From: Escherichia phage inny
Reading direction: 5' to 3' (one strand)
Length of the DNA stretch: 64,000 bases
Sequence record: MN850601.1
The notes under the pieces were generated by a model. That model ran no database searches, was not told where the DNA came from, and was given only the letters and a program-made list of their open reading frames with translations. The position numbers were made by a program, and so were the translations under genes. Numbering within the stretch: the stretch's first letter is position 1; each line of letters starts with the position of its first letter. This document shows positions 1 to 64,000 of this stretch, one piece after another.

Positions 1-100
1 CAAAATCCAGCGGTTTGTCTGTTACTGTGTTCAGTGCGGAAATAGACAGACCATCACCAGAAATCAGGGTTACGCAAGATTTGAAATTTTTAGCAAACAT
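1..100 (-). CDS. hypothetical protein, 5' portion only (gene continues past window start)
   Basis: minus-strand ATG at 100..98 with GAGGAG Shine-Dalgarno upstream; frame open to coordinate 1. Confidence 0.35.
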   Translation of the reverse strand, partial: MFAKNFKSCVTLISGDGLSISALNTVTDKPLDF

Positions 101-110
101 AGTTTTCTCC

Positions 111-389
111 TCAAATAATAACTACAAAATATTTTACACCATCATATTCGACAATATGATCAGGATATTTAAATCCTTTATAAGATTTACCAAACAGACT
201 AACAGCCTCATTAGCTTTGTTTTGCGGATTACTCAGCCACTGTTCTTCTGTGTAAAACTTAAACTCTGTTCTCTTACCTTCTTTTTCTAAACCAACAATT
301 TCCTGTGTGATATCTTCAATACCTGCATTCTTCAAGGATTTGATTACCTGACGCAAACCGTGTTTAAAGATATCTTCTGCTGTTAACAT
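111..389 (-). CDS. hypothetical protein (92 aa)
   Basis: ORF track; minus-strand ATG at 389 preceded by GGAGG; tightly packed with neighbours. Confidence 0.5.
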   Translation of the reverse strand: MLTAEDIFKHGLRQVIKSLKNAGIEDITQEIVGLEKEGKRTEFKFYTEEQWLSNPQNKANEAVSLFGKSYKGFKYPDHIVEYDGVKYFVVII

Positions 390-402
390 AATACCTCCAA
401 TA

Positions 403-420
403 AGCCCCCGAAGGGGCTTT
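403..420. terminator. GC hairpin AGCCCCCGAAGGGGCT, intrinsic terminator candidate
   Basis: perfect GC stem just downstream of the stop of the 426..1148 gene; T-rich run on plus strand; same hairpin in reverse complement recurs at 48041..48056. Confidence 0.5.
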
Positions 421-425
421 ATTTC

Positions 426-1148
426 TTAAGCAATGATTGCTGCGATATTAGGTTTAACAAAGGTAGATGGTTTCATAATTTTACCTTTGTCATCAAAGAA
501 TACGTATACCTTTTGAACTTCGTTATATACAGCATGTACCCCAGTATAAGAACCTTCTGCACGATCTTTGCTTCGCATCTCGATAGCATCGCACTCTTTT
601 TCAAGAGCTTCAATAATATCCTTAGTTTCCCAAATAGCCAGGAGTTGCTTCTTGGTAGGATACTTGGACTCATTGCTATTCAACACTTCACGCATAACCT
701 TCTTCTCGTTATAAACAGAACGCACCAAAGTATCTCGTGCCATACGGGTAAGTGTAAGAGACATTAAGGCAAATTGCAAGTCATTTTCTACCATTTTATC
801 AAATTCAATGATAACATCGTAAATGTTCTCTGCCAGAACATCTCCTGTTGGCATTTCCAGAGCTTTATCAACACCTTCTTTACCAAAGAACATAAATGCC
901 AGGTAGGATGCTACCACAAAAATATCTGCTGCTGCATCAAGTAATTCAACGTGATCATTTTCCTGTGCTGCTGCTTGAAACTCTTTAAGTTCTTCTCGTA
1001 CAAAAGAAAGTTGAGCTTCAAACATCTCTTGAGTAAATTCTGGGGTTACTCCACCACGTGCCTTAGCATTCCAAGCAACAATTTGATCGGCAGTTTTGAT
1101 AAAGAAGCTATTGTCCACTTTTACTTGTTTGAAAAAATTCTCGATCAT
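426..1148 (-). CDS. putative nucleotide pyrophosphohydrolase (MazG-like) domain protein
   Basis: 240 aa; acidic helix pair REELKEFQAA / HVELLDAAADIF resembles MazG/HisE-type NTP pyrophosphatase metal-binding helices; motif-level call only. Confidence 0.4.
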   Translation of the reverse strand: MIENFFKQVKVDNSFFIKTADQIVAWNAKARGGVTPEFTQEMFEAQLSFVREELKEFQAAAQENDHVELLDAAADIFVVASYLAFMFFGKEGVDKALEMPTGDVLAENIYDVIIEFDKMVENDLQFALMSLTLTRMARDTLVRSVYNEKKVMREVLNSNESKYPTKKQLLAIWETKDIIEALEKECDAIEMRSKDRAEGSYTGVHAVYNEVQKVYVFFDDKGKIMKPSTFVKPNIAAIIA

Positions 1149-1157
1149 TGTTTCTCC

Positions 1158-1337
1158 TTATTTAAAATATTGTTCTAACAAAACACTAATGCGAACTACC
1201 GATTCGCCCATATACGCCCCAGCACAGAGGAAAACAACAAATCTACAAAAATTGCAGTACCATTTGTCCACTGGAAACGAGGCTAACATTATAATTGCAA
1301 TAGCAATTAACATCATAAGAACTGTTACTAATACCAT
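1158..1337 (-). CDS. small hydrophobic membrane protein (59 aa)
   Basis: ATG at 1337 with AAGAGG SD; long hydrophobic segment VLVTVLMMLIAIAIIMLA; ORF track 1158..1364 trimmed to first SD-backed ATG. Confidence 0.4.
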   Translation of the reverse strand: MVLVTVLMMLIAIAIIMLASFPVDKWYCNFCRFVVFLCAGAYMGESVVRISVLLEQYFK

Positions 1338-1345
1338 ATTACCTC

Positions 1346-2461
1346 TTACTCTGCTGGTTCCCAAGTACCTGGAATCATCTTACGTACACGTACCCCAACA
1401 GGCTTGGTAGGAATACCTTCGTCTGAAAATTCTTCGTACTCTATTTCAACAAATTGACCAATAAGTGTCAAAGCATTTTCTTCTTTACGATAGTTAATGG
1501 TTTCATCTGAATCCTTACGCATCAGGAATTCGACTACTTTACCATTTTCCATCTCTCCTGTCAATACCCCGTCACCATTTTTATCACGCTTTGCACTTAC
1601 CACTTTAACTTCAAGCGTCTGCCGTGGTTTACGTTTAATAACATCATAAGAACGTTTATCGAATTCGTAAACACCTTTTGCGTTACGATACACCACACCT
1701 TCCGCTTTCTCACGTAGAGCTTTTGCATAGAAAGCATCAAACTGTTCTTGGTTTTCAATGTACTCTGTATGTACTACACAAATAAGTTCATCTAAACCTT
1801 TATCTTCAACAACTTCTTTTAGAGCAGCCAAAACTTGAACCCTCTTCTCAAATGGTACAGATGCCACAGGAACATCATATACATAGTATTTAAGAAGTGG
1901 TGTGTTAGCATTATGCTTTTTCCACGCACTATTAATTTGTTGAAGGCTAAGGACACCCAAACCAGCAAAAACTTCACCGTCAAGAGGATGACCAACTACT
2001 TCTTTAATGAAGGTTGGAATTTCTTCCCAGTGAGGTGGAAGTTTATATACCTCCCCAGCTTTAGATAAACATTCACCTTGCATGTTAATCATTGAACGTA
2101 GACCATTCAATTTATATTGTGCATAACCAGGGAACAAAACACGATCAGCATAATCTTTATAATCCTGACATTTCATGGGTGTGGAAGGAACATGGTTTTC
2201 AGCTTCCTCTTTTGTTTTATAGTACCCATTCTTAAGTTGCTTTGTCCATTTGGCAAGAGCTTCTATTTCAGCTTGTTCTTCTGCTGTTGTTTCATTTGAG
2301 CGACCAATATTTTTAGGTTCTGCCGTATAAGATTTGCTAGTGATCTTTCCACCTAATTGACCATGAGCAACAGTTACAACACTACCTTCGGTATAGACTG
2401 ACCACTGTCTAATTTTACCTGTAGAAGTTTTACCATATAATGTAGGATTAGTTTGTTTCAT
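1346..2461 (-). CDS. ATP-dependent polynucleotide ligase (putative DNA ligase)
   Basis: 371 aa from GGAGG-backed ATG at 2461; nucleotidyltransferase motif I candidate YKLNGLR (K-x-[DN]-G-x-R); ORF track start 2509 judged an upstream extension overlapping the previous gene. Confidence 0.6.
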   Translation of the reverse strand: MKQTNPTLYGKTSTGKIRQWSVYTEGSVVTVAHGQLGGKITSKSYTAEPKNIGRSNETTAEEQAEIEALAKWTKQLKNGYYKTKEEAENHVPSTPMKCQDYKDYADRVLFPGYAQYKLNGLRSMINMQGECLSKAGEVYKLPPHWEEIPTFIKEVVGHPLDGEVFAGLGVLSLQQINSAWKKHNANTPLLKYYVYDVPVASVPFEKRVQVLAALKEVVEDKGLDELICVVHTEYIENQEQFDAFYAKALREKAEGVVYRNAKGVYEFDKRSYDVIKRKPRQTLEVKVVSAKRDKNGDGVLTGEMENGKVVEFLMRKDSDETINYRKEENALTLIGQFVEIEYEEFSDEGIPTKPVGVRVRKMIPGTWEPAE

Positions 2462-2651
2462 CTTTAACCTCCAGTTGCGAAAGAACCCATTTAGCCATTT
2501 CAATTTCACCGTGTAGTCTGCCTAGTTCATAGGCATCATCAATATTACCACCAGTGTAATCATCCACCATAAAGTAAGGATCTTCACTACTGTTAGGCGC
2601 GTTTGCAATTCTCGTTAGTTCTTCAATAAATGTCATAGTTAACCTTACCAA
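2448..2651 (-). CDS. hypothetical protein (67 aa)
   Basis: ORF track; stop overlaps ligase start region; compact operon spacing. Confidence 0.4.
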   Translation of the reverse strand: MVRLTMTFIEELTRIANAPNSSEDPYFMVDDYTGGNIDDAYELGRLHGEIEMAKWVLSQLEVKDETN

Positions 2652-2869
2652 TTATACACAAGAGTTTGAATTTCTTCCATCAAATCTTCAAGATCTGTAT
2701 CAACATATTCAGAAGATGTTGCCATAAAGTATGTAATCATTGTGAACCCTTCCGAAGAAAGGGCATCAAGGATATCATTAAACATATCTTCCATTTCAGT
2801 ATTCTCACCAAATGAAAATAACATTTGTTGATCTTCGCTTACACCTTTAACATAGATAGCTGTGCTCAT
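2645..2869 (-). CDS. hypothetical acidic protein (74 aa)
   Basis: ORF track; tight coupling with flanking ORFs. Confidence 0.4.
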   Translation of the reverse strand: MSTAIYVKGVSEDQQMLFSFGENTEMEDMFNDILDALSSEGFTMITYFMATSSEYVDTDLEDLMEEIQTLVYNW

Positions 2870-2872
2870 ATA

Positions 2873-3193
2873 TTAATCCTTAAGACGTTCATTTAAATCT
2901 GCAATAACATCATTTAAATCTTCACATTCCAGTGTTAACTCTGAAACTTGTTCATTCAAACAAGAAACTTCTTCATTTAGATCTGAAATAATGTTTTCTA
3001 ATGAATCTACTTGATCATCATATGAACGTTTTGTTTCTTCAAGGTCTTCCATAAGACTATCAATCAAATGCAGCAAAGATAAGATATAGCCGTCTCCTGT
3101 TTCGTTCCTCCACTCACTTCCGTAGCGATAAATAATAATTTCACCATCATCGACTACTGTAAAATACTTACCTTTACCAGAATAAATTTCCAT
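2873..3193 (-). CDS. hypothetical protein with acidic coiled-coil C-terminus (106 aa)
   Basis: ORF track; heptad-like acidic repeats (DSLENIISDLNEEVSCLNEQVSELTLECEDLNDVIADLNERL). Confidence 0.45.
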   Translation of the reverse strand: MEIYSGKGKYFTVVDDGEIIIYRYGSEWRNETGDGYILSLLHLIDSLMEDLEETKRSYDDQVDSLENIISDLNEEVSCLNEQVSELTLECEDLNDVIADLNERLKD

Positions 3194-3202
3194 AAACTCT
3201 CC

Positions 3203-3607
3203 TTATTGTAGCTTAAGTGAACTGCGAAGACGTTCCTCTTGCTGATCACGAATATGTTGTGGAACCTCATGAATTGAATCGTTACCGTGCCTATTCTCCA
3301 CAACTAAAGAAATAACTTGATAACCAAACTCTTCAGCAAGAGTTAAATAAGGTTTAAGTTCTTTTTCTGTAGTAGAGGTATTAGAAACAATAATCTTTTC
3401 AACACCATACTGCATATATTTTTGTACTTTGACACGACACCATTGGTGTGCTTTATGGATATTCTCTTGTTTCCACTCATACACACCATCTTCAGTGTAG
3501 TGGTATTGATCTGCCTCACAAATAGGCCAATGATTTTCAGAGATAATTTCTGCTACTGTAGATTTACCTGCACCTGAAACACCACGTAAAATGATAAGTT
3601 GTTTCAT
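3203..3607 (-). CDS. P-loop kinase (putative polynucleotide 5'-kinase)
   Basis: 134 aa; Walker A GVSGAGKST at N-terminus; stop/start directly adjacent to the ligase-like gene upstream. Confidence 0.55.
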   Translation of the reverse strand: MKQLIILRGVSGAGKSTVAEIISENHWPICEADQYHYTEDGVYEWKQENIHKAHQWCRVKVQKYMQYGVEKIIVSNTSTTEKELKPYLTLAEEFGYQVISLVVENRHGNDSIHEVPQHIRDQQEERLRSSLKLQ

Positions 3608-4540
3608 TTAGCCTCCAAAGAAGTTTTCTATTTCTTTACGTCGCTCTTGTGGATCGAGAGCAGCCCATTGAGCCTTCGTAAATTTATTTCGAAGCCATTC
3701 TAGCAAAGTATAATATTCTTCGTCAACAATTTGTTTAGCATTGTTTGGGTTGTCCCAAATCATATCCCACTTCTTATTGCCACCACGCATAAGGAATTTC
3801 TTAGCAAGATAGTATGGTGACTTAATCTTTAAGAGTAAGTTAAACGGATAGTTTGTTTCACGAACAACAAAGCCTTCGTGTCTACAATGTTTAGACATTT
3901 CAACAACATCTGAAAATTTAATCATTGGATAAACTTCAGGACGTTTAAATTTTGTAATAGATGCAATCCCATCAAGAACACCTTCAGGTAACATGAAACT
4001 TGTCCCATCAAGATTTTGAATTCTTGCTCCAATTAAGTATGCGCCTGGTTCTTCTTCGACAATATGTGGATCAGAAGGATCACAGATTTCAAAAAGGAAA
4101 GTTGCTTTTGCACTTTCTGTCCACTTAATGAAATACTCTATGTCATCACACTCGGAAACAATACGGTTCTTGGCAATAGTTGCAAAGTCTGACTCTAGGC
4201 TCCCTGTTGTTGATACAACAAGTTGCCCTTTGTACACACCTACAGATGCCATAAAACCGTTTACTTTACGGACAGCATCTACAAATTCATCTCCTGGAAG
4301 ATCTGTACCATTCTCAAAACGATTAAAGATTTTAGTAAAAGGCCAAATAACAATATTATCTTCTGAATCAACAACCAACCCACGACAATCTAAAAGTCGT
4401 TTGTCAACGTTCCACAAGTTATCCCAGAATACATTGTTTTTGTATTTAAGTACAGCAAGACCAGCATACTCTCCAGATTTAACTTCTTTTTTATGCACTA
4501 AACCTTTTGCAATCAGGTCATCACAATTGAACTTAGCCAC
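3608..4540 (-). CDS. nucleotidyltransferase, RNA ligase-like
   Basis: 310 aa; candidate motif I lysine in RKVNGFM; flanked by kinase and metallophosphoesterase genes. Confidence 0.5.
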   Translation of the reverse strand: MAKFNCDDLIAKGLVHKKEVKSGEYAGLAVLKYKNNVFWDNLWNVDKRLLDCRGLVVDSEDNIVIWPFTKIFNRFENGTDLPGDEFVDAVRKVNGFMASVGVYKGQLVVSTTGSLESDFATIAKNRIVSECDDIEYFIKWTESAKATFLFEICDPSDPHIVEEEPGAYLIGARIQNLDGTSFMLPEGVLDGIASITKFKRPEVYPMIKFSDVVEMSKHCRHEGFVVRETNYPFNLLLKIKSPYYLAKKFLMRGGNKKWDMIWDNPNNAKQIVDEEYYTLLEWLRNKFTKAQWAALDPQERRKEIENFFGG

Positions 4541-4541
4541 C

Positions 4542-5093
4542 TTAATCTCCTTTGATTATCTTATGATGATCTACAACAATAATATCACGCTTATCCATAA
4601 TAGAGATGATTTCGTCAAAATGTAAGATTTTCCCGTGTGCATCCCAACCAACATCCAACATTTTCCCATACAAATGATCAGGGAATGATCCGTGAGAGTG
4701 TCCGTGTAGCATGATTGATCCATGCCCTTGTTTATTCCAGGCAGCCATAGGGTAATGACTTAAGACGAAGAACAGCTTCTGATATTTCACTTCGTCATAA
4801 TACACAACTTCTCCATACTCTGCAAGCACTTTTCTGTGTTTACTGTAATCATGGTTCCCAACACAGTAAGTAATATCCCCTTGGAGACGGGAAGCAATCT
4901 TACGGGTATCTTCTTCAGTCCCGAAACAGAAGTCCCCAAGATGGTACATCTTTACTCCTGGTGTTGTGGCACATTTATTCCATGCTTCGATCAGTGCTTC
5001 TGTCATATGCTCCATATCTTCCCACGGGCGATATTCAGGAGCAAACTCTCGGATACGTTTGTGCATAAAATGCAAATCACTTGTAATAAACAT
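4542..5093 (-). CDS. calcineurin-like metallophosphoesterase
   Basis: 183 aa; MPP signature motifs in canonical order: SDLHF, LGDF, VGNHD, LHGHSHG. Confidence 0.75.
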   Translation of the reverse strand: MFITSDLHFMHKRIREFAPEYRPWEDMEHMTEALIEAWNKCATTPGVKMYHLGDFCFGTEEDTRKIASRLQGDITYCVGNHDYSKHRKVLAEYGEVVYYDEVKYQKLFFVLSHYPMAAWNKQGHGSIMLHGHSHGSFPDHLYGKMLDVGWDAHGKILHFDEIISIMDKRDIIVVDHHKIIKGD

Positions 5094-5455
5094 TAGTATA
5101 ATCCCTCGCTGAATAGTTCACTGTTGTGACCATTTCTTTCGTAGTTAATTTGTTTGGCGTTATCTGCAATGATATAAGCATCTTTGCGACTCCACCAGTT
5201 ATAATACTGATCAATAAACCCTTGATTATCAGGTAAGCAAAACAGTTTATCAATCAATCCTGCATCTTTTAAAACATTAAGTTGTGCAGATAGTACAGGA
5301 TTTGCATGCCTAACACAAGGAATAATTAACTCTTCGCCATTATTGAGAATATACTTATTCGCAGCGCAGACTATAACACGTTGAGCATAGTGATCCTCAC
5401 CAAGCCAAGTAAGAGGTTGGTAACAAATATCATGTTGATTAGTAGCGCACATCAA
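5093..5455 (-). CDS. hypothetical protein (120 aa)
   Basis: ORF track; start overlaps stop of next gene. Confidence 0.5.
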   Translation of the reverse strand: MMCATNQHDICYQPLTWLGEDHYAQRVIVCAANKYILNNGEELIIPCVRHANPVLSAQLNVLKDAGLIDKLFCLPDNQGFIDQYYNWWSRKDAYIIADNAKQINYERNGHNSELFSEGLY

Positions 5456-5601
5456 TTTTCTCCATACTCTTTTAATCTATCAGCGAAAAAACTGTAATCA
5501 GGAAGTAAAAGATCATTACTCGTATCGCTACAGTTTTCTTCCTCTTTATAGATAAAATGCCCTTCATCCTCTTCTTGCTCTGACCAAACTGAGTAATGCA
5601 T
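5452..5601 (-). CDS. small acidic hypothetical protein (49 aa)
   Basis: unlisted short ORF read by eye; ATG at 5601, stop overlapping the ATG of the 5093..5455 gene (ATGA-type coupling); weak SD. Confidence 0.25.
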   Translation of the reverse strand: MHYSVWSEQEEDEGHFIYKEEENCSDTSNDLLLPDYSFFADRLKEYGEN

Positions 5602-5610
5602 AATACCTAC

Positions 5611-5952
5611 TTAATAGTTAACACGTTTAATTTCAACACCATAGGATGAAATAAAATTTTCCTTAGCTAACATATATTTACCAGCAGCAGAAGGATTTGA
5701 TGTATGAACATAGATAGTTTTAAGAGCATCCCATTCACCAGCGTACAACATACATTCTACATCTAAGAACGCATGATAGCCTTCTTGATCTTCTCCAAGA
5801 TCATTATCGAAGTGTATTTCTGAGATATTATTGAAATTATCTTCATCTGAAACAAAAGATGACCAATCCCCAAAAGATTTTAACCAAATGGCATCCTCAT
5901 AACCATAATCTTTAGGATCTCTTAAATCGTCTAACCAAATAATTTTAGCCAC
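5611..5952 (-). CDS. hypothetical protein
   Basis: ORF track 5611..5985 trimmed to GTG at 5952 preceded by GGAAGGGGG SD and lying 3 nt after the upstream gene stop. Confidence 0.45.
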   Translation of the reverse strand: MAKIIWLDDLRDPKDYGYEDAIWLKSFGDWSSFVSDEDNFNNISEIHFDNDLGEDQEGYHAFLDVECMLYAGEWDALKTIYVHTSNPSAAGKYMLAKENFISSYGVEIKRVNY

Positions 5953-5954
5953 TA

Positions 5955-6146
5955 TCAACCCCCTTCCTGTTTCTCTTCTTTCCAAGTTTTACCTTTATCT
6001 ACCAATTGCTTAGAAACAGCAAATCTTTCTCCATTGACATAAAACAGATAAAGAATAAAGGATTTTCCTATAGTTACAGTATCTACTACTTCTACACGCT
6101 TTACACCTTGCATGTATTTGGCTTTACCTGAATAAATAAGGAACAT
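5955..6146 (-). CDS. hypothetical protein (63 aa)
   Basis: ORF track. Confidence 0.4.
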   Translation of the reverse strand: MFLIYSGKAKYMQGVKRVEVVDTVTIGKSFILYLFYVNGERFAVSKQLVDKGKTWKEEKQEGG

Positions 6147-6424
6147 TATTTATTCCTTTTGTTGTTGATCACATCTAAAGCTGTATAAGGTTTGTTTGTA
6201 CCGCTGTATTCAAGAATAATTGGTGCATGTTCATAGACAAACTCAAAAGTACCATACACAGAATCTGCAACTGAAATAAGCATTTCAGTGCCTTCATCGT
6301 TCTTAATTAATGAAAACCTTGCCCCTGGTTTATTGAGCACTTCATATTTCTTACCTACTGTCAGCAAACCTGAATACCATTCATTTTGCACAACAGACAA
6401 ACACTTCAGATAGGTTTTTCTCAT
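6146..6424 (-). CDS. hypothetical protein (92 aa)
   Basis: ORF track; start overlaps upstream stop. Confidence 0.5.
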   Translation of the reverse strand: MRKTYLKCLSVVQNEWYSGLLTVGKKYEVLNKPGARFSLIKNDEGTEMLISVADSVYGTFEFVYEHAPIILEYSGTNKPYTALDVINNKRNK

Positions 6425-6762
6425 TTCTTTTTGCTCCTTCTTTTAGGCTTCTCGTATAAACCTAACACAGCAGACTCTTTTGCACAGATAGGAACTGACT
6501 TCATTCCTCGTTTTTTGGCTTCTGGTAGATTCAAAACCCACCAGCCAAACCAATACAATTCATCTTCTGTGAAAGGATCTGCCATAGGATCTGCATCACG
6601 TTCTTCAAATTTAGCAAGAGCTTCTTCTATCTTTTCTATTGGAGTATCAAAGACAAAAGCCTCTGTGTCAAATTTTTGTTTCTTAGGAGCGGCCTTTGCC
6701 GCCCCCTCTTTAGATGCGTGCTTTGTTACGGATCGCTTCTTCGGTGTTTTCGCCATCAACAA
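6421..6762 (-). CDS. hypothetical protein with lysine-rich N-terminus (113 aa)
   Basis: ORF track; basic N-terminal tail (KTPKKRSVTKHASKEGAAKAAPKKQK) suggests nucleic-acid binding. Confidence 0.5.
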   Translation of the reverse strand: MLMAKTPKKRSVTKHASKEGAAKAAPKKQKFDTEAFVFDTPIEKIEEALAKFEERDADPMADPFTEDELYWFGWWVLNLPEAKKRGMKSVPICAKESAVLGLYEKPKRRSKKK

Positions 6763-6949
6763 CCTCCATACGGTGTAAGAAATCTTGCTGGAATCGCCAA
6801 TACTGTTGACCAGTCCTTACATCTTCGTAGATCACAACAGGATCAAACACTTTAGATACACCCGCTGGTTTAGGAAAACCAACTACACGATATAAACCAC
6901 CTTTACTAATACAAGAATATGTTACATCAGTTAAAATTTCTTTTTTCAT
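6710..6949 (-). CDS. hypothetical protein (79 aa), start uncertain
   Basis: ORF track; overlaps downstream gene by about 50 nt. Confidence 0.35.
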   Translation of the reverse strand: MKKEILTDVTYSCISKGGLYRVVGFPKPAGVSKVFDPVVIYEDVRTGQQYWRFQQDFLHRMEVVDGENTEEAIRNKARI

Positions 6950-7143
6950 TTTTTAATAAACTCCAAAACAGGTACGTGATCAGCAGTCAAAGTTACACAA
7001 TTGTAACTTACCTTTTCAACTTCAGAGAATGCTTCAACCCAAAGCAAGAAATTCTCTTTAGCTTCTTCATAATTCAATGTTGACTTAACAACATGGAACT
7101 CACCAAGAATTACTCTATAGATTGTTTGCATAGTTTGATTCAT
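6946..7143 (-). CDS. hypothetical protein (65 aa)
   Basis: ORF track. Confidence 0.4.
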   Translation of the reverse strand: MNQTMQTIYRVILGEFHVVKSTLNYEEAKENFLLWVEAFSEVEKVSYNCVTLTADHVPVLEFIKK

Positions 7144-7209
7144 TTATTTTTCCTTTGTTTAAAATGTGTTAAACAATCGCAAATGCTCGTGACGCACTTT
7201 GTGATCCCA

Positions 7210-7578
7210 CTAATTAACGTCAGCACTATGATTGTTGAGAGTATAGGATACTCCATCGCCCAAGTCAACATGAATCTCAACTCCTAACTGTCTTTCTAAT
7301 GGTAAACGTTTTGAGAATTGATAATTACAAAGTTTGCAATCTAAGTCAAGCAACTCATGTTTGCTTAAACCTGGGATGATAACTTTGCTTCCCACTGTCC
7401 ACTCAATACCTTCAAAGTTATCTCTTCTTTTCAAAATGTCAAGTAAGAAGATGATTTGTTGCCATTCCGTAGACAAGTCTTCTTCATAGAACGCAGAACA
7501 AAAAGTTTTATCATCGTAGAAAGCATACATTATGCCTCCATCTACTGTTTCACTTCTAACGTAACGTGTGACCCTCAT
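7210..7578 (-). CDS. hypothetical protein (122 aa), first gene of the minus-strand block
   Basis: ORF track; AGGAGGG SD upstream of ATG at 7578. Confidence 0.5.
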   Translation of the reverse strand: MRVTRYVRSETVDGGIMYAFYDDKTFCSAFYEEDLSTEWQQIIFLLDILKRRDNFEGIEWTVGSKVIIPGLSKHELLDLDCKLCNYQFSKRLPLERQLGVEIHVDLGDGVSYTLNNHSADVN

Positions 7579-7931
7579 TATTCCCTCCTGTATAGCTCTG
7601 TAACGAGCTAATGGCCTTTAAGATATGCAATCACCTTACCTCACAGTAAAACTCGTTACAATCGTTTTTAGGAGGTTTAGGTTGTACTTAAAAATAATCT
7701 AAAAAGGTGTTGACAAACGCAAAAAAGTATGCTACCCTAACCCCCGAAAAACGCCGAGCGCAGCGAGGGGGTGTTATCTAATCTTGTGATACATGATCTA
7801 ACAGACAACTGAGTAGTCTACATATAGCACTATGTTATGTCTATAATACTAACATACATACTCTATACTAACAATAGATTCTTTATTAATTTTATTATTA
7901 ATTAAATAATAAATTAAATAATAAATATCTA

Positions 7932-7960
7932 TTGACTTTAGATCTATCTGTATGTAGAGT
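7932..7960 (+). promoter_or_regulatory. sigma70-like promoter TTGACT-N17-TGn-TAGAGT
   Basis: -35 at 7932..7937, TG at 7953..7954, -10 at 7955..7960; 40 nt upstream of the prs-like gene. Confidence 0.55.
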
Positions 7961-7999
7961 AGAGAACATAAAGTCCTAACTCAACTAAGGAGATAAACA

Positions 8000-8893
8000 A
8001 TGAAAGTTAGTATTCTACATGGTGTTGACTGTTATGTTACTGATGTAGACGTTAAAGTCTTTACATTCTCTGGTGGAGAACAACATGTTCAACTAGACAC
8101 GAATCTATCAGGTTTCAATCATGCTACAGACAGAATCTTACTCTCTTTAGAAGTAAGATCTGCTAAAGACTTGATGACTTTGGTTATGACTAAGAATGCA
8201 TTGGACAATATGCTATATCATAAACCATATTGTGTTGATTTACTCATGTTGTATGTGCCGTATGCACGACAAGACAGAGTGTGTGAGCCTGGGGAAGCAT
8301 TCGGAGTTAAAGCCTTTGCTTCTATAATTAATTCATTAAATTTCTCACGTGTTATCGTTGCTGATCCACATAGTGATGTTACTCCGGCAGTGTTTGACAG
8401 ACTCTGTGTAATACCTCAAGAAGAGATTGCTTACGAAACTTTAAAGTGGAAGTTACGTATGGAGAATTTTGCTCTTGTTAGTCCTGATGGTGGTGCTCTT
8501 AAGAAAATATTTAAATTATCTAAGAAAATGTCTTTAGATGTGTTCTGTGCAGAGAAGGTTAGAGATACTGCAACAGGTGCTATTGTTCGTACAGACATTT
8601 CTGTACAGGATTTCAATAAGCGTAACCTGATGATCGTAGATGATATCTGTGACGGCGGTAGAACTTTTATTGAATTGGCTAAAGTGCTACGTGCTCGTAA
8701 CGCAGGTAAGATTGAGTTATATGTTACACACGGTATCTTTTCTAAAGGTCTTAAAGAGTTAAGTGAGCACTTTGACTGCATTCATTCTCTTAATGTGTGG
8801 GAAGATAACATCCAAGAAGATTCCGGTGTTCTTGTTAAGAATCAGTCAGATTTGCAACAACAAATTGTATCTCCATACGTGTGGAATTTTTAA
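8000..8893 (+). CDS. prs: ribose-phosphate pyrophosphokinase family protein (Prs-like; possibly an ADP-ribose pyrophosphokinase)
   Basis: 297 aa; Prs hallmark YVPYARQDR and PRPP-binding loop NLMIVDDICDGGRTF; AAGGAG SD. Confidence 0.85.
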   Translation: MKVSILHGVDCYVTDVDVKVFTFSGGEQHVQLDTNLSGFNHATDRILLSLEVRSAKDLMTLVMTKNALDNMLYHKPYCVDLLMLYVPYARQDRVCEPGEAFGVKAFASIINSLNFSRVIVADPHSDVTPAVFDRLCVIPQEEIAYETLKWKLRMENFALVSPDGGALKKIFKLSKKMSLDVFCAEKVRDTATGAIVRTDISVQDFNKRNLMIVDDICDGGRTFIELAKVLRARNAGKIELYVTHGIFSKGLKELSEHFDCIHSLNVWEDNIQEDSGVLVKNQSDLQQQIVSPYVWNF

Positions 8894-8903
8894 ATAATAA
8901 GTG

Positions 8904-8932
8904 TTGACAATAGGGAGTATGCTTAGTAAGAT
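8904..8932 (+). promoter_or_regulatory. sigma70-like promoter TTGACA-N17-TAAGAT embedded in an 8-bp inverted repeat
   Basis: -35 at 8904..8909, -10 at 8927..8932; GGGAGTAT (8912..8919) and ATACTCCC (8930..8937) form a perfect palindrome across the -10. Confidence 0.55.
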
Positions 8933-8964
8933 ACTCCCACACTAACAAACAAGGAGACATAACT

Positions 8965-10698
8965 ATGAATATTTTTGCACCTTTTGCTACTGATTGGTAT
9001 AAACCTGGTCACAAGCAGATGTACAACCAAAATACAAAACTCATTTTCTCTAATTTAACTCCTCGTAATGATAAAAACTTTGCACACTATGCAGATCGTG
9101 AAGCACGTGGTGTAATTGTTTTAGGTATTCGTCGAGCAGTTACTGATGCTCTTGTAACTATGTGGGATAGCTTCTTTAAAATGTCTCGTAGTGCAGCAGT
9201 AAATAAATTTTATCGTATGTCTAAAAATGCATTAGGTGCTTCTGCTCCTTCTGCTGAATGTTGGGGAGAATTGCACGATTTAGGTTATCTTCCGCTGGAA
9301 GTTCGATCTCTGCCAGAAGGTGTTTTGTGTCCTATTGGTGTTCCTGTGTTTACTGTGCATAATACTTTAGAAAAATTCTTTTGGTTAACTAACTATGTGG
9401 AAACACTATTGTCAGATGAAACTTGGAAGACAATGACTAATGCTACAGCAGCTTTTCAGTATAAGCGTATTGCTATGGCATATGCGATGGCAACGTGTGA
9501 TAATATTGATCATGTTAACTTCCAGTGTCATGATTTTAGCCTACGTGGTTTAAGTAATATCGAAGATGGTTATAAGAGTGGTATCGCTCATTTGGCATCT
9601 TTCACAGGAACAGATAACATTCTGGCTATTGAGACTGTGCATGATTATTATGGTATTGATTATGATCAGTTTGTTGCAGGTTCTATTCCGGCAACAGAAC
9701 ATTCAGTAGCAACGACTAACATTGGAGCTATTGTTGAAGATCTGAAGAAACATTTCCCACATCTTAAAGATGATGTTGATGGGCTTCGTTATGTAGCAGA
9801 GAAAGAGTTTCTTCGCCGCTATATTGAAGAAATTGTTCCAGAAGGTTTTTGTTCATATGTAGCAGATTCTTATGACTACTGGGCTGTCTTGACTCGCATT
9901 CTGGTCGAGTTGAAAGATTCCATTATGTCACGAAATGGTCGTCTTGTTATTCGTCCAGATTCAGGAGATCCGGTTAAAGTTGTTGCAGGATACAATGTTG
10001 AATCTTTTGATAACTATGAAGACCTTTTAAATAATGGTATTGCTACAGCCACTGAAGTAGTTCATTTGGCTGATGTTAATAAGTATTACAATGTTCTTCA
10101 GGATTGCAGTGTTGCTGATTGTATTGATGAAACTTATGAGATTCCTTATTGTGAAGCAGTAGGTTCTATTCAAATCCTTTGGGAAGTGTTTGGTGGTACT
10201 ATCAACCGAAAAGGCTACAAGGTTCTTGATCAGCACATCGGTATGATTTATGGTGATTCTATTACTGTTGAACGAGAACACGAAATCTTACGCCGACTGA
10301 AGAAGAAAGGTTTTGCAGCTTCCAATATTGTATTTGGTGTTGGTAGTTATACTTATCAGTTCAATACACGAGATACTTTTGGTTTTGCTGTTAAAGCAAC
10401 AGGTAGTATCATCGGTGAACACGAAATTTTGGTAAGTAAGGAGCCTAAAACTGATCCTGGTAAACGTTCTGCAAAAGGTTTTATTAAGGTTGTTAAGGAT
10501 ACAAACGGTAAACTTTCTCTCGTGGATAATCTTTCTTTTAAAGATATTCAAGATGAAGACAATGAGTTAAAAGTTATCTTCAGGGATGGTACGGTTATTA
10601 CACCACAAGTAGAAGGACGTGATGAAACATTTACGGATATCCGCAATCGTGTTGATGTAGAGGTTCTTCGTACTATGGGAACCATCCAGGTTGACTAA
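8965..10698 (+). CDS. nadV: nicotinamide phosphoribosyltransferase family protein (NAMPT/NadV-like)
   Basis: 577 aa; N-terminal ATDWYKPGHKQMY matches the NAMPT ATDSYK...H.KQY signature; adjacent to the Prs-like gene. Confidence 0.85.
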   Translation: MNIFAPFATDWYKPGHKQMYNQNTKLIFSNLTPRNDKNFAHYADREARGVIVLGIRRAVTDALVTMWDSFFKMSRSAAVNKFYRMSKNALGASAPSAECWGELHDLGYLPLEVRSLPEGVLCPIGVPVFTVHNTLEKFFWLTNYVETLLSDETWKTMTNATAAFQYKRIAMAYAMATCDNIDHVNFQCHDFSLRGLSNIEDGYKSGIAHLASFTGTDNILAIETVHDYYGIDYDQFVAGSIPATEHSVATTNIGAIVEDLKKHFPHLKDDVDGLRYVAEKEFLRRYIEEIVPEGFCSYVADSYDYWAVLTRILVELKDSIMSRNGRLVIRPDSGDPVKVVAGYNVESFDNYEDLLNNGIATATEVVHLADVNKYYNVLQDCSVADCIDETYEIPYCEAVGSIQILWEVFGGTINRKGYKVLDQHIGMIYGDSITVEREHEILRRLKKKGFAASNIVFGVGSYTYQFNTRDTFGFAVKATGSIIGEHEILVSKEPKTDPGKRSAKGFIKVVKDTNGKLSLVDNLSFKDIQDEDNELKVIFRDGTVITPQVEGRDETFTDIRNRVDVEVLRTMGTIQVD

Positions 10699-10719
10699 AT
10701 AAAAACTTCGTGATAAGAT
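10691..10719 (+). promoter_or_regulatory. sigma70-like promoter TTGACT-N17-TAAGAT overlapping the nadV stop
   Basis: -35 at 10691..10696, extended TG, -10 at 10714..10719. Confidence 0.5.
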
Positions 10720-10769
10720 TAAGGTAAGGAGAGCCTGCAACTGCCCTGGATGGGCTTCACGAAGGATTT

Positions 10770-10991
10770 ATGAAACAACATAATTTTTATTTTCGTTGCC
10801 GAGCCTGTAACAGACACTTGACTAATCATTCCCGTAGAGACAGGAATGGTAATATTCAAGAGTCGGATCTATGCTCGATTTGTACAAGTTTGGCATTCGA
10901 CGACAGTCCCGAAAGGGTTTATCAACATCAAAGTGTAACTGATCTTCTTCTAAATTACACAGCACCAGAGGAGGAATTAGATTTCACATAA
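10770..10991 (+). CDS. hypothetical zinc-ribbon protein (73 aa)
   Basis: ORF track; CRAC...CSIC cysteine pairs. Confidence 0.5.
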   Translation: MKQHNFYFRCRACNRHLTNHSRRDRNGNIQESDLCSICTSLAFDDSPERVYQHQSVTDLLLNYTAPEEELDFT

Positions 10992-11004
10992 TTAAGGAAA
11001 CAGT

Positions 11005-11115
11005 ATGTCTACAGAAATTATTTTTGGCTTATCTGTTTTTATTGCTATTGTATCTTTTGTATGCGGTTATACACTAGGTTACAGATCAAGAAAAAATATT
11101 GTAAAAACTAGTTGA
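11005..11115 (+). CDS. small hydrophobic protein (36 aa)
   Basis: unlisted short ORF; AAGGAAA SD 7 nt upstream of ATG; single hydrophobic helix IIFGLSVFIAIVSFVCGYTLGY. Confidence 0.3.
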   Translation: MSTEIIFGLSVFIAIVSFVCGYTLGYRSRKNIVKTS

Positions 11116-11141
11116 CAACATAGCTAGTTATTTGCTAAGAT
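11112..11141 (+). promoter_or_regulatory. sigma70-like promoter TTGACA-N18-TAAGAT
   Basis: -35 at 11112..11117, -10 at 11136..11141. Confidence 0.5.
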
Positions 11142-11171
11142 AAGCACAAGTTAAACAAAAAGGAGAAAACT

Positions 11172-11438
11172 ATGACAGAAAAGACTTATGGTAAAGAATT
11201 GATTGAGAAGCACGTATTGATTGATAATAAAGGTGGAGCAATCTTTATTTTTGAACCTGAATCAGTTCTTACTGAAAACGAAAATGGTAGCGTTAGCCTT
11301 AAAACAGAAAGTTTGGTAATTGACTTCCTTGCTCTTCTGGATGAAATGGGGCTTCCTCACGAAGAAGAAGCAGCTATTGCTTTGATTGCAGTTCTTCTGG
11401 AGAAACGCGAAGCTGGTGAAATGACCCAGTATGCTTAA
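11172..11438 (+). CDS. hypothetical protein (88 aa)
   Basis: ORF track; AAAGGAG SD. Confidence 0.55.
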   Translation: MTEKTYGKELIEKHVLIDNKGGAIFIFEPESVLTENENGSVSLKTESLVIDFLALLDEMGLPHEEEAAIALIAVLLEKREAGEMTQYA

Positions 11439-11445
11439 TATTCAA

Positions 11446-11521
11446 GGTTCCATAGCTCACTGACGAGAGCGCACACCTCATAAGTGTCGAGGGCAGGGAT
11501 TGTAACCCTGGGGAACCACCA
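11446..11521 (+). tRNA. tRNA-Met/Ile2-type (anticodon CAT), non-canonical T-loop
   Basis: hand-folded cloverleaf: acceptor GGTTCC/GGAACC, D-stem GCTC/GAGC, anticodon loop CTCATAA, encoded CCA; T-loop ATTGTAA (A54, T58) instead of TTCGAAT. Confidence 0.6.
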
Positions 11522-11552
11522 TTTAAAAGGAGGTGCTATGCATCTCCTATAT

Positions 11553-11638
11553 GCAAGTGTGGTGGAATTGGTGATACACATTGTGCTTAAAACGCAACGC
11601 TTAAATGATTGAGGGTTCGAATCCCTCCACTTGCACCA
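11553..11638 (+). tRNA. tRNA-Leu (anticodon TAA), type II
   Basis: acceptor GCAAGTG/CACTTGC, 3-bp D-stem, anticodon loop CTTAAAA, long variable arm, T-arm GAGGG-TTCGAAT-CCCTC, A73, CCA. Confidence 0.85.
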
Positions 11639-11640
11639 AC

Positions 11641-11746
11641 GCCTAGTAGGGTATTTGGTAATTCCGAGGCCATCAAAGCCTGAAAAATATGTTAGACCGT
11701 TTTGTCTAACTAAATACGAAATATGGTTCGATTCCATAACTAGGCT
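11641..11746 (+). tRNA. atypical 106-nt tRNA-like element (candidate anticodon TCA)
   Basis: perfect 7-bp acceptor GCCTAGT/ACTAGGC, D-like arm with GG loop, 4-bp stem with loop CATCAAA, extra 7-bp hairpin GTTAGAC-CGTTTT-GTCTAAC, canonical T-arm TATGG-TTCGATT-CCATA; no CCA encoded; too long for a standard tRNA. Confidence 0.3.
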
Positions 11747-11781
11747 CCCGATTTAAATAGTAATTTTTTAATAAAAATATC

Positions 11782-11810
11782 TTGACATTTACTTAGTTTT
11801 TTGTTATAGT
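11782..11810 (+). promoter_or_regulatory. sigma70-like promoter TTGACA-N17-TATAGT with extended TG
   Basis: -35 at 11782..11787, TG at 11802..11803, -10 at 11805..11810; 12 nt upstream of the tRNA at 11822. Confidence 0.6.
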
Positions 11811-11821
11811 CATTATGAAAA

Positions 11822-11903
11822 CGGGGTGTATCTCACCTGACTTCTAATCAGGCGTTAACCGAGTAATTGGAGTATGCAGGTTCGAATCCTGTCACCCCGG
11901 CCA
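11822..11903 (+). tRNA. tRNA-Arg-like (anticodon TCT) lacking a canonical D-arm
   Basis: acceptor CGGGGTG/CACCCCG, only 7 nt (TATCTCA) before a perfect anticodon arm CCTGA-CTTCTAA-TCAGG, 23-nt variable region with CCGA-GTAA-TTGG hairpin, T-arm GCAGG-TTCGAAT-CCTGT, G73, CCA. Confidence 0.45.
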
Positions 11904-11921
11904 AAAAGTTTTAAAAACTAC

Positions 11922-11951
11922 TTGACAAGCAAGATAGTTTTATGTTAGATT
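11922..11951 (+). promoter_or_regulatory. sigma70-like promoter TTGACA-N17/18-TTAGAT
   Basis: -35 at 11922..11927, TG then -10 around 11945..11951. Confidence 0.55.
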
Positions 11952-11966
11952 TAAAGTATGGTAACA

Positions 11967-12056
11967 GGAAGGTAGGGCGCAGCGGTGCGCAACCAGGTTT
12001 GAACCCTGGCCCATTGTAGCGATACGGTGATGGTTCGACTCCATTATCTTCCTCCA
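11967..12056 (+). tRNA. tRNA-Ser (anticodon TGA), type II
   Basis: acceptor GGAAGGT/ATCTTCC, anticodon arm CCAGG-TTTGAAC-CCTGG, 19-nt variable arm, T-arm GATGG-TTCGACT-CCATT, CCA. Confidence 0.85.
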
Positions 12057-12075
12057 AATTCGCTTAGGAGCTTTA

Positions 12076-12227
12076 TGAATTATAAAACTATTGGACAGAT
12101 TGTTACCGGAGTTAAGATTGTAAATAATAAAGTTGTTTATGAGTATTCTAATCTTCAACAATCTGAAGATGGTAAGAATATTCGTATGGTAAAAGCAGAA
12201 CAAAAAGATTCCGGTTGTTTTGAATAA
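12076..12227 (+). CDS. small hypothetical protein (50 aa)
   Basis: ORF track 12027..12227 starts inside tRNA-Ser; trimmed to ATG at 12076 behind TAGGAG SD. Confidence 0.3.
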
Positions 12228-12235
12228 TTAAGAAC

Positions 12236-12321
12236 GGTAGATTGGTGAAATGGTAGCCACAACAGTTTGCTAAACTGTCGTCGGAAACGGCGTGTAGGTT
12301 CAAGTCCTACATCTACCGCCA
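12236..12321 (+). tRNA. tRNA-Ser (anticodon GCT), type II
   Basis: acceptor GGTAGAT/ATCTACC, 3-bp D-stem GTG/CAC, anticodon arm ACAGT-TTGCTAA-ACTGT, long variable arm, T-arm GTAGG-TTCAAGT-CCTAC, G73, CCA. Confidence 0.85.
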
Positions 12322-12377
12322 AGTTATCTTTAATGTAGCTTGTTGCTCTTAGTTGCTTGGTGTAACTTTTTGGAAGG

Positions 12378-12439
12378 ATGGCTGCAACCATCTTACTTTA
12401 ATAGAGTAAACTTTCGGCAGATGGCCCCCACCATCTTAC
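12378..12439 (+). repeat. two near-identical hairpins (GGATGG-loop-CCATCTTAC), spaced about 45 nt
   Basis: 12378..12397 AAGGATGG-CTGCAA-CCATCTT and 12422..12439 AGATGG-CCCCCA-CCATCT; both followed by TTAC; stems resemble the T-stem of the upstream tRNA-Ser. Confidence 0.5.
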
Positions 12440-12491
12440 CGATACCTCATAGTTAGTGGTGCGAACACTGGCTATTTTAAAGATAATTTAT

Positions 12492-12567
12492 ACATCGTTA
12501 GCTTAGTTGGTAGAGCAAGGGGCTTTTAACTCCAAGGTCGAAGGTTCGAATCCTTCACGATGTACCA
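12492..12567 (+). tRNA. tRNA-Lys (anticodon TTT)
   Basis: perfect acceptor ACATCGT/ACGATGT, D-arm GCTT-AGTTGGTA-GAGC, anticodon loop CTTTTAA, T-arm GAAGG-TTCGAAT-CCTTC, A73, CCA. Confidence 0.8.
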
Positions 12568-12572
12568 AACAC

Positions 12573-12659
12573 GTAGGTATCGCATAGCGGCAATTGCTGG
12601 AGACTGTAAATCTCCTGCCCTTCGGGGCTTCGTTGGTTCGAGTCCAACTACCTGCACCA
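12573..12659 (+). tRNA. tRNA-Tyr (anticodon GTA), type II
   Basis: acceptor GTAGGTA/TACCTGC, anticodon arm GGAGA-CTGTAAA-TCTCC, variable hairpin GCCC-TTCG-GGGC, T-arm GTTGG-TTCGAGT-CCAAC, A73, CCA. Confidence 0.85.
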
Positions 12660-12666
12660 AATTAAA

Positions 12667-12751
12667 GATGGATTGGCCTAGTGGTTGGGCGACGGACTGT
12701 TAATCCGTGAACGAAAGTTCTAGCAAGGTTCAAATCCTTGATCCATCGCCA
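12667..12751 (+). tRNA. type II (Ser-like architecture) tRNA with anticodon GTT (Asn-type)
   Basis: acceptor GATGGAT/ATCCATC, 3-bp D-stem GCC/GGC, perfect anticodon arm ACGGA-CTGTTAA-TCCGT, 15-nt variable arm with GAAC-GAAA-GTTC hairpin, T-arm CAAGG-TTCAAAT-CCTTG, G73, CCA. Confidence 0.7.
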
Positions 12752-12830
12752 AATAGTGCTTGTAGAGTTAATAGAAACCTCTAGAATTTTCTAGAATTGT
12801 AGGTATCAAATCCTACCAAGCAAATATTTT

Positions 12831-12905
12831 GCTCCTATCGTATAACGGCTATTACGGTTGCCTTGTAAGCAACTTATCAGGGTTCGAGTCCTTGTGGGAG
12901 CACCA
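12831..12905 (+). tRNA. tRNA-Thr (anticodon TGT)
   Basis: acceptor GCTCCTA/TGGGAGC (one G-U), anticodon arm GTTGC-CTTGTAA-GCAAC, T-arm CAGGG-TTCGAGT-CCTTG, A73, CCA. Confidence 0.8.
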
Positions 12906-12927
12906 ATTTAACTCTAAAGGAGTGTAT

Positions 12928-13251
12928 GTGACAGAAAAAGAGTTAGAGAAATATTTTAATATCAATGTTTTCGATGGTTTTGATGATATTGAAGATGTTG
13001 AAAGATATTATGAAGTAGAGTTAGATAAGGATAACATTGTAATTCTTTCTGCCACTTATGATTGTGCATATTATGAAGGCGAATCTCACGTTTATTTCTA
13101 TGATATGAAAACATCTTTGTTTTATGAAGTACACGCATATCATTGTTCTTGTTATGGCTTAGAAGGTCAGTGGGAACCTGAAGAAATAGGTGATTTGAGC
13201 TTTACGGTTGCATATCTAAACAGACGTGGTGCATCTACTATTTTAAAATAA
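12928..13251 (+). CDS. hypothetical protein (107 aa)
   Basis: ORF track 12829..13251 begins inside tRNA-Thr; trimmed to GTG at 12928 behind AAGGAG SD. Confidence 0.5.
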   Translation: MTEKELEKYFNINVFDGFDDIEDVERYYEVELDKDNIVILSATYDCAYYEGESHVYFYDMKTSLFYEVHAYHCSCYGLEGQWEPEEIGDLSFTVAYLNRRGASTILK

Positions 13252-13265
13252 ATATTAAAAGCCTC

Positions 13266-13295
13266 TTGACAAAGGGGCTAATAATATGTTAGAGT
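13266..13295 (+). promoter_or_regulatory. sigma70-like promoter TTGACA-N18-TGT-TAGAGT
   Basis: -35 at 13266..13271, TG at 13287..13288, -10 at 13290..13295; upstream of tRNA-Gly. Confidence 0.55.
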
Positions 13296-13306
13296 AATAT
13301 TGTTAA

Positions 13307-13381
13307 GCGGGTATAGTGTTAATGGTAGCATATGAGGTTTCCACCCTCCAGGTGCAGGTTCAAGTCCTGTTACTCGCTCCA
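13307..13381 (+). tRNA. tRNA-Gly (anticodon TCC)
   Basis: acceptor GCGGGTA/TACTCGC, anticodon loop TTTCCAC, T-arm GCAGG-TTCAAGT-CCTGT, U73, CCA. Confidence 0.8.
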
Positions 13382-13480
13382 AGATTATTTAAATGGAATC
13401 GCTAGAGAAAATTTCTCTTTTCGCTCATGGTTTTCTCCTTCAAACTCTAGCGGTTCTTTTTAAGTGATTTTTAGTTTTAT

Positions 13481-13555
13481 TGGAGATTAGCCTAGTGGGA
13501 AGGCAACGGCCTTTGAAGTCGTGATGACTAGGTTCGATTCCTAGATCTCCAGCCA
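13481..13555 (+). tRNA. tRNA-Gln (anticodon TTG)
   Basis: acceptor TGGAGAT/ATCTCCA with U1-A72, D-arm GCC-TAGTGGGAA-GGC, anticodon arm ACGGC-CTTTGAA-GTCGT, T-arm CTAGG-TTCGATT-CCTAG, G73, CCA. Confidence 0.8.
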
Positions 13556-13562
13556 ATATTTA

Positions 13563-13638
13563 CAGTGCGTAGCGCAGTTGGTAGCGTGGGAGCCTTGGAC
13601 GCTTCAGGTCGCAGGTTCGAGTCCTGCCGCACTGACCA
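13563..13638 (+). tRNA. tRNA-Pro (anticodon TGG)
   Basis: acceptor CAGTGCG/CGCACTG, D-arm GCGC-AGTTGGTA-GCGT, anticodon arm GGAGC-CTTGGAC-GCTTC, T-arm GCAGG-TTCGAGT-CCTGC, A73, CCA. Confidence 0.85.
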
Positions 13639-13643
13639 AATTT

Positions 13644-13718
13644 GCAGAGATAGCTGAGACGGATTAGTGCTACCCTGAAAAGGTAGAAAGGATGGATCGT
13701 TACCATCTCTCTGCACCA
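13644..13718 (+). tRNA. tRNA-Phe (anticodon GAA), non-canonical T-loop
   Basis: perfect acceptor GCAGAGA/TCTCTGC, perfect anticodon arm CTACC-CTGAAAA-GGTAG, T-arm GATGG-ATCGTTA-CCATC (A54 and T58 swapped relative to consensus), A73, CCA. Confidence 0.7.
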
Positions 13719-13795
13719 GATAACACCATCCAAGGAGAATACTTGGTTAACTGTCAATAGCACATTGAGGCTTCTTACAGTGGTGTACTTATTAT

Positions 13796-13880
13796 GGCTA
13801 AGTGGTGGAATGGTATACACGATACGCTTAGAACGTATTGCCCCAAGGGATTGTGAGTTCGAGTCTCACCTTAGCTACCA
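13796..13880 (+). tRNA. tRNA-Leu (anticodon TAG), type II
   Basis: acceptor GGCTAAG/CTTAGCT, 3-bp D-stem GTG/CAC, anticodon arm ATACG-CTTAGAA-CGTAT, variable hairpin, T-arm GTGAG-TTCGAGT-CTCAC, A73, CCA. Confidence 0.85.
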
Positions 13881-13895
13881 AATTATTACAGGTTT

Positions 13896-13974
13896 CGCGG
13901 GATAGAGGAGTCTGGTCGTCCTCGCCAGTTTCATATGCTGGAGATCGTAGGTTCAAATCCTACTCCCGTTACCA
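13896..13974 (+). tRNA. tRNA-Met/Ile2-type (anticodon CAT), second copy, unpaired 1-72
   Basis: acceptor CGCGGGA/TCCCGTT with C1 opposite U72, D-arm GAGG-(11 nt)-CCTC, anticodon arm CCAGT-TTCATAT-GCTGG, T-arm GTAGG-TTCAAAT-CCTAC, A73, CCA. Confidence 0.65.
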
Positions 13975-14032
13975 ATAAATACCTCCCTTCTGGTGTAATG
14001 ATTAAATTACATTGACACTTCAAGGAACTCAT

Positions 14033-14115
14033 AGCCGGGTAGATTTAAAAGAGTATGGTACTCAATATGGCTCCAAACCATAGATCAGGGGGTTCGATTC
14101 CTCACCTTGCTGCCA
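14033..14115 (+). tRNA. tRNA-Trp-like (anticodon CCA) with expanded D region
   Basis: anticodon arm TATGG-CTCCAAA-CCATA, T-loop TTCGATT, G73, CCA; best acceptor AGCCGGG/CCTTGCT has one C-U mismatch and leaves about 9 extra nt before the D-stem GAGT/ACTC. Confidence 0.4.
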
Positions 14116-14120
14116 ATTAT

Positions 14121-14196
14121 TGTGGTATCGTACAGATGGTTAGTACACTCGACCGATAATCGAGAAACAACGGTTCGACTCCGTTTACCACGACCA
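14121..14196 (+). tRNA. tRNA-Ile (anticodon GAT)
   Basis: acceptor TGTGGTA/TACCACG, D-arm GTAC-AGATGGTTA-GTAC, anticodon arm CTCGA-CCGATAA-TCGAG (C33), T-arm AACGG-TTCGACT-CCGTT, A73, CCA. Confidence 0.75.
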
Positions 14197-14310
14197 AACT
14201 CCGTGCCAGCGGTGTCTTCGAAGAACAAGCCTAGTTCCTTCTGAGATGGAGGGGTGCGACTCCTTAACGCACAACATACTACTACTACTAAATACTTATC
14301 AGGAGATATC

Positions 14311-14580
14311 ATGTATACTTTAAAAGTAATTCGCAAGTTTCCTCAAGAAGAGGAAGTAAGAATTTATAACACTGTACCATTCGTAGTAAATGAAGAAGAA
14401 TTCTTTTATTGCTTAGAAGATGAAGTAATTATTCAATATCATTGGGAAGGTTACGACAGACAAGATGGTGTTGTAGCTTCTGTGCTTGCTGGTGACAGAG
14501 TGTTATTCATTCACAAAACTGAATCAGCATATTTAATGAATGATAAAGGACAAACTGTTAAAGTAATTAACAGACCATAA
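14311..14580 (+). CDS. hypothetical protein (89 aa)
   Basis: ORF track 14254..14580 trimmed to ATG at 14311 behind AGGAG SD. Confidence 0.5.
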   Translation: MYTLKVIRKFPQEEEVRIYNTVPFVVNEEEFFYCLEDEVIIQYHWEGYDRQDGVVASVLAGDRVLFIHKTESAYLMNDKGQTVKVINRP

Positions 14581-14593
14581 AGAATTTTATAAA

Positions 14594-24363: not shown

Positions 24364-24392
24364 TTGCAATAAGTCTGTTTTTGATGTATACT
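24364..24392 (+). promoter_or_regulatory. sigma70-like promoter TTGCAA-N17-TG-TATACT
   Basis: -35 at 24364..24369, -10 at 24387..24392. Confidence 0.5.
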
Positions 24393-24406
24393 AAAAAGGA
24401 GATACA

Positions 24407-24823
24407 ATGCTATTAGACCAATTTACTCTCCTTGATCTAACAACGTATCAGGGTCGTAAAAGAACCTATGTTCAAGATCCTGATTCGCCAATTTCCAATA
24501 TGGGTAATACAGTAGCATACGAAGACTTTACAATAGAGGCTGCAAGTTTGCAACCAATATCAGGTAGAACACTTCAAGCACTGCCAGAAGGATACAGATC
24601 TAAGGCACAATATAGCTTCTGGACAAAAACAGAAATCAGAGGCATCCAGCAAGGATCAGATCAATTATCTGACCAAATACTAATAGATGGACAATGGTTT
24701 TCCATTTATTCTTTGAAAGACTGGACAAGAACATCTTTCTTAATACACACACATTGTGTTGCTATTCTAGATGACCAGAATAACACCTACTCATATTCTG
24801 AGGAGGGTGGTAATTTTGGCTAA
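24407..24823 (+). CDS. hypothetical structural protein (138 aa)
   Basis: ORF track; AAAGGAG SD. Confidence 0.45.
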   Translation: MLLDQFTLLDLTTYQGRKRTYVQDPDSPISNMGNTVAYEDFTIEAASLQPISGRTLQALPEGYRSKAQYSFWTKTEIRGIQQGSDQLSDQILIDGQWFSIYSLKDWTRTSFLIHTHCVAILDDQNNTYSYSEEGGNFG

Positions 24824-25472
24824 TATCTATGAACAAATTGAATTGTATGAAAATACGATATTATTAAATATCGCTAAGTTCTTACAAAGACTAGTGGGGC
24901 TTCCGGTTTATGTTATGGATAAACCATTTGTTAAACCAACAACCCCATATCTGACATTACGTATTGTATCATCTGATGATTCAGGTGGTTGGTCACAAAA
25001 ATATTCTTTTAGTGAAGATGCGTTTTCCTATCTAATGGACAATAAGTATGAAATAGAACTTATGGCTTTTAGAGGAAGACCAATGACACTTTTAAGTTAT
25101 GTTCTTGCGGCACTTCGTGGTGCAGATGAATTAAAATACCAGTATCTTTATTCCAAAGGTATTAGCTTCTTATCTGCAACAAATGTTGCACAGGCTAACA
25201 CTGTTCTGGATGGAGATAAAACTGAACAAAGAGCGAGAATATTTCTTACATTCAATACTACGATGGTTATTGAGGATTTAGTAACTACCGAAATTGAAGC
25301 AATTAATATGAACATTCATTCGTTCAGAGATGATTACGATGATCCTACTCCAATAGATCTTCCTTTGGATAAGATTTACATTGTTGCTCACAGAAGTAAA
25401 ACTTATTACTTTACGACGACTGATGATGGATCATTAATTAAGTATATCCCAACGGATAATTCATTGGAATAA
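24816..25472 (+). CDS. hypothetical structural protein
   Basis: ORF track 24771..25472 trimmed to TTG at 24816 behind AGGAGGG; overlaps previous stop. Confidence 0.4.
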   Translation: MANIYEQIELYENTILLNIAKFLQRLVGLPVYVMDKPFVKPTTPYLTLRIVSSDDSGGWSQKYSFSEDAFSYLMDNKYEIELMAFRGRPMTLLSYVLAALRGADELKYQYLYSKGISFLSATNVAQANTVLDGDKTEQRARIFLTFNTTMVIEDLVTTEIEAINMNIHSFRDDYDDPTPIDLPLDKIYIVAHRSKTYYFTTTDDGSLIKYIPTDNSLE

Positions 25473-25492
25473 AGTTTCTAACAGGAGCATAA

Positions 25493-26899
25493 ATGGCAAC
25501 TTTTCGTGATAAGGTAGTTTCCGTAACCCTTACCTACGGTGCTACTTCAATTAGTGAAACACAGTTTGATATCCCTCTAATTCTTACAGGGCATAACGTT
25601 ACTGGCAATCTTGTAGATTATTTCACTTCTTCAGACGCACTTCTGCAAGCAGGTTTTGGCACTGCCGATCCAGCTTATAAAATGGCAAAACTACTATTTG
25701 ACGGTCTGTTCGCACCAGAACAAGTTATCGTCGGTAAGCGTGATGTTTCTAAAACAACTCTAACTCCAGTAGTTGAAGATAGTGCAACTTACGTTATCAC
25801 TATTAAAGCAAATTCAAAAAGCAAGGACTTCAAGTTTGTTGCCGATGATACTGCAACTGCTCAAGAGATTGTTGTTGGTTTAACAGAAATGATCAACGCA
25901 GACCTAGTGTATAAAGAATTTTTCACTGTGTCAAACGATGGTAGTGTTATCACTGTAACTCCAGTTGCAGGTAAATACGCTACTATGGATAGTTCAGGAT
26001 TCACAACTAAAGTAGAATATGCAAATGATATCTTAGAAGATATTGCTAAAATTGCAGACTATGAAAACAGTTGGTTCTGGTTACTATCTGATTCTCACGC
26101 AGAACAAGATATTATCGATCTAGCAGGTTATGTAGAAGAGCACGATAAAGTGTATTTCTTCTCTACCTCGCAACCAGGTGTTCTAACTAAAGAAGAAGAT
26201 AACATTCTAGAACGCTTAGGTGATATGGGCTACAATAACACTTGTATGGCACTGTGGATGACTAACGCTGATACAGTGTTCCCAGAAGCTGCTGTAGTTG
26301 GTTCTATCTGCTCTGCAACACCAGGTACTACTACCCTGCATGGTAAAACCCTTGTTGGTATCGAGATTGAAAAACTTGGTCAGACAGCAGAAAACTTTAT
26401 CGTTCAACAGAATGGTAATATTTACCGTAAAGAACACGGTGTTCTGTTCTACCGTGATGGCTTCATGGTTAGTGGTTTCTATGTTGACTATGTGGTACAC
26501 GCTCTGTGGTTCAAAGCTCGCGTAGAAGAATCTCTGTTCGCTCTATTCAAGCAGCAATCTATGCTTGGTAGTGGTGTTAGAGCAACTTCTGCTGGTCTTG
26601 CTTTGATTCGTCAGGCTGTTACTGCAAACCCAATCCAAGTAGGTATTAACAATGGTTCTATTGCCAATGAGGTAGTAACTTCAGAGGAAACAGGACTTCT
26701 GGTAAGCCTTAAACCTACTATCTATATCCCATCTCGTGCAGATATGACTGATGCTCAAATCAATGCACGTTTGGTTGATGGTATGGTTATTGAATACGTA
26801 TATGCTGGATTCTTCCACTATGTTAAAGTGCAGGTAAACGTTCTGACGAACCGCACTGCAAATAGCCAGAATTCCAATAGCTCTACTGTATCTTCATAA
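25493..26899 (+). CDS. tail sheath protein (putative)
   Basis: 468 aa; position immediately upstream of tube and tape-measure genes; size typical of contractile sheath proteins. Confidence 0.7.
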   Translation: MATFRDKVVSVTLTYGATSISETQFDIPLILTGHNVTGNLVDYFTSSDALLQAGFGTADPAYKMAKLLFDGLFAPEQVIVGKRDVSKTTLTPVVEDSATYVITIKANSKSKDFKFVADDTATAQEIVVGLTEMINADLVYKEFFTVSNDGSVITVTPVAGKYATMDSSGFTTKVEYANDILEDIAKIADYENSWFWLLSDSHAEQDIIDLAGYVEEHDKVYFFSTSQPGVLTKEEDNILERLGDMGYNNTCMALWMTNADTVFPEAAVVGSICSATPGTTTLHGKTLVGIEIEKLGQTAENFIVQQNGNIYRKEHGVLFYRDGFMVSGFYVDYVVHALWFKARVEESLFALFKQQSMLGSGVRATSAGLALIRQAVTANPIQVGINNGSIANEVVTSEETGLLVSLKPTIYIPSRADMTDAQINARLVDGMVIEYVYAGFFHYVKVQVNVLTNRTANSQNSNSSTVSS

Positions 26900-26907
26900 T
26901 TAAAAGC

Positions 26908-26930
26908 AGCGGGGGAAACCCCGCTTATAT
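26908..26930 (+). terminator. hairpin GCGGGG-GAAA-CCCCGC, weak terminator/attenuator
   Basis: perfect 6-bp GC stem after sheath stop; downstream T-run is weak. Confidence 0.4.
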
Positions 26931-26957
26931 GAAAAGTAGTATAAAAGGAGATCCACT

Positions 26958-27437
26958 TTGGATAAAATGCTTACTGGCGTAATGGCCTATGATCCTTCTC
27001 AAGTAATCCTGTCTTTGGGTGGTTGGGAACCTTGGGGTTTCGCCGCAGATACCAAAATTGTTATTAACAAAACTAACGATATCATCAACCCATATTCAGG
27101 TACTGATGGTGACGTTTCCTTGGCGCTTAGTCGTAACCGTTTAGGTACGCTAACAATGTCACTGCAACGTACTTCCCCAGCAAACGAAGTTCTTGCTGCT
27201 TATGCACAAACGATGTATTCTACTCGTCAAGTAGCATTTAGCGTATATCTGGAAGACCCTCGCGGATATTATATCAGCACAATTGGTTGGATTCAAAGCC
27301 AACCGGACGATACTATTGGTGAAACTATTCAAGAAAACCAATGGGTAATTGGTCTTAAAGATGCAAGCCTACTTCGTTCTACTGTAGGTGTTGGTGTTAA
27401 CGCACTTAACTCTATTAGTGCTCTAACTATTCAGTAA
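26958..27437 (+). CDS. tail tube protein (putative)
   Basis: 159 aa; TTG start behind AAGGAG; located between sheath and chaperone/tape-measure genes. Confidence 0.6.
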   Translation: MDKMLTGVMAYDPSQVILSLGGWEPWGFAADTKIVINKTNDIINPYSGTDGDVSLALSRNRLGTLTMSLQRTSPANEVLAAYAQTMYSTRQVAFSVYLEDPRGYYISTIGWIQSQPDDTIGETIQENQWVIGLKDASLLRSTVGVGVNALNSISALTIQ

Positions 27438-27440
27438 TAA

Positions 27441-27466
27441 AAAGGGCAGAAATGCCCTTTATTTTT
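27441..27466 (+). terminator. intrinsic terminator (GGGC-AGAAAT-GCCC + T-run)
   Basis: hairpin followed by TTTATTTTT. Confidence 0.6.
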
Positions 27467-27480
27467 AAAGAGAGGAAATA

Positions 27481-27963
27481 ATGGAACAACAAAAAGATAA
27501 TACTATTGCAAAATTTGCTCGTCCAGAAGTAATGGTTGAAATTGATCTGGATGAAGGACGCAGTGTAAAATTTAGAGTTCTCAAGTGGAGTCCAACTAAA
27601 GTTTTTGAAAGGATTCCAGAACTAGGTAGTGTACTGGCTGTTCCTATGACAATGTATAATACTGCTCTTATGTCAGCAGACGAAGATCTAGAAGCTCGTA
27701 TTGCTATGGCGCTGATCCAGTTATTCAGTGGTCTGGAAGAAAAAAACTTAGCCGCATTCTTACGTAAAATTTTAGATGAAGTTTACACAGAAGCAGGACA
27801 CAGTGTTTCCGATAATTTTGATGAATTGTTTTTTGCTCACCCAGAATTAGTTGTTGACTTAGCTGCAAAAGTTCTTGAGGTGAACTATGCCCCTTTTTTC
27901 AAACGAGGTTTCGGAAAACTGTTGACCCAATTTCAAGGAATAGAGACTCTAGCGAAGAGTTAA
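27481..27963 (+). CDS. tail assembly chaperone (putative)
   Basis: 160 aa acidic protein immediately upstream of the tape-measure gene. Confidence 0.5.
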   Translation: MEQQKDNTIAKFARPEVMVEIDLDEGRSVKFRVLKWSPTKVFERIPELGSVLAVPMTMYNTALMSADEDLEARIAMALIQLFSGLEEKNLAAFLRKILDEVYTEAGHSVSDNFDELFFAHPELVVDLAAKVLEVNYAPFFKRGFGKLLTQFQGIETLAKS

Positions 27964-28238
27964 GTCCGGCAATTAAATCAGCAATTGAAATTGCCTCACA
28001 AACCCTTAGCTTGACATGGTATGAAGTAATTCTTTGTAAGGTAATTAAGAATACCTCCGAAACCTTGTCCTCGTTAGATAATTATGGTGTAGATTATCTA
28101 CTTAAAATTTATGAATATTTAACATTTGAAGACTATGTACAAGATCTTCACGTTAAAGATGCGGATATTAAACGTGGTCAACAGAGAACAATAAGAGAAC
28201 TGGATACGGCTATGAAAAAATTAATTCCAGATTCATAA
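27879..28238 (+). CDS. -1 frame extension ORF (candidate frameshift product of the tail assembly chaperone)
   Basis: -1 frame is open from 27879 and overlaps the chaperone 3' end; slippery heptamer T-TTT-TTC at 27894..27900 in the zero-frame phase; ORF track lists 28011..28238. Confidence 0.4.
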   Translation, partial: GELCPFFQTRFRKTVDPISRNRDSSEELSPAIKSAIEIASQTLSLTWYEVILCKVIKNTSETLSSLDNYGVDYLLKIYEYLTFEDYVQDLHVKDADIKRGQQRTIRELDTAMKKLIPDS

Positions 28239-28257
28239 GTAATACGGAGGATTACCC

Positions 28258-30237
28258 TTGTTAGAAATTAACACTTCCAAGATTAAGAATACAGTAACGT
28301 TTACTGTAGATAAAGATAGTTTAAAAAATACTAAAGACGCAATTAAAAACCTTAAAACTTTTACAGAATCTATTGAACCATCTTTAAATATGACTAAAAT
28401 GCGTCGTCAATTTAAAAGTATGGAAGAGTATGCTAAAAGAATAAGGCAGCAAATGTCAGGTCTTGGCGGCGGTAATCCTCCACCAATCCCACCAACCGGA
28501 GGTTCAAGCGGTGGTGGAAAAGGAGGAAGTGGTAGAGGTGGTTCTGGATCTTCTGGAGGACGTAAAACACCAGAGGAAAGAGCCGCAGAAGCCGCCGCTA
28601 AACGTGCAGCACTTGCTAATATGAAGCAAGACGATTTTAGTTTTAAAGCTATGCCTTTTACAAAAGCAGACAGCAGAATTCTAGAAAAATCTAAAAAGAT
28701 TGTAGAAGAAACTGTTGAACTTTATCGTAAAGGTGTAATCACTAGCCAACAAATGAATAATACTTTGGCTAGACAGTTAGAAGAACTACGAAGATCTCAT
28801 AAAGAGAAGAATGCACAACTTCTTGATGAAGAGAGAGCTAGACGTAGAATTGCCCGTCTGCAAGAAGCAGAAGATAAAAGAAGACAGCGTATCCGAGAAA
28901 GAGAAAGAAAGGATTTCGAACGTCAGCAAAGAAGAGAAAAAGAAGCAAGACAACGCGACAGACAACGTAAGCTATCTGGTGTAGGTAATGCTGCTATTGC
29001 TCTTAACCCTGCTATGTTTGGTGCTGCTCTTTTAGGTGCTGGTTTATATCAAGGTATAAGTAAAATTGCCGAAGGTATTACTGCATCGGCAGAGCGTGTT
29101 AATATGGTTAGTAGAGGTGGTCAGAACGTACAGGTAAACCCTAACGCAATCTTAACAATGCGTACTTGGGGTGAAATGAACGGTGTAGACTCTGCTAGTA
29201 TTATTAAAGCTATTGATAACCTTAAAGACGTTCGTGAACGTTTAGGTAACACTGTACTCCACTCTGAATTTGATGAAAAATCAGGTAAATGGAAAGGTGG
29301 AGATAGTGGTATTAATGAAATCATGAACCAATTTGGTTGGACAAAAGAAGATGTTGCTAAATTCCAGAATAGACCTTTAGACTTTGTTCAAGCACTTGTT
29401 AATGAAGGTCAAAAAAGAGGAATGAACTCTGCGCAAATTGGTCGTCTGATGGAAAACCTTGGTGATGACTTAATGCACTACCAACGTATGTTTTTGGACA
29501 ATGGTAAAGAGTTTATGGAAGTCCTGGGAATGTTAAGTAATTCAGGCGCAACTCTTAACGACGAAAACATCCAAGCAGCACAAGATTTTGTTAAATTAAG
29601 AGCAAAAATCGATGCAGCAGGAGAAGGTTTTACCAATAACTTACTTGTAGGGTTTATGGATGGTTTAAAATCTGCACCAGATTTTGCAGAAAATATGAAA
29701 ACTTTCCAAGAAGCTGCTCGTGGTCTTGGTGAAATGTCTGGTAGTATTGTAAGTAGCCTTGCAAAAATTGCGAAATATTTCCTTGATTTTTCAAATAAGG
29801 TTGGGCCAAAAAACAATACTAAAGAAGCTGTAAGAGATTATTATAATGGTACGCAGTATGGGTACGATGCACAGGTTGGTGGTAATCCTTGGGCTTATTG
29901 GCCTATTGGAAGAGATCAACATCTGCCTGAAAATCAACCTTTAGGTAACTTTGATAGTAGTTTCTTAACTAGTGCCTTAAATCCAAGTGCTTCTAGTATT
30001 GGTTACAATAGACCTGATTTAACAGCATCTATGCTAACACCACGCCAAGGTGTTCCAATACCGTTAAGTCTAGAGAATACGGTTGTTATCCCAGACAACG
30101 CATTCCAGATTAATGTTATTCCAGATGGTTATGGTTTTAGTAATTATCTAGATGCGACAATGAATACCAGTTTTAGTAACTTCTCACAAGGTTTAACTCT
30201 TCAGTTAAGCAGTGGACAATCTTCTACTGGTGGTTAA
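28258..30237 (+). CDS. tail tape measure protein
   Basis: 659 aa; Gly/Pro low-complexity tract, Arg/Glu-rich coiled coil, hydrophobic segment; canonical position after chaperone genes. Confidence 0.75.
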   Translation: MLEINTSKIKNTVTFTVDKDSLKNTKDAIKNLKTFTESIEPSLNMTKMRRQFKSMEEYAKRIRQQMSGLGGGNPPPIPPTGGSSGGGKGGSGRGGSGSSGGRKTPEERAAEAAAKRAALANMKQDDFSFKAMPFTKADSRILEKSKKIVEETVELYRKGVITSQQMNNTLARQLEELRRSHKEKNAQLLDEERARRRIARLQEAEDKRRQRIRERERKDFERQQRREKEARQRDRQRKLSGVGNAAIALNPAMFGAALLGAGLYQGISKIAEGITASAERVNMVSRGGQNVQVNPNAILTMRTWGEMNGVDSASIIKAIDNLKDVRERLGNTVLHSEFDEKSGKWKGGDSGINEIMNQFGWTKEDVAKFQNRPLDFVQALVNEGQKRGMNSAQIGRLMENLGDDLMHYQRMFLDNGKEFMEVLGMLSNSGATLNDENIQAAQDFVKLRAKIDAAGEGFTNNLLVGFMDGLKSAPDFAENMKTFQEAARGLGEMSGSIVSSLAKIAKYFLDFSNKVGPKNNTKEAVRDYYNGTQYGYDAQVGGNPWAYWPIGRDQHLPENQPLGNFDSSFLTSALNPSASSIGYNRPDLTASMLTPRQGVPIPLSLENTVVIPDNAFQINVIPDGYGFSNYLDATMNTSFSNFSQGLTLQLSSGQSSTGG

Positions 30238-30244
30238 TGCATAA

Positions 30245-30270
30245 AGCCTCGCTTCGGCGGGGCTTTTTAT
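30245..30270 (+). terminator. intrinsic terminator (AGCCTCGC-TTCG-GCGGGGCT + T5)
   Basis: GC hairpin with TTCG loop plus U-tract after tape-measure stop. Confidence 0.7.
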
Positions 30271-30275
30271 TTGTC

Positions 30276-30305
30276 TTGACAAAGAGTTGTTTTTCGTGAT
30301 AAAAT
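30276..30305 (+). promoter_or_regulatory. sigma70-like promoter TTGACA-N18-TG-TAAAAT
   Basis: -35 at 30276..30281, -10 at 30300..30305. Confidence 0.55.
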
Positions 30306-30352
30306 GAGTGATAAGGGAGAAGGTTTCTTATCACATTAAGAGGTAAAATTAT

Positions 30353-31069
30353 ATGGCAGCAAACACTCCAGAACAACACGTTCAAGCGGTTTATAAAGCG
30401 GAACAAGAAATAAATTCTACAAAAAACACAAATAACTCTGCCTCTACTGTGAAAGGGGAGAATGGTTTTTGTATTTTAGCAAGTGTTTACAATAGTGCAA
30501 GTGATCAATATATTCAAAACTACCAAGCTATAGTTTTTGATGCTGTTCCAAATATCGGTGTAAAACGTCAAGCTGATGTTACGAGCTATCCTGTAGAAAA
30601 TGGTGCTAATGTATCGGATCACGTTCAAGTTAAAAATAATACTTTCTCTTTATCAGGAATGATTACAGAGACACCTGTAAGATTGATGCGAGATATGCTA
30701 TATAGTGCTGGTGTTAACGGTACTCGTATCAGTCAAGCAATTACTTACTTAGATAAAATATTTGATCAAAGACAGCCTATCATTTTAATAACAGAACATA
30801 AGGTGTATGAGAATGTTATTTTGAAAGGCATATCATATGAATATCAAACAGAGTATGCAATGCAATTTGACTTGGAATTTGAACAAGTAAGATTAGTTTC
30901 TTACGGAGAAACCAACGCTATTGCACTTAAGACTCAACCAAATAAAAACACAGGTGTTAAGAACAAAACAAACGCAACAGGTAGCAAACCAGATGCTGAT
31001 TTGAACAAACGAGCAGGACAAGCAACAGGCACTGAACATTTGAGTAATGACAGTCCAGATGGTAAGTAA
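30353..31069 (+). CDS. putative tail/baseplate protein (238 aa)
   Basis: ORF track; position in tail module. Confidence 0.45.
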   Translation: MAANTPEQHVQAVYKAEQEINSTKNTNNSASTVKGENGFCILASVYNSASDQYIQNYQAIVFDAVPNIGVKRQADVTSYPVENGANVSDHVQVKNNTFSLSGMITETPVRLMRDMLYSAGVNGTRISQAITYLDKIFDQRQPIILITEHKVYENVILKGISYEYQTEYAMQFDLEFEQVRLVSYGETNAIALKTQPNKNTGVKNKTNATGSKPDADLNKRAGQATGTEHLSNDSPDGK

Positions 31070-31083
31070 TAAGGAGTAATATT

Positions 31084-31503
31084 TTGGCTATTTCATCTTA
31101 TTCAAGAGTAAGTAGAAGCACTTCAAATAGCGGATATAACGCGGTATTTATTGATCAAAAGTTAGGTTATTCTTCTTGGTACTTACCTACAGAACAGTAC
31201 CCAGATCAAACATATACAGTAACTCTCGATGGAGTAGATTATGATATACGTTTGAGATGGAATACAAGAGATCAAGCGTGGCAAATGCAATTAGGATTAT
31301 CAGGAGACAATCCTAGTGTAACTTTTAAAGTAACCAATGGTTTAGATCTTCTAGAACCATATAAGTATATAGAATCTGTGCCGGATGGTCAACTTTATTT
31401 GGTAGATACTGTTAAAATAAACGGTAGACCTAATTACTATGACACAGGTGTAGATAAAAGATTTGCTTTGGTTTATATCGACGCTCTTCCATATCAAGCA
31501 TGA
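31084..31503 (+). CDS. putative tail/baseplate protein (139 aa)
   Basis: ORF track; TTG start. Confidence 0.4.
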   Translation: MAISSYSRVSRSTSNSGYNAVFIDQKLGYSSWYLPTEQYPDQTYTVTLDGVDYDIRLRWNTRDQAWQMQLGLSGDNPSVTFKVTNGLDLLEPYKYIESVPDGQLYLVDTVKINGRPNYYDTGVDKRFALVYIDALPYQA

Positions 31504-31519
31504 TAAAAGGAGTTTTTAA

Positions 31520-32530
31520 ATGGCAGAAGAAAGAAATTACACAAAAGCTCCTGCACCAAATCTAAACAGAGCATACAAACTATTAATAGGTACAGCTACT
31601 AATACTAAAGAAAAAAGGACAAAAAATTCCTCTTTCAAATCTACAGTAGACTTAGATACTAAATTAGGGGATGCTAAAAAATCAACCCCTAATTTGTATG
31701 TTATTACGGAGCACCAAATATCTTTCACAATAAGAAAAGATAATAATAAAGATCCTAATCAAGCCGAGATAACTATTTATAACCTAAGTGATGATACTGT
31801 TAATTATATTAACAAGGGTATTCGTAACAACTTGGCTGTTGCTTTGGCGGTAGGTTATGAAGGTCAAGAGTTAATTATGATCTTTAAGGGAACGGTGCAA
31901 TGGGTGAGTGATACCTTTAACAATACAGACAGACGTACAGTGTTACATTGTCTGGATGGTGGTATTAACATCTCCGAAGCAAGGACAAGCAGAAGTTATC
32001 CGAAAGGTACAAAAGTAAGTAAGGTTGTTAAAGATTTAGTTAAAGATTTAGGTACTACAGAAGGTAATATTCACGTAGACACAGAGAAAACTTTATCATC
32101 TGCAACAGCTATGTGTGGGAACACATCACATTACTTAGAAAGTATCTGTAAAGGTATTGATCACAATGTGTCGATACAAGATGGATCTGTTTACGTAACA
32201 CCAAGATCACAAATGTCTAGCGCAAGATGCGCATATATTAGTGCAGAAACAGGTTTAATTGGTAGTCCAGAACCTTTCCACAACGATATTAAACCGACAC
32301 AAAAAGTAACTAAATCTTCTAAGAAAGCTAAAAAGCCTACAGATGGTGTTAAGTTCAGATGTGAGATGAACGGTGCTATCCTACCAGAAAAAACTGTTTG
32401 GCTCAAGAGCCATAACTACGATGGTGGTTTTAAGGTAGTATCTGTTGTTCATACAGGAGATAGGGAAGGTAAAGACTGGACAACTGAAGTAGAGTCTGTA
32501 TCTGTATCTGCAATTATTAAGAAGGGCTAG
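31520..32530 (+). CDS. putative baseplate protein (336 aa)
   Basis: ORF track; tail module. Confidence 0.45.
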   Translation: MAEERNYTKAPAPNLNRAYKLLIGTATNTKEKRTKNSSFKSTVDLDTKLGDAKKSTPNLYVITEHQISFTIRKDNNKDPNQAEITIYNLSDDTVNYINKGIRNNLAVALAVGYEGQELIMIFKGTVQWVSDTFNNTDRRTVLHCLDGGINISEARTSRSYPKGTKVSKVVKDLVKDLGTTEGNIHVDTEKTLSSATAMCGNTSHYLESICKGIDHNVSIQDGSVYVTPRSQMSSARCAYISAETGLIGSPEPFHNDIKPTQKVTKSSKKAKKPTDGVKFRCEMNGAILPEKTVWLKSHNYDGGFKVVSVVHTGDREGKDWTTEVESVSVSAIIKKG

Positions 32531-32532
32531 AA

Positions 32533-33270
32533 ATGGATGCTTTAAATTTTGTAACAGCAATCCGTGGATTAATCAACGAGCAAGTTGCGGAAGTACATAC
32601 ATCTTTACCTGTAAGGGTAATTGGTGTAGATTATGGATCTAAGACAGTAACTTTAGAATCTATCGTAAAAAATACCAGATCTACTGAAGATGAAATAGAT
32701 TACCCAACATTCCACGATGTTCCTTTTATGGTAAATGGTGGCGGTACAGGTAGAATTTCATTCCCAATCAAAGCAGGAGATATTGGTGTTGTTGTCTTTT
32801 CAGAAAGAGATCCGTCGAATGCTTTCCAGACAGACGGAGATACAGCCAGCAGCGGAACATTAATTCAACCTTGTGGTTTGTATCCAGCCTGTTTTATTCC
32901 TAAGATAGCAACAGCTACAGATTCTTCAGAAGAAGTAGACTCTGAAAAAGTTGTTATCTCAAATAATAAGCAAACTTACGCTTCGTTTGATCCTAACGGT
33001 AATATATCTGTGTACAACACACAAGGTATGAAAATAGATATGACACCAAACAGTATCGTTCTTACTGATGCAGGAGGAGGAAAACTTACACTGCAAGGTG
33101 GGACTATGACATATAAAGGTGGTACTGTAAATTTAAACGGTTTAACAATCACACCTGACGGTCGTATGAAAGATAGTGGTGGCATTGGTTTACACACACA
33201 TACACACCCTGTACGCGGTGTTGAAACTGGTGGTAGCACTGTTACTTCCGACAAACCAAATGGAGGTTAA
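32533..33270 (+). CDS. putative baseplate central spike protein (gpV-like)
   Basis: 245 aa; beta-rich Gly-rich protein with C-terminal HTHTHP histidine cluster typical of metal-binding spike tips; position. Confidence 0.4.
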   Translation: MDALNFVTAIRGLINEQVAEVHTSLPVRVIGVDYGSKTVTLESIVKNTRSTEDEIDYPTFHDVPFMVNGGGTGRISFPIKAGDIGVVVFSERDPSNAFQTDGDTASSGTLIQPCGLYPACFIPKIATATDSSEEVDSEKVVISNNKQTYASFDPNGNISVYNTQGMKIDMTPNSIVLTDAGGGKLTLQGGTMTYKGGTVNLNGLTITPDGRMKDSGGIGLHTHTHPVRGVETGGSTVTSDKPNGG

Positions 33271-33273
33271 CAG

Positions 33274-33909
33274 ATGGGAATACCATTTGATTTAAAACTT
33301 GATGGTTCTAATGATTTAGTGATGGTGGATGGTGATTTAACACTAACCACAACTAAAAGTGAAATTGCATCACAGACGCTTGGAATAACACTTAGAACTT
33401 TCCGTGGAGAATGGTTCCTCAATTCTAATTTTGGGGTTCCATATCTGCAAGAGATTATTGGTGTTGCCAAGAAGAAAGAGATTGTTGATCGCATTTTCTT
33501 ATCAACTATAGCAAGTAATGTTTATATAGATAATATCAATTCCTACACATCCTCTTATGATAGAGATGATAGGTATTACTCAATGAACGTTACTGTTACA
33601 GTTGGTGAACAAGTTGTTAGTGCTCTATTCAGTACACAGCCGTCTGAAGAATATATCTATCCAGAAGCTGGTGATGATAATGCAGCAATCACTTGTGAAG
33701 CATTTGAAATTGTTGAATCTGCAAATAGACTCTATCGCTTTATTAACATTGTTGGTCTTCCTAAAGATACTTATTCTACTTGGTGGAATGAGTGGTCTAA
33801 CGAGGCATTGATTGAAAAATACCTTGTTAACGAAGCCAATAAAGGTCTTGCAACCAATTACAACTATGCTATAACAGCAACAATGGGAGCTACAAATAAT
33901 AATGGCTGA
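33274..33909 (+). CDS. putative baseplate protein (211 aa)
   Basis: ORF track; tail module. Confidence 0.4.
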   Translation: MGIPFDLKLDGSNDLVMVDGDLTLTTTKSEIASQTLGITLRTFRGEWFLNSNFGVPYLQEIIGVAKKKEIVDRIFLSTIASNVYIDNINSYTSSYDRDDRYYSMNVTVTVGEQVVSALFSTQPSEEYIYPEAGDDNAAITCEAFEIVESANRLYRFINIVGLPKDTYSTWWNEWSNEALIEKYLVNEANKGLATNYNYAITATMGATNNNG

Positions 33910-34375
33910 TTTAACTACAATCAAGGTGACTGATCTACCTGTAACAACATCTGTTTCAGACACAGATTATTTTGTAACAGATCAATCAGGCATCACTAAG
34001 AAAACATCATTACGTGTTCTTCTTGCGGGTGCTGGTGTTACACGAAATCGTCTTTCTGCAAGGGGTACTGTTACAAATACCCTAGCTTTAGATATTAGCA
34101 CGGCAGAGTATTTCTCTGCCACTTTATCTAGTCCAACTTGCAGTATTTCATTTAGTAATGTTCCAGTTACAACTAACATTGTTCAAAACTTTACGCTATC
34201 CCTACGTCAAGGCAGTGGAGCAAATAAAGTAACGTGGCCTCAATCTGTTAAATGGAGTTTTGGTCGCGCTCCTGTTTTGAGTTATAAACAGGGAGCTACA
34301 GATATTTTTGAATTTGTTAGTTATGATAATGGAGCTACCTGGATAGGTAGTTTAGTGATGGCAGGAGTGATTTAA
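33902..34375 (+). CDS. putative tail protein (157 aa)
   Basis: ORF track; overlaps neighbours by a few nt. Confidence 0.4.
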   Translation: MADLTTIKVTDLPVTTSVSDTDYFVTDQSGITKKTSLRVLLAGAGVTRNRLSARGTVTNTLALDISTAEYFSATLSSPTCSISFSNVPVTTNIVQNFTLSLRQGSGANKVTWPQSVKWSFGRAPVLSYKQGATDIFEFVSYDNGATWIGSLVMAGVI

Positions 34376-37251
34376 TGTCAAGAATTAAGCACAGAATTGA
34401 CAATGTTTTTCAACTGATCGATGGACATATTCAGTTCTTAGATCGTAATACAGGTTTAACTGTAGATCCTACAGTGCAACACTATGTATTAAACCCACAA
34501 AACGTTCTAGCTAATAACAGACACTTTATAAACTGGACTGCTCAAGAAGGGCAACCAAACGGGGATGCTACAACAGAAGGTCAATCCGTGCTTATTCTTG
34601 GTTGCGCTTATGCATACCTAGCTTCCGGCGATACAAAGTATTTAGACTCTGCTAAAAAATATTGGCAAGCCTATATAGATTACTTCTTTGGTGGTCAACC
34701 TATCCCAGATCCGCCAGCAAAGTATCGCCCTAACTGGATTATTAACGGTAAAGAACCACGTCTTGCACATTATCCTCTTACAGATGATGGCTACCCTACA
34801 CACGGAGGTTTTAAGGGTAGCTTAATGACGTGGACTAACGGTAGAACAGTTATTCCTCATGGTGCTCCACATTGGGGAGAATACCTTGACAAAGCATGGT
34901 TTGCTTTTAATGGTAATCTAGGATGGAACTCTGTAAACGCTACAGTATATGCTGTTAATGCAGATGGTACAACAGATTGGTCTAAGAAGGGAGATCAATG
35001 GGATGTTGATTGGATCATTGATCGCCTAGGACGTAAAGTTGATTGGGATGGAAATATCTTAGAAGAAGGTTTTCCAACATCTCAATACGGAACAGTTCAA
35101 CTAAAAAATACTTCTGTAAATGGTACATATAAATTTAACTACGCGACTTGTAACCCTGTTGAACACGGTGGTTATTTAATGGAGCGTAACACTATGTGGC
35201 ATAACAGACCAGTTAACGTTCCGGTAGAAATGGGTTTTCAGGATAATGCGTCAGATGCTGAAACTTGGTGGTGTGATGCTAATTACCTGATGTACCAAAT
35301 TACAGGAGAAAGAAAATATTGGCTATGCTGGCAGTCTTCACTGTTAGTGTGTCAAGATTATTCAAACATTGATATGTTTGATAAATTCTTCCGTAAGTCT
35401 ACATATGCAACTATTCCGTTTACAGATGGCATCTCTTACGATTATTCGTATCCATCTACAGCAATACCTAAATATTCAAGAGATACTTTAGGTTATATTG
35501 TTATTAGACAAGATGTTGCTGCTCAAACAACATTAGAACAGCAATCCATTTGGTTTAAAGTTGATCAGAACTCTAAGTTACGAGTTCAGTTCCAAGGTGT
35601 AGATGACGCAGGACATGGTATTCTTTTCCGTCCAGAATTGGAGCTAAGTAAGACCAAAGATGAAAATAACACAGTAACTTACCGTTGTGGCTTACCATTA
35701 GGTACAGCTAATATGACAAGCATGGATATTCCATTATCCAGCTTTATGAGAAGTACCCCTCCAAATGGTGGAACATATATTATCGCAGATCCGCGAATTA
35801 TTGTTGACTGGGGTGACAATACTGTGGTACAATTTAAGTATGTAACAGGTATTACTGGAACTAATGATGACCAGATTGTTACTGCATCAATGGATACGGA
35901 TGGTGGTGTCACTGTTGGTTTTTGGTTAACCCCTACATCAAAAGCTAATGTTAAGTCTATCACATATAGAACATATGAAGATGACTTTAACATGACTATC
36001 ACGGATGCTCAAGGTTGGAGATGGTGGGCTATGCTACCTAAAACGCAAGGAGCATGGAGTACGAAGACTTTATCAGCCTCTGATTTTAAGTTAAGTGCTT
36101 ACCAGCCTAATCATCCAGAAACAGATCCTAAACCTTCAGCAATAAATCTTACTGCTGTAGATCAGGTAAATTTAGTTCTCGATACGGCTCCTGTCAATGG
36201 TTTAACAGGAACAATAGATTTCTATTGTATTAACGATGTGCCTGAAAGATATTCGTCATCTTCTGGTGATGATTATACCATGTACTTCCGTATCACTGTA
36301 CAGGCTTCAAGTCCTCATACTGCTAAGTTAGGTGATTGTACTATTATTGACTATAAGTTAAATAGTCTTAATTACACACCAGGAATAATTCCATTCTCTA
36401 ATATTAGTGACCCAAACACTGCATTGTATGATGGCTGGCGTGGTATTCCATACCCAGGATACCAATACCCTTCCTTATACTGTTTTGCAGGTAGAGATAT
36501 TGATTGGACGCGTTTAAATAACAGTATCAATTTCTTGTATGATTCTCAAATGTGGTTTTATAACACATTCGATCCTGTGATGCCTGGGCCTATGGCACAA
36601 GCGTATGTGTGGGATCGTTGGGATGCAAGAAAATACGGTGAACCAAATACGTTCACAATGAAACACTGGAATGAAAAAGCGTGGGATGGTTATGAAGCTC
36701 GTGCATTCTACTGTGCTTGTCATGCTGTATACGAACTTGTACAAAGAGGAGAAACACCTCCTGAAAAACTAGTAACAGTTTGTAAAAATTGGATCAACTA
36801 TCTTAAATGGTTCCAAGACAATAATGATGGAAGAACACCAACTATCTTTAACCCAGATGGTACAGTTCTTGCGCCTATAGATGACTTTACTAGTCATATG
36901 TCTGCACTGTTTATGGCGGGTTGTTCAATCATGGGCTTGGCAGGTTATGATTCACAAATTCCAAACATTGGTATTGTAGCAGACAGATGTTTTGATCTGA
37001 TTCAGCAAAACTATATTGTGCTTTCCCCTAACCATCCGATGAATGGTTCCTGGAGTGTTGCACCACGCCCAGATTCAGATAACGGAATGTTCTTTGGTTT
37101 CCATGCTGGAGAACTATTACGTGGTTTTGGTTTATATGCCTTGTATCGTAAACTAAACCCTCAAAACGCTTTACCAATTTTGGATAATAGTAACATACCA
37201 ACACTAACTGTTCTAACTATGAATGATATTAGTGTTGATGTAACCAAATAA
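34375..37251 (+). CDS. large tail/baseplate structural protein (958 aa)
   Basis: ORF track; Trp/Tyr/Asn-rich composition typical of carbohydrate-interacting tail proteins. Confidence 0.5.
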   Translation: MSRIKHRIDNVFQLIDGHIQFLDRNTGLTVDPTVQHYVLNPQNVLANNRHFINWTAQEGQPNGDATTEGQSVLILGCAYAYLASGDTKYLDSAKKYWQAYIDYFFGGQPIPDPPAKYRPNWIINGKEPRLAHYPLTDDGYPTHGGFKGSLMTWTNGRTVIPHGAPHWGEYLDKAWFAFNGNLGWNSVNATVYAVNADGTTDWSKKGDQWDVDWIIDRLGRKVDWDGNILEEGFPTSQYGTVQLKNTSVNGTYKFNYATCNPVEHGGYLMERNTMWHNRPVNVPVEMGFQDNASDAETWWCDANYLMYQITGERKYWLCWQSSLLVCQDYSNIDMFDKFFRKSTYATIPFTDGISYDYSYPSTAIPKYSRDTLGYIVIRQDVAAQTTLEQQSIWFKVDQNSKLRVQFQGVDDAGHGILFRPELELSKTKDENNTVTYRCGLPLGTANMTSMDIPLSSFMRSTPPNGGTYIIADPRIIVDWGDNTVVQFKYVTGITGTNDDQIVTASMDTDGGVTVGFWLTPTSKANVKSITYRTYEDDFNMTITDAQGWRWWAMLPKTQGAWSTKTLSASDFKLSAYQPNHPETDPKPSAINLTAVDQVNLVLDTAPVNGLTGTIDFYCINDVPERYSSSSGDDYTMYFRITVQASSPHTAKLGDCTIIDYKLNSLNYTPGIIPFSNISDPNTALYDGWRGIPYPGYQYPSLYCFAGRDIDWTRLNNSINFLYDSQMWFYNTFDPVMPGPMAQAYVWDRWDARKYGEPNTFTMKHWNEKAWDGYEARAFYCACHAVYELVQRGETPPEKLVTVCKNWINYLKWFQDNNDGRTPTIFNPDGTVLAPIDDFTSHMSALFMAGCSIMGLAGYDSQIPNIGIVADRCFDLIQQNYIVLSPNHPMNGSWSVAPRPDSDNGMFFGFHAGELLRGFGLYALYRKLNPQNALPILDNSNIPTLTVLTMNDISVDVTK

Positions 37252-37259
37252 GGAAAATA

Positions 37260-39335
37260 ATGAAACAGGCTATTTTTACTGTAACTCGAAATACGAGAGT
37301 AAATGCCAGTTCATTCAGCTATAAGACCGTCGATGGAACGGCGGTCGCTGGTAGAGATTATGTAGCTAAACAGGGAACAGTAACGTTCCCTTCTGATGCA
37401 GATTCTGTTACTGTAGTAGTTGATGTATATGAACGTCCGGCAAACTCTTTAGATCTTTATTTTACTCTTGAGATTACTAGCATAAGTCAAAATAACATGA
37501 TGATCAATGAAGAAATTCGTTGTGTTATTACGACTAATCAATCGAATACAACCCCGCTAACTTGGCCTGTTGTGAAGTCTAGAATGTTTGATCCTAAGTT
37601 TTGGACAATAGATTCTCAAGCAACAGAGAGTTGTTCTATTATCTCTAATGGTGATTCTTTCACAGCAAGAATGGTTAATAGGACAGTGGCTGGTCTTGCT
37701 GGGATTATTTGGTCAACTTACGATAAATATGATCACAAAGGATTAGGCTACCAAGAACATTCTGACTTAAGTAAAGAGAAACTTTGGTTTAAAATGGAAC
37801 TTAGTCAAGGTGTTCCTGGATTAAAAGAAGAAAAATTATTGCCATCCTTAACAGTGACACTGAAGGATGAAACAGTTCATTATGTATCTCTAAACTTTTA
37901 TGCAGAAGAAGTTTCAGAGGACGGTAAAACAGCAATAATCAAATTAGATTTCTCAAATTTAAAATCTGGGCCAGAAAATGATATTGTTGTTGACACTACA
38001 CAGATAGATAACATGTTCTTCTCCTTGATTTCCGCAAGGTATCAAGAAATTGAAGATGTTATACCAGTAGACAATATAGATCTTTCCTTTAAGTTTACCA
38101 TACTAGAGCCTGATACTGGTTACAGTATGATGAATATGGGTAATTTAAATGTTCCGGCGCACACCATAAGAATGTGTACATCTTATGATGATATGTATAA
38201 CCTAACCCCAGAGCGAGTTATTTCTAACACCTATAGATTAGGTTATAGAGATATGATTAACCATTATAATGGTATGTCACACTATTATCAATTTAGTTGG
38301 GATGCTGGATCTAATAAATGGGCTTTGAACAGAACAGAATATTTAAACCCAGCAACAGAAGCCTGGTTTGATAATTTCCACGCTAATGCAAAAGCTATGG
38401 GCTACACAGTAATGAACTCCTTAAGTTTTGAAATTATGAGTACAGTGTGTCCTGTAGAATGGGTACAACATACTTGGAATGATGATCTGGCTGCTACAGG
38501 TTATGAGCCACCAAGTTATGTTTTATCTCCTTCAATTGATGAAGGGATGAATTATTTACAAGGTGTAATAAATAAGATAGCTTCTATATCCGCTGCTAAT
38601 GATCTTCCGGTTATTATTCAGGTTGGTGAACCGTGGTGGTGGTATAACACAGCTACCAATCTACCGTGTATTTATGATTATGCAACCAAAGTTGCATTTA
38701 ATAATGAAACTGGGTTATATGCACAAGATGTTGGTACAGTTAAGAATTATAAAACTGGTACACCATATGATGAATATTATGCATTCCTATCTAAAACATT
38801 AGGACTGCGTGTTGCTAAATTTGCAACAGATACTAAATTAGCCTATCCTGGAGCTAAAGTTACATTATTACCATTTGTGCCATCCATTTTAGGTAATGGT
38901 ATGATGGAGTTTGTTAACTTCCCTAAAGATTATTATATCCCAGAAAACTTTGACTTTTATTGTTCAGAATGTTATGACTGGTTGTTGGAAGGTCAGATGG
39001 AAAGATCTTTCGACGCTATTAAAATACCTAATGAGCAACTAGGTTTTAGTTATGATAAGATACATTATCTTGCAGGGTTTGTTCCAGATGCAACTCTAGC
39101 ACCATTATATGGCTTTGATCCTGAATCAGACTACAGAACATATTTGTGGAAAATGATTATAGGTAATATCGTATTGAACGACCAGAAGTTTGTTGGTTTG
39201 TATCAATACATATGGGCTTATCCACAAATTATGGCAGATTCATTAACTGTTCTTAATTCAAAATCCCAAGTTTTTTATATGGGTAACGTACCTCTGAATG
39301 TCTTTTTACAAGATACAGTATATGTTTCTTCTTAA
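37260..39335 (+). CDS. tail/baseplate structural protein (691 aa)
   Basis: ORF track. Confidence 0.5.
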   Translation: MKQAIFTVTRNTRVNASSFSYKTVDGTAVAGRDYVAKQGTVTFPSDADSVTVVVDVYERPANSLDLYFTLEITSISQNNMMINEEIRCVITTNQSNTTPLTWPVVKSRMFDPKFWTIDSQATESCSIISNGDSFTARMVNRTVAGLAGIIWSTYDKYDHKGLGYQEHSDLSKEKLWFKMELSQGVPGLKEEKLLPSLTVTLKDETVHYVSLNFYAEEVSEDGKTAIIKLDFSNLKSGPENDIVVDTTQIDNMFFSLISARYQEIEDVIPVDNIDLSFKFTILEPDTGYSMMNMGNLNVPAHTIRMCTSYDDMYNLTPERVISNTYRLGYRDMINHYNGMSHYYQFSWDAGSNKWALNRTEYLNPATEAWFDNFHANAKAMGYTVMNSLSFEIMSTVCPVEWVQHTWNDDLAATGYEPPSYVLSPSIDEGMNYLQGVINKIASISAANDLPVIIQVGEPWWWYNTATNLPCIYDYATKVAFNNETGLYAQDVGTVKNYKTGTPYDEYYAFLSKTLGLRVAKFATDTKLAYPGAKVTLLPFVPSILGNGMMEFVNFPKDYYIPENFDFYCSECYDWLLEGQMERSFDAIKIPNEQLGFSYDKIHYLAGFVPDATLAPLYGFDPESDYRTYLWKMIIGNIVLNDQKFVGLYQYIWAYPQIMADSLTVLNSKSQVFYMGNVPLNVFLQDTVYVSS

Positions 39336-39346
39336 GGATCTCTAGT

Positions 39347-39592
39347 ATGAGAAAATTTTTAATAGGTATGTTTTGTACATATCCTGATAATAAAGTCAGT
39401 TCTACTAAAGTTTGGAATGCTATTGGTATGATTGTTATGTCCAGTATGTTTATTTATTTGGGAATTGATAAAGAAATTCCTGAGTGGATGGGCTGGGCTT
39501 TTGTTTTTATGATCACACCATCCAGACTAATGAAGAATTTAATAGATTTACGTTGGGGCAGATCACCTGCCCCTGATAAGGAGGATAACTAA
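39347..39592 (+). CDS. small membrane protein (81 aa)
   Basis: ORF track; hydrophobic segments VWNAIGMIVMSSMFIYLGI and WMGWAFVFMITP. Confidence 0.45.
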   Translation: MRKFLIGMFCTYPDNKVSSTKVWNAIGMIVMSSMFIYLGIDKEIPEWMGWAFVFMITPSRLMKNLIDLRWGRSPAPDKEDN

Positions 39593-41079
39593 TGGCAGAT
39601 TATGGTTTAACAGATGCTGGTTTTGTCATTCCAACGTTTGATGATATTTTAAATAATTATATGACAGCATTGAAAAACACTTTTGGTGCAGATACAGCTA
39701 CATCTGAAGATACTGTCTTTGGTCAACTGTTTCGTATTATTGCATATACAGATTACACCCTTTGGGAAGGTATGCAAGGTGTTTACAATACCCAAACCTT
39801 AGATGGTGCAGAAGGTATTTACCTTGATGAAATTTTCTCTAAGAGAGGTTTTTATCGTAAGGCAGCTTCTGCTGGTAGTGGTTATGCTTATGTTAAATCT
39901 AACAATAAGGCAGCTTGGACTTATGAACTAAGCACCGATGTTTATTTTAATGCCGATAACGATTTGACATATTATGTCAGTGCACCAACAATGTTGAATG
40001 CTAAGATTGGAGCATATACCATTTCTAAAGCAAACGCAACAGCTTCTGGTGAAACTTCTATTACTTTCTACATTCAAAGTGCTATTGACGGTGGTCTTAA
40101 CAGTAAAACACTAAGTCCTAGCAATACAAACTTTATTTTAGATCTCACGAATTTCATTAAAGCTAACGTATCAACAACAGATCGTGCTTTAGTATGGAAT
40201 GATGCTAGTAATGTTTACATGGGTTATAATCCAGAAGATAATGTTAACCCAATAGGTCTAGTAACACCAGTGAAATTTTACGCATCTATTGCAATTGGTA
40301 CAAAATGGAGTGAAATTCCAGTTACGTGTTCAGACGTTGGTTATAATCCAGTAGGTACAGAAAGTATTACAGGTATTTCTTCAACGTTTACAGGCTTTTT
40401 AGATACAGGTAACTTCTACCCATTCTCTCCAGGTACGGATGTTGAAACAGATGCAGAATTCCGTTCTCGTTTCAATGATAATATGGATGAAGCTAATGCT
40501 GCTACTCGTGCTGCTATTGTTAAAGCTCTGCTACTGACAGATGGTGTGACAAAGGTTAAGATTTATGATAACCCTACATTACATGATCAGGAACATGCTC
40601 CAGCTATGACATTCCAGACTATTGTGTATGGCGGTACAGCAGAAGAAGTTGCACAGGTTATTTATAATACTAAGCCTATTAACACCTTAACCTATGGTAC
40701 AACAGCAATTACTATTATAACAGAAGACGGCGGTCAAGAAGTAATTCGTTTTTCTCCTGGTGACAATGCTGAATATTCACTTAGACTAGTATATCAAACT
40801 GGCAATGGTAGTGTGTTAAGTACAACAGAAAGAGAAAATATTGTTTCTGCTCTTTCAAATCTACAGGCTTATTTTGAGCTAGGGTCAACAGTAACTAACG
40901 ATCAGATAAAAGGTGTAATTTATTCTGCACTTGCGTTCGGACGCTTGACTTCTCTCCGTGTTTATGTTAAACTTAATACTGAGGATGACAGTAAATATAA
41001 TGAGGGAGATATCACTCCAGCGTACAATGTTGTACCATCCTTTGACCTTGATAATATTTCCTACGAGTACGGAGTCTAA
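39592..41079 (+). CDS. putative baseplate wedge protein (495 aa)
   Basis: ORF track; AGGAGG SD; tail module. Confidence 0.4.
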   Translation: MADYGLTDAGFVIPTFDDILNNYMTALKNTFGADTATSEDTVFGQLFRIIAYTDYTLWEGMQGVYNTQTLDGAEGIYLDEIFSKRGFYRKAASAGSGYAYVKSNNKAAWTYELSTDVYFNADNDLTYYVSAPTMLNAKIGAYTISKANATASGETSITFYIQSAIDGGLNSKTLSPSNTNFILDLTNFIKANVSTTDRALVWNDASNVYMGYNPEDNVNPIGLVTPVKFYASIAIGTKWSEIPVTCSDVGYNPVGTESITGISSTFTGFLDTGNFYPFSPGTDVETDAEFRSRFNDNMDEANAATRAAIVKALLLTDGVTKVKIYDNPTLHDQEHAPAMTFQTIVYGGTAEEVAQVIYNTKPINTLTYGTTAITIITEDGGQEVIRFSPGDNAEYSLRLVYQTGNGSVLSTTERENIVSALSNLQAYFELGSTVTNDQIKGVIYSALAFGRLTSLRVYVKLNTEDDSKYNEGDITPAYNVVPSFDLDNISYEYGV

Positions 41080-41081
41080 AA

Positions 41082-41711
41082 ATGGCAGTGAGTGTTGACC
41101 ATGTGACAACGTGGGATAGTATCAATGAAGATGTTAAAGACCTACTGATTGAAGATTTTAAATCTTCTCCGAACATTGTCAAACTACTCTATATCATTTC
41201 TAGCGAAAAACAAAAGATAGATCAGGCAATGATCTATCTTGCCAAACACCGCTTGATCTCTACTGCAACTGGTAAGTATTTAGATCTTATTGGTGAAGAG
41301 ATGGGGATGGAAAGAAATGGTGCTACAGATGAAGAGTATCGTACAATATTAAAAATCAGGGCTTATCGTGTTGCGTCTTCTGGTACGCGAGATGATATCA
41401 TTGATATGTTCGCTCGTTTTACAGGAACAGAAAAAGAAACGATCAATACATACGTTGGATTAAATAAAACATTCGACGTATTCTTTTATAATTTGTGTCT
41501 ACAATCCGATCAGGCAGTAGCACAGTTACTTAACGTTTTCCCGATCCTAAGTAGTTATCGCTTAGGTGCGAAAGCGGGTTCAGCCTTTGGTTTCACTTCC
41601 TATTATGCCACAACTCCACCTCATGGCATAGGTGGTTTAGGTTCTCTTTACACAGAGGCTGAAGGAGATGATACAGGGCGAATGACTATGCTGATAGCTC
41701 AAATAGAATAA
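41082..41711 (+). CDS. putative baseplate/tail protein (209 aa)
   Basis: ORF track. Confidence 0.4.
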   Translation: MAVSVDHVTTWDSINEDVKDLLIEDFKSSPNIVKLLYIISSEKQKIDQAMIYLAKHRLISTATGKYLDLIGEEMGMERNGATDEEYRTILKIRAYRVASSGTRDDIIDMFARFTGTEKETINTYVGLNKTFDVFFYNLCLQSDQAVAQLLNVFPILSSYRLGAKAGSAFGFTSYYATTPPHGIGGLGSLYTEAEGDDTGRMTMLIAQIE

Positions 41712-41724
41712 GGAGTTACCCTTA

Positions 41725-42705
41725 ATGGCAAAGCCACAATACTACCCTGACTGGGCGACACAAACAGTAACCCTCCCAGGAACGGGAAACACAAACAAGA
41801 TTAGACCAAAAGAAACCATCCGTAATGTTGGTATGGACTTTGGTCAGATTATGACTTGTGAAGAAATGAACTGGATCTTAAACAATATTGGGTCTTGGAT
41901 TCGCTATATGCAAGATGAATTCTTCCCAACATTGCCTACTACATATCTTCCTATAGTCGGTACTAAAATTACAATGGCAGGTGATGCTACAGGTGAAGTT
42001 ACATGGAATGGTAATGCTGCTGTAACATTATCTATTCAAGTAGTAGATAACAGTCATAATCACTTATCAGCTAACATTACAGACGCAACATCGAACCAAG
42101 TTGTAGGAAATGTCCTTGTTAAGCGTGATAATGGTGGTGCTATCTATGCAGGTGATATTTACACTTGTGGTACAGGTGCTACAGATCCTGCAACATTATT
42201 TTTTAGAAACTATAATGGACAAACAGTAGGCAATATGTCTTCTGAACCAGGTGCAGGTGGTCAACTCTATATTTATAGAATAAATCCATCTACTGGAGGA
42301 ACATCTTGTGGAGTCCGTTTGTATGATGCAGGTTATGTTTTAATAGACAATCCTCGTTCTAATTCTGGTCAAGATACTGGCAATGGTAATGCTCTTGTAA
42401 GATTAGATTATCTTAACTCAAGACTAAACTCATTGCAAAGTACACTGCAAAATAATATTAACAACGTTAATAGCAACTTGCAAGGCCAAATTAATAACAT
42501 TAACAACAGAGTTTCTTCTGTTGTGTCTTCTATCCGTCTAGGTACACGTATTAAAGCTGGTGTATCTGAATCTCCTTTCTATGCTGGTCACGTGATCACA
42601 GGTTGGGGTTTTGGTGATAAGAAAGAACTTCGTGGTGCTTGGTATTGGTCTGCTCCGCTACAATATTACATTAATGGTAGCTGGATAACAGTAACCAACG
42701 TTTAG
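41725..42705 (+). CDS. putative tail fibre protein with Asn-rich coiled coil (326 aa)
   Basis: ORF track; NSRLNSLQSTLQNNINNVNSNLQGQINNINNRVSSV heptad segment. Confidence 0.45.
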   Translation: MAKPQYYPDWATQTVTLPGTGNTNKIRPKETIRNVGMDFGQIMTCEEMNWILNNIGSWIRYMQDEFFPTLPTTYLPIVGTKITMAGDATGEVTWNGNAAVTLSIQVVDNSHNHLSANITDATSNQVVGNVLVKRDNGGAIYAGDIYTCGTGATDPATLFFRNYNGQTVGNMSSEPGAGGQLYIYRINPSTGGTSCGVRLYDAGYVLIDNPRSNSGQDTGNGNALVRLDYLNSRLNSLQSTLQNNINNVNSNLQGQINNINNRVSSVVSSIRLGTRIKAGVSESPFYAGHVITGWGFGDKKELRGAWYWSAPLQYYINGSWITVTNV

Positions 42706-42717
42706 TAAGGAGAACAC

Positions 42718-43269
42718 ATGAAAAAAGATGTTATTTACACTGGCTTTGAACTATATCAACCAGAATTGACAGAAGAAAATGTCATCTATCTTTCAATAGG
42801 TGCTGGTTTTCTTAAAGATAAAGATGGTAATGATTGGTACGAAATTCAGAAATATTTATCCAAAAATTACCCTGATGCCTATTTCTTAACTCTAGATCAC
42901 AACAATGTAGTTGTTGCAGCTACGAAAGATGTTTCTACATATTTTCCCGCTGGTCTTACTGTTCTTGTAACATACAATGTTCCAGATAAAATAGAAGAAG
43001 AAAGCAACCTAGGGTCGTGGAGATATGACAATGGTAAGTTTATTTCTCATAATGGGTTTGCAATAGAAGATGCCAACCTTAAAATGGAAAAAGAATTAAC
43101 TTGGGCCACAAATCAAATATCTGCAATTCAAGATTTAGAGGAATTACAAGGTTTATCTGAAGAACAAAAAGATTGGTTAGGAAAAGTTAAACTCTATCGT
43201 GCAACATTAATTCAAATTAACGTTGAAGATGCACCTAATATAACTTGGCCTACAAGACCTAAGAAATAG
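42718..43269 (+). CDS. hypothetical tail-associated protein (183 aa)
   Basis: ORF track. Confidence 0.4.
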   Translation: MKKDVIYTGFELYQPELTEENVIYLSIGAGFLKDKDGNDWYEIQKYLSKNYPDAYFLTLDHNNVVVAATKDVSTYFPAGLTVLVTYNVPDKIEEESNLGSWRYDNGKFISHNGFAIEDANLKMEKELTWATNQISAIQDLEELQGLSEEQKDWLGKVKLYRATLIQINVEDAPNITWPTRPKK

Positions 43270-43278
43270 GGGCAATGT

Positions 43279-43620
43279 ATGGAGCTAACAGAAGTATGGG
43301 ATATCGCTAAAGAGGCGATTATCCCTCTTATTGGCGTAATCTGGGTGGTCTTCAAACAGAAGATAGATGATATGGCAAGTGATTTGGATAAAATGGAAGA
43401 CAAATACCGCGAACTAGAAAAGAAGTTGGTGTTTGTTGAATCCACTTATGCTACCAAAGCAGAACTTGCTCAAATGCTTAACCAGATCAACTCTACATTA
43501 ATGGCAAATAATACTGCCTTAGAACAGAAGATTGAAAAAATAATGGATTTAAAAAATGCTCCTGTTCAATTAATGCTAGAGGAGATTACAAAGCGCACAC
43601 AAAGTAAGGACAAAAATTAA
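43279..43620 (+). CDS. hypothetical coiled-coil protein (113 aa)
   Basis: ORF track. Confidence 0.4.
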   Translation: MELTEVWDIAKEAIIPLIGVIWVVFKQKIDDMASDLDKMEDKYRELEKKLVFVESTYATKAELAQMLNQINSTLMANNTALEQKIEKIMDLKNAPVQLMLEEITKRTQSKDKN

Positions 43621-46034
43621 TGGCGAATTTTCCAACATATCCTGCTACGACACTAGAACAAGGTGTTGATCTGGTTATATTCTCGTCTAACCAGATGCAT
43701 GATGTTATTAATGGGGATGCTACAGCAACTGTAGAAACCGAAACAGGTTTAATACCTACACTGCGTAAAGCACTTGTTGATAACTTCTTCTTTAAGAGTC
43801 CTGTTGCTTGGTCAGCAGGATCAACTGAAACTGTATTTAACCAGTTACGTTATTTTGAAAACGGTATCTTGAGTGGGTACTATTATGCCCCATCTGCCAC
43901 TACTGCGAACCCTGTACCTATGCAGGGCACACCTGTAGGGGACAGTAACTGGACTCTGTACGCTCTTAAAACTGAACAGTTAGCTTCAGATGTGTATCCT
44001 TGGTATTTTAAAGGTGCTACAGGATATGAAACAGAAATCAGTCCTCCTTATATCTTTGATAATGCTATTGTCACCATTAACGGTGTAATTCAGATTCAAG
44101 GTGAAGCATTTACTATCAAAGATAGTAAAATTATTCTGGCAGAACCATTAGGTTTAGATCCGTCTACTGGTCTACCTAACAAATTGTTTGCTTTTATTGG
44201 TAAAACAACAGCCTCTACTTCTTACGTAGAGAAAAACCTTTTGTCATCTACCACTGGTGCAGCAATGGTTGGTCTTCCATCTGGAGGCAACCTGTTACAA
44301 GCTCAATACTTTGTAACGCCTGAGCAGTTTGGTGCAATTGGTGATGGAGTTACCGATGATACTCAAGCAATTTTAAAAACTATTACTTTCGCTAACACGA
44401 ATAACATTCAAGTACGTGCAGATAAGAATTATAGATTCACAAGCTCAATTGCTATGTCTGGTATTCGTTGGTATGGTGGTACATTCACTGGTAACGGTGG
44501 AACAATGATTTCTACTGTGTCCTGTTGGATGGAAAACGTTCGCTTTGAAAAATGTTATGTTAAGATGTTAGGTGGTGATTGCCGATTCTATCGTAATATC
44601 TTCTCCAACGCAACATCTACAGCAGCATTCTTAATGCAAGCAATGACAAGTGAAGGTACGTTGGACTTCAGTTACAACGAAATGTATGGTTGTAAATATG
44701 CGATCCTGCAACAAGGTACTGGAGAAGTAATGACCTACGGGCGTTACTCTAACAACTATATTCACGATATTAAAGGTGATGCTATTGAACTTAACGTAGT
44801 TCAAAAACACTACACTGAAGGTTTGATTATCGAGAATAACCACATTGCTAACGTAGATGCTTCTGGACAAGGGGCAAACTGGGGTATTGGTATTGGTGTA
44901 GCAGGTAGTGGCCCATATGGTGTTGATGTTCCTGATTCACAATATGTACGTAACTTCAGTATCGTTGGGAATAGGGTTTACAATTGCCGTCAATGTTTAC
45001 ACGTTGAAATGGGTAAAAACTTCACAATACGTGATAATGAAGTTTATCCTAACACAGCAGTTTCAACAGGTACAGGTTTAACTACTTGTGGTGTTGCATT
45101 ATACGGATGCCAAGATTTTGAAGTTGATGGTTTAACTGGTTATCTGCTTAATGATCCGTCTGTTTCAACACGCATGGTCTTTATTGATTGGGGTGTTAAC
45201 AGTGGAAGATATGCGGGGCCACCAATTAACTTTACAATTAAGAATTTGGATATTCCAGAATCCTCAATTGAGATTGCAACCTCTGGATCAGATGCTTGGG
45301 AAAACTCTACAATTGTTAGTAATATCAATTGTAATGTTTTTAAATGGCGTGGGCTACCATCTAGCTCTACTTTTAATAATATTCGTTGCCGTAGTATTGA
45401 CTTTATTGGTCAACACGGAAGCGGAGAAGGAAGTGGTGGCGGTTTCTATACTCGCAGCCAATTCACGTATATGAAGTGGGTAGGATGTACAGCACTTAGC
45501 GGAGATGAAACAACAGTTTCTTTTGCTAAAATCTACACTGATCGTTGCGATCAGGTTGGAAATAACTTTGGTGTTCCAACTGCTGTTGATGGTACAGGTC
45601 ATCGTGGGCCAGTTTTAACTACTATTTCTGAACAATATTTTACAGCTTATGATGAATTCCCAGGTGGGCGTGAATTCCCTACTGGAACAGTTATTCATTG
45701 TGCAAGCGGTAAAAAACATGTTGTTACAGTAGGTGGTGCTTTCTTTAGTGCCAACGAGAAAATAAAAGCAACTGTTACAGGTCAAACCTATCTACAGTCT
45801 AATGCTTTAAACTGGGCTAGTAATGGCTACGCTAAAGCAGCAGGTACTAAAATTGTTATTCCAGGTGCAGGTGCAAATGGCGGCGATCTTGTGACAACTA
45901 TAGCACGTGCTACATACGTGACAAATAGTTTGTACACAATAGATATTGCAGATCCAATTGTAACACCTACAGCAGAGAATACACAAATTAAAGCTCTGAA
46001 TCCTGTTACTTTTGTTACTGTCAACAATGCTTAA
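43620..46034 (+). CDS. tailspike-like protein with parallel beta-helix (pectate-lyase-fold) repeats
   Basis: 804 aa; repeated N/G/I-rich beta-helix rungs (IIENNHIANVDASGQG, FSIVGNRVYNCRQCLHVEMGKNFTIRDNEVYPN); followed by terminator. Confidence 0.55.
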   Translation: MANFPTYPATTLEQGVDLVIFSSNQMHDVINGDATATVETETGLIPTLRKALVDNFFFKSPVAWSAGSTETVFNQLRYFENGILSGYYYAPSATTANPVPMQGTPVGDSNWTLYALKTEQLASDVYPWYFKGATGYETEISPPYIFDNAIVTINGVIQIQGEAFTIKDSKIILAEPLGLDPSTGLPNKLFAFIGKTTASTSYVEKNLLSSTTGAAMVGLPSGGNLLQAQYFVTPEQFGAIGDGVTDDTQAILKTITFANTNNIQVRADKNYRFTSSIAMSGIRWYGGTFTGNGGTMISTVSCWMENVRFEKCYVKMLGGDCRFYRNIFSNATSTAAFLMQAMTSEGTLDFSYNEMYGCKYAILQQGTGEVMTYGRYSNNYIHDIKGDAIELNVVQKHYTEGLIIENNHIANVDASGQGANWGIGIGVAGSGPYGVDVPDSQYVRNFSIVGNRVYNCRQCLHVEMGKNFTIRDNEVYPNTAVSTGTGLTTCGVALYGCQDFEVDGLTGYLLNDPSVSTRMVFIDWGVNSGRYAGPPINFTIKNLDIPESSIEIATSGSDAWENSTIVSNINCNVFKWRGLPSSSTFNNIRCRSIDFIGQHGSGEGSGGGFYTRSQFTYMKWVGCTALSGDETTVSFAKIYTDRCDQVGNNFGVPTAVDGTGHRGPVLTTISEQYFTAYDEFPGGREFPTGTVIHCASGKKHVVTVGGAFFSANEKIKATVTGQTYLQSNALNWASNGYAKAAGTKIVIPGAGANGGDLVTTIARATYVTNSLYTIDIADPIVTPTAENTQIKALNPVTFVTVNNA

Positions 46035-46036
46035 TT

Positions 46037-46060
46037 AAAAAGGGGCGAAAGCCCCTTTAT
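46037..46060 (+). terminator. intrinsic terminator (AGGGGC-GAAA-GCCCCT + T-run)
   Basis: GC hairpin after tailspike stop. Confidence 0.65.
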
Positions 46061-46075
46061 AAAAGGAGTAGTAAA

Positions 46076-48037
46076 GTGATTTTAACACGTCCAAATAGTG
46101 CCATTGCAGACATGGTAGAGTCTCGCTATAGAAAGCGTAGAAGTTTTGCAAGTGGTTTTACCTTAAGAGATGCTCGTGAAGCATTGCTCTTTGAAACTGA
46201 CGGTAACTACTATCAGTGGAAAGGTTCTCTACCTAAAGTTGTACCTGCTAACTCTACTCCTACATCTACTGGAGGGATTTCAGATACAGCTTGGAAAAAT
46301 GTGGGTAATGCAGATGACATTGCTCAAATAGAATCAGAATTAGATGCTATTGAAGCTGAAATTGAAGATCTTAGAGAATCCATTCCAGAAGCTGGTAAAT
46401 CAGCTTACCAGATTGCCGTAGACAATGGTTTCCAAGGTACTGAGACAGACTGGTTGGCTTCTTTAAAAGGTGATCCAGGTGCTCCATTAAAGCTGCTAGG
46501 GACGCTATCTAATACCAACCAATTACCTACAACTGGAAACAATGCAGGAGATGCATGGATTGTAGGCGAGAATATGTATGCTTGGGATGGTACTGCTTGG
46601 AGAAAAGTAAACTCACAGGGGCCAGAAGGTAAATCAGCTTATCAAGTTTGGCTTGCAGCAGGAAACCAAGGTACAGAACTAGATTATCTTGCTTCAATTA
46701 AAGGTGATAAAGGGGAGCCTGGCCCAGAGGGGCCACAAGGTGTGCCAGGTAACAATGCTAATGGTTTTGATTACCAAGGTGCAGCTAATTCCGTTTCAGA
46801 TCTTCCTTCTGCATCTCCTGGAAACACATCTCAAGCATGGAGTATTGGTACATATCTATACGTGTCAAACGGTGTAGAATGGATCAATATGGGTGCTATA
46901 GTGGGGCCAAAAGGAGATAAAGGCGACAAAGGAGATAAGGGTAACACTGGTGATTCAGCTTATCAAGTCTGGTTAAATGCTGGTAACGTTGGTACTATTG
47001 ACGAATATATTGCCTCTCTGAAAGGAGAAAAAGGTGATAAGGGAGACAAGGGTGATCAAGGTGAGCAGGGTATACAAGGCTTGACGGGGCCAACTGGTGC
47101 AGGGTTGACCATTATTGATATTCTGACTGACACTTCTGAACTACCAGGAACTGGAGAAGATGGTGATGGTTATCTGATCAATAATGAACTTTGGGTTTGG
47201 TTGCAAGGAGCCACACAGTGGACAAATGTTGGTCGTTTAGCTGGTACTCCAATCACTGCAAAAGGACACGTTGCATCTGCAAGTGCACTTCCTCCTACAT
47301 CCAATTACGGTGATGCTTATCTGACGGAAGATACAGGTCATCTTTACATTTACACCTATGATGAACAAACTCAAACTGCTGAATATGTAGATATGGGTAG
47401 TTTGAAAGGTGATAAGGGTGAGAAAGGTGACGCTGGTACTAACGGTACGGATGGCGCAACTTGGATTGTTAAAACAACAGATCCAATCTCTAGGGATGGT
47501 AAACAAGGGGATTATGCCTTTAATATCTCCACTGGCGAGGTGTTCTTAAAAACATCTGCAACTGTCTGGACTTCTCAAGGTACACTACCTAGCATCACAG
47601 ATGCACCTAGTGACGGTAAAATCTATGCTCGTAAAGATGGAGCATGGGAAGAACTCACTAGTTCTGTAGATGGTCAAGATATAGTTCCAACAAAAGTAAC
47701 AACTAATTTTATAGAGGTTACAGCATACACCAACAACTCTGTTACAGGGGACTGGACACCTCCAGGAACACATAACATGAATGTGTTGAATCTTACTGGT
47801 AACTCTACTATAAAAGCATGGCCTGGTGTCGAAGATAGCACAAAACCTAAACCATTCTCTGCAATAGTTTATCTTATCCAAGATGCCACTGGGGGTCGTA
47901 CTGTTACTTTAGACCCATCTTACAAAGTAATTGGTTCTAGTGATATTAATACAGATCCTAACGGAGTAACAATACTACAACTAACATATTGTGGTGTTGG
48001 TGATTACGTGGATGCTATTGTTGCTAAACGCACATAA
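46076..48037 (+). CDS. tail fibre protein with collagen-like Gly-X-Y tracts
   Basis: 653 aa; GTG start behind AAGGAG; tracts GPKGDKGDKGDKGNTGD and KGEKGDKGDKGDQGEQGIQGLTGPTG; internal repeats SAYQ(I/V)..(N/D)..G(T/N)...(Y/W)LAS(L/I)KG. Confidence 0.6.
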   Translation: MILTRPNSAIADMVESRYRKRRSFASGFTLRDAREALLFETDGNYYQWKGSLPKVVPANSTPTSTGGISDTAWKNVGNADDIAQIESELDAIEAEIEDLRESIPEAGKSAYQIAVDNGFQGTETDWLASLKGDPGAPLKLLGTLSNTNQLPTTGNNAGDAWIVGENMYAWDGTAWRKVNSQGPEGKSAYQVWLAAGNQGTELDYLASIKGDKGEPGPEGPQGVPGNNANGFDYQGAANSVSDLPSASPGNTSQAWSIGTYLYVSNGVEWINMGAIVGPKGDKGDKGDKGNTGDSAYQVWLNAGNVGTIDEYIASLKGEKGDKGDKGDQGEQGIQGLTGPTGAGLTIIDILTDTSELPGTGEDGDGYLINNELWVWLQGATQWTNVGRLAGTPITAKGHVASASALPPTSNYGDAYLTEDTGHLYIYTYDEQTQTAEYVDMGSLKGDKGEKGDAGTNGTDGATWIVKTTDPISRDGKQGDYAFNISTGEVFLKTSATVWTSQGTLPSITDAPSDGKIYARKDGAWEELTSSVDGQDIVPTKVTTNFIEVTAYTNNSVTGDWTPPGTHNMNVLNLTGNSTIKAWPGVEDSTKPKPFSAIVYLIQDATGGRTVTLDPSYKVIGSSDINTDPNGVTILQLTYCGVGDYVDAIVAKRT

Positions 48038-48040
48038 TCA

Positions 48041-48066
48041 AAGCCCCTTCGGGGGCTTATTGTTTA
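48041..48066 (+). terminator. intrinsic terminator (AGCCCC-TTCG-GGGGCT + T-run)
   Basis: hairpin is the exact reverse complement of the one at 403..420. Confidence 0.65.
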
Positions 48067-48076
48067 AGGAGATTAA

Positions 48077-50896
48077 ATGTATCCTATTCCTTTATTTATG
48101 TCAACAACATCAGCTTCAGTAGTAACAGCTACATCTATAACTACTTCCTCTATTGGTATTGCAATAGTTGGTGGTAAAAAACAACTGACATACACAGTTA
48201 CACCGGAAGATGGTGCATTATTTGATATAGCTTTTTCATCTTCAGATAATACCAAAATGGTTATAGATAATAGTGGTATGATGGAGTTTGTTGCCGAAGG
48301 TGGTTTTGATGCAATAATGACAGCTAAAAATAATTTAGGTGCTGTCTTAACTGATCAATCTGGTGGTTATGCTTCAGAATTAAGTGTGTACACTGAAAGT
48401 CTATCGGCTATGGATGTAGGCACTACTCAACAGTTGGTTGCTACAATCAGTCCAGAAGGTGCTAAAGACCTTCCAGATATGGTAATTACATACACCACAA
48501 CAGATCCAGAAGTAGCTACTGTAAGCCCTACAGGGTTAATAACTGCTCTTAAAGATGGCGGTTGCCGTATAGGTTGTACTGCAACGTATCAAGGAACAGT
48601 TGTGGCCTCTGATAGTTCTTATTTAGGTGTTAATGCTATTCCTGTTATTTCTAATGTAACAGCCGTGGCAAACAGCTATGGAGACGTTCGTGTTGCTTGG
48701 GATGTAACTGATCCTCTAGATGGTGATACTTATACTGTAGAAGTATTAGATTTAAGTAATAATAGTGTTCAGTGGACTACAACAACCACGAATACTCATG
48801 CTTACTTTGATATCTCTGACTCTATTCCTCTTTATGGGTTTGCTCCAACATACCTTAAAATTAGCGTTAAGAGCACCAAAGCAGCAGCCGTTATCTTTAA
48901 TAACTCAATAGCTACAGATGATTCGTTCATTAAAGAAGTTATTGTCTTTGCTGGACAAGATAACGTAAATGCACACTTTACAGAACTATCTGGTGCAAAT
49001 AAAGCAGCAATGGGTAGCACAACAGCCCGTAATGCATATGCTACGCAACGTGGTTTAGCAAATGCTGAAGTTCTTCCGTTAAATACAGCTTCTGGATCAT
49101 CAGCAGCAGATAAATATGCTGACGATAAAGCTGGAACAGGTACACCAGATAACTACTGGTATGATCTGGATAACACAGCAGATGGGCCATGCTTAACTAA
49201 CTTTATCACTAAAGTCACACCTTATGCAAGTAAGGTTAAAGCAATTATTTGGGGACAAGGTGAAAATGATGCTGTATCAGCATCTTCGACTGTTGCAGGT
49301 AGGTACAGTAACACTACACGTTACCATGATGCTACGATAGCTATCTTTGATAAGATGCGTACAATAGTTCCTGCTTCTCAAGCAAAAATTGTTTGGCAGA
49401 TCCTAGGACGTTCTTATTTATATGGTGTAGAAGTTAATGGTGTGGATTGGCAGAAGTACAGAAATGTACAAAGAACCATCTCTACAGCACGTGATGATGT
49501 TATCATTGGTTCTTGGGTAGATGGTGCTGAACGTTACAGTGGTTATGTTTATGAAGAAGGTATTGATGGTCGTATCCATTATATTTCTTCTGTATACCAA
49601 ACAGCAGCTACAAAACTTGCTAAATCAGCAGCAGACGGTACAGACTTAACATCAACGTCACCTGTTTGGGTTGATATGGCTGTTCCAACTGGAGCAACAG
49701 CTACTTCCCAACCTAATCAAGATACAATTTTAGCATGGGATGCTCAAGGCTATAGTAAACACTACTTCCGTAATATTAACGTCTTAACCGCATCTGTATT
49801 AACTGAACAAACGCTTAATACGAACAGTTATACGTTTACCTATGCAGATCAAGTAGAACAATATGGTTTTGCAGCAGGAACTACTATATTTGATGTTGCA
49901 TATTATGACGAAGCAAATGATGTGTTATCTCCTTTAGTACGTTTTAATGTTAACGTTACAGCAGGAACCGTAGAAGATAAACCTGTCGTGATGGACTATG
50001 ATTTGACGCAAGAAACTCTTCCATCAGATGTTAAGGTTAATGGTGGGAACTCTTTTGCTCGTGCTTCTGGAGATATACTTGTAGCCACTAACACCTTGGT
50101 TGCTCCGTTGGAGTATGTTGGTAATACCCCTGTAGGTAGACGTGTAACAGCTAACACAGCTTCACAAATTTTTGTCAACAACGCCTTAACAAGTGCAAGC
50201 CCGTGGGTAAAGACCAACTTAACTGTTGCAGCTTCATCTGATAAATCTCCGGCTGGAACTACTGCCAATGTATTCAAATTAACTCCGACTACAACCTCTG
50301 GTAGTCATATCTTAACTGCAACATATACTAACGCGTACAACATATCTGCCGGACGTAACTGGTCTGCCTCTGTTTTCTTGAAAGCAAACGGGATTACTAA
50401 GGCCAAACTAAGATTAAAAGCAGGAACTGAAGTTAATGAGGGTACTTTTGATTTAGCAGCAGGTACATTCACAGGAAGTGAAGCTAATATTATATCTATG
50501 GGCAACGGTTGGTATCGTGCTATTCTGCATAAAACAGGGATAGCCAAACAGTCCTTCATAAGTTTTGAAATAATTGCCTTGGATGCAACTGGTGCGGAGA
50601 TTTTCGCTGGAGATGGTACTAGTAACCTTGCAGTTTGGTTGCCACAGCTTGAAGGTGCTTCTACAGGAGAAACATCAAAAGCTGGATCGCCTTATGTCTG
50701 CACATATCCTGGAAATTTAGGAGGAGTATCCTTCACTATACCAAGGAACGGACATACTGGTGTGGATGTTTACTATTCCAACGGAGACGTTGTTCGTGAC
50801 GTATTCTCTGGTACGGCATCTACTTGGACAATAAACTACTCCAGTTTGTACGATTGGGGATCAGTCTTTATTACAGGTTTGAAATATTACGACTAA
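48077..50896 (+). CDS. tail fibre/receptor-binding protein with sialate-O-acetylesterase-like (SASA) domain
   Basis: 939 aa; AAGGAG SD; Thr/Ser-rich Ig-like N-terminal repeats; esterase-type motifs VFAGQDNVNAHF and IIWGQGENDA. Confidence 0.5.
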   Translation: MYPIPLFMSTTSASVVTATSITTSSIGIAIVGGKKQLTYTVTPEDGALFDIAFSSSDNTKMVIDNSGMMEFVAEGGFDAIMTAKNNLGAVLTDQSGGYASELSVYTESLSAMDVGTTQQLVATISPEGAKDLPDMVITYTTTDPEVATVSPTGLITALKDGGCRIGCTATYQGTVVASDSSYLGVNAIPVISNVTAVANSYGDVRVAWDVTDPLDGDTYTVEVLDLSNNSVQWTTTTTNTHAYFDISDSIPLYGFAPTYLKISVKSTKAAAVIFNNSIATDDSFIKEVIVFAGQDNVNAHFTELSGANKAAMGSTTARNAYATQRGLANAEVLPLNTASGSSAADKYADDKAGTGTPDNYWYDLDNTADGPCLTNFITKVTPYASKVKAIIWGQGENDAVSASSTVAGRYSNTTRYHDATIAIFDKMRTIVPASQAKIVWQILGRSYLYGVEVNGVDWQKYRNVQRTISTARDDVIIGSWVDGAERYSGYVYEEGIDGRIHYISSVYQTAATKLAKSAADGTDLTSTSPVWVDMAVPTGATATSQPNQDTILAWDAQGYSKHYFRNINVLTASVLTEQTLNTNSYTFTYADQVEQYGFAAGTTIFDVAYYDEANDVLSPLVRFNVNVTAGTVEDKPVVMDYDLTQETLPSDVKVNGGNSFARASGDILVATNTLVAPLEYVGNTPVGRRVTANTASQIFVNNALTSASPWVKTNLTVAASSDKSPAGTTANVFKLTPTTTSGSHILTATYTNAYNISAGRNWSASVFLKANGITKAKLRLKAGTEVNEGTFDLAAGTFTGSEANIISMGNGWYRAILHKTGIAKQSFISFEIIALDATGAEIFAGDGTSNLAVWLPQLEGASTGETSKAGSPYVCTYPGNLGGVSFTIPRNGHTGVDVYYSNGDVVRDVFSGTASTWTINYSSLYDWGSVFITGLKYYD

Positions 50897-50898
50897 TA

Positions 50899-50930
50899 AA
50901 AAAGGAGCCATTAGGCTCCTTTTCTTTTAT
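50899..50930. terminator. bidirectional terminator (AGGAGCC-ATTA-GGCTCCT flanked by A-run and T-run)
   Basis: sits between convergent plus-strand fibre gene and minus-strand genes. Confidence 0.7.
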
Positions 50931-50931
50931 C

Positions 50932-51363
50932 TTAATCAGTGAAAATTACGCTTACATCTTCTTTAGAGAAGAGTTTATGATCTTCACCTTTTGTCTCAAG
51001 AGTTTCATACAGGTTAAGAAGTTCTGAAACATCTTTCTCTACCAGTTTCTTCAATGTTGCAATTTTCTGTTTGCGACTCTTAATACGTTCAGCTACAACC
51101 TTACGCTGGTATCCGGCAGTACGATAACCTGAGAAAGTTACACCAGTGAGACTTGCAGTTACAGGATCGTAGTGACGTTCAATCTGAAACTTATTAAAAG
51201 GTACAGCGTCATCACGAATAATCTTACCGCCATTACTTACCTGACGAAGACCAGTAACTTGTTCCAGTCGTGCCATAGAAATCTTTGGAGACAGACCAGA
51301 GTCCAGGTTCATACCGTTGTTAATCAGTGCTTTCAGGGTGATTTTGCTGTTCAGTGTACTCAT
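50932..51363 (-). CDS. hypothetical protein (143 aa)
   Basis: ORF track; ATG at 51363 behind GGAGGAA; overlaps methyltransferase stop. Confidence 0.5.
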   Translation of the reverse strand: MSTLNSKITLKALINNGMNLDSGLSPKISMARLEQVTGLRQVSNGGKIIRDDAVPFNKFQIERHYDPVTASLTGVTFSGYRTAGYQRKVVAERIKSRKQKIATLKKLVEKDVSELLNLYETLETKGEDHKLFSKEDVSVIFTD

Positions 51364-52051
51364 TTAGTCGTTCCTCCGCTTGCTTAAAAATATTTACATC
51401 GGCTTCACAGCCTAAGTATTCTCTACCTGTTAAAAGTGCCGCAACTTGTGTTGTTGCACTTCCAGAGAAGAAGTCTAAGACTACATCTCCTTCGTTGGTG
51501 TGTATATTAATAAGGTCACAAAACAAAGTCAAGTGTTTTTGTGTTGGATGAAAACGATCTGCTCCTTGATAGATAGGATACTCAAACACACCCTTATGGT
51601 AGGAAGCATTGAAGGTTGGCTTCGAACCTTTAACACAAACAATAGCCATCTCTTTAGCGTTACTAAGATAGTTAACACCACTGTTGATGGGTACAGGGTT
51701 TGTTTTAATCCATTCGATAGTACGGAACATACGAAAACCAAGCGGTTCAAGGATTTCACGTAGCTCCTGGATCTTCCAGATATCATACCAAACTATGCAA
51801 GTACCACCTTTTCTAAGCACCCTGTAGGCTTCTTTGAATACTTCTTTAAAATAAGGAATATCTACAACATCCCAATCACCGAAGTTGTAAGATACACGGA
51901 ATCTATCCGTATCTTTTCCAGTAGGCTCTCCAGACTGAAAATTTGTGTCACGAGAAATAGCATATGGTGGGTCAGTAAGAATCAAATCTACACTATTGCT
52001 TTCGAGGGTTTGCAGGTAGTTTAATGCAGTGTTGTTTACAAATTCGCTCAT
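51320..52051 (-). CDS. DNA methyltransferase (N6-adenine/N4-cytosine class, DPPY motif)
   Basis: 243 aa; motif IV LILTDPPYAIS preceding motif I VVLDFFSGSATT. Confidence 0.85.
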   Translation of the reverse strand: MSEFVNNTALNYLQTLESNSVDLILTDPPYAISRDTNFQSGEPTGKDTDRFRVSYNFGDWDVVDIPYFKEVFKEAYRVLRKGGTCIVWYDIWKIQELREILEPLGFRMFRTIEWIKTNPVPINSGVNYLSNAKEMAIVCVKGSKPTFNASYHKGVFEYPIYQGADRFHPTQKHLTLFCDLINIHTNEGDVVLDFFSGSATTQVAALLTGREYLGCEADVNIFKQAEERLNEYTEQQNHPESTD

Positions 52052-52070
52052 TATATCTCCTTCAAAGAAA

Positions 52071-52088
52071 AGGAGCCGTTAGGCTCCT
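52071..52088 (-). terminator. intrinsic terminator hairpin AGGAGCC-GTTA-GGCTCCT
   Basis: near-identical to hairpin at 50903..50920; A-run on plus strand gives U-tract for minus-strand transcripts ending after the SSB-like gene. Confidence 0.55.
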
Positions 52089-52111
52089 TATATTCACACA
52101 ATACTTAACTA

Positions 52112-53059
52112 TTAGAAACAGTGCAGGAAGTTTCGACCATACTGCAAACCAATAGGAGCAAATGGGATATCATCATCGAAATCTTGAACAACAGGTTCTG
52201 GTTCTTTCGGTGCTGGTTCTTTCTTCTCTACTTTTTTAGTTTCTTTCTTAACTTCTTGTACTGGGGTAGACATTCCACGGATAGCAGCAGCTACTTTATC
52301 AGACAAAGCAAGAACTTCACGAGCAGCTTCAATAATCTCTTCTGCCGTTACAGTTTTACCTGTATGATCACGACAAGCGTTAAGAATTGCGTGTCCAACT
52401 GAAGCACCAAGATCATAGTCAGTCACATCAACGCCACGATCTTTAGCAATTTCTGCTTTCAGAGTAACAGTTGCAGATTGTACCACACCAGCCAAGTCGA
52501 AAGCATCACCTTTCACACCAGCACGTAGAAGCTCCAGAGCGCCGTTTACAGCGTGTCCTGTTTCAATCCCTACGGTATCACGTTTTTTGTAGTTAGGCTT
52601 GCTACCTTCGTTATTAGATGGCTTATTTCCACCTTTTGAAGAAGATTGTGCTTGCTGAACACCTTCTGTTGAAAGAATAGTGATTTTACCTTTAGAGGAA
52701 TTGTAGTATGTTTTGCCATTCCATTCAGAAGGTTTAACATCCATAGTTAGTTCTACACCTTTTTCGATAGTAACCCACTTATCACCATCTTTAACTTGCA
52801 GGTTTTCATGTTCTGGGTGCAGTTTAACTTCACCTAGGCTAACCCAAACACCTTTATCATCAGCACCAGCACCTTTCTCTTTAATAAGCAGGGATGCTTT
52901 GTGAGTTGATTCAATTTTCTTATCTGGTTGACCTGCAACCTTAATATAAGAGACTTTCATTTCATCAAACTTATCCAGTTTGACATATTCAACGATACCT
53001 TCAGCCCAGAATGCTTCTTTTTTAGTACGACGGTCGATTTCAGAATTAATTACTGGCAT
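52112..53059 (-). CDS. putative single-stranded DNA-binding protein
   Basis: 315 aa; acidic DFDDDIPF motif (classic SSB tail) 15 residues from the C-terminus; Gly/Ser/Asn-rich linker; replication-module context. Confidence 0.5.
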   Translation of the reverse strand: MPVINSEIDRRTKKEAFWAEGIVEYVKLDKFDEMKVSYIKVAGQPDKKIESTHKASLLIKEKGAGADDKGVWVSLGEVKLHPEHENLQVKDGDKWVTIEKGVELTMDVKPSEWNGKTYYNSSKGKITILSTEGVQQAQSSSKGGNKPSNNEGSKPNYKKRDTVGIETGHAVNGALELLRAGVKGDAFDLAGVVQSATVTLKAEIAKDRGVDVTDYDLGASVGHAILNACRDHTGKTVTAEEIIEAAREVLALSDKVAAAIRGMSTPVQEVKKETKKVEKKEPAPKEPEPVVQDFDDDIPFAPIGLQYGRNFLHCF

Positions 53060-53075
53060 AAATTCTCCTCTATAA

Positions 53076-53474
53076 TTACATTACTTTAACACAAAACTCT
53101 CGTAAAAGAGTAGCGTCAGTTTCTTCCAACAGGTATTTACCAAGACCAATACCAAATCCTATTTCACCACTTTCGAAATGGAGGATTTGTATCTTTTCTC
53201 CACCAAGATTAATTACTTTTGCTTTTCCAGGATTATCCAAAACATCTCGTATTGTATCCTGTAGTAACATAAGCTCACGTTTTGTGATAGTGGTTTCAGA
53301 TATCTCTTTGTTTTCTACTCTCACTGTTAAACGATTGTATCCACCAAAGAGACATAGTATTTGAATAAAAAAGGTATTATCTTGAGGTTCAACATCTTTT
53401 TTGGTTAGCTCAAGACGATTAGTTTCTCTACTGTAGAACGTCTCGACTAAGATTTTAGAACGATTATCTGTCAT
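53076..53474 (-). CDS. hypothetical protein (132 aa)
   Basis: ORF track. Confidence 0.5.
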   Translation of the reverse strand: MTDNRSKILVETFYSRETNRLELTKKDVEPQDNTFFIQILCLFGGYNRLTVRVENKEISETTITKRELMLLQDTIRDVLDNPGKAKVINLGGEKIQILHFESGEIGFGIGLGKYLLEETDATLLREFCVKVM

Positions 53475-53517
53475 TCAAGTCCTCATAATAACACATAATT
53501 ATAATGTTTGTCAACAC

Positions 53518-54111
53518 TTAAATTTTAAATTCTTCATTGTTAAATGAATCCAGTGTACGTACTTCTGGTTCTTTGGGAATGAAAACGTCTTTTACAAAAC
53601 GGAACATAGGGAAACGTTCTGCCATTTTACGGACGTGTGCTTCTTTACCCGTGTATCGGTGATTAATAGTACAAATATTAGTTTTCAGTGCAAATTCAAA
53701 ATCTGGATGATATACGTAATTTTGACCATCCCAGTAACACAAGCAAATAGCTACATCAAAGTTCCATACGATTTCACTGCGTACACCTTCTTCCATGATC
53801 ATAAAGTTAAACTTAAGATCTTTATAGTATGCTTCAAATACCCATTTCAAATGTGGTAGTTCGGCATAAGTGTGTTCTGTTTGCTTAGTAAGTTGTTTAA
53901 CATTACGTGCACCAACACCCAACATCAAAAATTTCTCTACTAGTACGAGTGTATTGTGGTTAGGCATACGCAAGTAAATATCAATATCTTGCGCAGGTTT
54001 CTCTAATCGCCAGTCACGTACAGCGCCGCCAGCTACAATTGCAAACGGATCTACCAGTTGGCACATACGTAATACTTCTAAAGCTCGTACTTTTTGATCT
54101 TCAATATTCAT
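53518..54111 (-). CDS. Pol-beta-superfamily nucleotidyltransferase, CCA-adding-enzyme head-domain-like
   Basis: 197 aa; N-terminal IVAGGAVRDWRL...DIDIYL matches the GG(A/S)VRD...DxD motif of class II tRNA nucleotidyltransferases. Confidence 0.5.
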   Translation of the reverse strand: MNIEDQKVRALEVLRMCQLVDPFAIVAGGAVRDWRLEKPAQDIDIYLRMPNHNTLVLVEKFLMLGVGARNVKQLTKQTEHTYAELPHLKWVFEAYYKDLKFNFMIMEEGVRSEIVWNFDVAICLCYWDGQNYVYHPDFEFALKTNICTINHRYTGKEAHVRKMAERFPMFRFVKDVFIPKEPEVRTLDSFNNEEFKI

Positions 54112-54250
54112 ATTTTCTCCTATCTCTTATGGTCTTTGCGTTATTCTAGATGTTCAAACATCTAATTATGAAATGGTTTAAAAGTGCGGAACAACCTTGG
54201 CAATCACAGATTGTTCCACATAAAAACTCCTTATAAAACAATATGTTAGA

Positions 54251-56830
54251 CTAGTGACAAGACGCCCATGAGTTACCAACATCGTAACCAGCAGTGAGAG
54301 GTACATTAAGATTGTAATACTCACCAGCTTTATTAACAGCGATAGATGCTAATTCTCCAGCACGACTGTAGGCTGTAAACCAACCACCTTTCGGAGATTC
54401 ATGTACGTTAGCCCAAATCTTGCCAGTACGTTTCTCTTCCTCTTCTTTCCAGGCATTAACCTTATCCAAACATTCTTTATCAATTTTCTTTTGTTCTTCT
54501 GGATCATCAACTTGAGTCCAACCTAAAGATTCTTTAGAAAACCATTTAAAATGCACCAGATCACGAGTTACTTCAAGCTGTGCTTCATCGTGATATGCAA
54601 TCATTTGTTGAACGAATGACTTATTTTTCCAGTCATCAACAAAAAAGTCAACAGCTAATCCTTCTTCTTCGATAAGATCGTCGTAGATAACCATTGCTCT
54701 TTTTGCACAAATAACACCACCACTCTGGAACAGAGAGTTAAGTATTGCGTGTGCAGATCGTGTAGGTACTTTTCTACCATCAATACCAAGAATGTATTTC
54801 TTACCTGTTTTAACCCAAAAATCATGCAGACGTTCTTTAAGAAGCGCAAGAGGTTTTGCAGCTTCCCAGAAAGCATCGTATACAAGTTGTCCTGTATACA
54901 TATCACTACCTATAGTTTTTGCTACTTTTGCAGCTTGAGCACCATAAGTAATACCATACTTAACAGATTTAGCAGGGCTTCGTTCAAACTTACGACCAAT
55001 AGTGTCAGAAATACGTCGAGCCATCATTGTATGAACATCATTAGGTTTTTCCAATAATAGAGCATTACAATATTCGTGTGGTTCCTGCTCGTACCGCCAA
55101 CAGTAGTGTGATTCTATTTTTGCCTCAAGAGAATCAAAGTCATAACCAATTTGGAAGTATTTTGGAACTTCTACACCAAATAAGTTACGCATTTCATATC
55201 CGTACAGAGATGTTACACGTGGGATATTTGCTACTAACCTATGTTTCATACGAGACGTAGCTGCATCACACGTTGCAGCAGGGGTTGGTATACGACCATC
55301 AGCCCTTACTGCCGCCAGATAACCTTTATCGTAATCCTCTTCATCTTCTTCCCAATCAGCACCACCACCTAGGATAGAGTTTCTACGATGTTTATACGTA
55401 AGATATTGCACAATCTGCGTAGCATAAGGAAACTTTTCACCCAGTGCTTCCAAGTTAGGACAAATATCTTTCTCTTGCCCTTTTGTAAAGGAAGGGTTAG
55501 TAAGCACTTTAACACCACGACCTTTAGCTTTAGCAATACGATCTCTTAGTTTCCATTCCAAAGTTTCTGGTGTGCACTCCAGATGATCACATCTGTCCTG
55601 GCAGAAGTTAGATGCTAATGTTTGATCAACATAGTCACGAATAGCTTTCTCCATTTGTGCTTCATCTTTCTTAATCTTAGTGCCAGATTTAAGAGTGATA
55701 TCTTTATCTTTATATTCAGATGGACTCCAACCTAAACCAACTAACCAGTTTTTAATATGTGTAGTGTCGTCTAAAGTAGCAGGTACTGTAGGATCACAAA
55801 TAGGTTCTTCTGCTGGAATAGGGAGTTTAAACTCTTTACCTAATGCAAATAGCCACCAACCATCTTCTTTTTGTACAAGTTCACCAGAATGTTTCTCTGC
55901 AAACTTTATCATGTTACTTGAAGGTTCACCATTCTTTTTAAACTGTAGTTTAGGTGGAATGAATGATTTCAAATAACCTTTAGTAGCAGGTTTAGGAGGT
56001 AACACAGGTTCTGCCTCTAAACGACATGCTTCCATTCGAGCATCCAGATCACGAATATTATCTTCTGCTTGTTTCATATTGAAAGCAAAGCCACGGTGCT
56101 CTTGACGTGTAATAATATCAGCTACACGTTGTTCTAAGTTAAAGGGTTCAGACCATTTATTATAATCACCCCACTCTTCCATCAAATAACGGAATACTGC
56201 GGTGTTAGCTTTGTTATCGTAAATACAGTAATACAGCATATCTGCTGCAAATGTTTTAAATCTTTCAGTTTCAGGAATGTTTTTTCTAAAATCAATTTTA
56301 ACATCCCCTCCAGCTTTCTTAGATAACTCTGCCAGACTATGACCACCGAAGCGATCAGGGTTTAGTGTCTTACTTAAGATCATAGTATCACAAATTTCAA
56401 TGTTACTATTACCCCAAGTATTGTACTTAATACTGTAGTTGAGTTTAAAAAATAATTTAATTGCCAGTAAGTCAAAGTTAATGATGTTATGTCCAACTAC
56501 TTTGGTAATTTTATAGTTTGAATTACCTTTAAATTTACCTGTTCCATTTACAAAATCAGGAAAATCTTTAAGAGGGAAATGGGTATATTCTAAATGCTCA
56601 TATTCCTCCAGTCGGTATTCATACTTTCCGTCAGTCTCAACATACGGACGACCATCGAAAAGATATTTATCACCATCATGGAAAGCAATAATCTCTCCAG
56701 TATCATGACTTTCGCACACAATACAGTGCATTGCAAAACTATCTTTTAAACGATATGGACTTGCCAAGTAATCTACACTTTCGTCATTAAGCAAGTTGTT
56801 ACTTTCAATGTCGAAAGTAAAAGCTCCCAT
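54251..56830 (-). CDS. DNA polymerase, family A, with 3'-5' exonuclease domain
   Basis: 859 aa; Exo I FDIES near N-terminus; motif B KSVKYGITYGA and motif C YHDEAQLE. Confidence 0.9.
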   Translation of the reverse strand: MGAFTFDIESNNLLNDESVDYLASPYRLKDSFAMHCIVCESHDTGEIIAFHDGDKYLFDGRPYVETDGKYEYRLEEYEHLEYTHFPLKDFPDFVNGTGKFKGNSNYKITKVVGHNIINFDLLAIKLFFKLNYSIKYNTWGNSNIEICDTMILSKTLNPDRFGGHSLAELSKKAGGDVKIDFRKNIPETERFKTFAADMLYYCIYDNKANTAVFRYLMEEWGDYNKWSEPFNLEQRVADIITRQEHRGFAFNMKQAEDNIRDLDARMEACRLEAEPVLPPKPATKGYLKSFIPPKLQFKKNGEPSSNMIKFAEKHSGELVQKEDGWWLFALGKEFKLPIPAEEPICDPTVPATLDDTTHIKNWLVGLGWSPSEYKDKDITLKSGTKIKKDEAQMEKAIRDYVDQTLASNFCQDRCDHLECTPETLEWKLRDRIAKAKGRGVKVLTNPSFTKGQEKDICPNLEALGEKFPYATQIVQYLTYKHRRNSILGGGADWEEDEEDYDKGYLAAVRADGRIPTPAATCDAATSRMKHRLVANIPRVTSLYGYEMRNLFGVEVPKYFQIGYDFDSLEAKIESHYCWRYEQEPHEYCNALLLEKPNDVHTMMARRISDTIGRKFERSPAKSVKYGITYGAQAAKVAKTIGSDMYTGQLVYDAFWEAAKPLALLKERLHDFWVKTGKKYILGIDGRKVPTRSAHAILNSLFQSGGVICAKRAMVIYDDLIEEEGLAVDFFVDDWKNKSFVQQMIAYHDEAQLEVTRDLVHFKWFSKESLGWTQVDDPEEQKKIDKECLDKVNAWKEEEEKRTGKIWANVHESPKGGWFTAYSRAGELASIAVNKAGEYYNLNVPLTAGYDVGNSWASCH

Positions 56831-56898
56831 TCTCCCTCCTTAAAATATTTCTAAAGTCTTAATTTGTTAATACTGTACCACAAATTAATTGTTTTGTA

Positions 56899-56925
56899 AA
56901 GGGGCTTTCGCCCCTTCTTGTTATT
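56899..56925. terminator. GC hairpin GGGGC-TTTC-GCCCC with T-run
   Basis: between DNA polymerase start and the stop of the 56921..57316 gene. Confidence 0.5.
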
Positions 56926-57316
56926 TATTGTCAGCACTTAGTTGTACTTTAATAAGGCAATTAGGGACACCATTGGTATTTCTCAAGCCTACACGTTCAA
57001 TTTTAACAGTGCCTGTCAAACCATTAAAAGTGGAAACAATGTTATTAATGTTTTCATCCTTACTAGTGATATCAAGAATAACTTTATCACTAACATTTTT
57101 CAACATACGATCTACAAGCTCTCCCACAAAACCACTGGTAGTTTGAATGAGAAGGTATAGACAACCATCTTCAAACCACAAATGTTCACCATAAGCATAA
57201 CCGTATGGTTCTAATTCTGATCCGTCTTGAAATTTAAACTTAGCAATAGTTTTCGTATAATCATACGCTAAAGCAGAAGGGCATACCCCATAGAGGATAT
57301 TTTCGTTGTCTTTCAT
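56921..57316 (-). CDS. hypothetical protein (131 aa)
   Basis: ORF track 56921..57445 trimmed to ATG at 57316 behind AAGGAG, removing overlap with primase-helicase. Confidence 0.5.
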   Translation of the reverse strand: MKDNENILYGVCPSALAYDYTKTIAKFKFQDGSELEPYGYAYGEHLWFEDGCLYLLIQTTSGFVGELVDRMLKNVSDKVILDITSKDENINNIVSTFNGLTGTVKIERVGLRNTNGVPNCLIKVQLSADNK

Positions 57317-57326
57317 ATTTTTCTCC

Positions 57327-59099
57327 TTAATAAGAACCAGCAGAAATATTTTCTGGGTTACTTGTGTATTGATCGTAATCGTGAAGTGTAGCTGTTTTAA
57401 TCTCATAAAAGAAACTACCTGCTGCACCAGTCTCTGAAAACTCACGGTTCTTTAGAATGTAGCAATATGTGCGGTTACGTTCCATAGGATCTTCAGCTTG
57501 TTTATCACGCTCCAGCGCAATTGTGATACCAGCACCTTTAGCAAGGAAGCTACTACCCATTGCATCATCTTCTACAATATGTTCATTACTATTGTTAGAA
57601 GACTTTTTAACGTGTGAAATTACAACAATGGTTATTGCGTACTCTTTCATAATGCGTTTCAGCCACGTCGCAAGTTCCTCTTGTTGTGACACGTCCATAC
57701 CAGAAAGCAAGTCAGAATAAGGGTCGATAACAAGAATGGTTACTCCGAAATAAATAATCATTTCCAGAACCTTCTCTTTAATCACATCTACGTTAGCTCC
57801 ACGATCATCACAAACATAGAAACGTGGTGTTCCATCTTCTCGTTCGTAAAAATCACGAATCTTTTCTTCATTATCTTTTAAAATCTTTTCCTTCTCTTCT
57901 TTCGTTTTACGGTGAAGAGGGATATGCAAGAATGAAGACAGTAAGTTACGAGAATACTTCTTATACGTTGCCTCCAAAGATAAAATACCAAGAGTATGTT
58001 CTGGGTGTGCAAGAATAATGTGTTTCGTAATCTCGTTAACCAACAGTGTCTTACCGATACTTGTTTTTGCAAGTATAACAGTAATTTCTTCTTCTACCAA
58101 GCCTCCACCTAACATATTTGAAGCAACACGCATGAATGGAGGAAGGGTGATCATTTTAGCTTCCAGGCATTCCAAGGCTGCTTCATACAGTACGTTAGAA
58201 GCGTAAACACCAGCAGGTGTGTACAGTTTAGCTTTGAAAAAGCGATCAATAAAATGATCAATTTTTCCTTCTACTAGTGCCTGGTTAGGATCTTTAACAT
58301 CAGTTAGTTCCATCACGTAAACTTTATTACGTGGTAAGATTTTAACACATTTCTCAACTGCTGCACGTCCAGCTTCATCATTATCCATACATAGAACAAT
58401 CTTTTTAAATTGGTCTAAGAATTTATAACGATGTTGAAGCTGCTTATGCAGAGATGTTTCGCCACAAGTACCAGATACTACAGCAGGAACAGGATATTTA
58501 CCACCCTTGTTATAATCTTTTAGCATCTGTGTTGCAGCCAGCATATCGTGTTCACCACCAACGATTAGAATAGTACCGCTGTGGTTACGATATTTAAACT
58601 CCCCAAAAAGATCACAATCCTTTCCTGTTTCACCGATAGGATGTGAGAAATCTTTTGGATCGATACGTTGTTTATACCCAGCAATATTGTAATCTTTAGT
58701 TGTAGGGTATAGTGTTGAAATTACTTCGCCAGTAGCTTCATCGTACATATAACGTACACCGAAAGGCTTAGAGATATCTTCACGAATACCGCGATAACCT
58801 TTTGGATTAGTTCCAGTGCTGGCTTTTAGTTTATCATGTACTTCTGGATTAAACTCACTACCCAAGATATCCTCCTCTTCAATTTCTTCGCCGTGTGCAT
58901 TTAACCATTTTTGATCAGGGATAGTAAAGCCACAAGAAAAACAATGTGCGCCTCGATGGTCTTCATCGGCATCTAAGCCATATACCATCAAATTGTTTTG
59001 TGATCGATCACGCCCTCCTTTCATACAACGAGGACACCCAGTATGTCCTTCTTGACTCAGATCAATGTTATACCCATATTTATTTACAACATAAGACAC
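57327..59099 (-). CDS. DNA primase-helicase (zinc-ribbon plus DnaB-like P-loop helicase)
   Basis: 590 aa; N-terminal CPRC...CFSC zinc ribbon; Walker A AKTSIGKT; Walker B-like VLVIDPYSD. Confidence 0.8.
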   Translation of the reverse strand: MSYVVNKYGYNIDLSQEGHTGCPRCMKGGRDRSQNNLMVYGLDADEDHRGAHCFSCGFTIPDQKWLNAHGEEIEEEDILGSEFNPEVHDKLKASTGTNPKGYRGIREDISKPFGVRYMYDEATGEVISTLYPTTKDYNIAGYKQRIDPKDFSHPIGETGKDCDLFGEFKYRNHSGTILIVGGEHDMLAATQMLKDYNKGGKYPVPAVVSGTCGETSLHKQLQHRYKFLDQFKKIVLCMDNDEAGRAAVEKCVKILPRNKVYVMELTDVKDPNQALVEGKIDHFIDRFFKAKLYTPAGVYASNVLYEAALECLEAKMITLPPFMRVASNMLGGGLVEEEITVILAKTSIGKTLLVNEITKHIILAHPEHTLGILSLEATYKKYSRNLLSSFLHIPLHRKTKEEKEKILKDNEEKIRDFYEREDGTPRFYVCDDRGANVDVIKEKVLEMIIYFGVTILVIDPYSDLLSGMDVSQQEELATWLKRIMKEYAITIVVISHVKKSSNNSNEHIVEDDAMGSSFLAKGAGITIALERDKQAEDPMERNRTYCYILKNREFSETGAAGSFFYEIKTATLHDYDQYTSNPENISAGSY

Positions 59100-59111
59100 A
59101 GGATTCTCCTA

Positions 59112-59381
59112 CTAAAATGATTCGTTTGTCTCCATAATATATTGCATTTCCAAATCTTCCATATGTTTCTTAAATTGGTAAACAATTTCCGATGGGGAAA
59201 TATCTATATCAAAAAGTTCTTTTGTACCAGAATAAAATCTAATACCATCAACAATAAGACCACCATAATAATCCCAATCACTTTCTCGTGAGAAAGGGTT
59301 AGGTTCTTCATAATAGTAATCTACTTCAACAATAATAGGTTCTTTATTATCTTGTTTATACTCAAAATCAAAAGTGTTCAT
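59112..59381 (-). CDS. hypothetical protein (89 aa)
   Basis: ORF track. Confidence 0.45.
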   Translation of the reverse strand: MNTFDFEYKQDNKEPIIVEVDYYYEEPNPFSRESDWDYYGGLIVDGIRFYSGTKELFDIDISPSEIVYQFKKHMEDLEMQYIMETNESF

Positions 59382-60325
59382 TATAAATCCTCGATAAGCA
59401 GTCTGCGGGTTTCATTTAAATCATCAATATTGTAGTTATCTCTTACATACTTAGCAAGAGCCAATCCCTTCTCAATACAAACATCAGGAGATTCGATTAA
59501 GTATTCTACAATATCTTTCCACTCTTTAACTGAATCAGCAAAGAAGATTAGATCTTTAAATTCTTCAGTATAATAGTTCTCTCGTGGTGAACAAACGAGT
59601 GGCAAACCTTTAGCACCAGCTTCAAGAATTTTTAAATTACTTTTGGCATTATTAAAATGATTATTTACTAATGGAGCTATGGAGATTTGATGACCATCGT
59701 ATGCTTCCATATAACACTCATAAGGACGAATACCTTCATAAACACAATCTGGTTGAATATCTTCTTTAATTTGCAACCATTGAGCACTACTTAACTCTTC
59801 GTGATCTCTACGAAATCCACATAAAGTTAAATCTTTACCAAAACCAGGAAGAATTGCTAAATCATGTTTATGTGTTTCACTTCCCGCCCAAACTAGTGGA
59901 CTTTTAGAATAACGGTCTTTCGTAAGAACAAACTGTCCTTCATCAAAAGGTAATCCGTTAGGCACAATATGTACATTATCATTGTATTGGCTTAATTCAA
60001 CCTTTAATGCCGGAGTTGTTGTAGTTACAAGATCGCTTCTTTCAAGGAACCATTTTAGGTCATCTCGGATTTGATTTTCAAATAGTCCTTCAAGCATATG
60101 CCCTTCAGGAATAATTAAAGAATCATCCAGATCCATTACCAATTTAAACCCAAGTTGTTTAAGAGCCAGGAAACCTGGCTTTCCACGTGTTGGTACTCCA
60201 TTGAACACAAAAATATTATGCTTAGGATTAATTGTCAGTTTGCGTTTATATGGCAAAATGATTCTATGAAAATCACATATACTATACTTTTCATTTCCGC
60301 GTGTGTCAAGAATAATATTAGGCAT
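59381..60325 (-). CDS. glycosyltransferase-like protein, paralogue 1 (GT-B-like)
   Basis: 314 aa; shares blocks with the next gene (VFNGVPTRG / VFNRVYSRG; KSNLKILEAGAKGLP identical in both; C-terminal YNxxDxNExRR). Confidence 0.5.
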   Translation of the reverse strand: MPNIILDTRGNEKYSICDFHRIILPYKRKLTINPKHNIFVFNGVPTRGKPGFLALKQLGFKLVMDLDDSLIIPEGHMLEGLFENQIRDDLKWFLERSDLVTTTTPALKVELSQYNDNVHIVPNGLPFDEGQFVLTKDRYSKSPLVWAGSETHKHDLAILPGFGKDLTLCGFRRDHEELSSAQWLQIKEDIQPDCVYEGIRPYECYMEAYDGHQISIAPLVNNHFNNAKSNLKILEAGAKGLPLVCSPRENYYTEEFKDLIFFADSVKEWKDIVEYLIESPDVCIEKGLALAKYVRDNYNIDDLNETRRLLIEDL

Positions 60326-60336
60326 ATATCTCCTTG

Positions 60337-61350
60337 TTAAAGACTTTCAATAACTTGACGACGCAGTTCATTGGCATCTGCAAGATTATAATTAAGACGA
60401 ACGTGTTCTGCAAGCATCATACCACGATCTTCTGTGTATCTAGGGTTCCTCATTAGCTTGACAACTTCATAATGCCAAGATGCTTTAGAGTCTGCATAGA
60501 TAACAGCCTTTGCATCTACCGGATTGAAGTACGGCAGCACAGGAGAACAGATAATAGGAAGACCCTTTGCACCTGCTTCCAAAATCTTCAAATTGCTTTT
60601 ACAGTTGTTGAAGTCATTATCTACCAGGGGAGCAATTGCAATACTGTGACCGTCATACACAGACATATACTCACCTAAATTTTTAATAGCTGGTTTATAC
60701 TGTGCATTTGGAATCTTACGTTTTATTTTAACCCACTCCGCAGTAGTTAGATACTGACTATTATTTCCAACAGGTGCAGAAGGATACACTTCATACCCTG
60801 CAATTGTCAATAGTGTATCATCAAATGTATTAGCTACAAGAGATAAATCAGGTTCGTGGCTTGCTCCTCCAGCCCAGATAATAGGCGTGTCAGAATTACG
60901 GTCTTTTGTCAAAGTAAATTGACCTTCGTCGTAAGGTAGTGCGTTTCTAATAACGACAACATTACGATTTAAATGACGAATTTTGTAAGCTAGGTATTCT
61001 GTTGTTACAGTAACAACATCTGCTAACTTGACCATCTCTACAATAGTCTTTGAGTGATTAGTAAATACGCCAGCCATATAATGTTCAGGATTAAGTGAAT
61101 AAAAATCATCTAAATCAACAATAATCTTAACACCTTGTGCCTTCAGGCGTTTAACCTCGTCTGCTCCACGAGAATACACTCTATTAAAAACTAAAACGTC
61201 TTTCTTAGGTTTAAACGTATTTCCAGCAAATGGCATTACAATACGATGGTAATCACAACCACTGCCTAACTTATTATCACACTTAAGTACAGGAGTATTA
61301 GGATTTACCATATTTTTGAGCCTCCTCATAAGAGATAAAAGTTTTACCAT
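60337..61350 (-). CDS. glycosyltransferase-like protein, paralogue 2 (GT-B-like)
   Basis: 337 aa; tandem paralogue of 59381..60325 with conserved KSNLKILEAGAKGLP block. Confidence 0.5.
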   Translation of the reverse strand: MVKLLSLMRRLKNMVNPNTPVLKCDNKLGSGCDYHRIVMPFAGNTFKPKKDVLVFNRVYSRGADEVKRLKAQGVKIIVDLDDFYSLNPEHYMAGVFTNHSKTIVEMVKLADVVTVTTEYLAYKIRHLNRNVVVIRNALPYDEGQFTLTKDRNSDTPIIWAGGASHEPDLSLVANTFDDTLLTIAGYEVYPSAPVGNNSQYLTTAEWVKIKRKIPNAQYKPAIKNLGEYMSVYDGHSIAIAPLVDNDFNNCKSNLKILEAGAKGLPIICSPVLPYFNPVDAKAVIYADSKASWHYEVVKLMRNPRYTEDRGMMLAEHVRLNYNLADANELRRQVIESL

Positions 61351-61984
61351 TGCGAAGATCCTCCAGTGATTGTTTATATTGTTCCCAGTTTACACCAATC
61401 CCCTGTTCTTTCTCTTCTTTTGACAGATTCGCAAAAGGTAAAGGATTATCTCCAAATACATCATCAGGATGGATAAACGCCATAATTCGAATAGGACATG
61501 GCACGCCTTGAATACCTCGGTTCAAACCTGCCAGTGGAACGCGATGAATCCACTCTGCATCTTCATATCCATAACCGTGGGTGTATGAGCGGAAATAGCC
61601 AGCTTTCTCAATAACTGCACGGGAATACATACCAAACTGGCACATACCTAGTTCCCAAATAACCACTTCCCCTTCAATACCTTTTACTTTATCTTTAAAG
61701 TATTCAGGCATACCAAAGAAATCCCAACCATTTTCCTTCGCCTGTTTTACAAAATATGTTTCCCAACCTTGAACAACAGGATAGCAATCATCATCAAAAA
61801 TAAACCAGTAATCATACCCTTCATCATAAAACTTTTTCATCAGTTCATTACGAGCATATGCAACACCTTTTCGTTCACGATCATACTGTACAACAAAAGT
61901 AGCATTAGGATCAGTCACAAGATAATCTTTAAGAGGACGCTTACCTACAGTAATAACACCAACACCAATTTTTGTATTTTCCAA
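61298..61984 (-). CDS. glycosyltransferase, GT-A-like with DxD motif
   Basis: 228 aa; N-terminal GVGVITVGKRP nucleotide-binding start and WFIFDDDCYP acidic motif. Confidence 0.55.
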   Translation of the reverse strand: MENTKIGVGVITVGKRPLKDYLVTDPNATFVVQYDRERKGVAYARNELMKKFYDEGYDYWFIFDDDCYPVVQGWETYFVKQAKENGWDFFGMPEYFKDKVKGIEGEVVIWELGMCQFGMYSRAVIEKAGYFRSYTHGYGYEDAEWIHRVPLAGLNRGIQGVPCPIRIMAFIHPDDVFGDNPLPFANLSKEEKEQGIGVNWEQYKQSLEDLRNGKTFISYEEAQKYGKS

Positions 61985-61993
61985 AATAACTCC

Positions 61994-62557
61994 TTAAATA
62001 ATTTTATTCATGTCTTGACAATGTAAAAGGTGTGAAACAGCTTTTCTAGGATCATCATTACCTAAACGGTAGGTGTGAAATAAATATAACCCACGTAATA
62101 AACCTAGCCTTTTGTTGTTAGCATGTAATGCTTTAGAGAAAATTATATCAAACTGTATTGACCTTTCCTCAAAAGGGATTTCATTCCACAGACTCTTACG
62201 AAAGAGAAGAAAGAATCCTGCTAAGATAGCATCTGTAGGTACTTCCTCTATTGAGTTTCCCCATTCTAGATGTGCTCTTTTTGCAATCTCAATGTGGTGT
62301 AATATATTCGGATCTTCACTTCTTTCATTATTAAATAATTGATATGTTGATCCCAATCTGTTACAAGATGCACCAAGAACATCAAAATCAGGATTTGAAC
62401 GGACAATTGATTCCAGCCAAGCAGGTTGTTCTGGAAGAAGAAACATTGTATCAATGTCTCTTAGGCAAATCCAACTATCTTCTGGTAAGACACTTATTGT
62501 GTCATTGATACCTTTTCCAATATCTCCAGAAAGATAGGGAGTTATGTGAAATATCAT
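61994..62557 (-). CDS. hypothetical protein, possible fourth sugar-transfer enzyme
   Basis: 187 aa; CLRDIDTMF DxD-like motif; co-oriented with the three glycosyltransferase genes. Confidence 0.35.
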   Translation of the reverse strand: MIFHITPYLSGDIGKGINDTISVLPEDSWICLRDIDTMFLLPEQPAWLESIVRSNPDFDVLGASCNRLGSTYQLFNNERSEDPNILHHIEIAKRAHLEWGNSIEEVPTDAILAGFFLLFRKSLWNEIPFEERSIQFDIIFSKALHANNKRLGLLRGLYLFHTYRLGNDDPRKAVSHLLHCQDMNKII

Positions 62558-62614
62558 ACTCCCTCCGTATTATTACTTTAGCATTTTTAGACTAAAAAGT
62601 CCAAATGGTTTTAC

Positions 62615-62809
62615 CTATTGATTACGTTTTGCGAGTTCCATTTGGATAGCTAAACTGTGATCTCGTGCTTCCATATACTCTTTATATGTTTCATTAAGAT
62701 GATCACAACAAACATCACGCAGTTTAATCAGTTTATCTGTAGGGATACCACTAAGATCATCCCAAGATTTTACAACTTCACCAGTATCATTGATCCCAAT
62801 GGTTTTCAT
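62615..62809 (-). CDS. hypothetical protein (64 aa)
   Basis: ORF track. Confidence 0.4.
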   Translation of the reverse strand: MKTIGINDTGEVVKSWDDLSGIPTDKLIKLRDVCCDHLNETYKEYMEARDHSLAIQMELAKRNQ

Positions 62810-63065
62810 CTACAACCTCCTTAATTGCTACAGCACAGTTTTTGCAGATACACTGCCCTTTACCTTTAGAAATCTGAATGTAAGGTTCATTTTCATTTTC
62901 GCCCTTACGTGAGTCATATATTACAGTATTGAAGCACACAACGCAAATATTTTTTAAGATTGTATACTTATCAACTTTCTTTTTTGTTTTAAAGTTAACT
63001 TCAATAACATCAGCCATCAGTGTAACACTCCCAGTATGTTGCTTTGTGACATAACCATAGAACAT
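62787..63065 (-). CDS. hypothetical zinc-ribbon protein (92 aa)
   Basis: ORF track; CVVC...CICKNC cysteine pairs. Confidence 0.4.
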   Translation of the reverse strand: MFYGYVTKQHTGSVTLMADVIEVNFKTKKKVDKYTILKNICVVCFNTVIYDSRKGENENEPYIQISKGKGQCICKNCAVAIKEVVDENHWDQ

Positions 63066-63295
63066 TCAACATTATCGTGACTACGTGAAAAACGTTCCCA
63101 AACCTCTTCATCGACTCGTAAAGCTATACAAGGATAGACGTTATCATTGATCATTTCAATTGAATAAACATCCATATTGTCTTCGTCTTCGATGAACATC
63201 ATTGCAAACTGTTCTAAATGTTTCCTAATGTAATGTACATCCTCTTCTGTAAGACCAATAACAAGATAACTTGCAACGATAACGCCATCTTTCAT
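63017..63295 (-). CDS. hypothetical protein (92 aa)
   Basis: ORF track. Confidence 0.4.
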   Translation of the reverse strand: MKDGVIVASYLVIGLTEEDVHYIRKHLEQFAMMFIEDEDNMDVYSIEMINDNVYPCIALRVDEEVWERFSRSHDNVECSMVMSQSNILGVLH

Positions 63296-63305
63296 CTATA
63301 TCTCC

Positions 63306-63815
63306 TTAGCGATAAAATTGATGTTCTTTGTAGCGGTACACTAGAACCATATCTTTTTCCCAGTGTGCTCTTATTGTAGATTTTTTAAAGTATAATGCTC
63401 CTTTTGTAATATCTAATGCAATTCGTAATTCTGGAAAATGCGTATCGAGATAAAGTAGACGTTCTGCTATAGCCTTAGCTTCCTTCCACTTATCACGTTC
63501 CATAACGTTGAATGTCTTTGTGTAAGAGAATTGTCCTTTTTGAAACAAAACTTCTTTTATAGTATCAGGGAAATATGAATCTCTAGCCCTATTCAATACT
63601 ACATTACCAACAGCAGACATACCGCGCTTTCCTTGATTACGACTTTCTGCATAGATTGCACAAGCTAATAGATTTTCTTTACTATCACGCTTTGTACACT
63701 TGTGAACTACTTTAGCAGTTTTTACGTTTGCAGCTTCGGCTTGCGCCACAACAGGTGTAAATGTAAAAGCAGTTAAGGATAGTAACGCAATTGCGACAAA
63801 GGTTTTTATTGACAA
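63306..63815 (-). CDS. secreted cell-wall hydrolase, SleB-like domain
   Basis: 169 aa; TTG start behind AGGAGG; signal peptide ending VVAQA; SleB-family block AIYAESRNQGKRGMSAVGNVVLNRARDSYFPDTIKEVLFQKGQFS. Confidence 0.55.
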   Translation of the reverse strand: MSIKTFVAIALLSLTAFTFTPVVAQAEAANVKTAKVVHKCTKRDSKENLLACAIYAESRNQGKRGMSAVGNVVLNRARDSYFPDTIKEVLFQKGQFSYTKTFNVMERDKWKEAKAIAERLLYLDTHFPELRIALDITKGALYFKKSTIRAHWEKDMVLVYRYKEHQFYR

Positions 63816-63908
63816 ACTTGCCTCCTATTTTGTTAAACGAACTTTTATTGTAACACAGAAGAGGCTGTTTTGCAAGTGGAGGGGGGATAATCCCCCTCTT
63901 AGACTCTG

Positions 63909-64000
63909 TTAGATATTGTAAACCTTTGTATGAGTTACTACACCATCTTCTACAAAATCAATACGTTCTTGATCCGTAACTAGTGCAGACAACACTTTAA
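63909..64000 (-). CDS. hypothetical protein, 3' end only (gene starts beyond window end)
   Basis: minus-strand frame open from window edge to TAA at 63911..63909; followed by GC hairpin at 63879..63898. Confidence 0.3.
   Translation of the reverse strand, partial: KVLSALVTDQERIDFVEDGVVTHTKVYNI

Follow-up and report, generated by a model that had tools for sequence, protein, structure and literature searches.

What does a nucleotidyltransferase of fewer than 200 residues do among the DNA replication genes of a lytic phage? We address this question for Escherichia phage inny (sequence record MN850601.1), in a stretch of 64,000 nucleotides referred to below as the window, where a small protein carries the GGAVRD...DID head-domain signature of class II tRNA nucleotidyltransferases. 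The original prediction, made from the sequence, described a minimal CCA-adding-enzyme-like protein that could repair or mature the phage tRNAs, or else be a minimal nucleotidyltransferase of another specificity.

The gene and its locus

The coordinates, the 197-aa length and the motif given in that prediction were correct, and the gene lies on the minus strand, between the genes for DNA polymerase A and a protein likened to single-stranded DNA-binding protein (SSB), so that its placement in a replication block also holds. The features of the gene and its surroundings are as follows.

53518..54111, minus strand: coding sequence with ATG start, 197-aa stand-alone class-II-type nucleotidyltransferase
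54117..54121, minus strand: ribosome-binding site AGGAG, 5 nt before the ATG, read from the sequence and likewise annotated in phi92
54251..56830, minus strand: DNA polymerase A, 859 aa (PF00476), upstream neighbour
57327..59099, minus strand: primase-helicase (Toprim_2 + DnaB_C), 590 aa, in the same co-directional gene block
53076..53474, minus strand: 132-aa conserved protein (phi92 gp157), no Pfam match, downstream neighbour
52112..53059, minus strand: 315-aa protein, called SSB in the records of some relatives, no Pfam match

The block runs in the order primase-helicase, an ORF of 130-174 aa whose start is ambiguous, polymerase A, nucleotidyltransferase, 132-aa ORF, SSB-like gene and methyltransferase, and 10 related loci have the 132-aa and 315-aa downstream proteins along with the nucleotidyltransferase. 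At 53485-53514 on the minus strand lies a putative sigma-70-type promoter that is close to the consensus (TTGACA-18-TATTAT and an extended TG, with 11 of 12 positions matching) and is a consensus match only. It aims at the 132-aa gene, and its -35 hexamer begins 4 nt after the first base of the nucleotidyltransferase stop codon; the nucleotidyltransferase gene may therefore end a transcription unit.

The source phage is a phi92-like E. coli myophage (Justusliebigvirus, Stephanstirmvirinae), and the stretch of about 5 kb around the nucleotidyltransferase gene shares 99.0% identity with phage ALITA and 98.6% with phi92. The protein is phi92 gp158 (YP_009012490.1), which is labelled 'nucleotidyltransferase' there, and 100%-identical proteins are present in several published phages. 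Homologues in Phapecoctavirus, which are 37% identical, carry the label 'putative tRNA nucleotidyl transferase / poly(A) polymerase'. Because the phi92 and Phapecoctavirus genomes label the homologues in this way, the observation of a nucleotidyltransferase is already on record at the annotation level; the gene is annotated in dozens of phi92-like and rV5-like genomes, with a Pfam and a PHROG family. The widely copied label 'tRNA nucleotidyltransferase / poly(A) polymerase' over-interprets the fold of the head domain.

Predicted fold and active site

The structure was predicted with AlphaFold from a 95-sequence alignment (pLDDT 86.8, pTM 0.82), a model that replaced one made from 3 sequences, which gave a pLDDT of 63 and was discarded. 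About 175 residues are ordered in the model, and the C-terminal tail is disordered. Foldseek comparison with the PDB returned only class II nucleotidyltransferases among the 35 matches at E<=0.001 (top 37 overall), the best being E. coli poly(A) polymerase I (PAP I) and CCA-, CC- and A-adding enzymes, with E-values of about 1e-5 and TM-scores of about 0.55 over 164-202 columns, or about 0.3 when normalised to the target. These targets are 344-517 aa long, and at 197 aa the inny protein is indeed, as had been remarked, far shorter than cellular enzymes. The model thus shows a class-II-type Pol-beta head domain followed by one neck helix, with about 175 structured residues in all. A 'CCA-adding-enzyme-like head', the name originally given to it, is a fair description of this predicted fold. 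Antibiotic nucleotidyltransferases and cGAS/DncV-like enzymes, which the original prediction had named as the competing assignments, are ruled out by Foldseek as the closest structural class.

Searches by sequence reached less far. Searching the PDB with the single protein gave nothing significant, and the family profile matched only motif A of CCA-adding enzymes among the PDB sequences (E 0.003). PADLOC gave no family for the inny protein, and the NCBIfam CCA models scored far below their cutoffs. The stand-alone 'CCA-adding enzyme head domain' of S. pneumoniae (NP_344798.1, PDB 2la3) differs in being cellular and is just 10% identical to the inny protein. The class II tRNA nucleotidyltransferases and bacterial PAP I (PF01743) differ in that the inny protein is half their size and lacks their body and tail.

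The residues and segments that bear on catalysis, with the tail, map as follows.

54010..54033, minus strand: first half of motif A, A27-G-G-A-V-R-D-W34 (GG turn, R32, D33, invariant W34), conserved columns
53974..53988, minus strand: second half of motif A, D42-I-D44-I-Y46, with two predicted metal-binding aspartates, D42 and D44, both invariant
53833..53835, minus strand: E93, candidate third catalytic carboxylate, on strand 88-96 of the AlphaFold model, its catalytic role being putative
53626..53628, minus strand: K162, in the last helix (158-166), K in 118 of 121 homologues, role putative
53521..53580, minus strand: C-terminal tail, aa 178-197, predicted disordered (pLDDT <50) and missing in most homologues (sparse alignment columns)

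Across 121 homologues with 21-47% identity to the inny protein, G28, G29, W34, D42 and D44 are invariant, and A27, A30, R32 and D33 are at least 90% conserved. Since its key residues are kept to this degree in such divergent proteins, the match to motif A is no accident. The DxD of the inny protein aligns with the DxD of CCA-adding enzymes and with that of the phage protein Gad2. Position 93 is more variable, with E in 75, D in 12 and N in 15 (12%) of the 121 sequences. Helix 158-166 occupies the place that the first neck helix has in class II enzymes. Column statistics for the 121 sequences define a family signature of Q6, A10, AGGAPRDW, DxDxY, G67, Y82, V91-x-E93 and Q102, continued in the C-terminal part by F118, S121, C123, F138, Y153, K162 and F167-P168.

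Is the enzyme a tRNA end-repair enzyme?

The fold invites the reading that the head domain restores damaged CCA ends of phage or host tRNAs and so complements the kinase, phosphatase and Rnl1 proteins of the phage. In class II enzymes, motif B (RRD) recognises the ribose and triphosphate, and the amino acids of motif D (EDxxR) act as a template for CTP and ATP; in the CCA-adding members the tRNA is bound and measured by the body and tail domains. Motif A (GGxVRD...DxD) of the head domain is present as G28-G-A-V-R-D33 and D42-I-D44. At the place of motif B, however, the inny protein reads W116-N-F-D119, with no arginines, and residues 116-119 vary across the family, D119 being found in 26 of 121 members. 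Motif D is represented by E157-A-H-V-R161, which lacks the Asp, and conservation of residues 157, 158 and 161 is seen neither in the family nor in a 48%-identical homologue. The correspondence of motifs B and D was set by the order of secondary-structure elements in the AlphaFold model and the known order of the motifs in class II enzymes, not by residue-level superposition. Body and tail domains are absent because the protein ends after the first neck helix, its structure stopping near aa 175. With the tRNA-measuring domains and the nucleotide-templating motifs both missing, ordered C-C-A synthesis is not expected.

Profile comparisons point the same way. The check proposed with the original prediction, a search with the Pfam PolyA_pol profile (PF01743), gave a match that is real but stays below threshold (19.1 bits, against a gathering threshold of 23) and covers aa 26-81 only; the profile was found in only 17 of the 121 family members even at E<=0.01. 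When the 121-homologue profile was compared by hhalign with E. coli Cca, just 25 columns aligned (24% probability), and 51 columns (58%) aligned with PcnB. Sequence similarity to CCA-adding and PAP enzymes stops past motif A, after about 50 residues.

The genome does show an investment in tRNA biology that favours end repair. There are 15 tRNA genes in a cluster at 11446-14196 on the plus strand, and the RNA-repair cassette that had been predicted at 3203-5093 exists, consisting of a kinase, an Rnl1-type ligase and a phosphoesterase, with a DNA ligase gene nearby.

1346-2509, minus strand: ATP-dependent DNA ligase
3203-3607, minus strand: P-loop AAA_33 kinase
3608-4540, minus strand: T4 Rnl1-type RNA ligase
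4542-5093, minus strand: calcineurin-like metallophosphoesterase

Further support comes from MenT-type minimal enzymes, which act on tRNA ends, and from one relative in which RtcB is encoded 3 kb from the gene. Cleavage of tRNA tails is a known immune mechanism, that of Cas12a3 (PMC12851939), and a variant of the repair reading is that the enzyme might counter defences that clip tRNA tails. Against it, all 15 tRNA genes encode their own 3' CCA and the host E. coli supplies its own cca. Some 39 kb separate the nucleotidyltransferase gene from the tRNA cluster, some 48 kb separate it from the repair cassette, and the RNA ligase is 49 kb away. Within a 6-kb range in related loci, tRNA genes were near the gene in 5 of 80 cases and an Rnl1-like ligase in 1 of 80, the conserved partners being replication proteins. 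The complete 46.9-kb genome of Vibrio phage 402E50-1 has a family member and zero tRNA genes. No characterised minimal CCA-like enzyme from a phage came up in our literature searches. The proposal that the protein repairs or matures phage tRNAs thus finds no support in motifs B and D, in the domain make-up or in linkage to tRNA genes, and we regard it as unlikely. RlaP, the RNA-ligase-associated nucleotidyltransferase (PF10127), was also considered as an identity for the protein and was rejected for want of a Pfam match and of ligase adjacency.

A short branch of the Gad2 family

The second part of the original prediction, a minimal nucleotidyltransferase of another specificity, proved the better reading. 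The precomputed Pfam match of the exact protein, and of its 99%-identical cluster, is PF26128 'Gad2', a family that takes its name from the anti-Gabija protein Gad2 (Gabija anti-defence 2); we checked the link behind this precomputed label independently by BLASTP and hhalign. For this we used an experimentally verified Gad2 homologue from Brevibacillus, with its sequence taken from the supplement of bioRxiv 10.1101/2023.05.01.538930. BLASTP aligned the inny protein to it with an E-value of 1e-5 over 117 aa, and hhalign of the family profile gave 92% probability. With a profile built from 35 true Gad2 proteins, the hhalign probability was 95.2% (E 2.5e-8, 112 columns), the alignment being limited to the nucleotidyltransferase domain (Gad2 aa 25-140). 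True Gad2 proteins also carry PF26128 and are mostly 385-450 aa long (range 355-474). The PHROG assignments overlap likewise: the inny protein matches phrog_1614 'nucleotidyltransferase' over its full length (E 2e-34, aa 7-193) and phrog_4400 weakly (7.5e-4), and true Gad2 proteins match both phrog_1614 (7e-6) and phrog_4400 (3e-29).

By these sequence comparisons the inny protein is homologous to Gad2 in the nucleotidyltransferase domain only. Both are encoded by phages or prophages, and they share an AGG...DxDxY(F) core and an F-D-x-x-(I/V)-C segment. They differ in that Gad2, at about 400 aa, has a C-terminal region of about 250 aa that is missing in the inny protein, in that Gad2 reads GGTITSLF where the short-form family reads GGAPRDW, and in the candidate third carboxylate, which is the invariant D107 in Gad2 and E93 in inny. 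Their settings are also distinct: Gad2 belongs to a gad1/gad2 anti-defence locus of temperate Firmicutes phages and prophages, whereas the inny gene is part of a replication module and is not in an anti-defence island. The inny gene is thus a short, replication-linked branch of the Gad2 nucleotidyltransferase family.

Bacillus phage SPbetaL7 becomes sensitive to Gabija when its gad2 is knocked out, and Gabija is blocked by a homologue; the SPbetaL7 gad2 allele is itself toxic (bioRxiv 10.1101/2023.05.01.538930). Anti-Gabija activity has been tested for the long form only, namely SPbetaL7 Gad2 and the Brevibacillus homologue (bioRxiv 10.1101/2023.05.01.538930), and a 2026 review describes the mechanism of Gad2 as still unsolved (PMC12904381). 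The inny protein, as a soluble enzyme of about 190 aa from an E. coli phage, would offer an easier handle on Gad2-type substrates than the toxic 400-aa Bacillus protein.

Related small phage nucleotidyltransferases

Klebsiella phage fHe-Kpn01 encodes a protein of similar size, Gp22 (182 aa, record 8894-9442), whose gene lies directly after that of DNA polymerase A, with a 4-nt overlap with its end. Gp22 belongs to phrog_1614 (E 1e-39) and shares with the inny gene its position downstream of polymerase A, whereas the two proteins resemble each other directly in motif A only (19 aa by BLASTP, E 0.002; 28 columns by hhalign). Because of this restriction, Gp22 is treated here as probably a sister family, not the same family. 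Unrelated phages thus repeatedly encode a small head-domain enzyme immediately behind polymerase A. The structural neighbours in BFVD include many phage 'poly A polymerase head domain' proteins of 165-215 aa, among them those of T7-like phages.

These relatives bear on the possibility that the enzyme is a promiscuous, poly(A)-polymerase-like RNA-tailing enzyme for host shut-off, adding 3' tags to host mRNAs or tRNAs that lead to their decay or inactivation. RNA-binding tailing enzymes are typically basic, and PAP I has a basic C-terminal RNA-binding region. That region is missing here and the pI of the family is near neutral (median 6.3), although the hhalign comparison reached further on PcnB than on Cca. 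Toxicity on overexpression would fit tailing, and it is seen in fHe-Kpn01 Gp22, which is toxic when expressed in E. coli (PMC7291057), in Emajogi gp22 (annotated as Gad2 family) and in SPbetaL7 Gad2. The toxicity of Gp22, however, appears at high induction only, in a protein that resembles the inny one in motif A alone, and tailing has no evident tie to the inhibition of Gabija. We hold this reading to be unlikely.

Small Pol-beta-superfamily enzymes with a counter-defence role are also known from the same phage subfamily, namely the MNT-like enzymes of BCP1 and Av05 described by Ho et al. They belong to another clade and carry the signature GS-x-AY[GAN]T-x4-SDxD, which the inny protein lacks; a loosened form of the pattern matched none of the reading frames longer than about 100 codons in the window. 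The cyclic-dinucleotide-synthesising enzyme of Ho et al., considered because AntiDefenseFinder lists Atd1 in Justusliebigvirus, was rejected on its catalytic signature.

The same comparison concerns a reading in which the inny protein acts on small molecules and disables a host defence that senses nucleotides, through a nucleotide-derived product such as a dinucleotide or an adenylylated or capped metabolite. Cheng et al. are said to have found in 2021 that the Gabija nuclease is regulated by nucleotides, which favours this reading, as do the near-neutral pI and the lack of a recognisable nucleic-acid-binding domain. Phage enzymes that make competitor cyclic dinucleotides do exist, including in the related phage Av05 (bioRxiv 10.1101/2022.06.09.495361). 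Yet the signature of such enzymes is missing from the protein and from the whole window, and the characterised class II enzymes all use a polynucleotide primer, so we consider action on small molecules improbable.

Distribution and genomic context

A single-sequence, word-indexed homologue search gave 2 matches, and an exhaustive profile search was used instead. It returned 997 cluster representatives at E<=1e-3 and 280 at E<=1e-10 (clusters at 50% identity), so that the short Gad2 branch is very large, at about 1000 clusters. Nearly all members are stand-alone proteins of 175-230 aa. The N- or C-terminal extensions of 10 longer members contain no recognisable Pfam domain, and fusions therefore give no functional clue. 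Among 185,579 bacterial and archaeal species, with one genome each, there were 12 loci, all on MAG contigs, and some of these contigs, of about 130-147 kb, are likely mis-binned phage. The short form is for practical purposes confined to phages, and almost always to lytic ones.

Context was sampled in IMG/VR, from 80 loci that fall into 56 lineages at 80% identity. Most often, the neighbours in these loci were T7 gp4-like primase-helicase, family A DNA polymerase, HNH homing endonucleases and 5'-3' exonuclease. Counted by lineage, a primase-helicase was found within 6 kb in 38 of 56, a polymerase in 37 and either of them in 43, and the primase-helicase and polymerase neighbours were co-directional with the nucleotidyltransferase in 105 of 109 cases. 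Vibrio phage ICP1_2006_A presents a different arrangement: its homologue (record 3959-4541) matches the N-terminal 126 residues only, is recorded as two short ORFs of 139 and 60 aa, and lies near genes for DNA ligase, PRPP synthetase and nadV, not in a polymerase module.

Tight co-directional linkage to primase-helicase, polymerase A and 5'-3' exonuclease genes, along with the recurrence in fHe-Kpn01 of a place directly downstream of polymerase A, would be expected if the enzyme were an accessory of T7-type replisomes that adds untemplated nucleotides to genome ends or primers in normal replication, without a defence role. Most phages with T7-type replisomes do without the gene, however, which gives it the look of an accessory; in KP34, for example, which is related to fHe-Kpn01, the stretch from primase through the RNA polymerase gene (record 5000-22000) contains no family member. 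The fold class, moreover, is RNA-specific in all known cases. A purely replicative role on DNA therefore appears very improbable to us, and the linkage to replication genes could stem from shared timing, not shared function.

Proposed function

We favour by a little over an even chance the reading that the inny protein is an active nucleotidyltransferase of Gad2 type that serves counter-defence or host takeover, and not tRNA CCA synthesis. The gene would be expressed together with the replication genes. D42, D44 and probably E93 would form a Mg2+-dependent active site for the template-independent transfer of a nucleoside monophosphate, donated by an NTP or dNTP, to a 3'-OH, and the outcome would be a role in counter-defence or host takeover, as with Gad2. 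By analogy, the acceptor would most likely be a nucleic-acid 3' end, whether of host RNA, of tRNA or of DNA, because every characterised class II enzyme, to our knowledge, tails an RNA 3'-OH using a polynucleotide primer. Anti-Gabija activity specifically is a tentative proposal, which we place well short of an even chance.

A more far-reaching version would join the Gad2 relationship with the replication linkage: short-form Gad2-type enzymes may be a widespread accessory of T7-type replisomes. They would tail or cap 3' ends at genome termini or on replication intermediates and so conceal them from host nucleases that sense ends, such as Gabija. We rate this as a long shot. If it were true, it would reveal the mechanism of Gad2 and would add a branch acting on DNA to the class II nucleotidyltransferases, which are otherwise specific for RNA. 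As phi92-like phages are candidates for phage therapy, any anti-Gabija function would also bear on the prediction of host range.

Other features of the region

Upstream of the primase-helicase gene, at 59381-62557 on the minus strand, four probable glycosyltransferase genes stand in a row (phi92 gp163-166), one of which has a weak precomputed match to PF20691 TAGT; their target may be DNA, capsule or another substrate. The DNA polymerase gene also differs between relatives, with 859 codons in inny (54251-56830) and 1104 in phi92 (record 11250-14564). The phi92 match is interrupted by an insertion of about 730 bp, at a place labelled 'DNA polymerase, part I' or HNH endonuclease in other relatives, and this sequence comparison suggests that the insertion in the phi92 polymerase gene is a mobile element without a counterpart in inny.

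Follow-up and report, generated by a model that had tools for sequence, protein, structure and literature searches.

The four contiguous glycosyltransferase genes of Escherichia phage inny (MN850601.1), located in a 64,000-nt stretch referred to here as the window, encode soluble cytoplasmic Leloir glycosyltransferases (GTs), namely a pair of GT-B paralogues of the GT4 kind and a pair of GT-A enzymes with DxD motifs. The window is part of a Justusliebigvirus (phi92-like) genome. Tentatively, and with less than even likelihood, these enzymes may assemble a glycan in the cytoplasm on phage proteins, probably those of the virion; we infer this acceptor as well as the presence of a 6-deoxyhexose in the glycan. 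The sequence-only reading had offered two kinds of acceptor, modified DNA bases and host surface polysaccharide, which proved to be an incomplete choice, as glycosylation of phage (virion) proteins is a third option and is favoured by the genomic context of distant homologues.

The predicted cluster coincides exactly with four minus-strand ORFs (Table 1), and the identity of all four products as glycosyltransferases is supported by motifs, Pfam and PHROG families, and fold matches. The position claimed for it, just upstream of the primase-helicase and the DNA polymerase, was recovered as well and is kept in Phapecoctavirus and in the relative contig L021. Each of the four genes is preceded by a Shine-Dalgarno-like sequence, the spacers are 9-12 nt or replaced by overlaps, and no terminator-like site was seen between the genes on the minus strand; a transcript shared with the replication genes is probable. 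The very acidic 89-aa protein, a doubtful member of the glycosylation system, has its start in overlap with the stop codon of the gene for GT-B paralogue 1, and a weak homologue (E 1e-6) occupies the same slot in L021, between the GT-B gene and the primase-helicase.

Table 1. Glycosyltransferase cluster and neighbouring genes in the window
Feature	Coordinates	Strand	Remarks
Small GT-A-fold glycosyltransferase, cluster gene 1	61994-62557	-	187 aa; phi92 gp166 orthologue; PHROG 14179
GT-A glycosyltransferase, DDD and YG(Y/F)ED motifs	61298-61984	-	228 aa; TTG start; PHROG 2456
GT-B paralogue 2	60337-61350	-	337 aa; alternative start 61311 gives 324 aa; PHROG 7162
GT-B paralogue 1, GT4-like fold	59381-60325	-	314 aa; PHROG 7162
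Very acidic protein	59112-59381	-	89 aa; pI 4.1; PHROG 4240 (unknown function)
Primase-helicase	57327-59099		Toprim and DnaB_C domains
Family-A DNA polymerase	54251-56830		DNA_pol_A domain

The tandem paralogy proposed for the two GT-B genes was borne out by an alignment of 324 columns in which 41% of the residues are identical (E 2e-81), and the identical block said to be common to both, KSNLKILEAGAKGLP, was confirmed. Pfam Glyco_trans_1_2 is matched by paralogue 1 with 26.9 bits (cutoff 25), while paralogue 2 scores 14.4, under the cutoff. The AF2 model of paralogue 1 (pLDDT 94.8) consists of two Rossmann-like halves, and its Foldseek matches in the PDB include the GT4 enzymes ManT, PglA, TreT, GlgM, BshA and MshA together with the protein O-glycosyltransferases SdgB, GtfC and Gtf3 (E ~1e-9 to 1e-7), the best value being 1.5e-9 in the group of ManT, PglA, BshA and MshA. 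By its predicted model, paralogue 1 is thus a GT-B-fold, GT4-like enzyme, and the same fold is predicted for paralogue 2 on the basis of its identity to paralogue 1. These bacterial enzymes are the best solved-structure matches but share only 12-16% sequence identity with paralogue 1, and they differ from the phage GT-B in its EX7E region, which reads K-S-N-L-K-I-L-E in the phage paralogues; the canonical first Glu appears to be replaced, with an invariant K228/S229...E235 arrangement in the alignment. More than 552 relatives of paralogue 1 were found in IMG/VR. The single GT-B of L021 is 48% identical to paralogue 2 versus 42% to paralogue 1. RBS-like sequences precede both ATGs of paralogue 2, at 61350 and 61311, and its homologues are 315-328 aa long; 61311 is likely the real start.

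As to the two GT-A enzymes, the claimed FDDDCYP motif is present in the 228-aa protein, with D64-D65-D66 invariant in the family alignment together with E141-D142, and R45 nearly invariant. Its TTG start is preceded by the RBS AAGGAG. Members of this family exceed the Pfam thresholds of Glyco_transf_7C and/or Glycos_transf_2, so that the protein is classified from its sequence as a GT-A-type enzyme with an invariant DxD. The 187-aa protein, which has a strong RBS and matches its PHROG at E 5.5e-113, was correctly singled out as a further DxD protein, D34 and D36 being invariant in the motif RDIDT. No sequence match was obtained for it in Pfam, NCBIfam or the PDB. Its AF2 model (pLDDT 95.1) was matched by Foldseek to the GT-A enzymes LARGE1, LH3, COLGALT1, RmlT and ppGalNAc-T in the PDB (E 8e-5 to 5e-3), in which RmlT is the wall-teichoic-acid rhamnosyltransferase of L. 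monocytogenes, and K4 chondroitin polymerase is also among the fold matches; the modelled protein is accordingly assigned a GT-A fold with an invariant DxD. Its family comprises 664 representatives at 50% clustering. Among nine sampled members of 370-660 aa, seven carry TOD1/MUCI70, and some of the sampled long members carry Methyltransf_24 or Glycos_transf_2.

The cluster is not a product of chance: the four genes are kept in the same order in ~135 phage genomes. They correspond to phi92 gp163-166 and are annotated as glycosyltransferases in GenBank in >100 genomes; in Bas60, for instance, two are labelled 'putative disaccharide synthase' and two 'putative glycosyltransferase'. A possible "dTDP glycosylation machinery" (dTDP-rhamnose) has been raised for these phages (PMC7552041, PMC8594841). 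The suggestion that the system may be undescribed therefore fails with regard to annotation and literature mention, and holds in that the functions given are only putative.

A possible source of the sugar is encoded by most of the genus. The rmlABCD genes lie ~70 kb from the GT genes, outside the window, among nucleotide-metabolism genes, and RmlA-D of the PaulScherrer phage reach the NCBIfam equivalog cutoffs. The identity band of >=95% holds 54 RmlA records versus 53 GT-cluster records, and the band of 60-80% holds 72 versus 79; ~29 phages have the GT genes with no RmlA match. In L021, an RmlB-like sugar 4,6-dehydratase is located within the syntenic GT cluster. This co-occurrence, high though incomplete, and the L021 dehydratase were counted for a possible link with 6-deoxyhexose supply, and the ~29 phages without RmlA against it.

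Phage proteins are favoured as acceptors because each of the three families has distant homologues in or beside head and packaging modules of unrelated phages, or at the mycobacteriophage locus where Che8 carries its genes for virion glycosylation. In Cellulophaga phage phi18:2, gp39 holds the domain of the 187-aa protein and sits between portal/MuF and protease/capsid genes, beside a Methyltransf_24 gene. Contig L013 features a GT island with a homologue of the 187-aa protein between terminase and portal/capsid, contig L020 a GT-B homologue immediately after the large terminase, and contig L036 a GT-B homologue after four ORFs of 566, 448, 221 and 431 aa, whose sizes fit a terminase-portal-protease-capsid series. 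Homologues directly 5' of the small terminase were found in L006 (with an adjacent GT-A homologue), Streptomyces phage KimJongPhill (gp4-6) and L019, a context that is ambiguous because DNA-modification genes are also common just upstream of the small terminase. A survey of 13 dereplicated IMG/VR loci over 5-6 ORFs around the homologue most often showed further GT2 enzymes (5), hexapeptide acyltransferases (4) and portal proteins (4), then three TerL domains with 2 members each, capsid proteins (2) and prohead proteases (2); neighbours of DNA-modification type were ParB_N (2), VRR_NUC (2), one C5 DNA methylase and one QueC. In 351 mycobacteriophage records, GTs begin with a domain similar to the 228-aa enzyme, and those of cluster-F mycobacteriophages sit at the syntenic right-arm locus that is occupied by gp108-110 in Che8.

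Two further observations were counted for virion proteins: the viral structures closest in fold to GT-B paralogue 1 are GTs of uncultured phages, giant viruses and archaeal viruses, with no T4 DNA glucosyltransferase among the best 50 in BFVD, and the four proteins are soluble, with no membrane segments found in any of them and three of four acidic (pI 5.2-5.6). Counted against is the placement of the cluster in the replication operon instead of the late structural operon. So is the behaviour of the C-terminal tail of the sheath protein (Ser/Thr-rich, also given as S/N-rich), used as a proxy for Che8-type O-glycans at the C-termini of capsid and tail proteins, which showed no correlation with the presence of the GT genes across relatives.

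In the proposed pathway, the enzymes would act one after another, in an inferred order. A phage protein, most probably one exposed on the virion, would receive its first sugar from one enzyme, and the remaining ones would lengthen the chain into a short oligosaccharide, all of this no later than assembly, with dTDP-L-rhamnose or another 6-deoxyhexose as the probable donor of at least one of them, supplied in most of the genus by the phage-encoded RmlABCD. Such a process would resemble the glycosylation of Che8 virions and of giant-virus capsids. Che8, Corndog and Myrna are described as glycosylating capsid and tail tube proteins in passages of PMC12363180 and PMC11256854 that cite Freeman 2023. 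Like the phi92-like set, these phages encode several soluble GTs away from the structural operon with GT2-type GT-A domains, and the association of the present families elsewhere with Methyltransf_24/TylF-type domains recalls Che8 gp108, a GT2-TylF fusion. However, Che8 gp108, gp109 and gp110 show no significant similarity to the window proteins (BLASTP E >=0.4; hhalign probability <1%), the phi92-like set has two GT-Bs in addition and its genus a dedicated RmlABCD pathway, and the putative system here belongs to a myovirus of a Gram-negative host. Chlorovirus PBCV-1 and Mimivirus glycosylate capsids or fibrils with GTs and sugar-nucleotide pathways of their own (PMC9614988, PMC7826918). As in those viruses, a nucleotide-sugar pathway of the rhamnose type is encoded by the virus along with the transferases, giant-virus GTs make up many of the viral entries listed as fold matches for GT-B paralogue 1, and homologues are fused to other GT or methyltransferase domains as multidomain enzymes. 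The differences are that a bacteriophage is concerned, that the donor would be dTDP-Rha instead of UDP-Rha, and that the homology is at the fold level only, the glycan being a predicted one here.

Glycosylation of DNA, in which sugars, possibly rhamnose, would be put on a modified base of phage DNA as protection against nucleases, either across the whole genome in the manner of T-even phages or confined to motifs as in the methyltransferase/5mYOX/GT pathways, is judged quite unlikely. It draws on the conserved synteny with the primase-helicase and polymerase, on the nucleotide-metabolism genes around rmlABCD, and on a proposal by Olsen et al. that hydroxymethylated nucleotides are rhamnosylated (PMC7552041). 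As in T4, soluble phage-encoded GT-Bs stand among DNA-metabolism genes and a tandem or multi-GT set could make di- or oligosaccharides, and the 228-aa enzyme weakly matches the PHROG of beta-glucosyl-HMC-alpha-glucosyltransferase. The window was said to lack a hydroxymethylase, and none was detected there or in a Pfam scan extended to 70 non-structural ORFs of 130-520 aa from the window and the PaulScherrer genome, in whose listed family matches neither Thymidylat_synt (ThyA fold) nor Tet_JBP occurs; the suggested search of the rest of the genome for base-modifying enzymes thus gave no ThyA-fold hydroxymethylase, TET or JBP among these ORFs, and the supply pathway of T4, with its hydroxymethylase and dCTPase-type enzymes, has no counterpart found here. 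The genus has just one protein resembling a thymidylate synthase, and this is a divergent ThyX (TIGR02170 35.5 bits, Pfam Thy1). The proposed profile and structure searches returned GT4-like and GT2-type matches, but not the T4 alpha/beta-GTs, which are absent from the best 50 PDB and best 50 BFVD Foldseek matches of GT-B paralogue 1 and gave no sequence match to the window GTs via Pfam, NCBIfam or PDB. The 5mYOX/TAGT systems of Pyle et al. (10.1101/2023.12.21.572611), with TAGT/JGT-like GTs of GT-A and GT-B types, are similar in several respects, including the R...DDD...ED pattern of the 228-aa enzyme, successive GT genes, associated epimerase/dehydratase genes and a genomic C5 methyltransferase, which is Dcm-like in this genus. 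The top structural matches of the validated phage DNA-modifying GT-Bs in that study are BshA, MshA and PglH, the same kind as here (BshA, MshA, Pgl), so a GT4-like fold does not exclude a DNA acceptor. By contrast, the TAGT (PF20691) score of the 228-aa enzyme is 24.1 bits against a gathering threshold of 27.5 and covers residues 16-79 only, the surroundings of the DxD (20-22 bits in its homologues), no 5mYOX/Tet_JBP was detected in the window or the scanned genus ORFs, although a very divergent dioxygenase may be present, and the Dcm-like methyltransferase lies ~60 kb from the GT genes. The acidity of three of the four enzymes also counts against DNA, as does the absence of the phi92-like and phAPEC8-like names looked for from one supplementary file of a DNA-GT-homologue mining study. 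Moreover, Bas60-62, all of them phi92-like, are reported as 'exceptionally susceptible' when faced with six RM systems of types I, II and III (PMC8594841), in contrast to the T4 system, and genome-wide replacement of C or T is therefore excluded. Together, these results disfavour the glycosylation of modified bases against restriction. The restriction data bear only on genome-wide modification of phage DNA, and many ORFs of the genus carry no assignment; nucleic-acid glycosylation that dispenses with a hydroxymethyl-pyrimidine, for example motif-limited rhamnosylation of DNA or modification of the phage's own tRNAs, is nevertheless considered highly improbable.

It is rather improbable as well that the enzymes act on glycans of the host envelope or on intermediates linked to lipids (LPS core, O-antigen, ECA, NGR glycan or capsule), an activity that might block superinfection, stop re-adsorption of progeny to debris or divert host sugar pools. 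GT-B paralogue 1 is structurally nearest to PglA, PimB', MshA and BshA, enzymes with lipid-linked or small-molecule acceptors, the matches of the 187-aa protein to RmlT and K4 chondroitin polymerase stand among those to other GT-As, and these phages recognise the NGR and LPS core surface glycans (PMC8594841, PMC11990801). Nevertheless, the surface-polysaccharide option found no positive evidence: the proteins are free of membrane segments, the cluster shows no recognisable flippase, polymerase or GtrA/B-type partner (70 genus ORFs scanned, first 25 matched families listed), and the homologues in unrelated phages stand within head modules, not beside lysis or lysogeny genes. The envelope-modifying systems known from phages belong to temperate ones, and a lytic cycle gives little time for replacing surface material already in place. 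Another cytoplasmic acceptor is unlikely, be it a protein of the host, a phage protein outside the virion, a small molecule or an RNA such as the phage tRNAs; with proteins it would amount to host takeover comparable to bacterial glycosylating effectors or EarP. The predicted solubility of the enzymes and their expected expression from the replication operon would suit it, as would the bacterial homologue in Burkholderia dolosa, whose intimin/invasin-type adhesin neighbour suggests protein acceptors in general, the 15 tRNA genes of the window (Tyr and Asn included) and the eukaryotic queuosine glycosyltransferases, which are GT4 and GT2 enzymes. Against it, four transferases with a dedicated sugar-nucleotide pathway suggest an oligosaccharide instead of a single regulatory sugar, no homologue stands in a context of translation factors or RNA-modification genes apart from the one QueC neighbour, and nothing specific favours any one candidate.

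If a hydroxymethyl-independent route to nucleic acids were true, it would constitute new nucleic-acid modification chemistry missed by standard restriction panels. For the favoured acceptor, the literature searched holds no report of glycosylated virions in phi92-like or any E. coli phage, and glycosylation of virion proteins, if true, would be new for a coliphage within that literature.

The four glycosyltransferase (GT) genes that the sequence-only reading had placed at 59381-62557 coincide exactly with four minus-strand ORFs, encoding two GT-B paralogues, a 228-aa GT-A protein and a fourth protein of 187 aa. The claimed tandem paralogy holds: at 41% identity (E 2e-81), the two larger proteins both carry the block KSNLKILEAGAKGLP. 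The DxD motifs were likewise confirmed, since FDDDCYP contains a DDD, and the fourth protein a D-x-D, that is invariant within the respective family. The location upstream of the replication genes also proved correct, with the cluster followed by an 89-aa acidic ORF, a Toprim and DnaB_C primase-helicase and a DNA_pol_A polymerase. The GT genes overlap or are spaced by 9-12 nt, and each, even the 228-aa gene with its TTG start, is preceded by a Shine-Dalgarno-like sequence. No terminator-like sites were found between them on the minus strand, and a promoter and terminator scan gave no informative internal signals. A weak homologue of the 89-aa ORF occupies the same position in the metagenomic relative L021.

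Coordinates of the features in the window and in related records
Record	Position	Strand	Feature	Remarks
Window	11446-14196	+	15 tRNA genes	two tRNA-Met, also Tyr, Asn
Window	26846-26896	+	S/N-rich low-complexity sheath tail NRTANSQNSNSSTVSS	C-terminus of sheath protein 25493-26899
Window	54251-56830	-	family-A DNA polymerase	859 aa, no intein
Window	59112-59381	-	89-aa protein	pI 4.1, PHROG 4240 (unknown function); start codon overlaps GT-B paralogue 1 stop
Window	59381-60325	-	GT-B paralogue 1	314 aa
Window	60337-61350	-	GT-B paralogue 2	337 aa; candidate starts 61350 or 61311
Window	63306-63815	-	169-aa protein	hydrophobic N-terminal leader, Hydrolase_2 (SleB-like cell-wall hydrolase) domain
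PaulScherrer, L001	~24.9-36.5 kb		tellurite-resistance-like TelA, TerC, vWA-TerF-like genes	also ComF-like PRTase, HAD hydrolase, macro, NADAR, CapR domains
PaulScherrer, L003	9025-9996	-	bas60_0224	annotated thymidylate synthase, 323 aa
L021	1026-8773		TelA, vWA-TerF, TerD, PRTase_3	just upstream of its GT cluster
Burkholderia dolosa, L004 (JAIMDN010000082.1)	3025-8440		411-aa GT-B homologue and neighbours	only named bacterial homologue

Across 59000-63000, ~55 coliphage genomes of Justusliebigvirus (phi92-like, Stephanstirmvirinae) share 98-99% identity with the window, and ~80 genomes of Phapecoctavirus and related phages share 60-80%. The counterparts of the four genes are gp163-166 in phi92 and bas60_0048-0051 in PaulScherrer (Bas60), a relative of the same genus in which k-mer mapping places the equivalent of the window from ~134.5 kb to the genome end and on to ~52 kb. 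There, two are annotated as 'putative disaccharide synthase' and two as 'putative glycosyltransferase'. The GT genes are real, conserved and already annotated as glycosyltransferases. Among the matches are 'Campylobacter phage' A150, A145, D#, B15 and C3 (MG065639, MG065645, MG065647, MG065650, MG065656), which were rejected as a sign of wide host distribution: all five hardly differ from coliphage genomes of Justusliebigvirus, Phapecoctavirus or Vequintavirus, and their host labels are probably wrong.

Several neighbouring features were recorded alongside. The gene for the Hydrolase_2 protein has the same orientation as the GT cluster and lies upstream of it by ~750 bp, an interval containing three small ORFs; its product is not the endolysin that is annotated at another site in the genus. 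In PaulScherrer, the orthologue of the intein-free polymerase carries an annotated intein insertion of 735 bp. The tellurite-resistance-like region of PaulScherrer corresponds to sequence just past the right end of the window.

Both GT-B paralogues match PHROG 7162. Paralogue 1 passed Pfam Glyco_trans_1_2 (26.9 bits, cutoff 25), while paralogue 2 stayed below every Pfam threshold, and PDB sequence searches returned nothing meaningful for three of the four GT proteins. The AlphaFold2 model of paralogue 1 has a GT-B fold (pLDDT 94.8), with the GT4 enzymes ManT, PglA, TreT, GlgM, BshA and MshA as best solved matches (E ~1e-9), further matches to the protein O-glycosyltransferases SdgB, GtfC and Gtf3, and GTs of uncultured phages, giant viruses and archaeal viruses among predicted viral structures. 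The 228-aa protein falls into a narrow GT-A family, in which R45 is nearly invariant and D64-66 and E141-D142 are invariant; its relatives exceed the thresholds for Glyco_transf_7C and/or Glycos_transf_2. The 187-aa protein had no match in Pfam, NCBIfam or PDB sequence searches, and was confidently modelled as a GT-A fold (pLDDT 95.1) matching LARGE1, LH3, COLGALT1, the rhamnosyltransferase RmlT and ppGalNAc-T. Its family comprises 664 representatives (50% clustering); TOD1/MUCI70 is found in seven of the nine members of 370-660 aa that were sampled, and Methyltransf_24 or Glycos_transf_2 in some. Hydrophobic segments are present in none of the four GT proteins, three of which are acidic.

With regard to the sugar donor, RmlA, B, C and D of PaulScherrer all exceed their NCBIfam equivalog cutoffs. 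The rml genes lie ~70 kb from the GT genes, outside the window, next to genes for ribonucleotide reductase, glutaredoxin, thymidine kinase and thymidylate synthase. In the phage collection, two identity bands are shared by RmlA (54 and 72 records) and the GTs (53 and 79), and an RmlA match is absent in ~29 GT-positive phages, Klebsiella ones among them. L021, whose polymerase is 80% identical to that of the window, has a syntenic cluster of a fourth-protein homologue, an RmlB-like 4,6-dehydratase, a GT-A homologue and one GT-B, followed by a small acidic ORF, primase-helicase and polymerase. Taken together, these observations make a 6-deoxyhexose donor plausible. The GT-B gene was duplicated within a sublineage.

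Unrelated phages also have homologues of the window proteins. For the GT-B paralogues, the motif KS[NE]LK[IVT]LE retrieved >552 IMG/VR relatives, whereas a word-indexed protein search with the paralogues gave only 57 clusters. Several loci lie inside head modules. Cellulophaga phi18:2 gp39, which contains the fourth-protein domain, is flanked by portal/MuF on one side and protease/capsid on the other; contig L013 has a GT island, with a fourth-protein homologue, between terminase and portal/capsid; the GT-B homologue of L020 immediately follows the large terminase, and that of L036 follows four ORFs assigned from size alone as terminase, portal, protease and capsid. Homologues lie directly upstream of the small terminase in L019, in L006 (with an adjacent GT-A homologue) and in Streptomyces phage KimJongPhill (beside UDP-glucose dehydrogenase and a methyltransferase). 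Others belong to more extensive glycan islands that also hold aminotransferase, epimerase, radical-SAM or Stealth genes. A single 55%-identity cluster accounts for 50 of the 75 more distant IMG/VR loci analysed. Among the best 25 of 79 neighbour families at 13 dereplicated loci, GT2 enzymes, hexapeptide acyltransferases, portal, terminase, capsid and protease genes are commonest, joined by ParB, VRR-NUC, one C5 methylase and one QueC.

Virion glycans in mycobacteriophages shield the particles from antibodies. The 228-aa GT-A protein resembles GTs of 351 mycobacteriophage records in their N-terminal domain, for instance ShowerHandel gp103, whose locus corresponds to gp108-110 of Che8; direct homology to these Che8 enzymes was rejected, the window proteins having no detectable relation to them. 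No usable sequence signature of glycosylation sites was found on the structural proteins. The sheath tail NRTANSQNSNSSTVSS, masked by tblastn as low complexity, is specific to Justusliebigvirus and is truncated in Phapecoctavirus, which has the GT genes; the sheaths of Vequintavirus and Mydovirus bear other S/T-rich tails, and neither genus is among the GT matches listed. Ser/Thr-rich C-terminal tails were judged uninformative as a signature. The gene of the B. dolosa homologue and the end of an unannotated 571-aa gene overlap; the latter comes after an intimin/invasin-type inverse autotransporter, an arrangement hinting at adhesin glycosylation. The likeness of this adhesin to the Big_2-containing tail fibre of the phage was set aside as too weak (one short Ig-domain match, E 0.003).

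The choice between DNA and host polysaccharide offered by the sequence-only reading leaves out phage-protein glycosylation, the option best supported by genomic context. Under this reading, which is held tentatively and at less than even confidence, the enzymes would act stepwise in the cytoplasm, assembling on phage proteins, most likely those of the virion, a short glycan that probably contains a 6-deoxyhexose. The literature searched contains no report of glycosylated coliphage virions. Other cytoplasmic molecules are considered unlikely as acceptors, and host envelope glycans slightly more so.

Glycosylation of DNA is regarded as improbable, although Olsen et al. (PMC7552041) suggested rhamnosylation of hydroxymethylated nucleotides, and validated DNA-modifying phage GT-B enzymes likewise resemble BshA and MshA, and DNA GT-A enzymes have the same R...DDD...ED pattern as the 228-aa protein (10.1101/2023.12.21.572611). 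The match of the 228-aa protein to the profile of TET-associated glycosyltransferases is sub-threshold and spans only the surroundings of the DxD motif. The T4 alpha- and beta-glucosyltransferases are absent from the top 50 of both solved and viral structure lists for paralogue 1. Phi92-like phages are exceptionally susceptible to restriction-modification systems according to Maffei et al. (PMC8594841), data that rule out genome-wide modification only. The search for base-modifying enzymes in the rest of the genome covered 70 non-structural ORFs (130-520 aa) from the window and the remaining PaulScherrer genome; one C5 and one N6/N4 methylase were found, and neither Thymidylat_synt nor Tet_JBP is among the Pfam families listed, at most 25 per set; one set reached exactly 25, and weak single-member matches could lie beyond. 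The thymidylate synthase of the genus, bas60_0224, is a very divergent ThyX-type protein without the ThyA fold (35.5 bits, TIGR02170 cutoff 87.9, covering only part of its length). A literature search on DNA modification in the genus yielded nothing beyond two speculative remarks.

If virion proteins are glycosylated, phi92-like and phAPEC8-like phages would be the first phages of Gram-negative hosts shown to build their own glycan coat, and would do so from their own rhamnose supply. Justusliebigvirus phages have been characterised in the literature for use against pathogenic E. coli; given the shielding from antibodies, such a coat would therefore bear on immunogenicity, and also on production-host-dependent differences and virion stability. 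An acceptor in DNA or host glycan would instead represent a new variant of those known strategies. Assigning the acceptor once for this large GT-B family would help to annotate many viral genes.

Follow-up and report, generated by a model that had tools for sequence, protein, structure and literature searches.

A SleB-like hydrolase of Escherichia phage inny with a predicted Sec export signal is probably accessory to a separate GH24 endolysin

A gene for a SleB-like protein with a predicted export signal is located in a minus-strand gene block of Escherichia phage inny, and raises the question of whether its product is the endolysin of this phage, a hydrolase used during entry into the cell, or an enzyme with another task. 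The analysis covered a stretch of 64,000 nucleotides of sequence record MN850601.1 (hereafter the 64-kb window) and homologues of the gene in other phages. The limits that a preliminary description had given for the gene, 63306..63815 on the minus strand, coincide exactly with the open reading frame, and its statement that the gene lies far from the spanins agrees with a distance of about 47 kb between the two loci. Features of the gene and its surroundings are compiled in Table 1.

Table 1. Features at the SleB-like gene, its neighbours and the spanin pair, with positions counted from the first letter of the 64-kb window.
Feature	Position	Strand	Basis or remark
CDS of the SleB-like (Hydrolase_2) protein, putatively exported	63306..63815	(-)	169 aa, TTG start, intact ORF; orthologue of phi92 gp170
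Predicted Sec signal peptide, codons 1-26	63738..63815	(-)	MSIKTFVAIALLSLTAFTFTPVVAQA; sequence rules; predicted cleavage after AQA
Folded SleB-type catalytic domain, codons 38-169	63309..63704	(-)	pLDDT 89-99 from residue about 38; Foldseek
Glu57 codon GAA, predicted catalytic Glu, motif YAESR	63645..63647	(-)	aligns with YGESRGE of SleB 4f55
Shine-Dalgarno AGGAGG	63821..63826	(-)	GGAGGC invariant in six lineages
Sigma-70-type promoter TTGCAA-17 nt-TACAAT, TG-extended	63847..63875	(-)	conserved in six lineages
Pyrimidine box GCCTCTT in promoter spacer	63859-63865	(-)	complementary to Shine-Dalgarno; anti-SD pairing predicted
GC-rich hairpin GAGGGGG-ATTATC-CCCCCTC	63879..63898	(-)	abuts -35 on its upstream side; no U-tract
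Upstream gene, 3' end, phi92 gp171 homologue	63909..64000	(-)	last gene after Ter-like cluster beyond the window
Downstream gene, phi92 gp169 homologue, 92 aa	63017..63295	(-)	Pfam hits sub-threshold only
i-spanin	15324-15755	(+)	N-terminal TMD, coiled coil
o-spanin	15661-15990	(+)	lipobox LMMTGC; overlaps i-spanin

The deduced protein is 99.4% identical to gp170 of phage phi92 over 169 aa, the same value applies to about 20 other Justusliebigvirus records, and the neighbouring genes match as well. Overall, the inny region containing the gene shows 99.0-99.5% identity to phi92-like coliphages (Justusliebigvirus, Stephanstirmvirinae). Names for the gene vary between databases ("hypothetical protein", "putative cell wall hydrolase", "cell wall hydrolase SleB", "endolysin"), the last of these being used in RefSeq and several GenBank records. 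Annotation is also inconsistent in that the BASEL records give the name 'endolysin' to another gene of these phages, which encodes a GH24 lysozyme. The gene, its signal peptide and the "two lysins" of such phages are already recorded in databases and in the literature, where relatives of inny are described as encoding both a GH24 lysozyme and a Hydrolase_2 protein for lysis (PMC12210895, PMC10793346).

Based on profile, fold and catalytic-Glu motif, the SleB-like protein belongs to the Hydrolase_2 family. Pfam PF07486 (Hydrolase_2) was matched by residues 61-168 over profile positions 2-100 of 100 (E-value 6.5e-20; 72.1 bits at a cut-off of 27), and PHROG 938, a group labelled endolysin, was matched with an E-value of 1.5e-20. 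At the sequence level, the SleB chains 4f55 and 4fet align with the protein through the catalytic motif. An AlphaFold2 model calculated from an alignment of 70 homologues reached a pLDDT of 90.9 and, in a Foldseek search against the PDB, gave hits to SleB catalytic domains alone (4fet and 4f55; probability 1.0), with TM-scores of 0.70-0.77 on the target, an rmsd of 2.5-3.0 Å over about 130 columns and 23-24% identity. Ahead of the folded domain, residues 27-37 represent a low-confidence linker, and a helix comprising residues 4-16 was also modelled with low confidence. All 72 aligned homologues have Glu57, Gly65, Arg76 and His165 in common, and Cys40 and Cys52, belonging to an HxC...LAC motif, form a pair common to the nearer homologues shown, rV5 included. 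Since the catalytic Glu is invariant, the protein is regarded as an enzyme. The SleB-family domain noted previously is thus confirmed, at a level well above chance, by Pfam, PHROG, the fold match and the invariant Glu57.

The protein is not SleB proper, i.e., an orthologue of the spore cortex-lytic enzyme: it comprises one Pfam domain only, the N-terminal PG_binding_1 domain of SleB proper is absent, and the host is E. coli. By analogy with SleB, the protein probably acts as a lytic transglycosylase through Glu57. SleB requires muramic-delta-lactam, which is missing in E. coli, and the transfer of SleB chemistry to the phage protein is therefore an extrapolation.

Export of the SleB-like protein by the Sec pathway is very likely, judging from its N-terminal sequence. 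The segment MSIKTFVAIALLSLTAFTFTPVVAQA, followed by EAANVK, contains Lys4, then a 20-residue uncharged hydrophobic stretch, Pro at position -6 and Ala at positions -3 and -1. According to sequence rules and homologue comparison, n-, h- and c-regions as well as an Ala-X-Ala site are present, and this type of N-terminus is conserved across homologues. The end of the segment resembles those of the signal peptides of E. coli OmpA (..ATVAQA) and PhoA (..LFTPVTKA). A lipoprotein signal was also considered and rejected, since there is no Cys within or close to the signal region. After removal of the predicted signal, the protein would have a mass of about 16.8 kDa and would be basic, with a pI of 9.7. 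The ending VVAQA, from which the preliminary description had proposed a cleavable signal peptide, was seen in the sequence, and its cleavability is supported by the sequence rules and the homologues.

In order to define the homologue set, an exhaustive representative search was used, yielding 6144 relatives, in comparison to 19, close relatives only, obtained by a word-indexed search. Among the best 150 of the 6144 together with the close relatives, 147 had room for an export segment ahead of the catalytic motif, and a hydrophobic N-terminal export segment was found in 138 of these 147 representative homologues. The N-termini of the T5 orthologue (MKAAWLLVAALTFSFSSQA, ending SQA before Ser) and of the rV5 orthologue (VKIKIFAIILSAFLSLPVVA, ending VVA before Ala) are short classical signal peptides. 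The signal sequences of T5, rV5 and inny are mutually unrelated, yet of the same signal type. Export is therefore considered a conserved property of the family, given the 138 of 147 homologues and the T5 and rV5 signals.

An N-terminus of this kind could also remain uncleaved, as proposed for the signal-anchor-release (SAR) type, in which it would tether an inactive enzyme until depolarisation by a holin or pinholin frees it as a second, timed lysis enzyme. An uncleaved tether is conceivable because the h-region extends over as many as 20 uncharged residues, with a summed Hessa-scale hydrophobicity (+0.93) near that of the SAR domains of R21 and P1 Lyz (0.5-0.8). In its content of Gly, Ala, Ser and Thr (45%) the segment is also compatible with a SAR domain, but none of these residues is Gly, compared with 4-5 Gly in SAR domains, and a peptidase site, Pro at -6 and Ala-Gln-Ala before Glu, is placed at its end. 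Hydrophobic, anchor-like N-termini without Ala-X-Ala occur in PaP1 gp029 and KPP10 gp143 of Pseudomonas phages, whereas the h-regions of the T5 and rV5 orthologues, with about 12 residues, are below membrane-spanning length. Moreover, where a lysin of a Gram-negative phage has a predicted signal peptide, a published survey regards this as a sign of SAR export (PMC8223927); against a SAR function in inny stand the absence of a pinholin candidate nearby and the dispensability of the orthologue in phage Bas54, described below. With no Gly, a peptidase site and no partner holin among the neighbouring genes as read by eye, the protein appears to lie outside the SAR type on sequence grounds, and a cleaved signal peptide is placed well ahead of a SAR tether, which is rather unlikely. 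Regarding the SAR option raised in the preliminary description, the similarity in hydrophobicity stands, while the lack of Gly, the Ala-X-Ala site and the missing neighbouring pinholin speak against it.

Hydrolase_2 homologues of the SleB-like protein were found in 1147 phage records. Copies from Phapecoctavirus share 75-79% identity and have the upstream hairpin and promoter in common with inny. Homologues of V5-like Vequintavirinae share about 40% identity, among them rV5 ORF2 (gp2 'SleB'; 40%, E-value 2e-40), and those of T5-like Demerecviridae about 35%, restricted to the catalytic domain. Pakpunavirus, Nankokuvirus and other phages also have homologues. In V5-like, T5-like and other virulent phages, the export signal is almost always present. 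The gene setting elsewhere comprises a position next to rIIA (rV5), in the T5 early region or next to the DNA ligase gene (PaP1, KPP10). In the paper on Pectobacterium phage CB7, the SleB-like protein was described for all Vequintavirinae genera, and CB7_83 has a predicted signal peptide and is toxic when expressed (PMC7344957). For Salmonella phages, a SleB-domain "endolysin far from holin" was described, the holin-adjacent endolysin being an M15 peptidase (PMC11180984), and in the T5-like phage AKFV33 the early region contains genes for a lysozyme, a holin and SleB (PMC3326045). The published statements that were found when searching for experimental work on phage Hydrolase_2 enzymes are at annotation level only.

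A candidate for the canonical endolysin is encoded elsewhere in these genomes. The phi92 protein gp061 (166 aa, Pfam Phage_lysozyme) is a GH24 lysozyme of the T4 e type with a T4 gene-e-like N-terminus lacking a signal, and every close relative encodes such a signal-less enzyme. The GH24 gene maps beyond the 64-kb window, and no second muralytic gene was identified within the window. In phi92, gp061 adjoins the PhoH gene and thus occupies the same site as PVP-SE1 gp146, which is a biochemically characterised endolysin (PMC3352856). At a threshold of at least 95% identity, 55 phage records were obtained for gp061 and 54 for the SleB-like gene, so that both genes co-occur throughout the genus, the nearest relative PaulScherrer included.

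Transposon sequencing of the V5-like phage Bas54 provides information on both types of genes. In the "putative cell wall hydrolase" gene bas54_0065 (501 nt), which overlaps rIIA by 4 nt as does rV5 ORF2, insertions were recovered at 32 of 36 sites, and the gene was classed as non-essential; the endolysin gene bas54_0202, with insertions at 0 of 24 sites, was classed as essential (preprint 10.1101/2025.11.20.689424, supplement). The dispensability of bas54_0065 applies to a phage of another subfamily, with 40% identity, grown in the laboratory on E. coli K-12, and leaves room for a contribution to lysis. In T5, CRISPRi-ART scored T5.083 as 'Not Fit'; T5 lys was scored alike, and this dataset therefore says nothing about the SleB-like gene.

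Furthermore, the canonical endolysin differs between phages that share the SleB-like gene. BLASTP detected no similarity between the phi92 lysozyme and that of rV5 (E-value 0.5), though both are described as Phage_lysozyme, whereas the SleB-like proteins of the same two phages share 40% identity. The T5 endolysin is an M15 peptidase, and the canonical endolysin of CB7 is a putative M15 peptidase (PMC7344957). Comparison of these sequences suggests that the endolysin slot appears to be exchanged between related phages. Since the canonical endolysin type changes while the SleB-like gene is retained, the pattern fits a separate accessory role of the latter.

According to a competing view, the SleB-like protein would be the principal endolysin, exported early by Sec as is Lys44 of Oenococcus phage fOg44 and held in check until de-energisation, with the GH24 enzyme serving another purpose. 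Besides the endolysin label of PHROG 938, the toxicity of the CB7 homologue and its overlap in Certrevirus with a candidate holin with two TM segments (PMC7344957) are in favour of this view, but it is difficult to reconcile with the Bas54 orthologue being non-essential and the canonical lysozyme being essential. In addition, gp061 is a stand-alone, T4 e-like protein of 166 aa rather than a gp5-like hub and shares the position of PVP-SE1 gp146, the BASEL annotation assigns the endolysin function to the GH24 gene, and inny has no holin-like gene adjacent to the SleB-like gene. A role as principal endolysin is accordingly judged quite improbable. By analogy with the Bas54 orthologue, and considering the GH24 gene in close relatives, the protein would not be an enzyme required for lysis in the manner of Lys44. 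The signal-peptide endolysin proposed in the preliminary description is thus not supported, because all close relatives possess a GH24 lysozyme and because it is the canonical endolysin, and not the orthologue, that is essential in Bas54. A separate canonical endolysin, which that description had itself named as an argument against its proposal, is largely provided by the GH24 lysozyme of the relatives.

The SleB-like gene belongs to a minus-strand block that also contains the DNA polymerase gene and glycosyltransferase genes. In phi92-like and phAPEC8-like phages, a Ter-like cluster is located directly upstream, corresponding to phi92 gp172-gp182 and encoding TerD, vWA-TerF-like, TelA and TerC proteins (Pfam). 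On the downstream side, the gp169 homologue is unlike a holin, since its longest uncharged hydrophobic segment comprises about 13 residues as read by eye. A holin gene immediately downstream of the SleB-like gene, of the kind proposed for CB7_82, was sought but not found. No transmembrane-length uncharged hydrophobic segment was seen in the neighbouring ORFs when their sequences were read by eye, and no holin was identified within the 64-kb window. The nearest lysis genes in the window are those of the spanin pair, immediately upstream of the large terminase gene; phi92 gp118 is annotated as 'Rz-like spanin'.

Further differences from phi92 were observed in other parts of the window. The DNA polymerase ORF at 54251-56830 on the minus strand encodes 859 aa, compared with 1104 aa annotated for phi92 gp159, and coordinate offsets imply that about 0.73 kb is missing from the 3' part of the polymerase gene relative to phi92. 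The tRNA region and the stretch ahead of the spanins (about 10700-15300) are about 2.5 kb longer than in phi92, the length difference being taken from the phi92 offsets (40346 at the spanins, 42819 at the right end). A 140-aa ORF at 12829-13251 in this longer region was not matched to the phi92 annotation.

The position of the gene also bears on whether its product could be a virion-associated hydrolase that opens the cell wall for DNA ejection, as had been considered in the preliminary description. A peptidoglycan-degrading domain and a gene distant from the other lysis genes would suit this function; the Sec signal, however, would carry the protein into the periplasm, whereas virions are assembled in the cytoplasm, and the gene resides in a block for replication and metabolism, not among tail genes. 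In CB7, the genome region of CB7_83 contributed a single structural protein, CB7_55, to those detected by virion mass spectrometry. Moreover, the text of the rV5 paper does not list gp2 with the virion proteins that it names, the 2026 paper on the phi92 virion structure does not mention gp170, hydrolase, lysozyme or peptidoglycan, and the Bas54 orthologue is dispensable. The protein is hence not placed with the hydrolases that are found in the virion and encoded with tail or baseplate genes. The entry option is disfavoured by export signal, genomic position, CB7 virion proteomics and Bas54 dispensability, and is regarded as highly improbable.

An exported protein of this kind could also have been selected for a role other than lysis, binding or remodelling the wall in order to block superinfection, to infect non-growing cells or to act in envelope stress together with the Ter-like genes. 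This explanation would account for conservation of the gene in Stephanstirmvirinae, Vequintavirinae, T5-like and other virulent phages whose endolysins are swapped, for the dispensability of the Bas54 orthologue in the laboratory, for the location in replication-type gene blocks (with rIIA, the T5 early region or DNA ligase as neighbours) and for the Ter-like cluster upstream in phi92. The invariant catalytic Glu, on the other hand, indicates an enzyme, and the conditional comparison for bas54_0065 was not significant (log2FC -0.88, p 0.50) in the accessible part of the Bas54 study (10.1101/2025.11.20.689424). A function of the protein apart from lysis is consequently considered unlikely.

Signals for expression are concentrated in the 91-nt gap upstream of the SleB-like gene, which contains the hairpin, promoter, pyrimidine box and Shine-Dalgarno sequence. 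Their layout (63813-63898), including the TTG start, is kept in six lineages whose proteins range down to about 61% identity. The hairpin stems differ among the six lineages and are mutually complementary in each of them; a terminator scan did not call the hairpin at 63879..63898. The exact form of the promoter represents a single site in the window, other matches in the pattern search carrying one mismatch. The pyrimidine box precedes the expected transcription start, so that only read-through transcripts would contain it and have their ribosome-binding site masked. In five of the six lineages, the predicted accessibility of the Shine-Dalgarno sequence was 0.03-0.17 on read-through RNA versus 0.34-0.61 on promoter-initiated RNA. 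No covariation of the anti-SD helix was found in the six-lineage alignment, in which both arms are invariant, and the helix is therefore not provable from this alignment. Such masking on read-through RNA is reminiscent of how T4 gene e is controlled. The layout and the TTG start in combination suggest tightly limited expression, as would fit a product that is harmful in excess.

The timing of expression was not derived from the promoter class, since similar promoters, often behind GC hairpins, precede the DNA polymerase and structural genes; the rV5 paper likewise states that promoter type does not set timing. Sigma-70-like promoters, several of them TG-extended, precede genes at 18100-18180, 19760-19833, 24365-24406, 30260-30352 and 56831-56920, the genes behind them being structural genes and that of the DNA polymerase. 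A GC-rich hairpin is located directly upstream of the promoters at 30260-30352 and 56831-56920. Host-type promoters thus seem to be used throughout the phage.

Considering these results together, the SleB-like protein is probably a muralytic enzyme that is exported by Sec to the periplasm and has an accessory role beside the GH24 endolysin, without being the main lysis enzyme. This role is the most likely one because a related phage can do without the orthologue but not without a separate lysozyme. In the mechanism that we infer for inny, including signal-peptide cleavage, enzymatic chemistry, timing and accessory role, a single-domain enzyme of the SleB/CwlJ fold would be made with a cleavable Sec signal peptide, and the mature enzyme would be released to the host periplasm with no holin needed. 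There it would cut peptidoglycan as a lytic transglycosylase by means of Glu57. The essential endolysin would be the signal-less GH24 lysozyme (phi92 gp061), acting together with a holin and with the spanin pair at 15.3-16.0 kb. Expression of the SleB-like enzyme would be limited by a separate promoter located behind a hairpin, by the weak TTG start and by the predicted masking of the Shine-Dalgarno sequence on read-through RNA. Tentatively, a more specific possibility may be put forward, namely that the enzyme is no lysis protein but a conserved, dose-limited periplasmic remodeller of peptidoglycan with a conditional role (in the infection or lysis of non-growing cells, in the control of superinfection, or in envelope stress alongside rII or Ter-type genes), and that a translation gate similar to that of T4 gene e would leave the ribosome-binding site accessible on transcripts of its own promoter only.

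Inconsistent annotation of the gene can mislead work on lysis cassettes as well as the mining of lysins for antibacterials. Moreover, the pattern is widespread: the unrelated phi92-, V5- and T5-like lineages of virulent coliphages keep a SleB-fold enzyme, apparently exported by Sec, beside an interchangeable endolysin, which raises the question of why several virulent phage lineages retain such an enzyme. Identification of the condition in which the enzyme matters would be a modest advance and would leave the view of phage lysis unchanged.

Among known systems, phi92 gp170 and the Justusliebigvirus copies represent the same gene and differ in database names only. The products of rV5 gp2, Bas54_0065 and CB7_83 are like the inny protein in length, signal peptide, HxC...LAC motif and Hydrolase_2 domain, and their genes are likewise located outside the structural module of phages having a separate canonical endolysin. 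The rV5 and Bas54 genes share 4 nt with rIIA and encode a shorter signal peptide, whereas the inny gene is preceded by a Ter-like cluster and equipped with a separate promoter. T5.083 ('sleb' ORF078), with counterparts in other Demerecviridae, is also a putatively exported single-domain Hydrolase_2 protein of a virulent coliphage, and the real endolysin of T5 is another enzyme whose gene adjoins the holin gene; T5.083 deviates from the inny protein in its cysteine pattern and lacks a linker, and its gene is not directly preceded by a separate promoter. Bacillus SleB (4f55, 4fet), a germination-specific lytic transglycosylase, has the catalytic fold and the Y-x-E-S-R motif in common with the inny protein; unlike the latter, it carries a PG_binding_1 domain, and the setting in inny is phage infection of a Gram-negative cell. 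Since the host has no cortex containing muramic-delta-lactam, substrate specificity must differ from that of SleB. Finally, Lys44 of fOg44, P1 Lyz and R of phage 21 are muralytic enzymes that reach the wall via the host Sec system without a holin. Lys44 and the SAR endolysins are sole, essential lysis enzymes of other families, whereas the inny protein occurs beside a canonical endolysin and has a dispensable orthologue.
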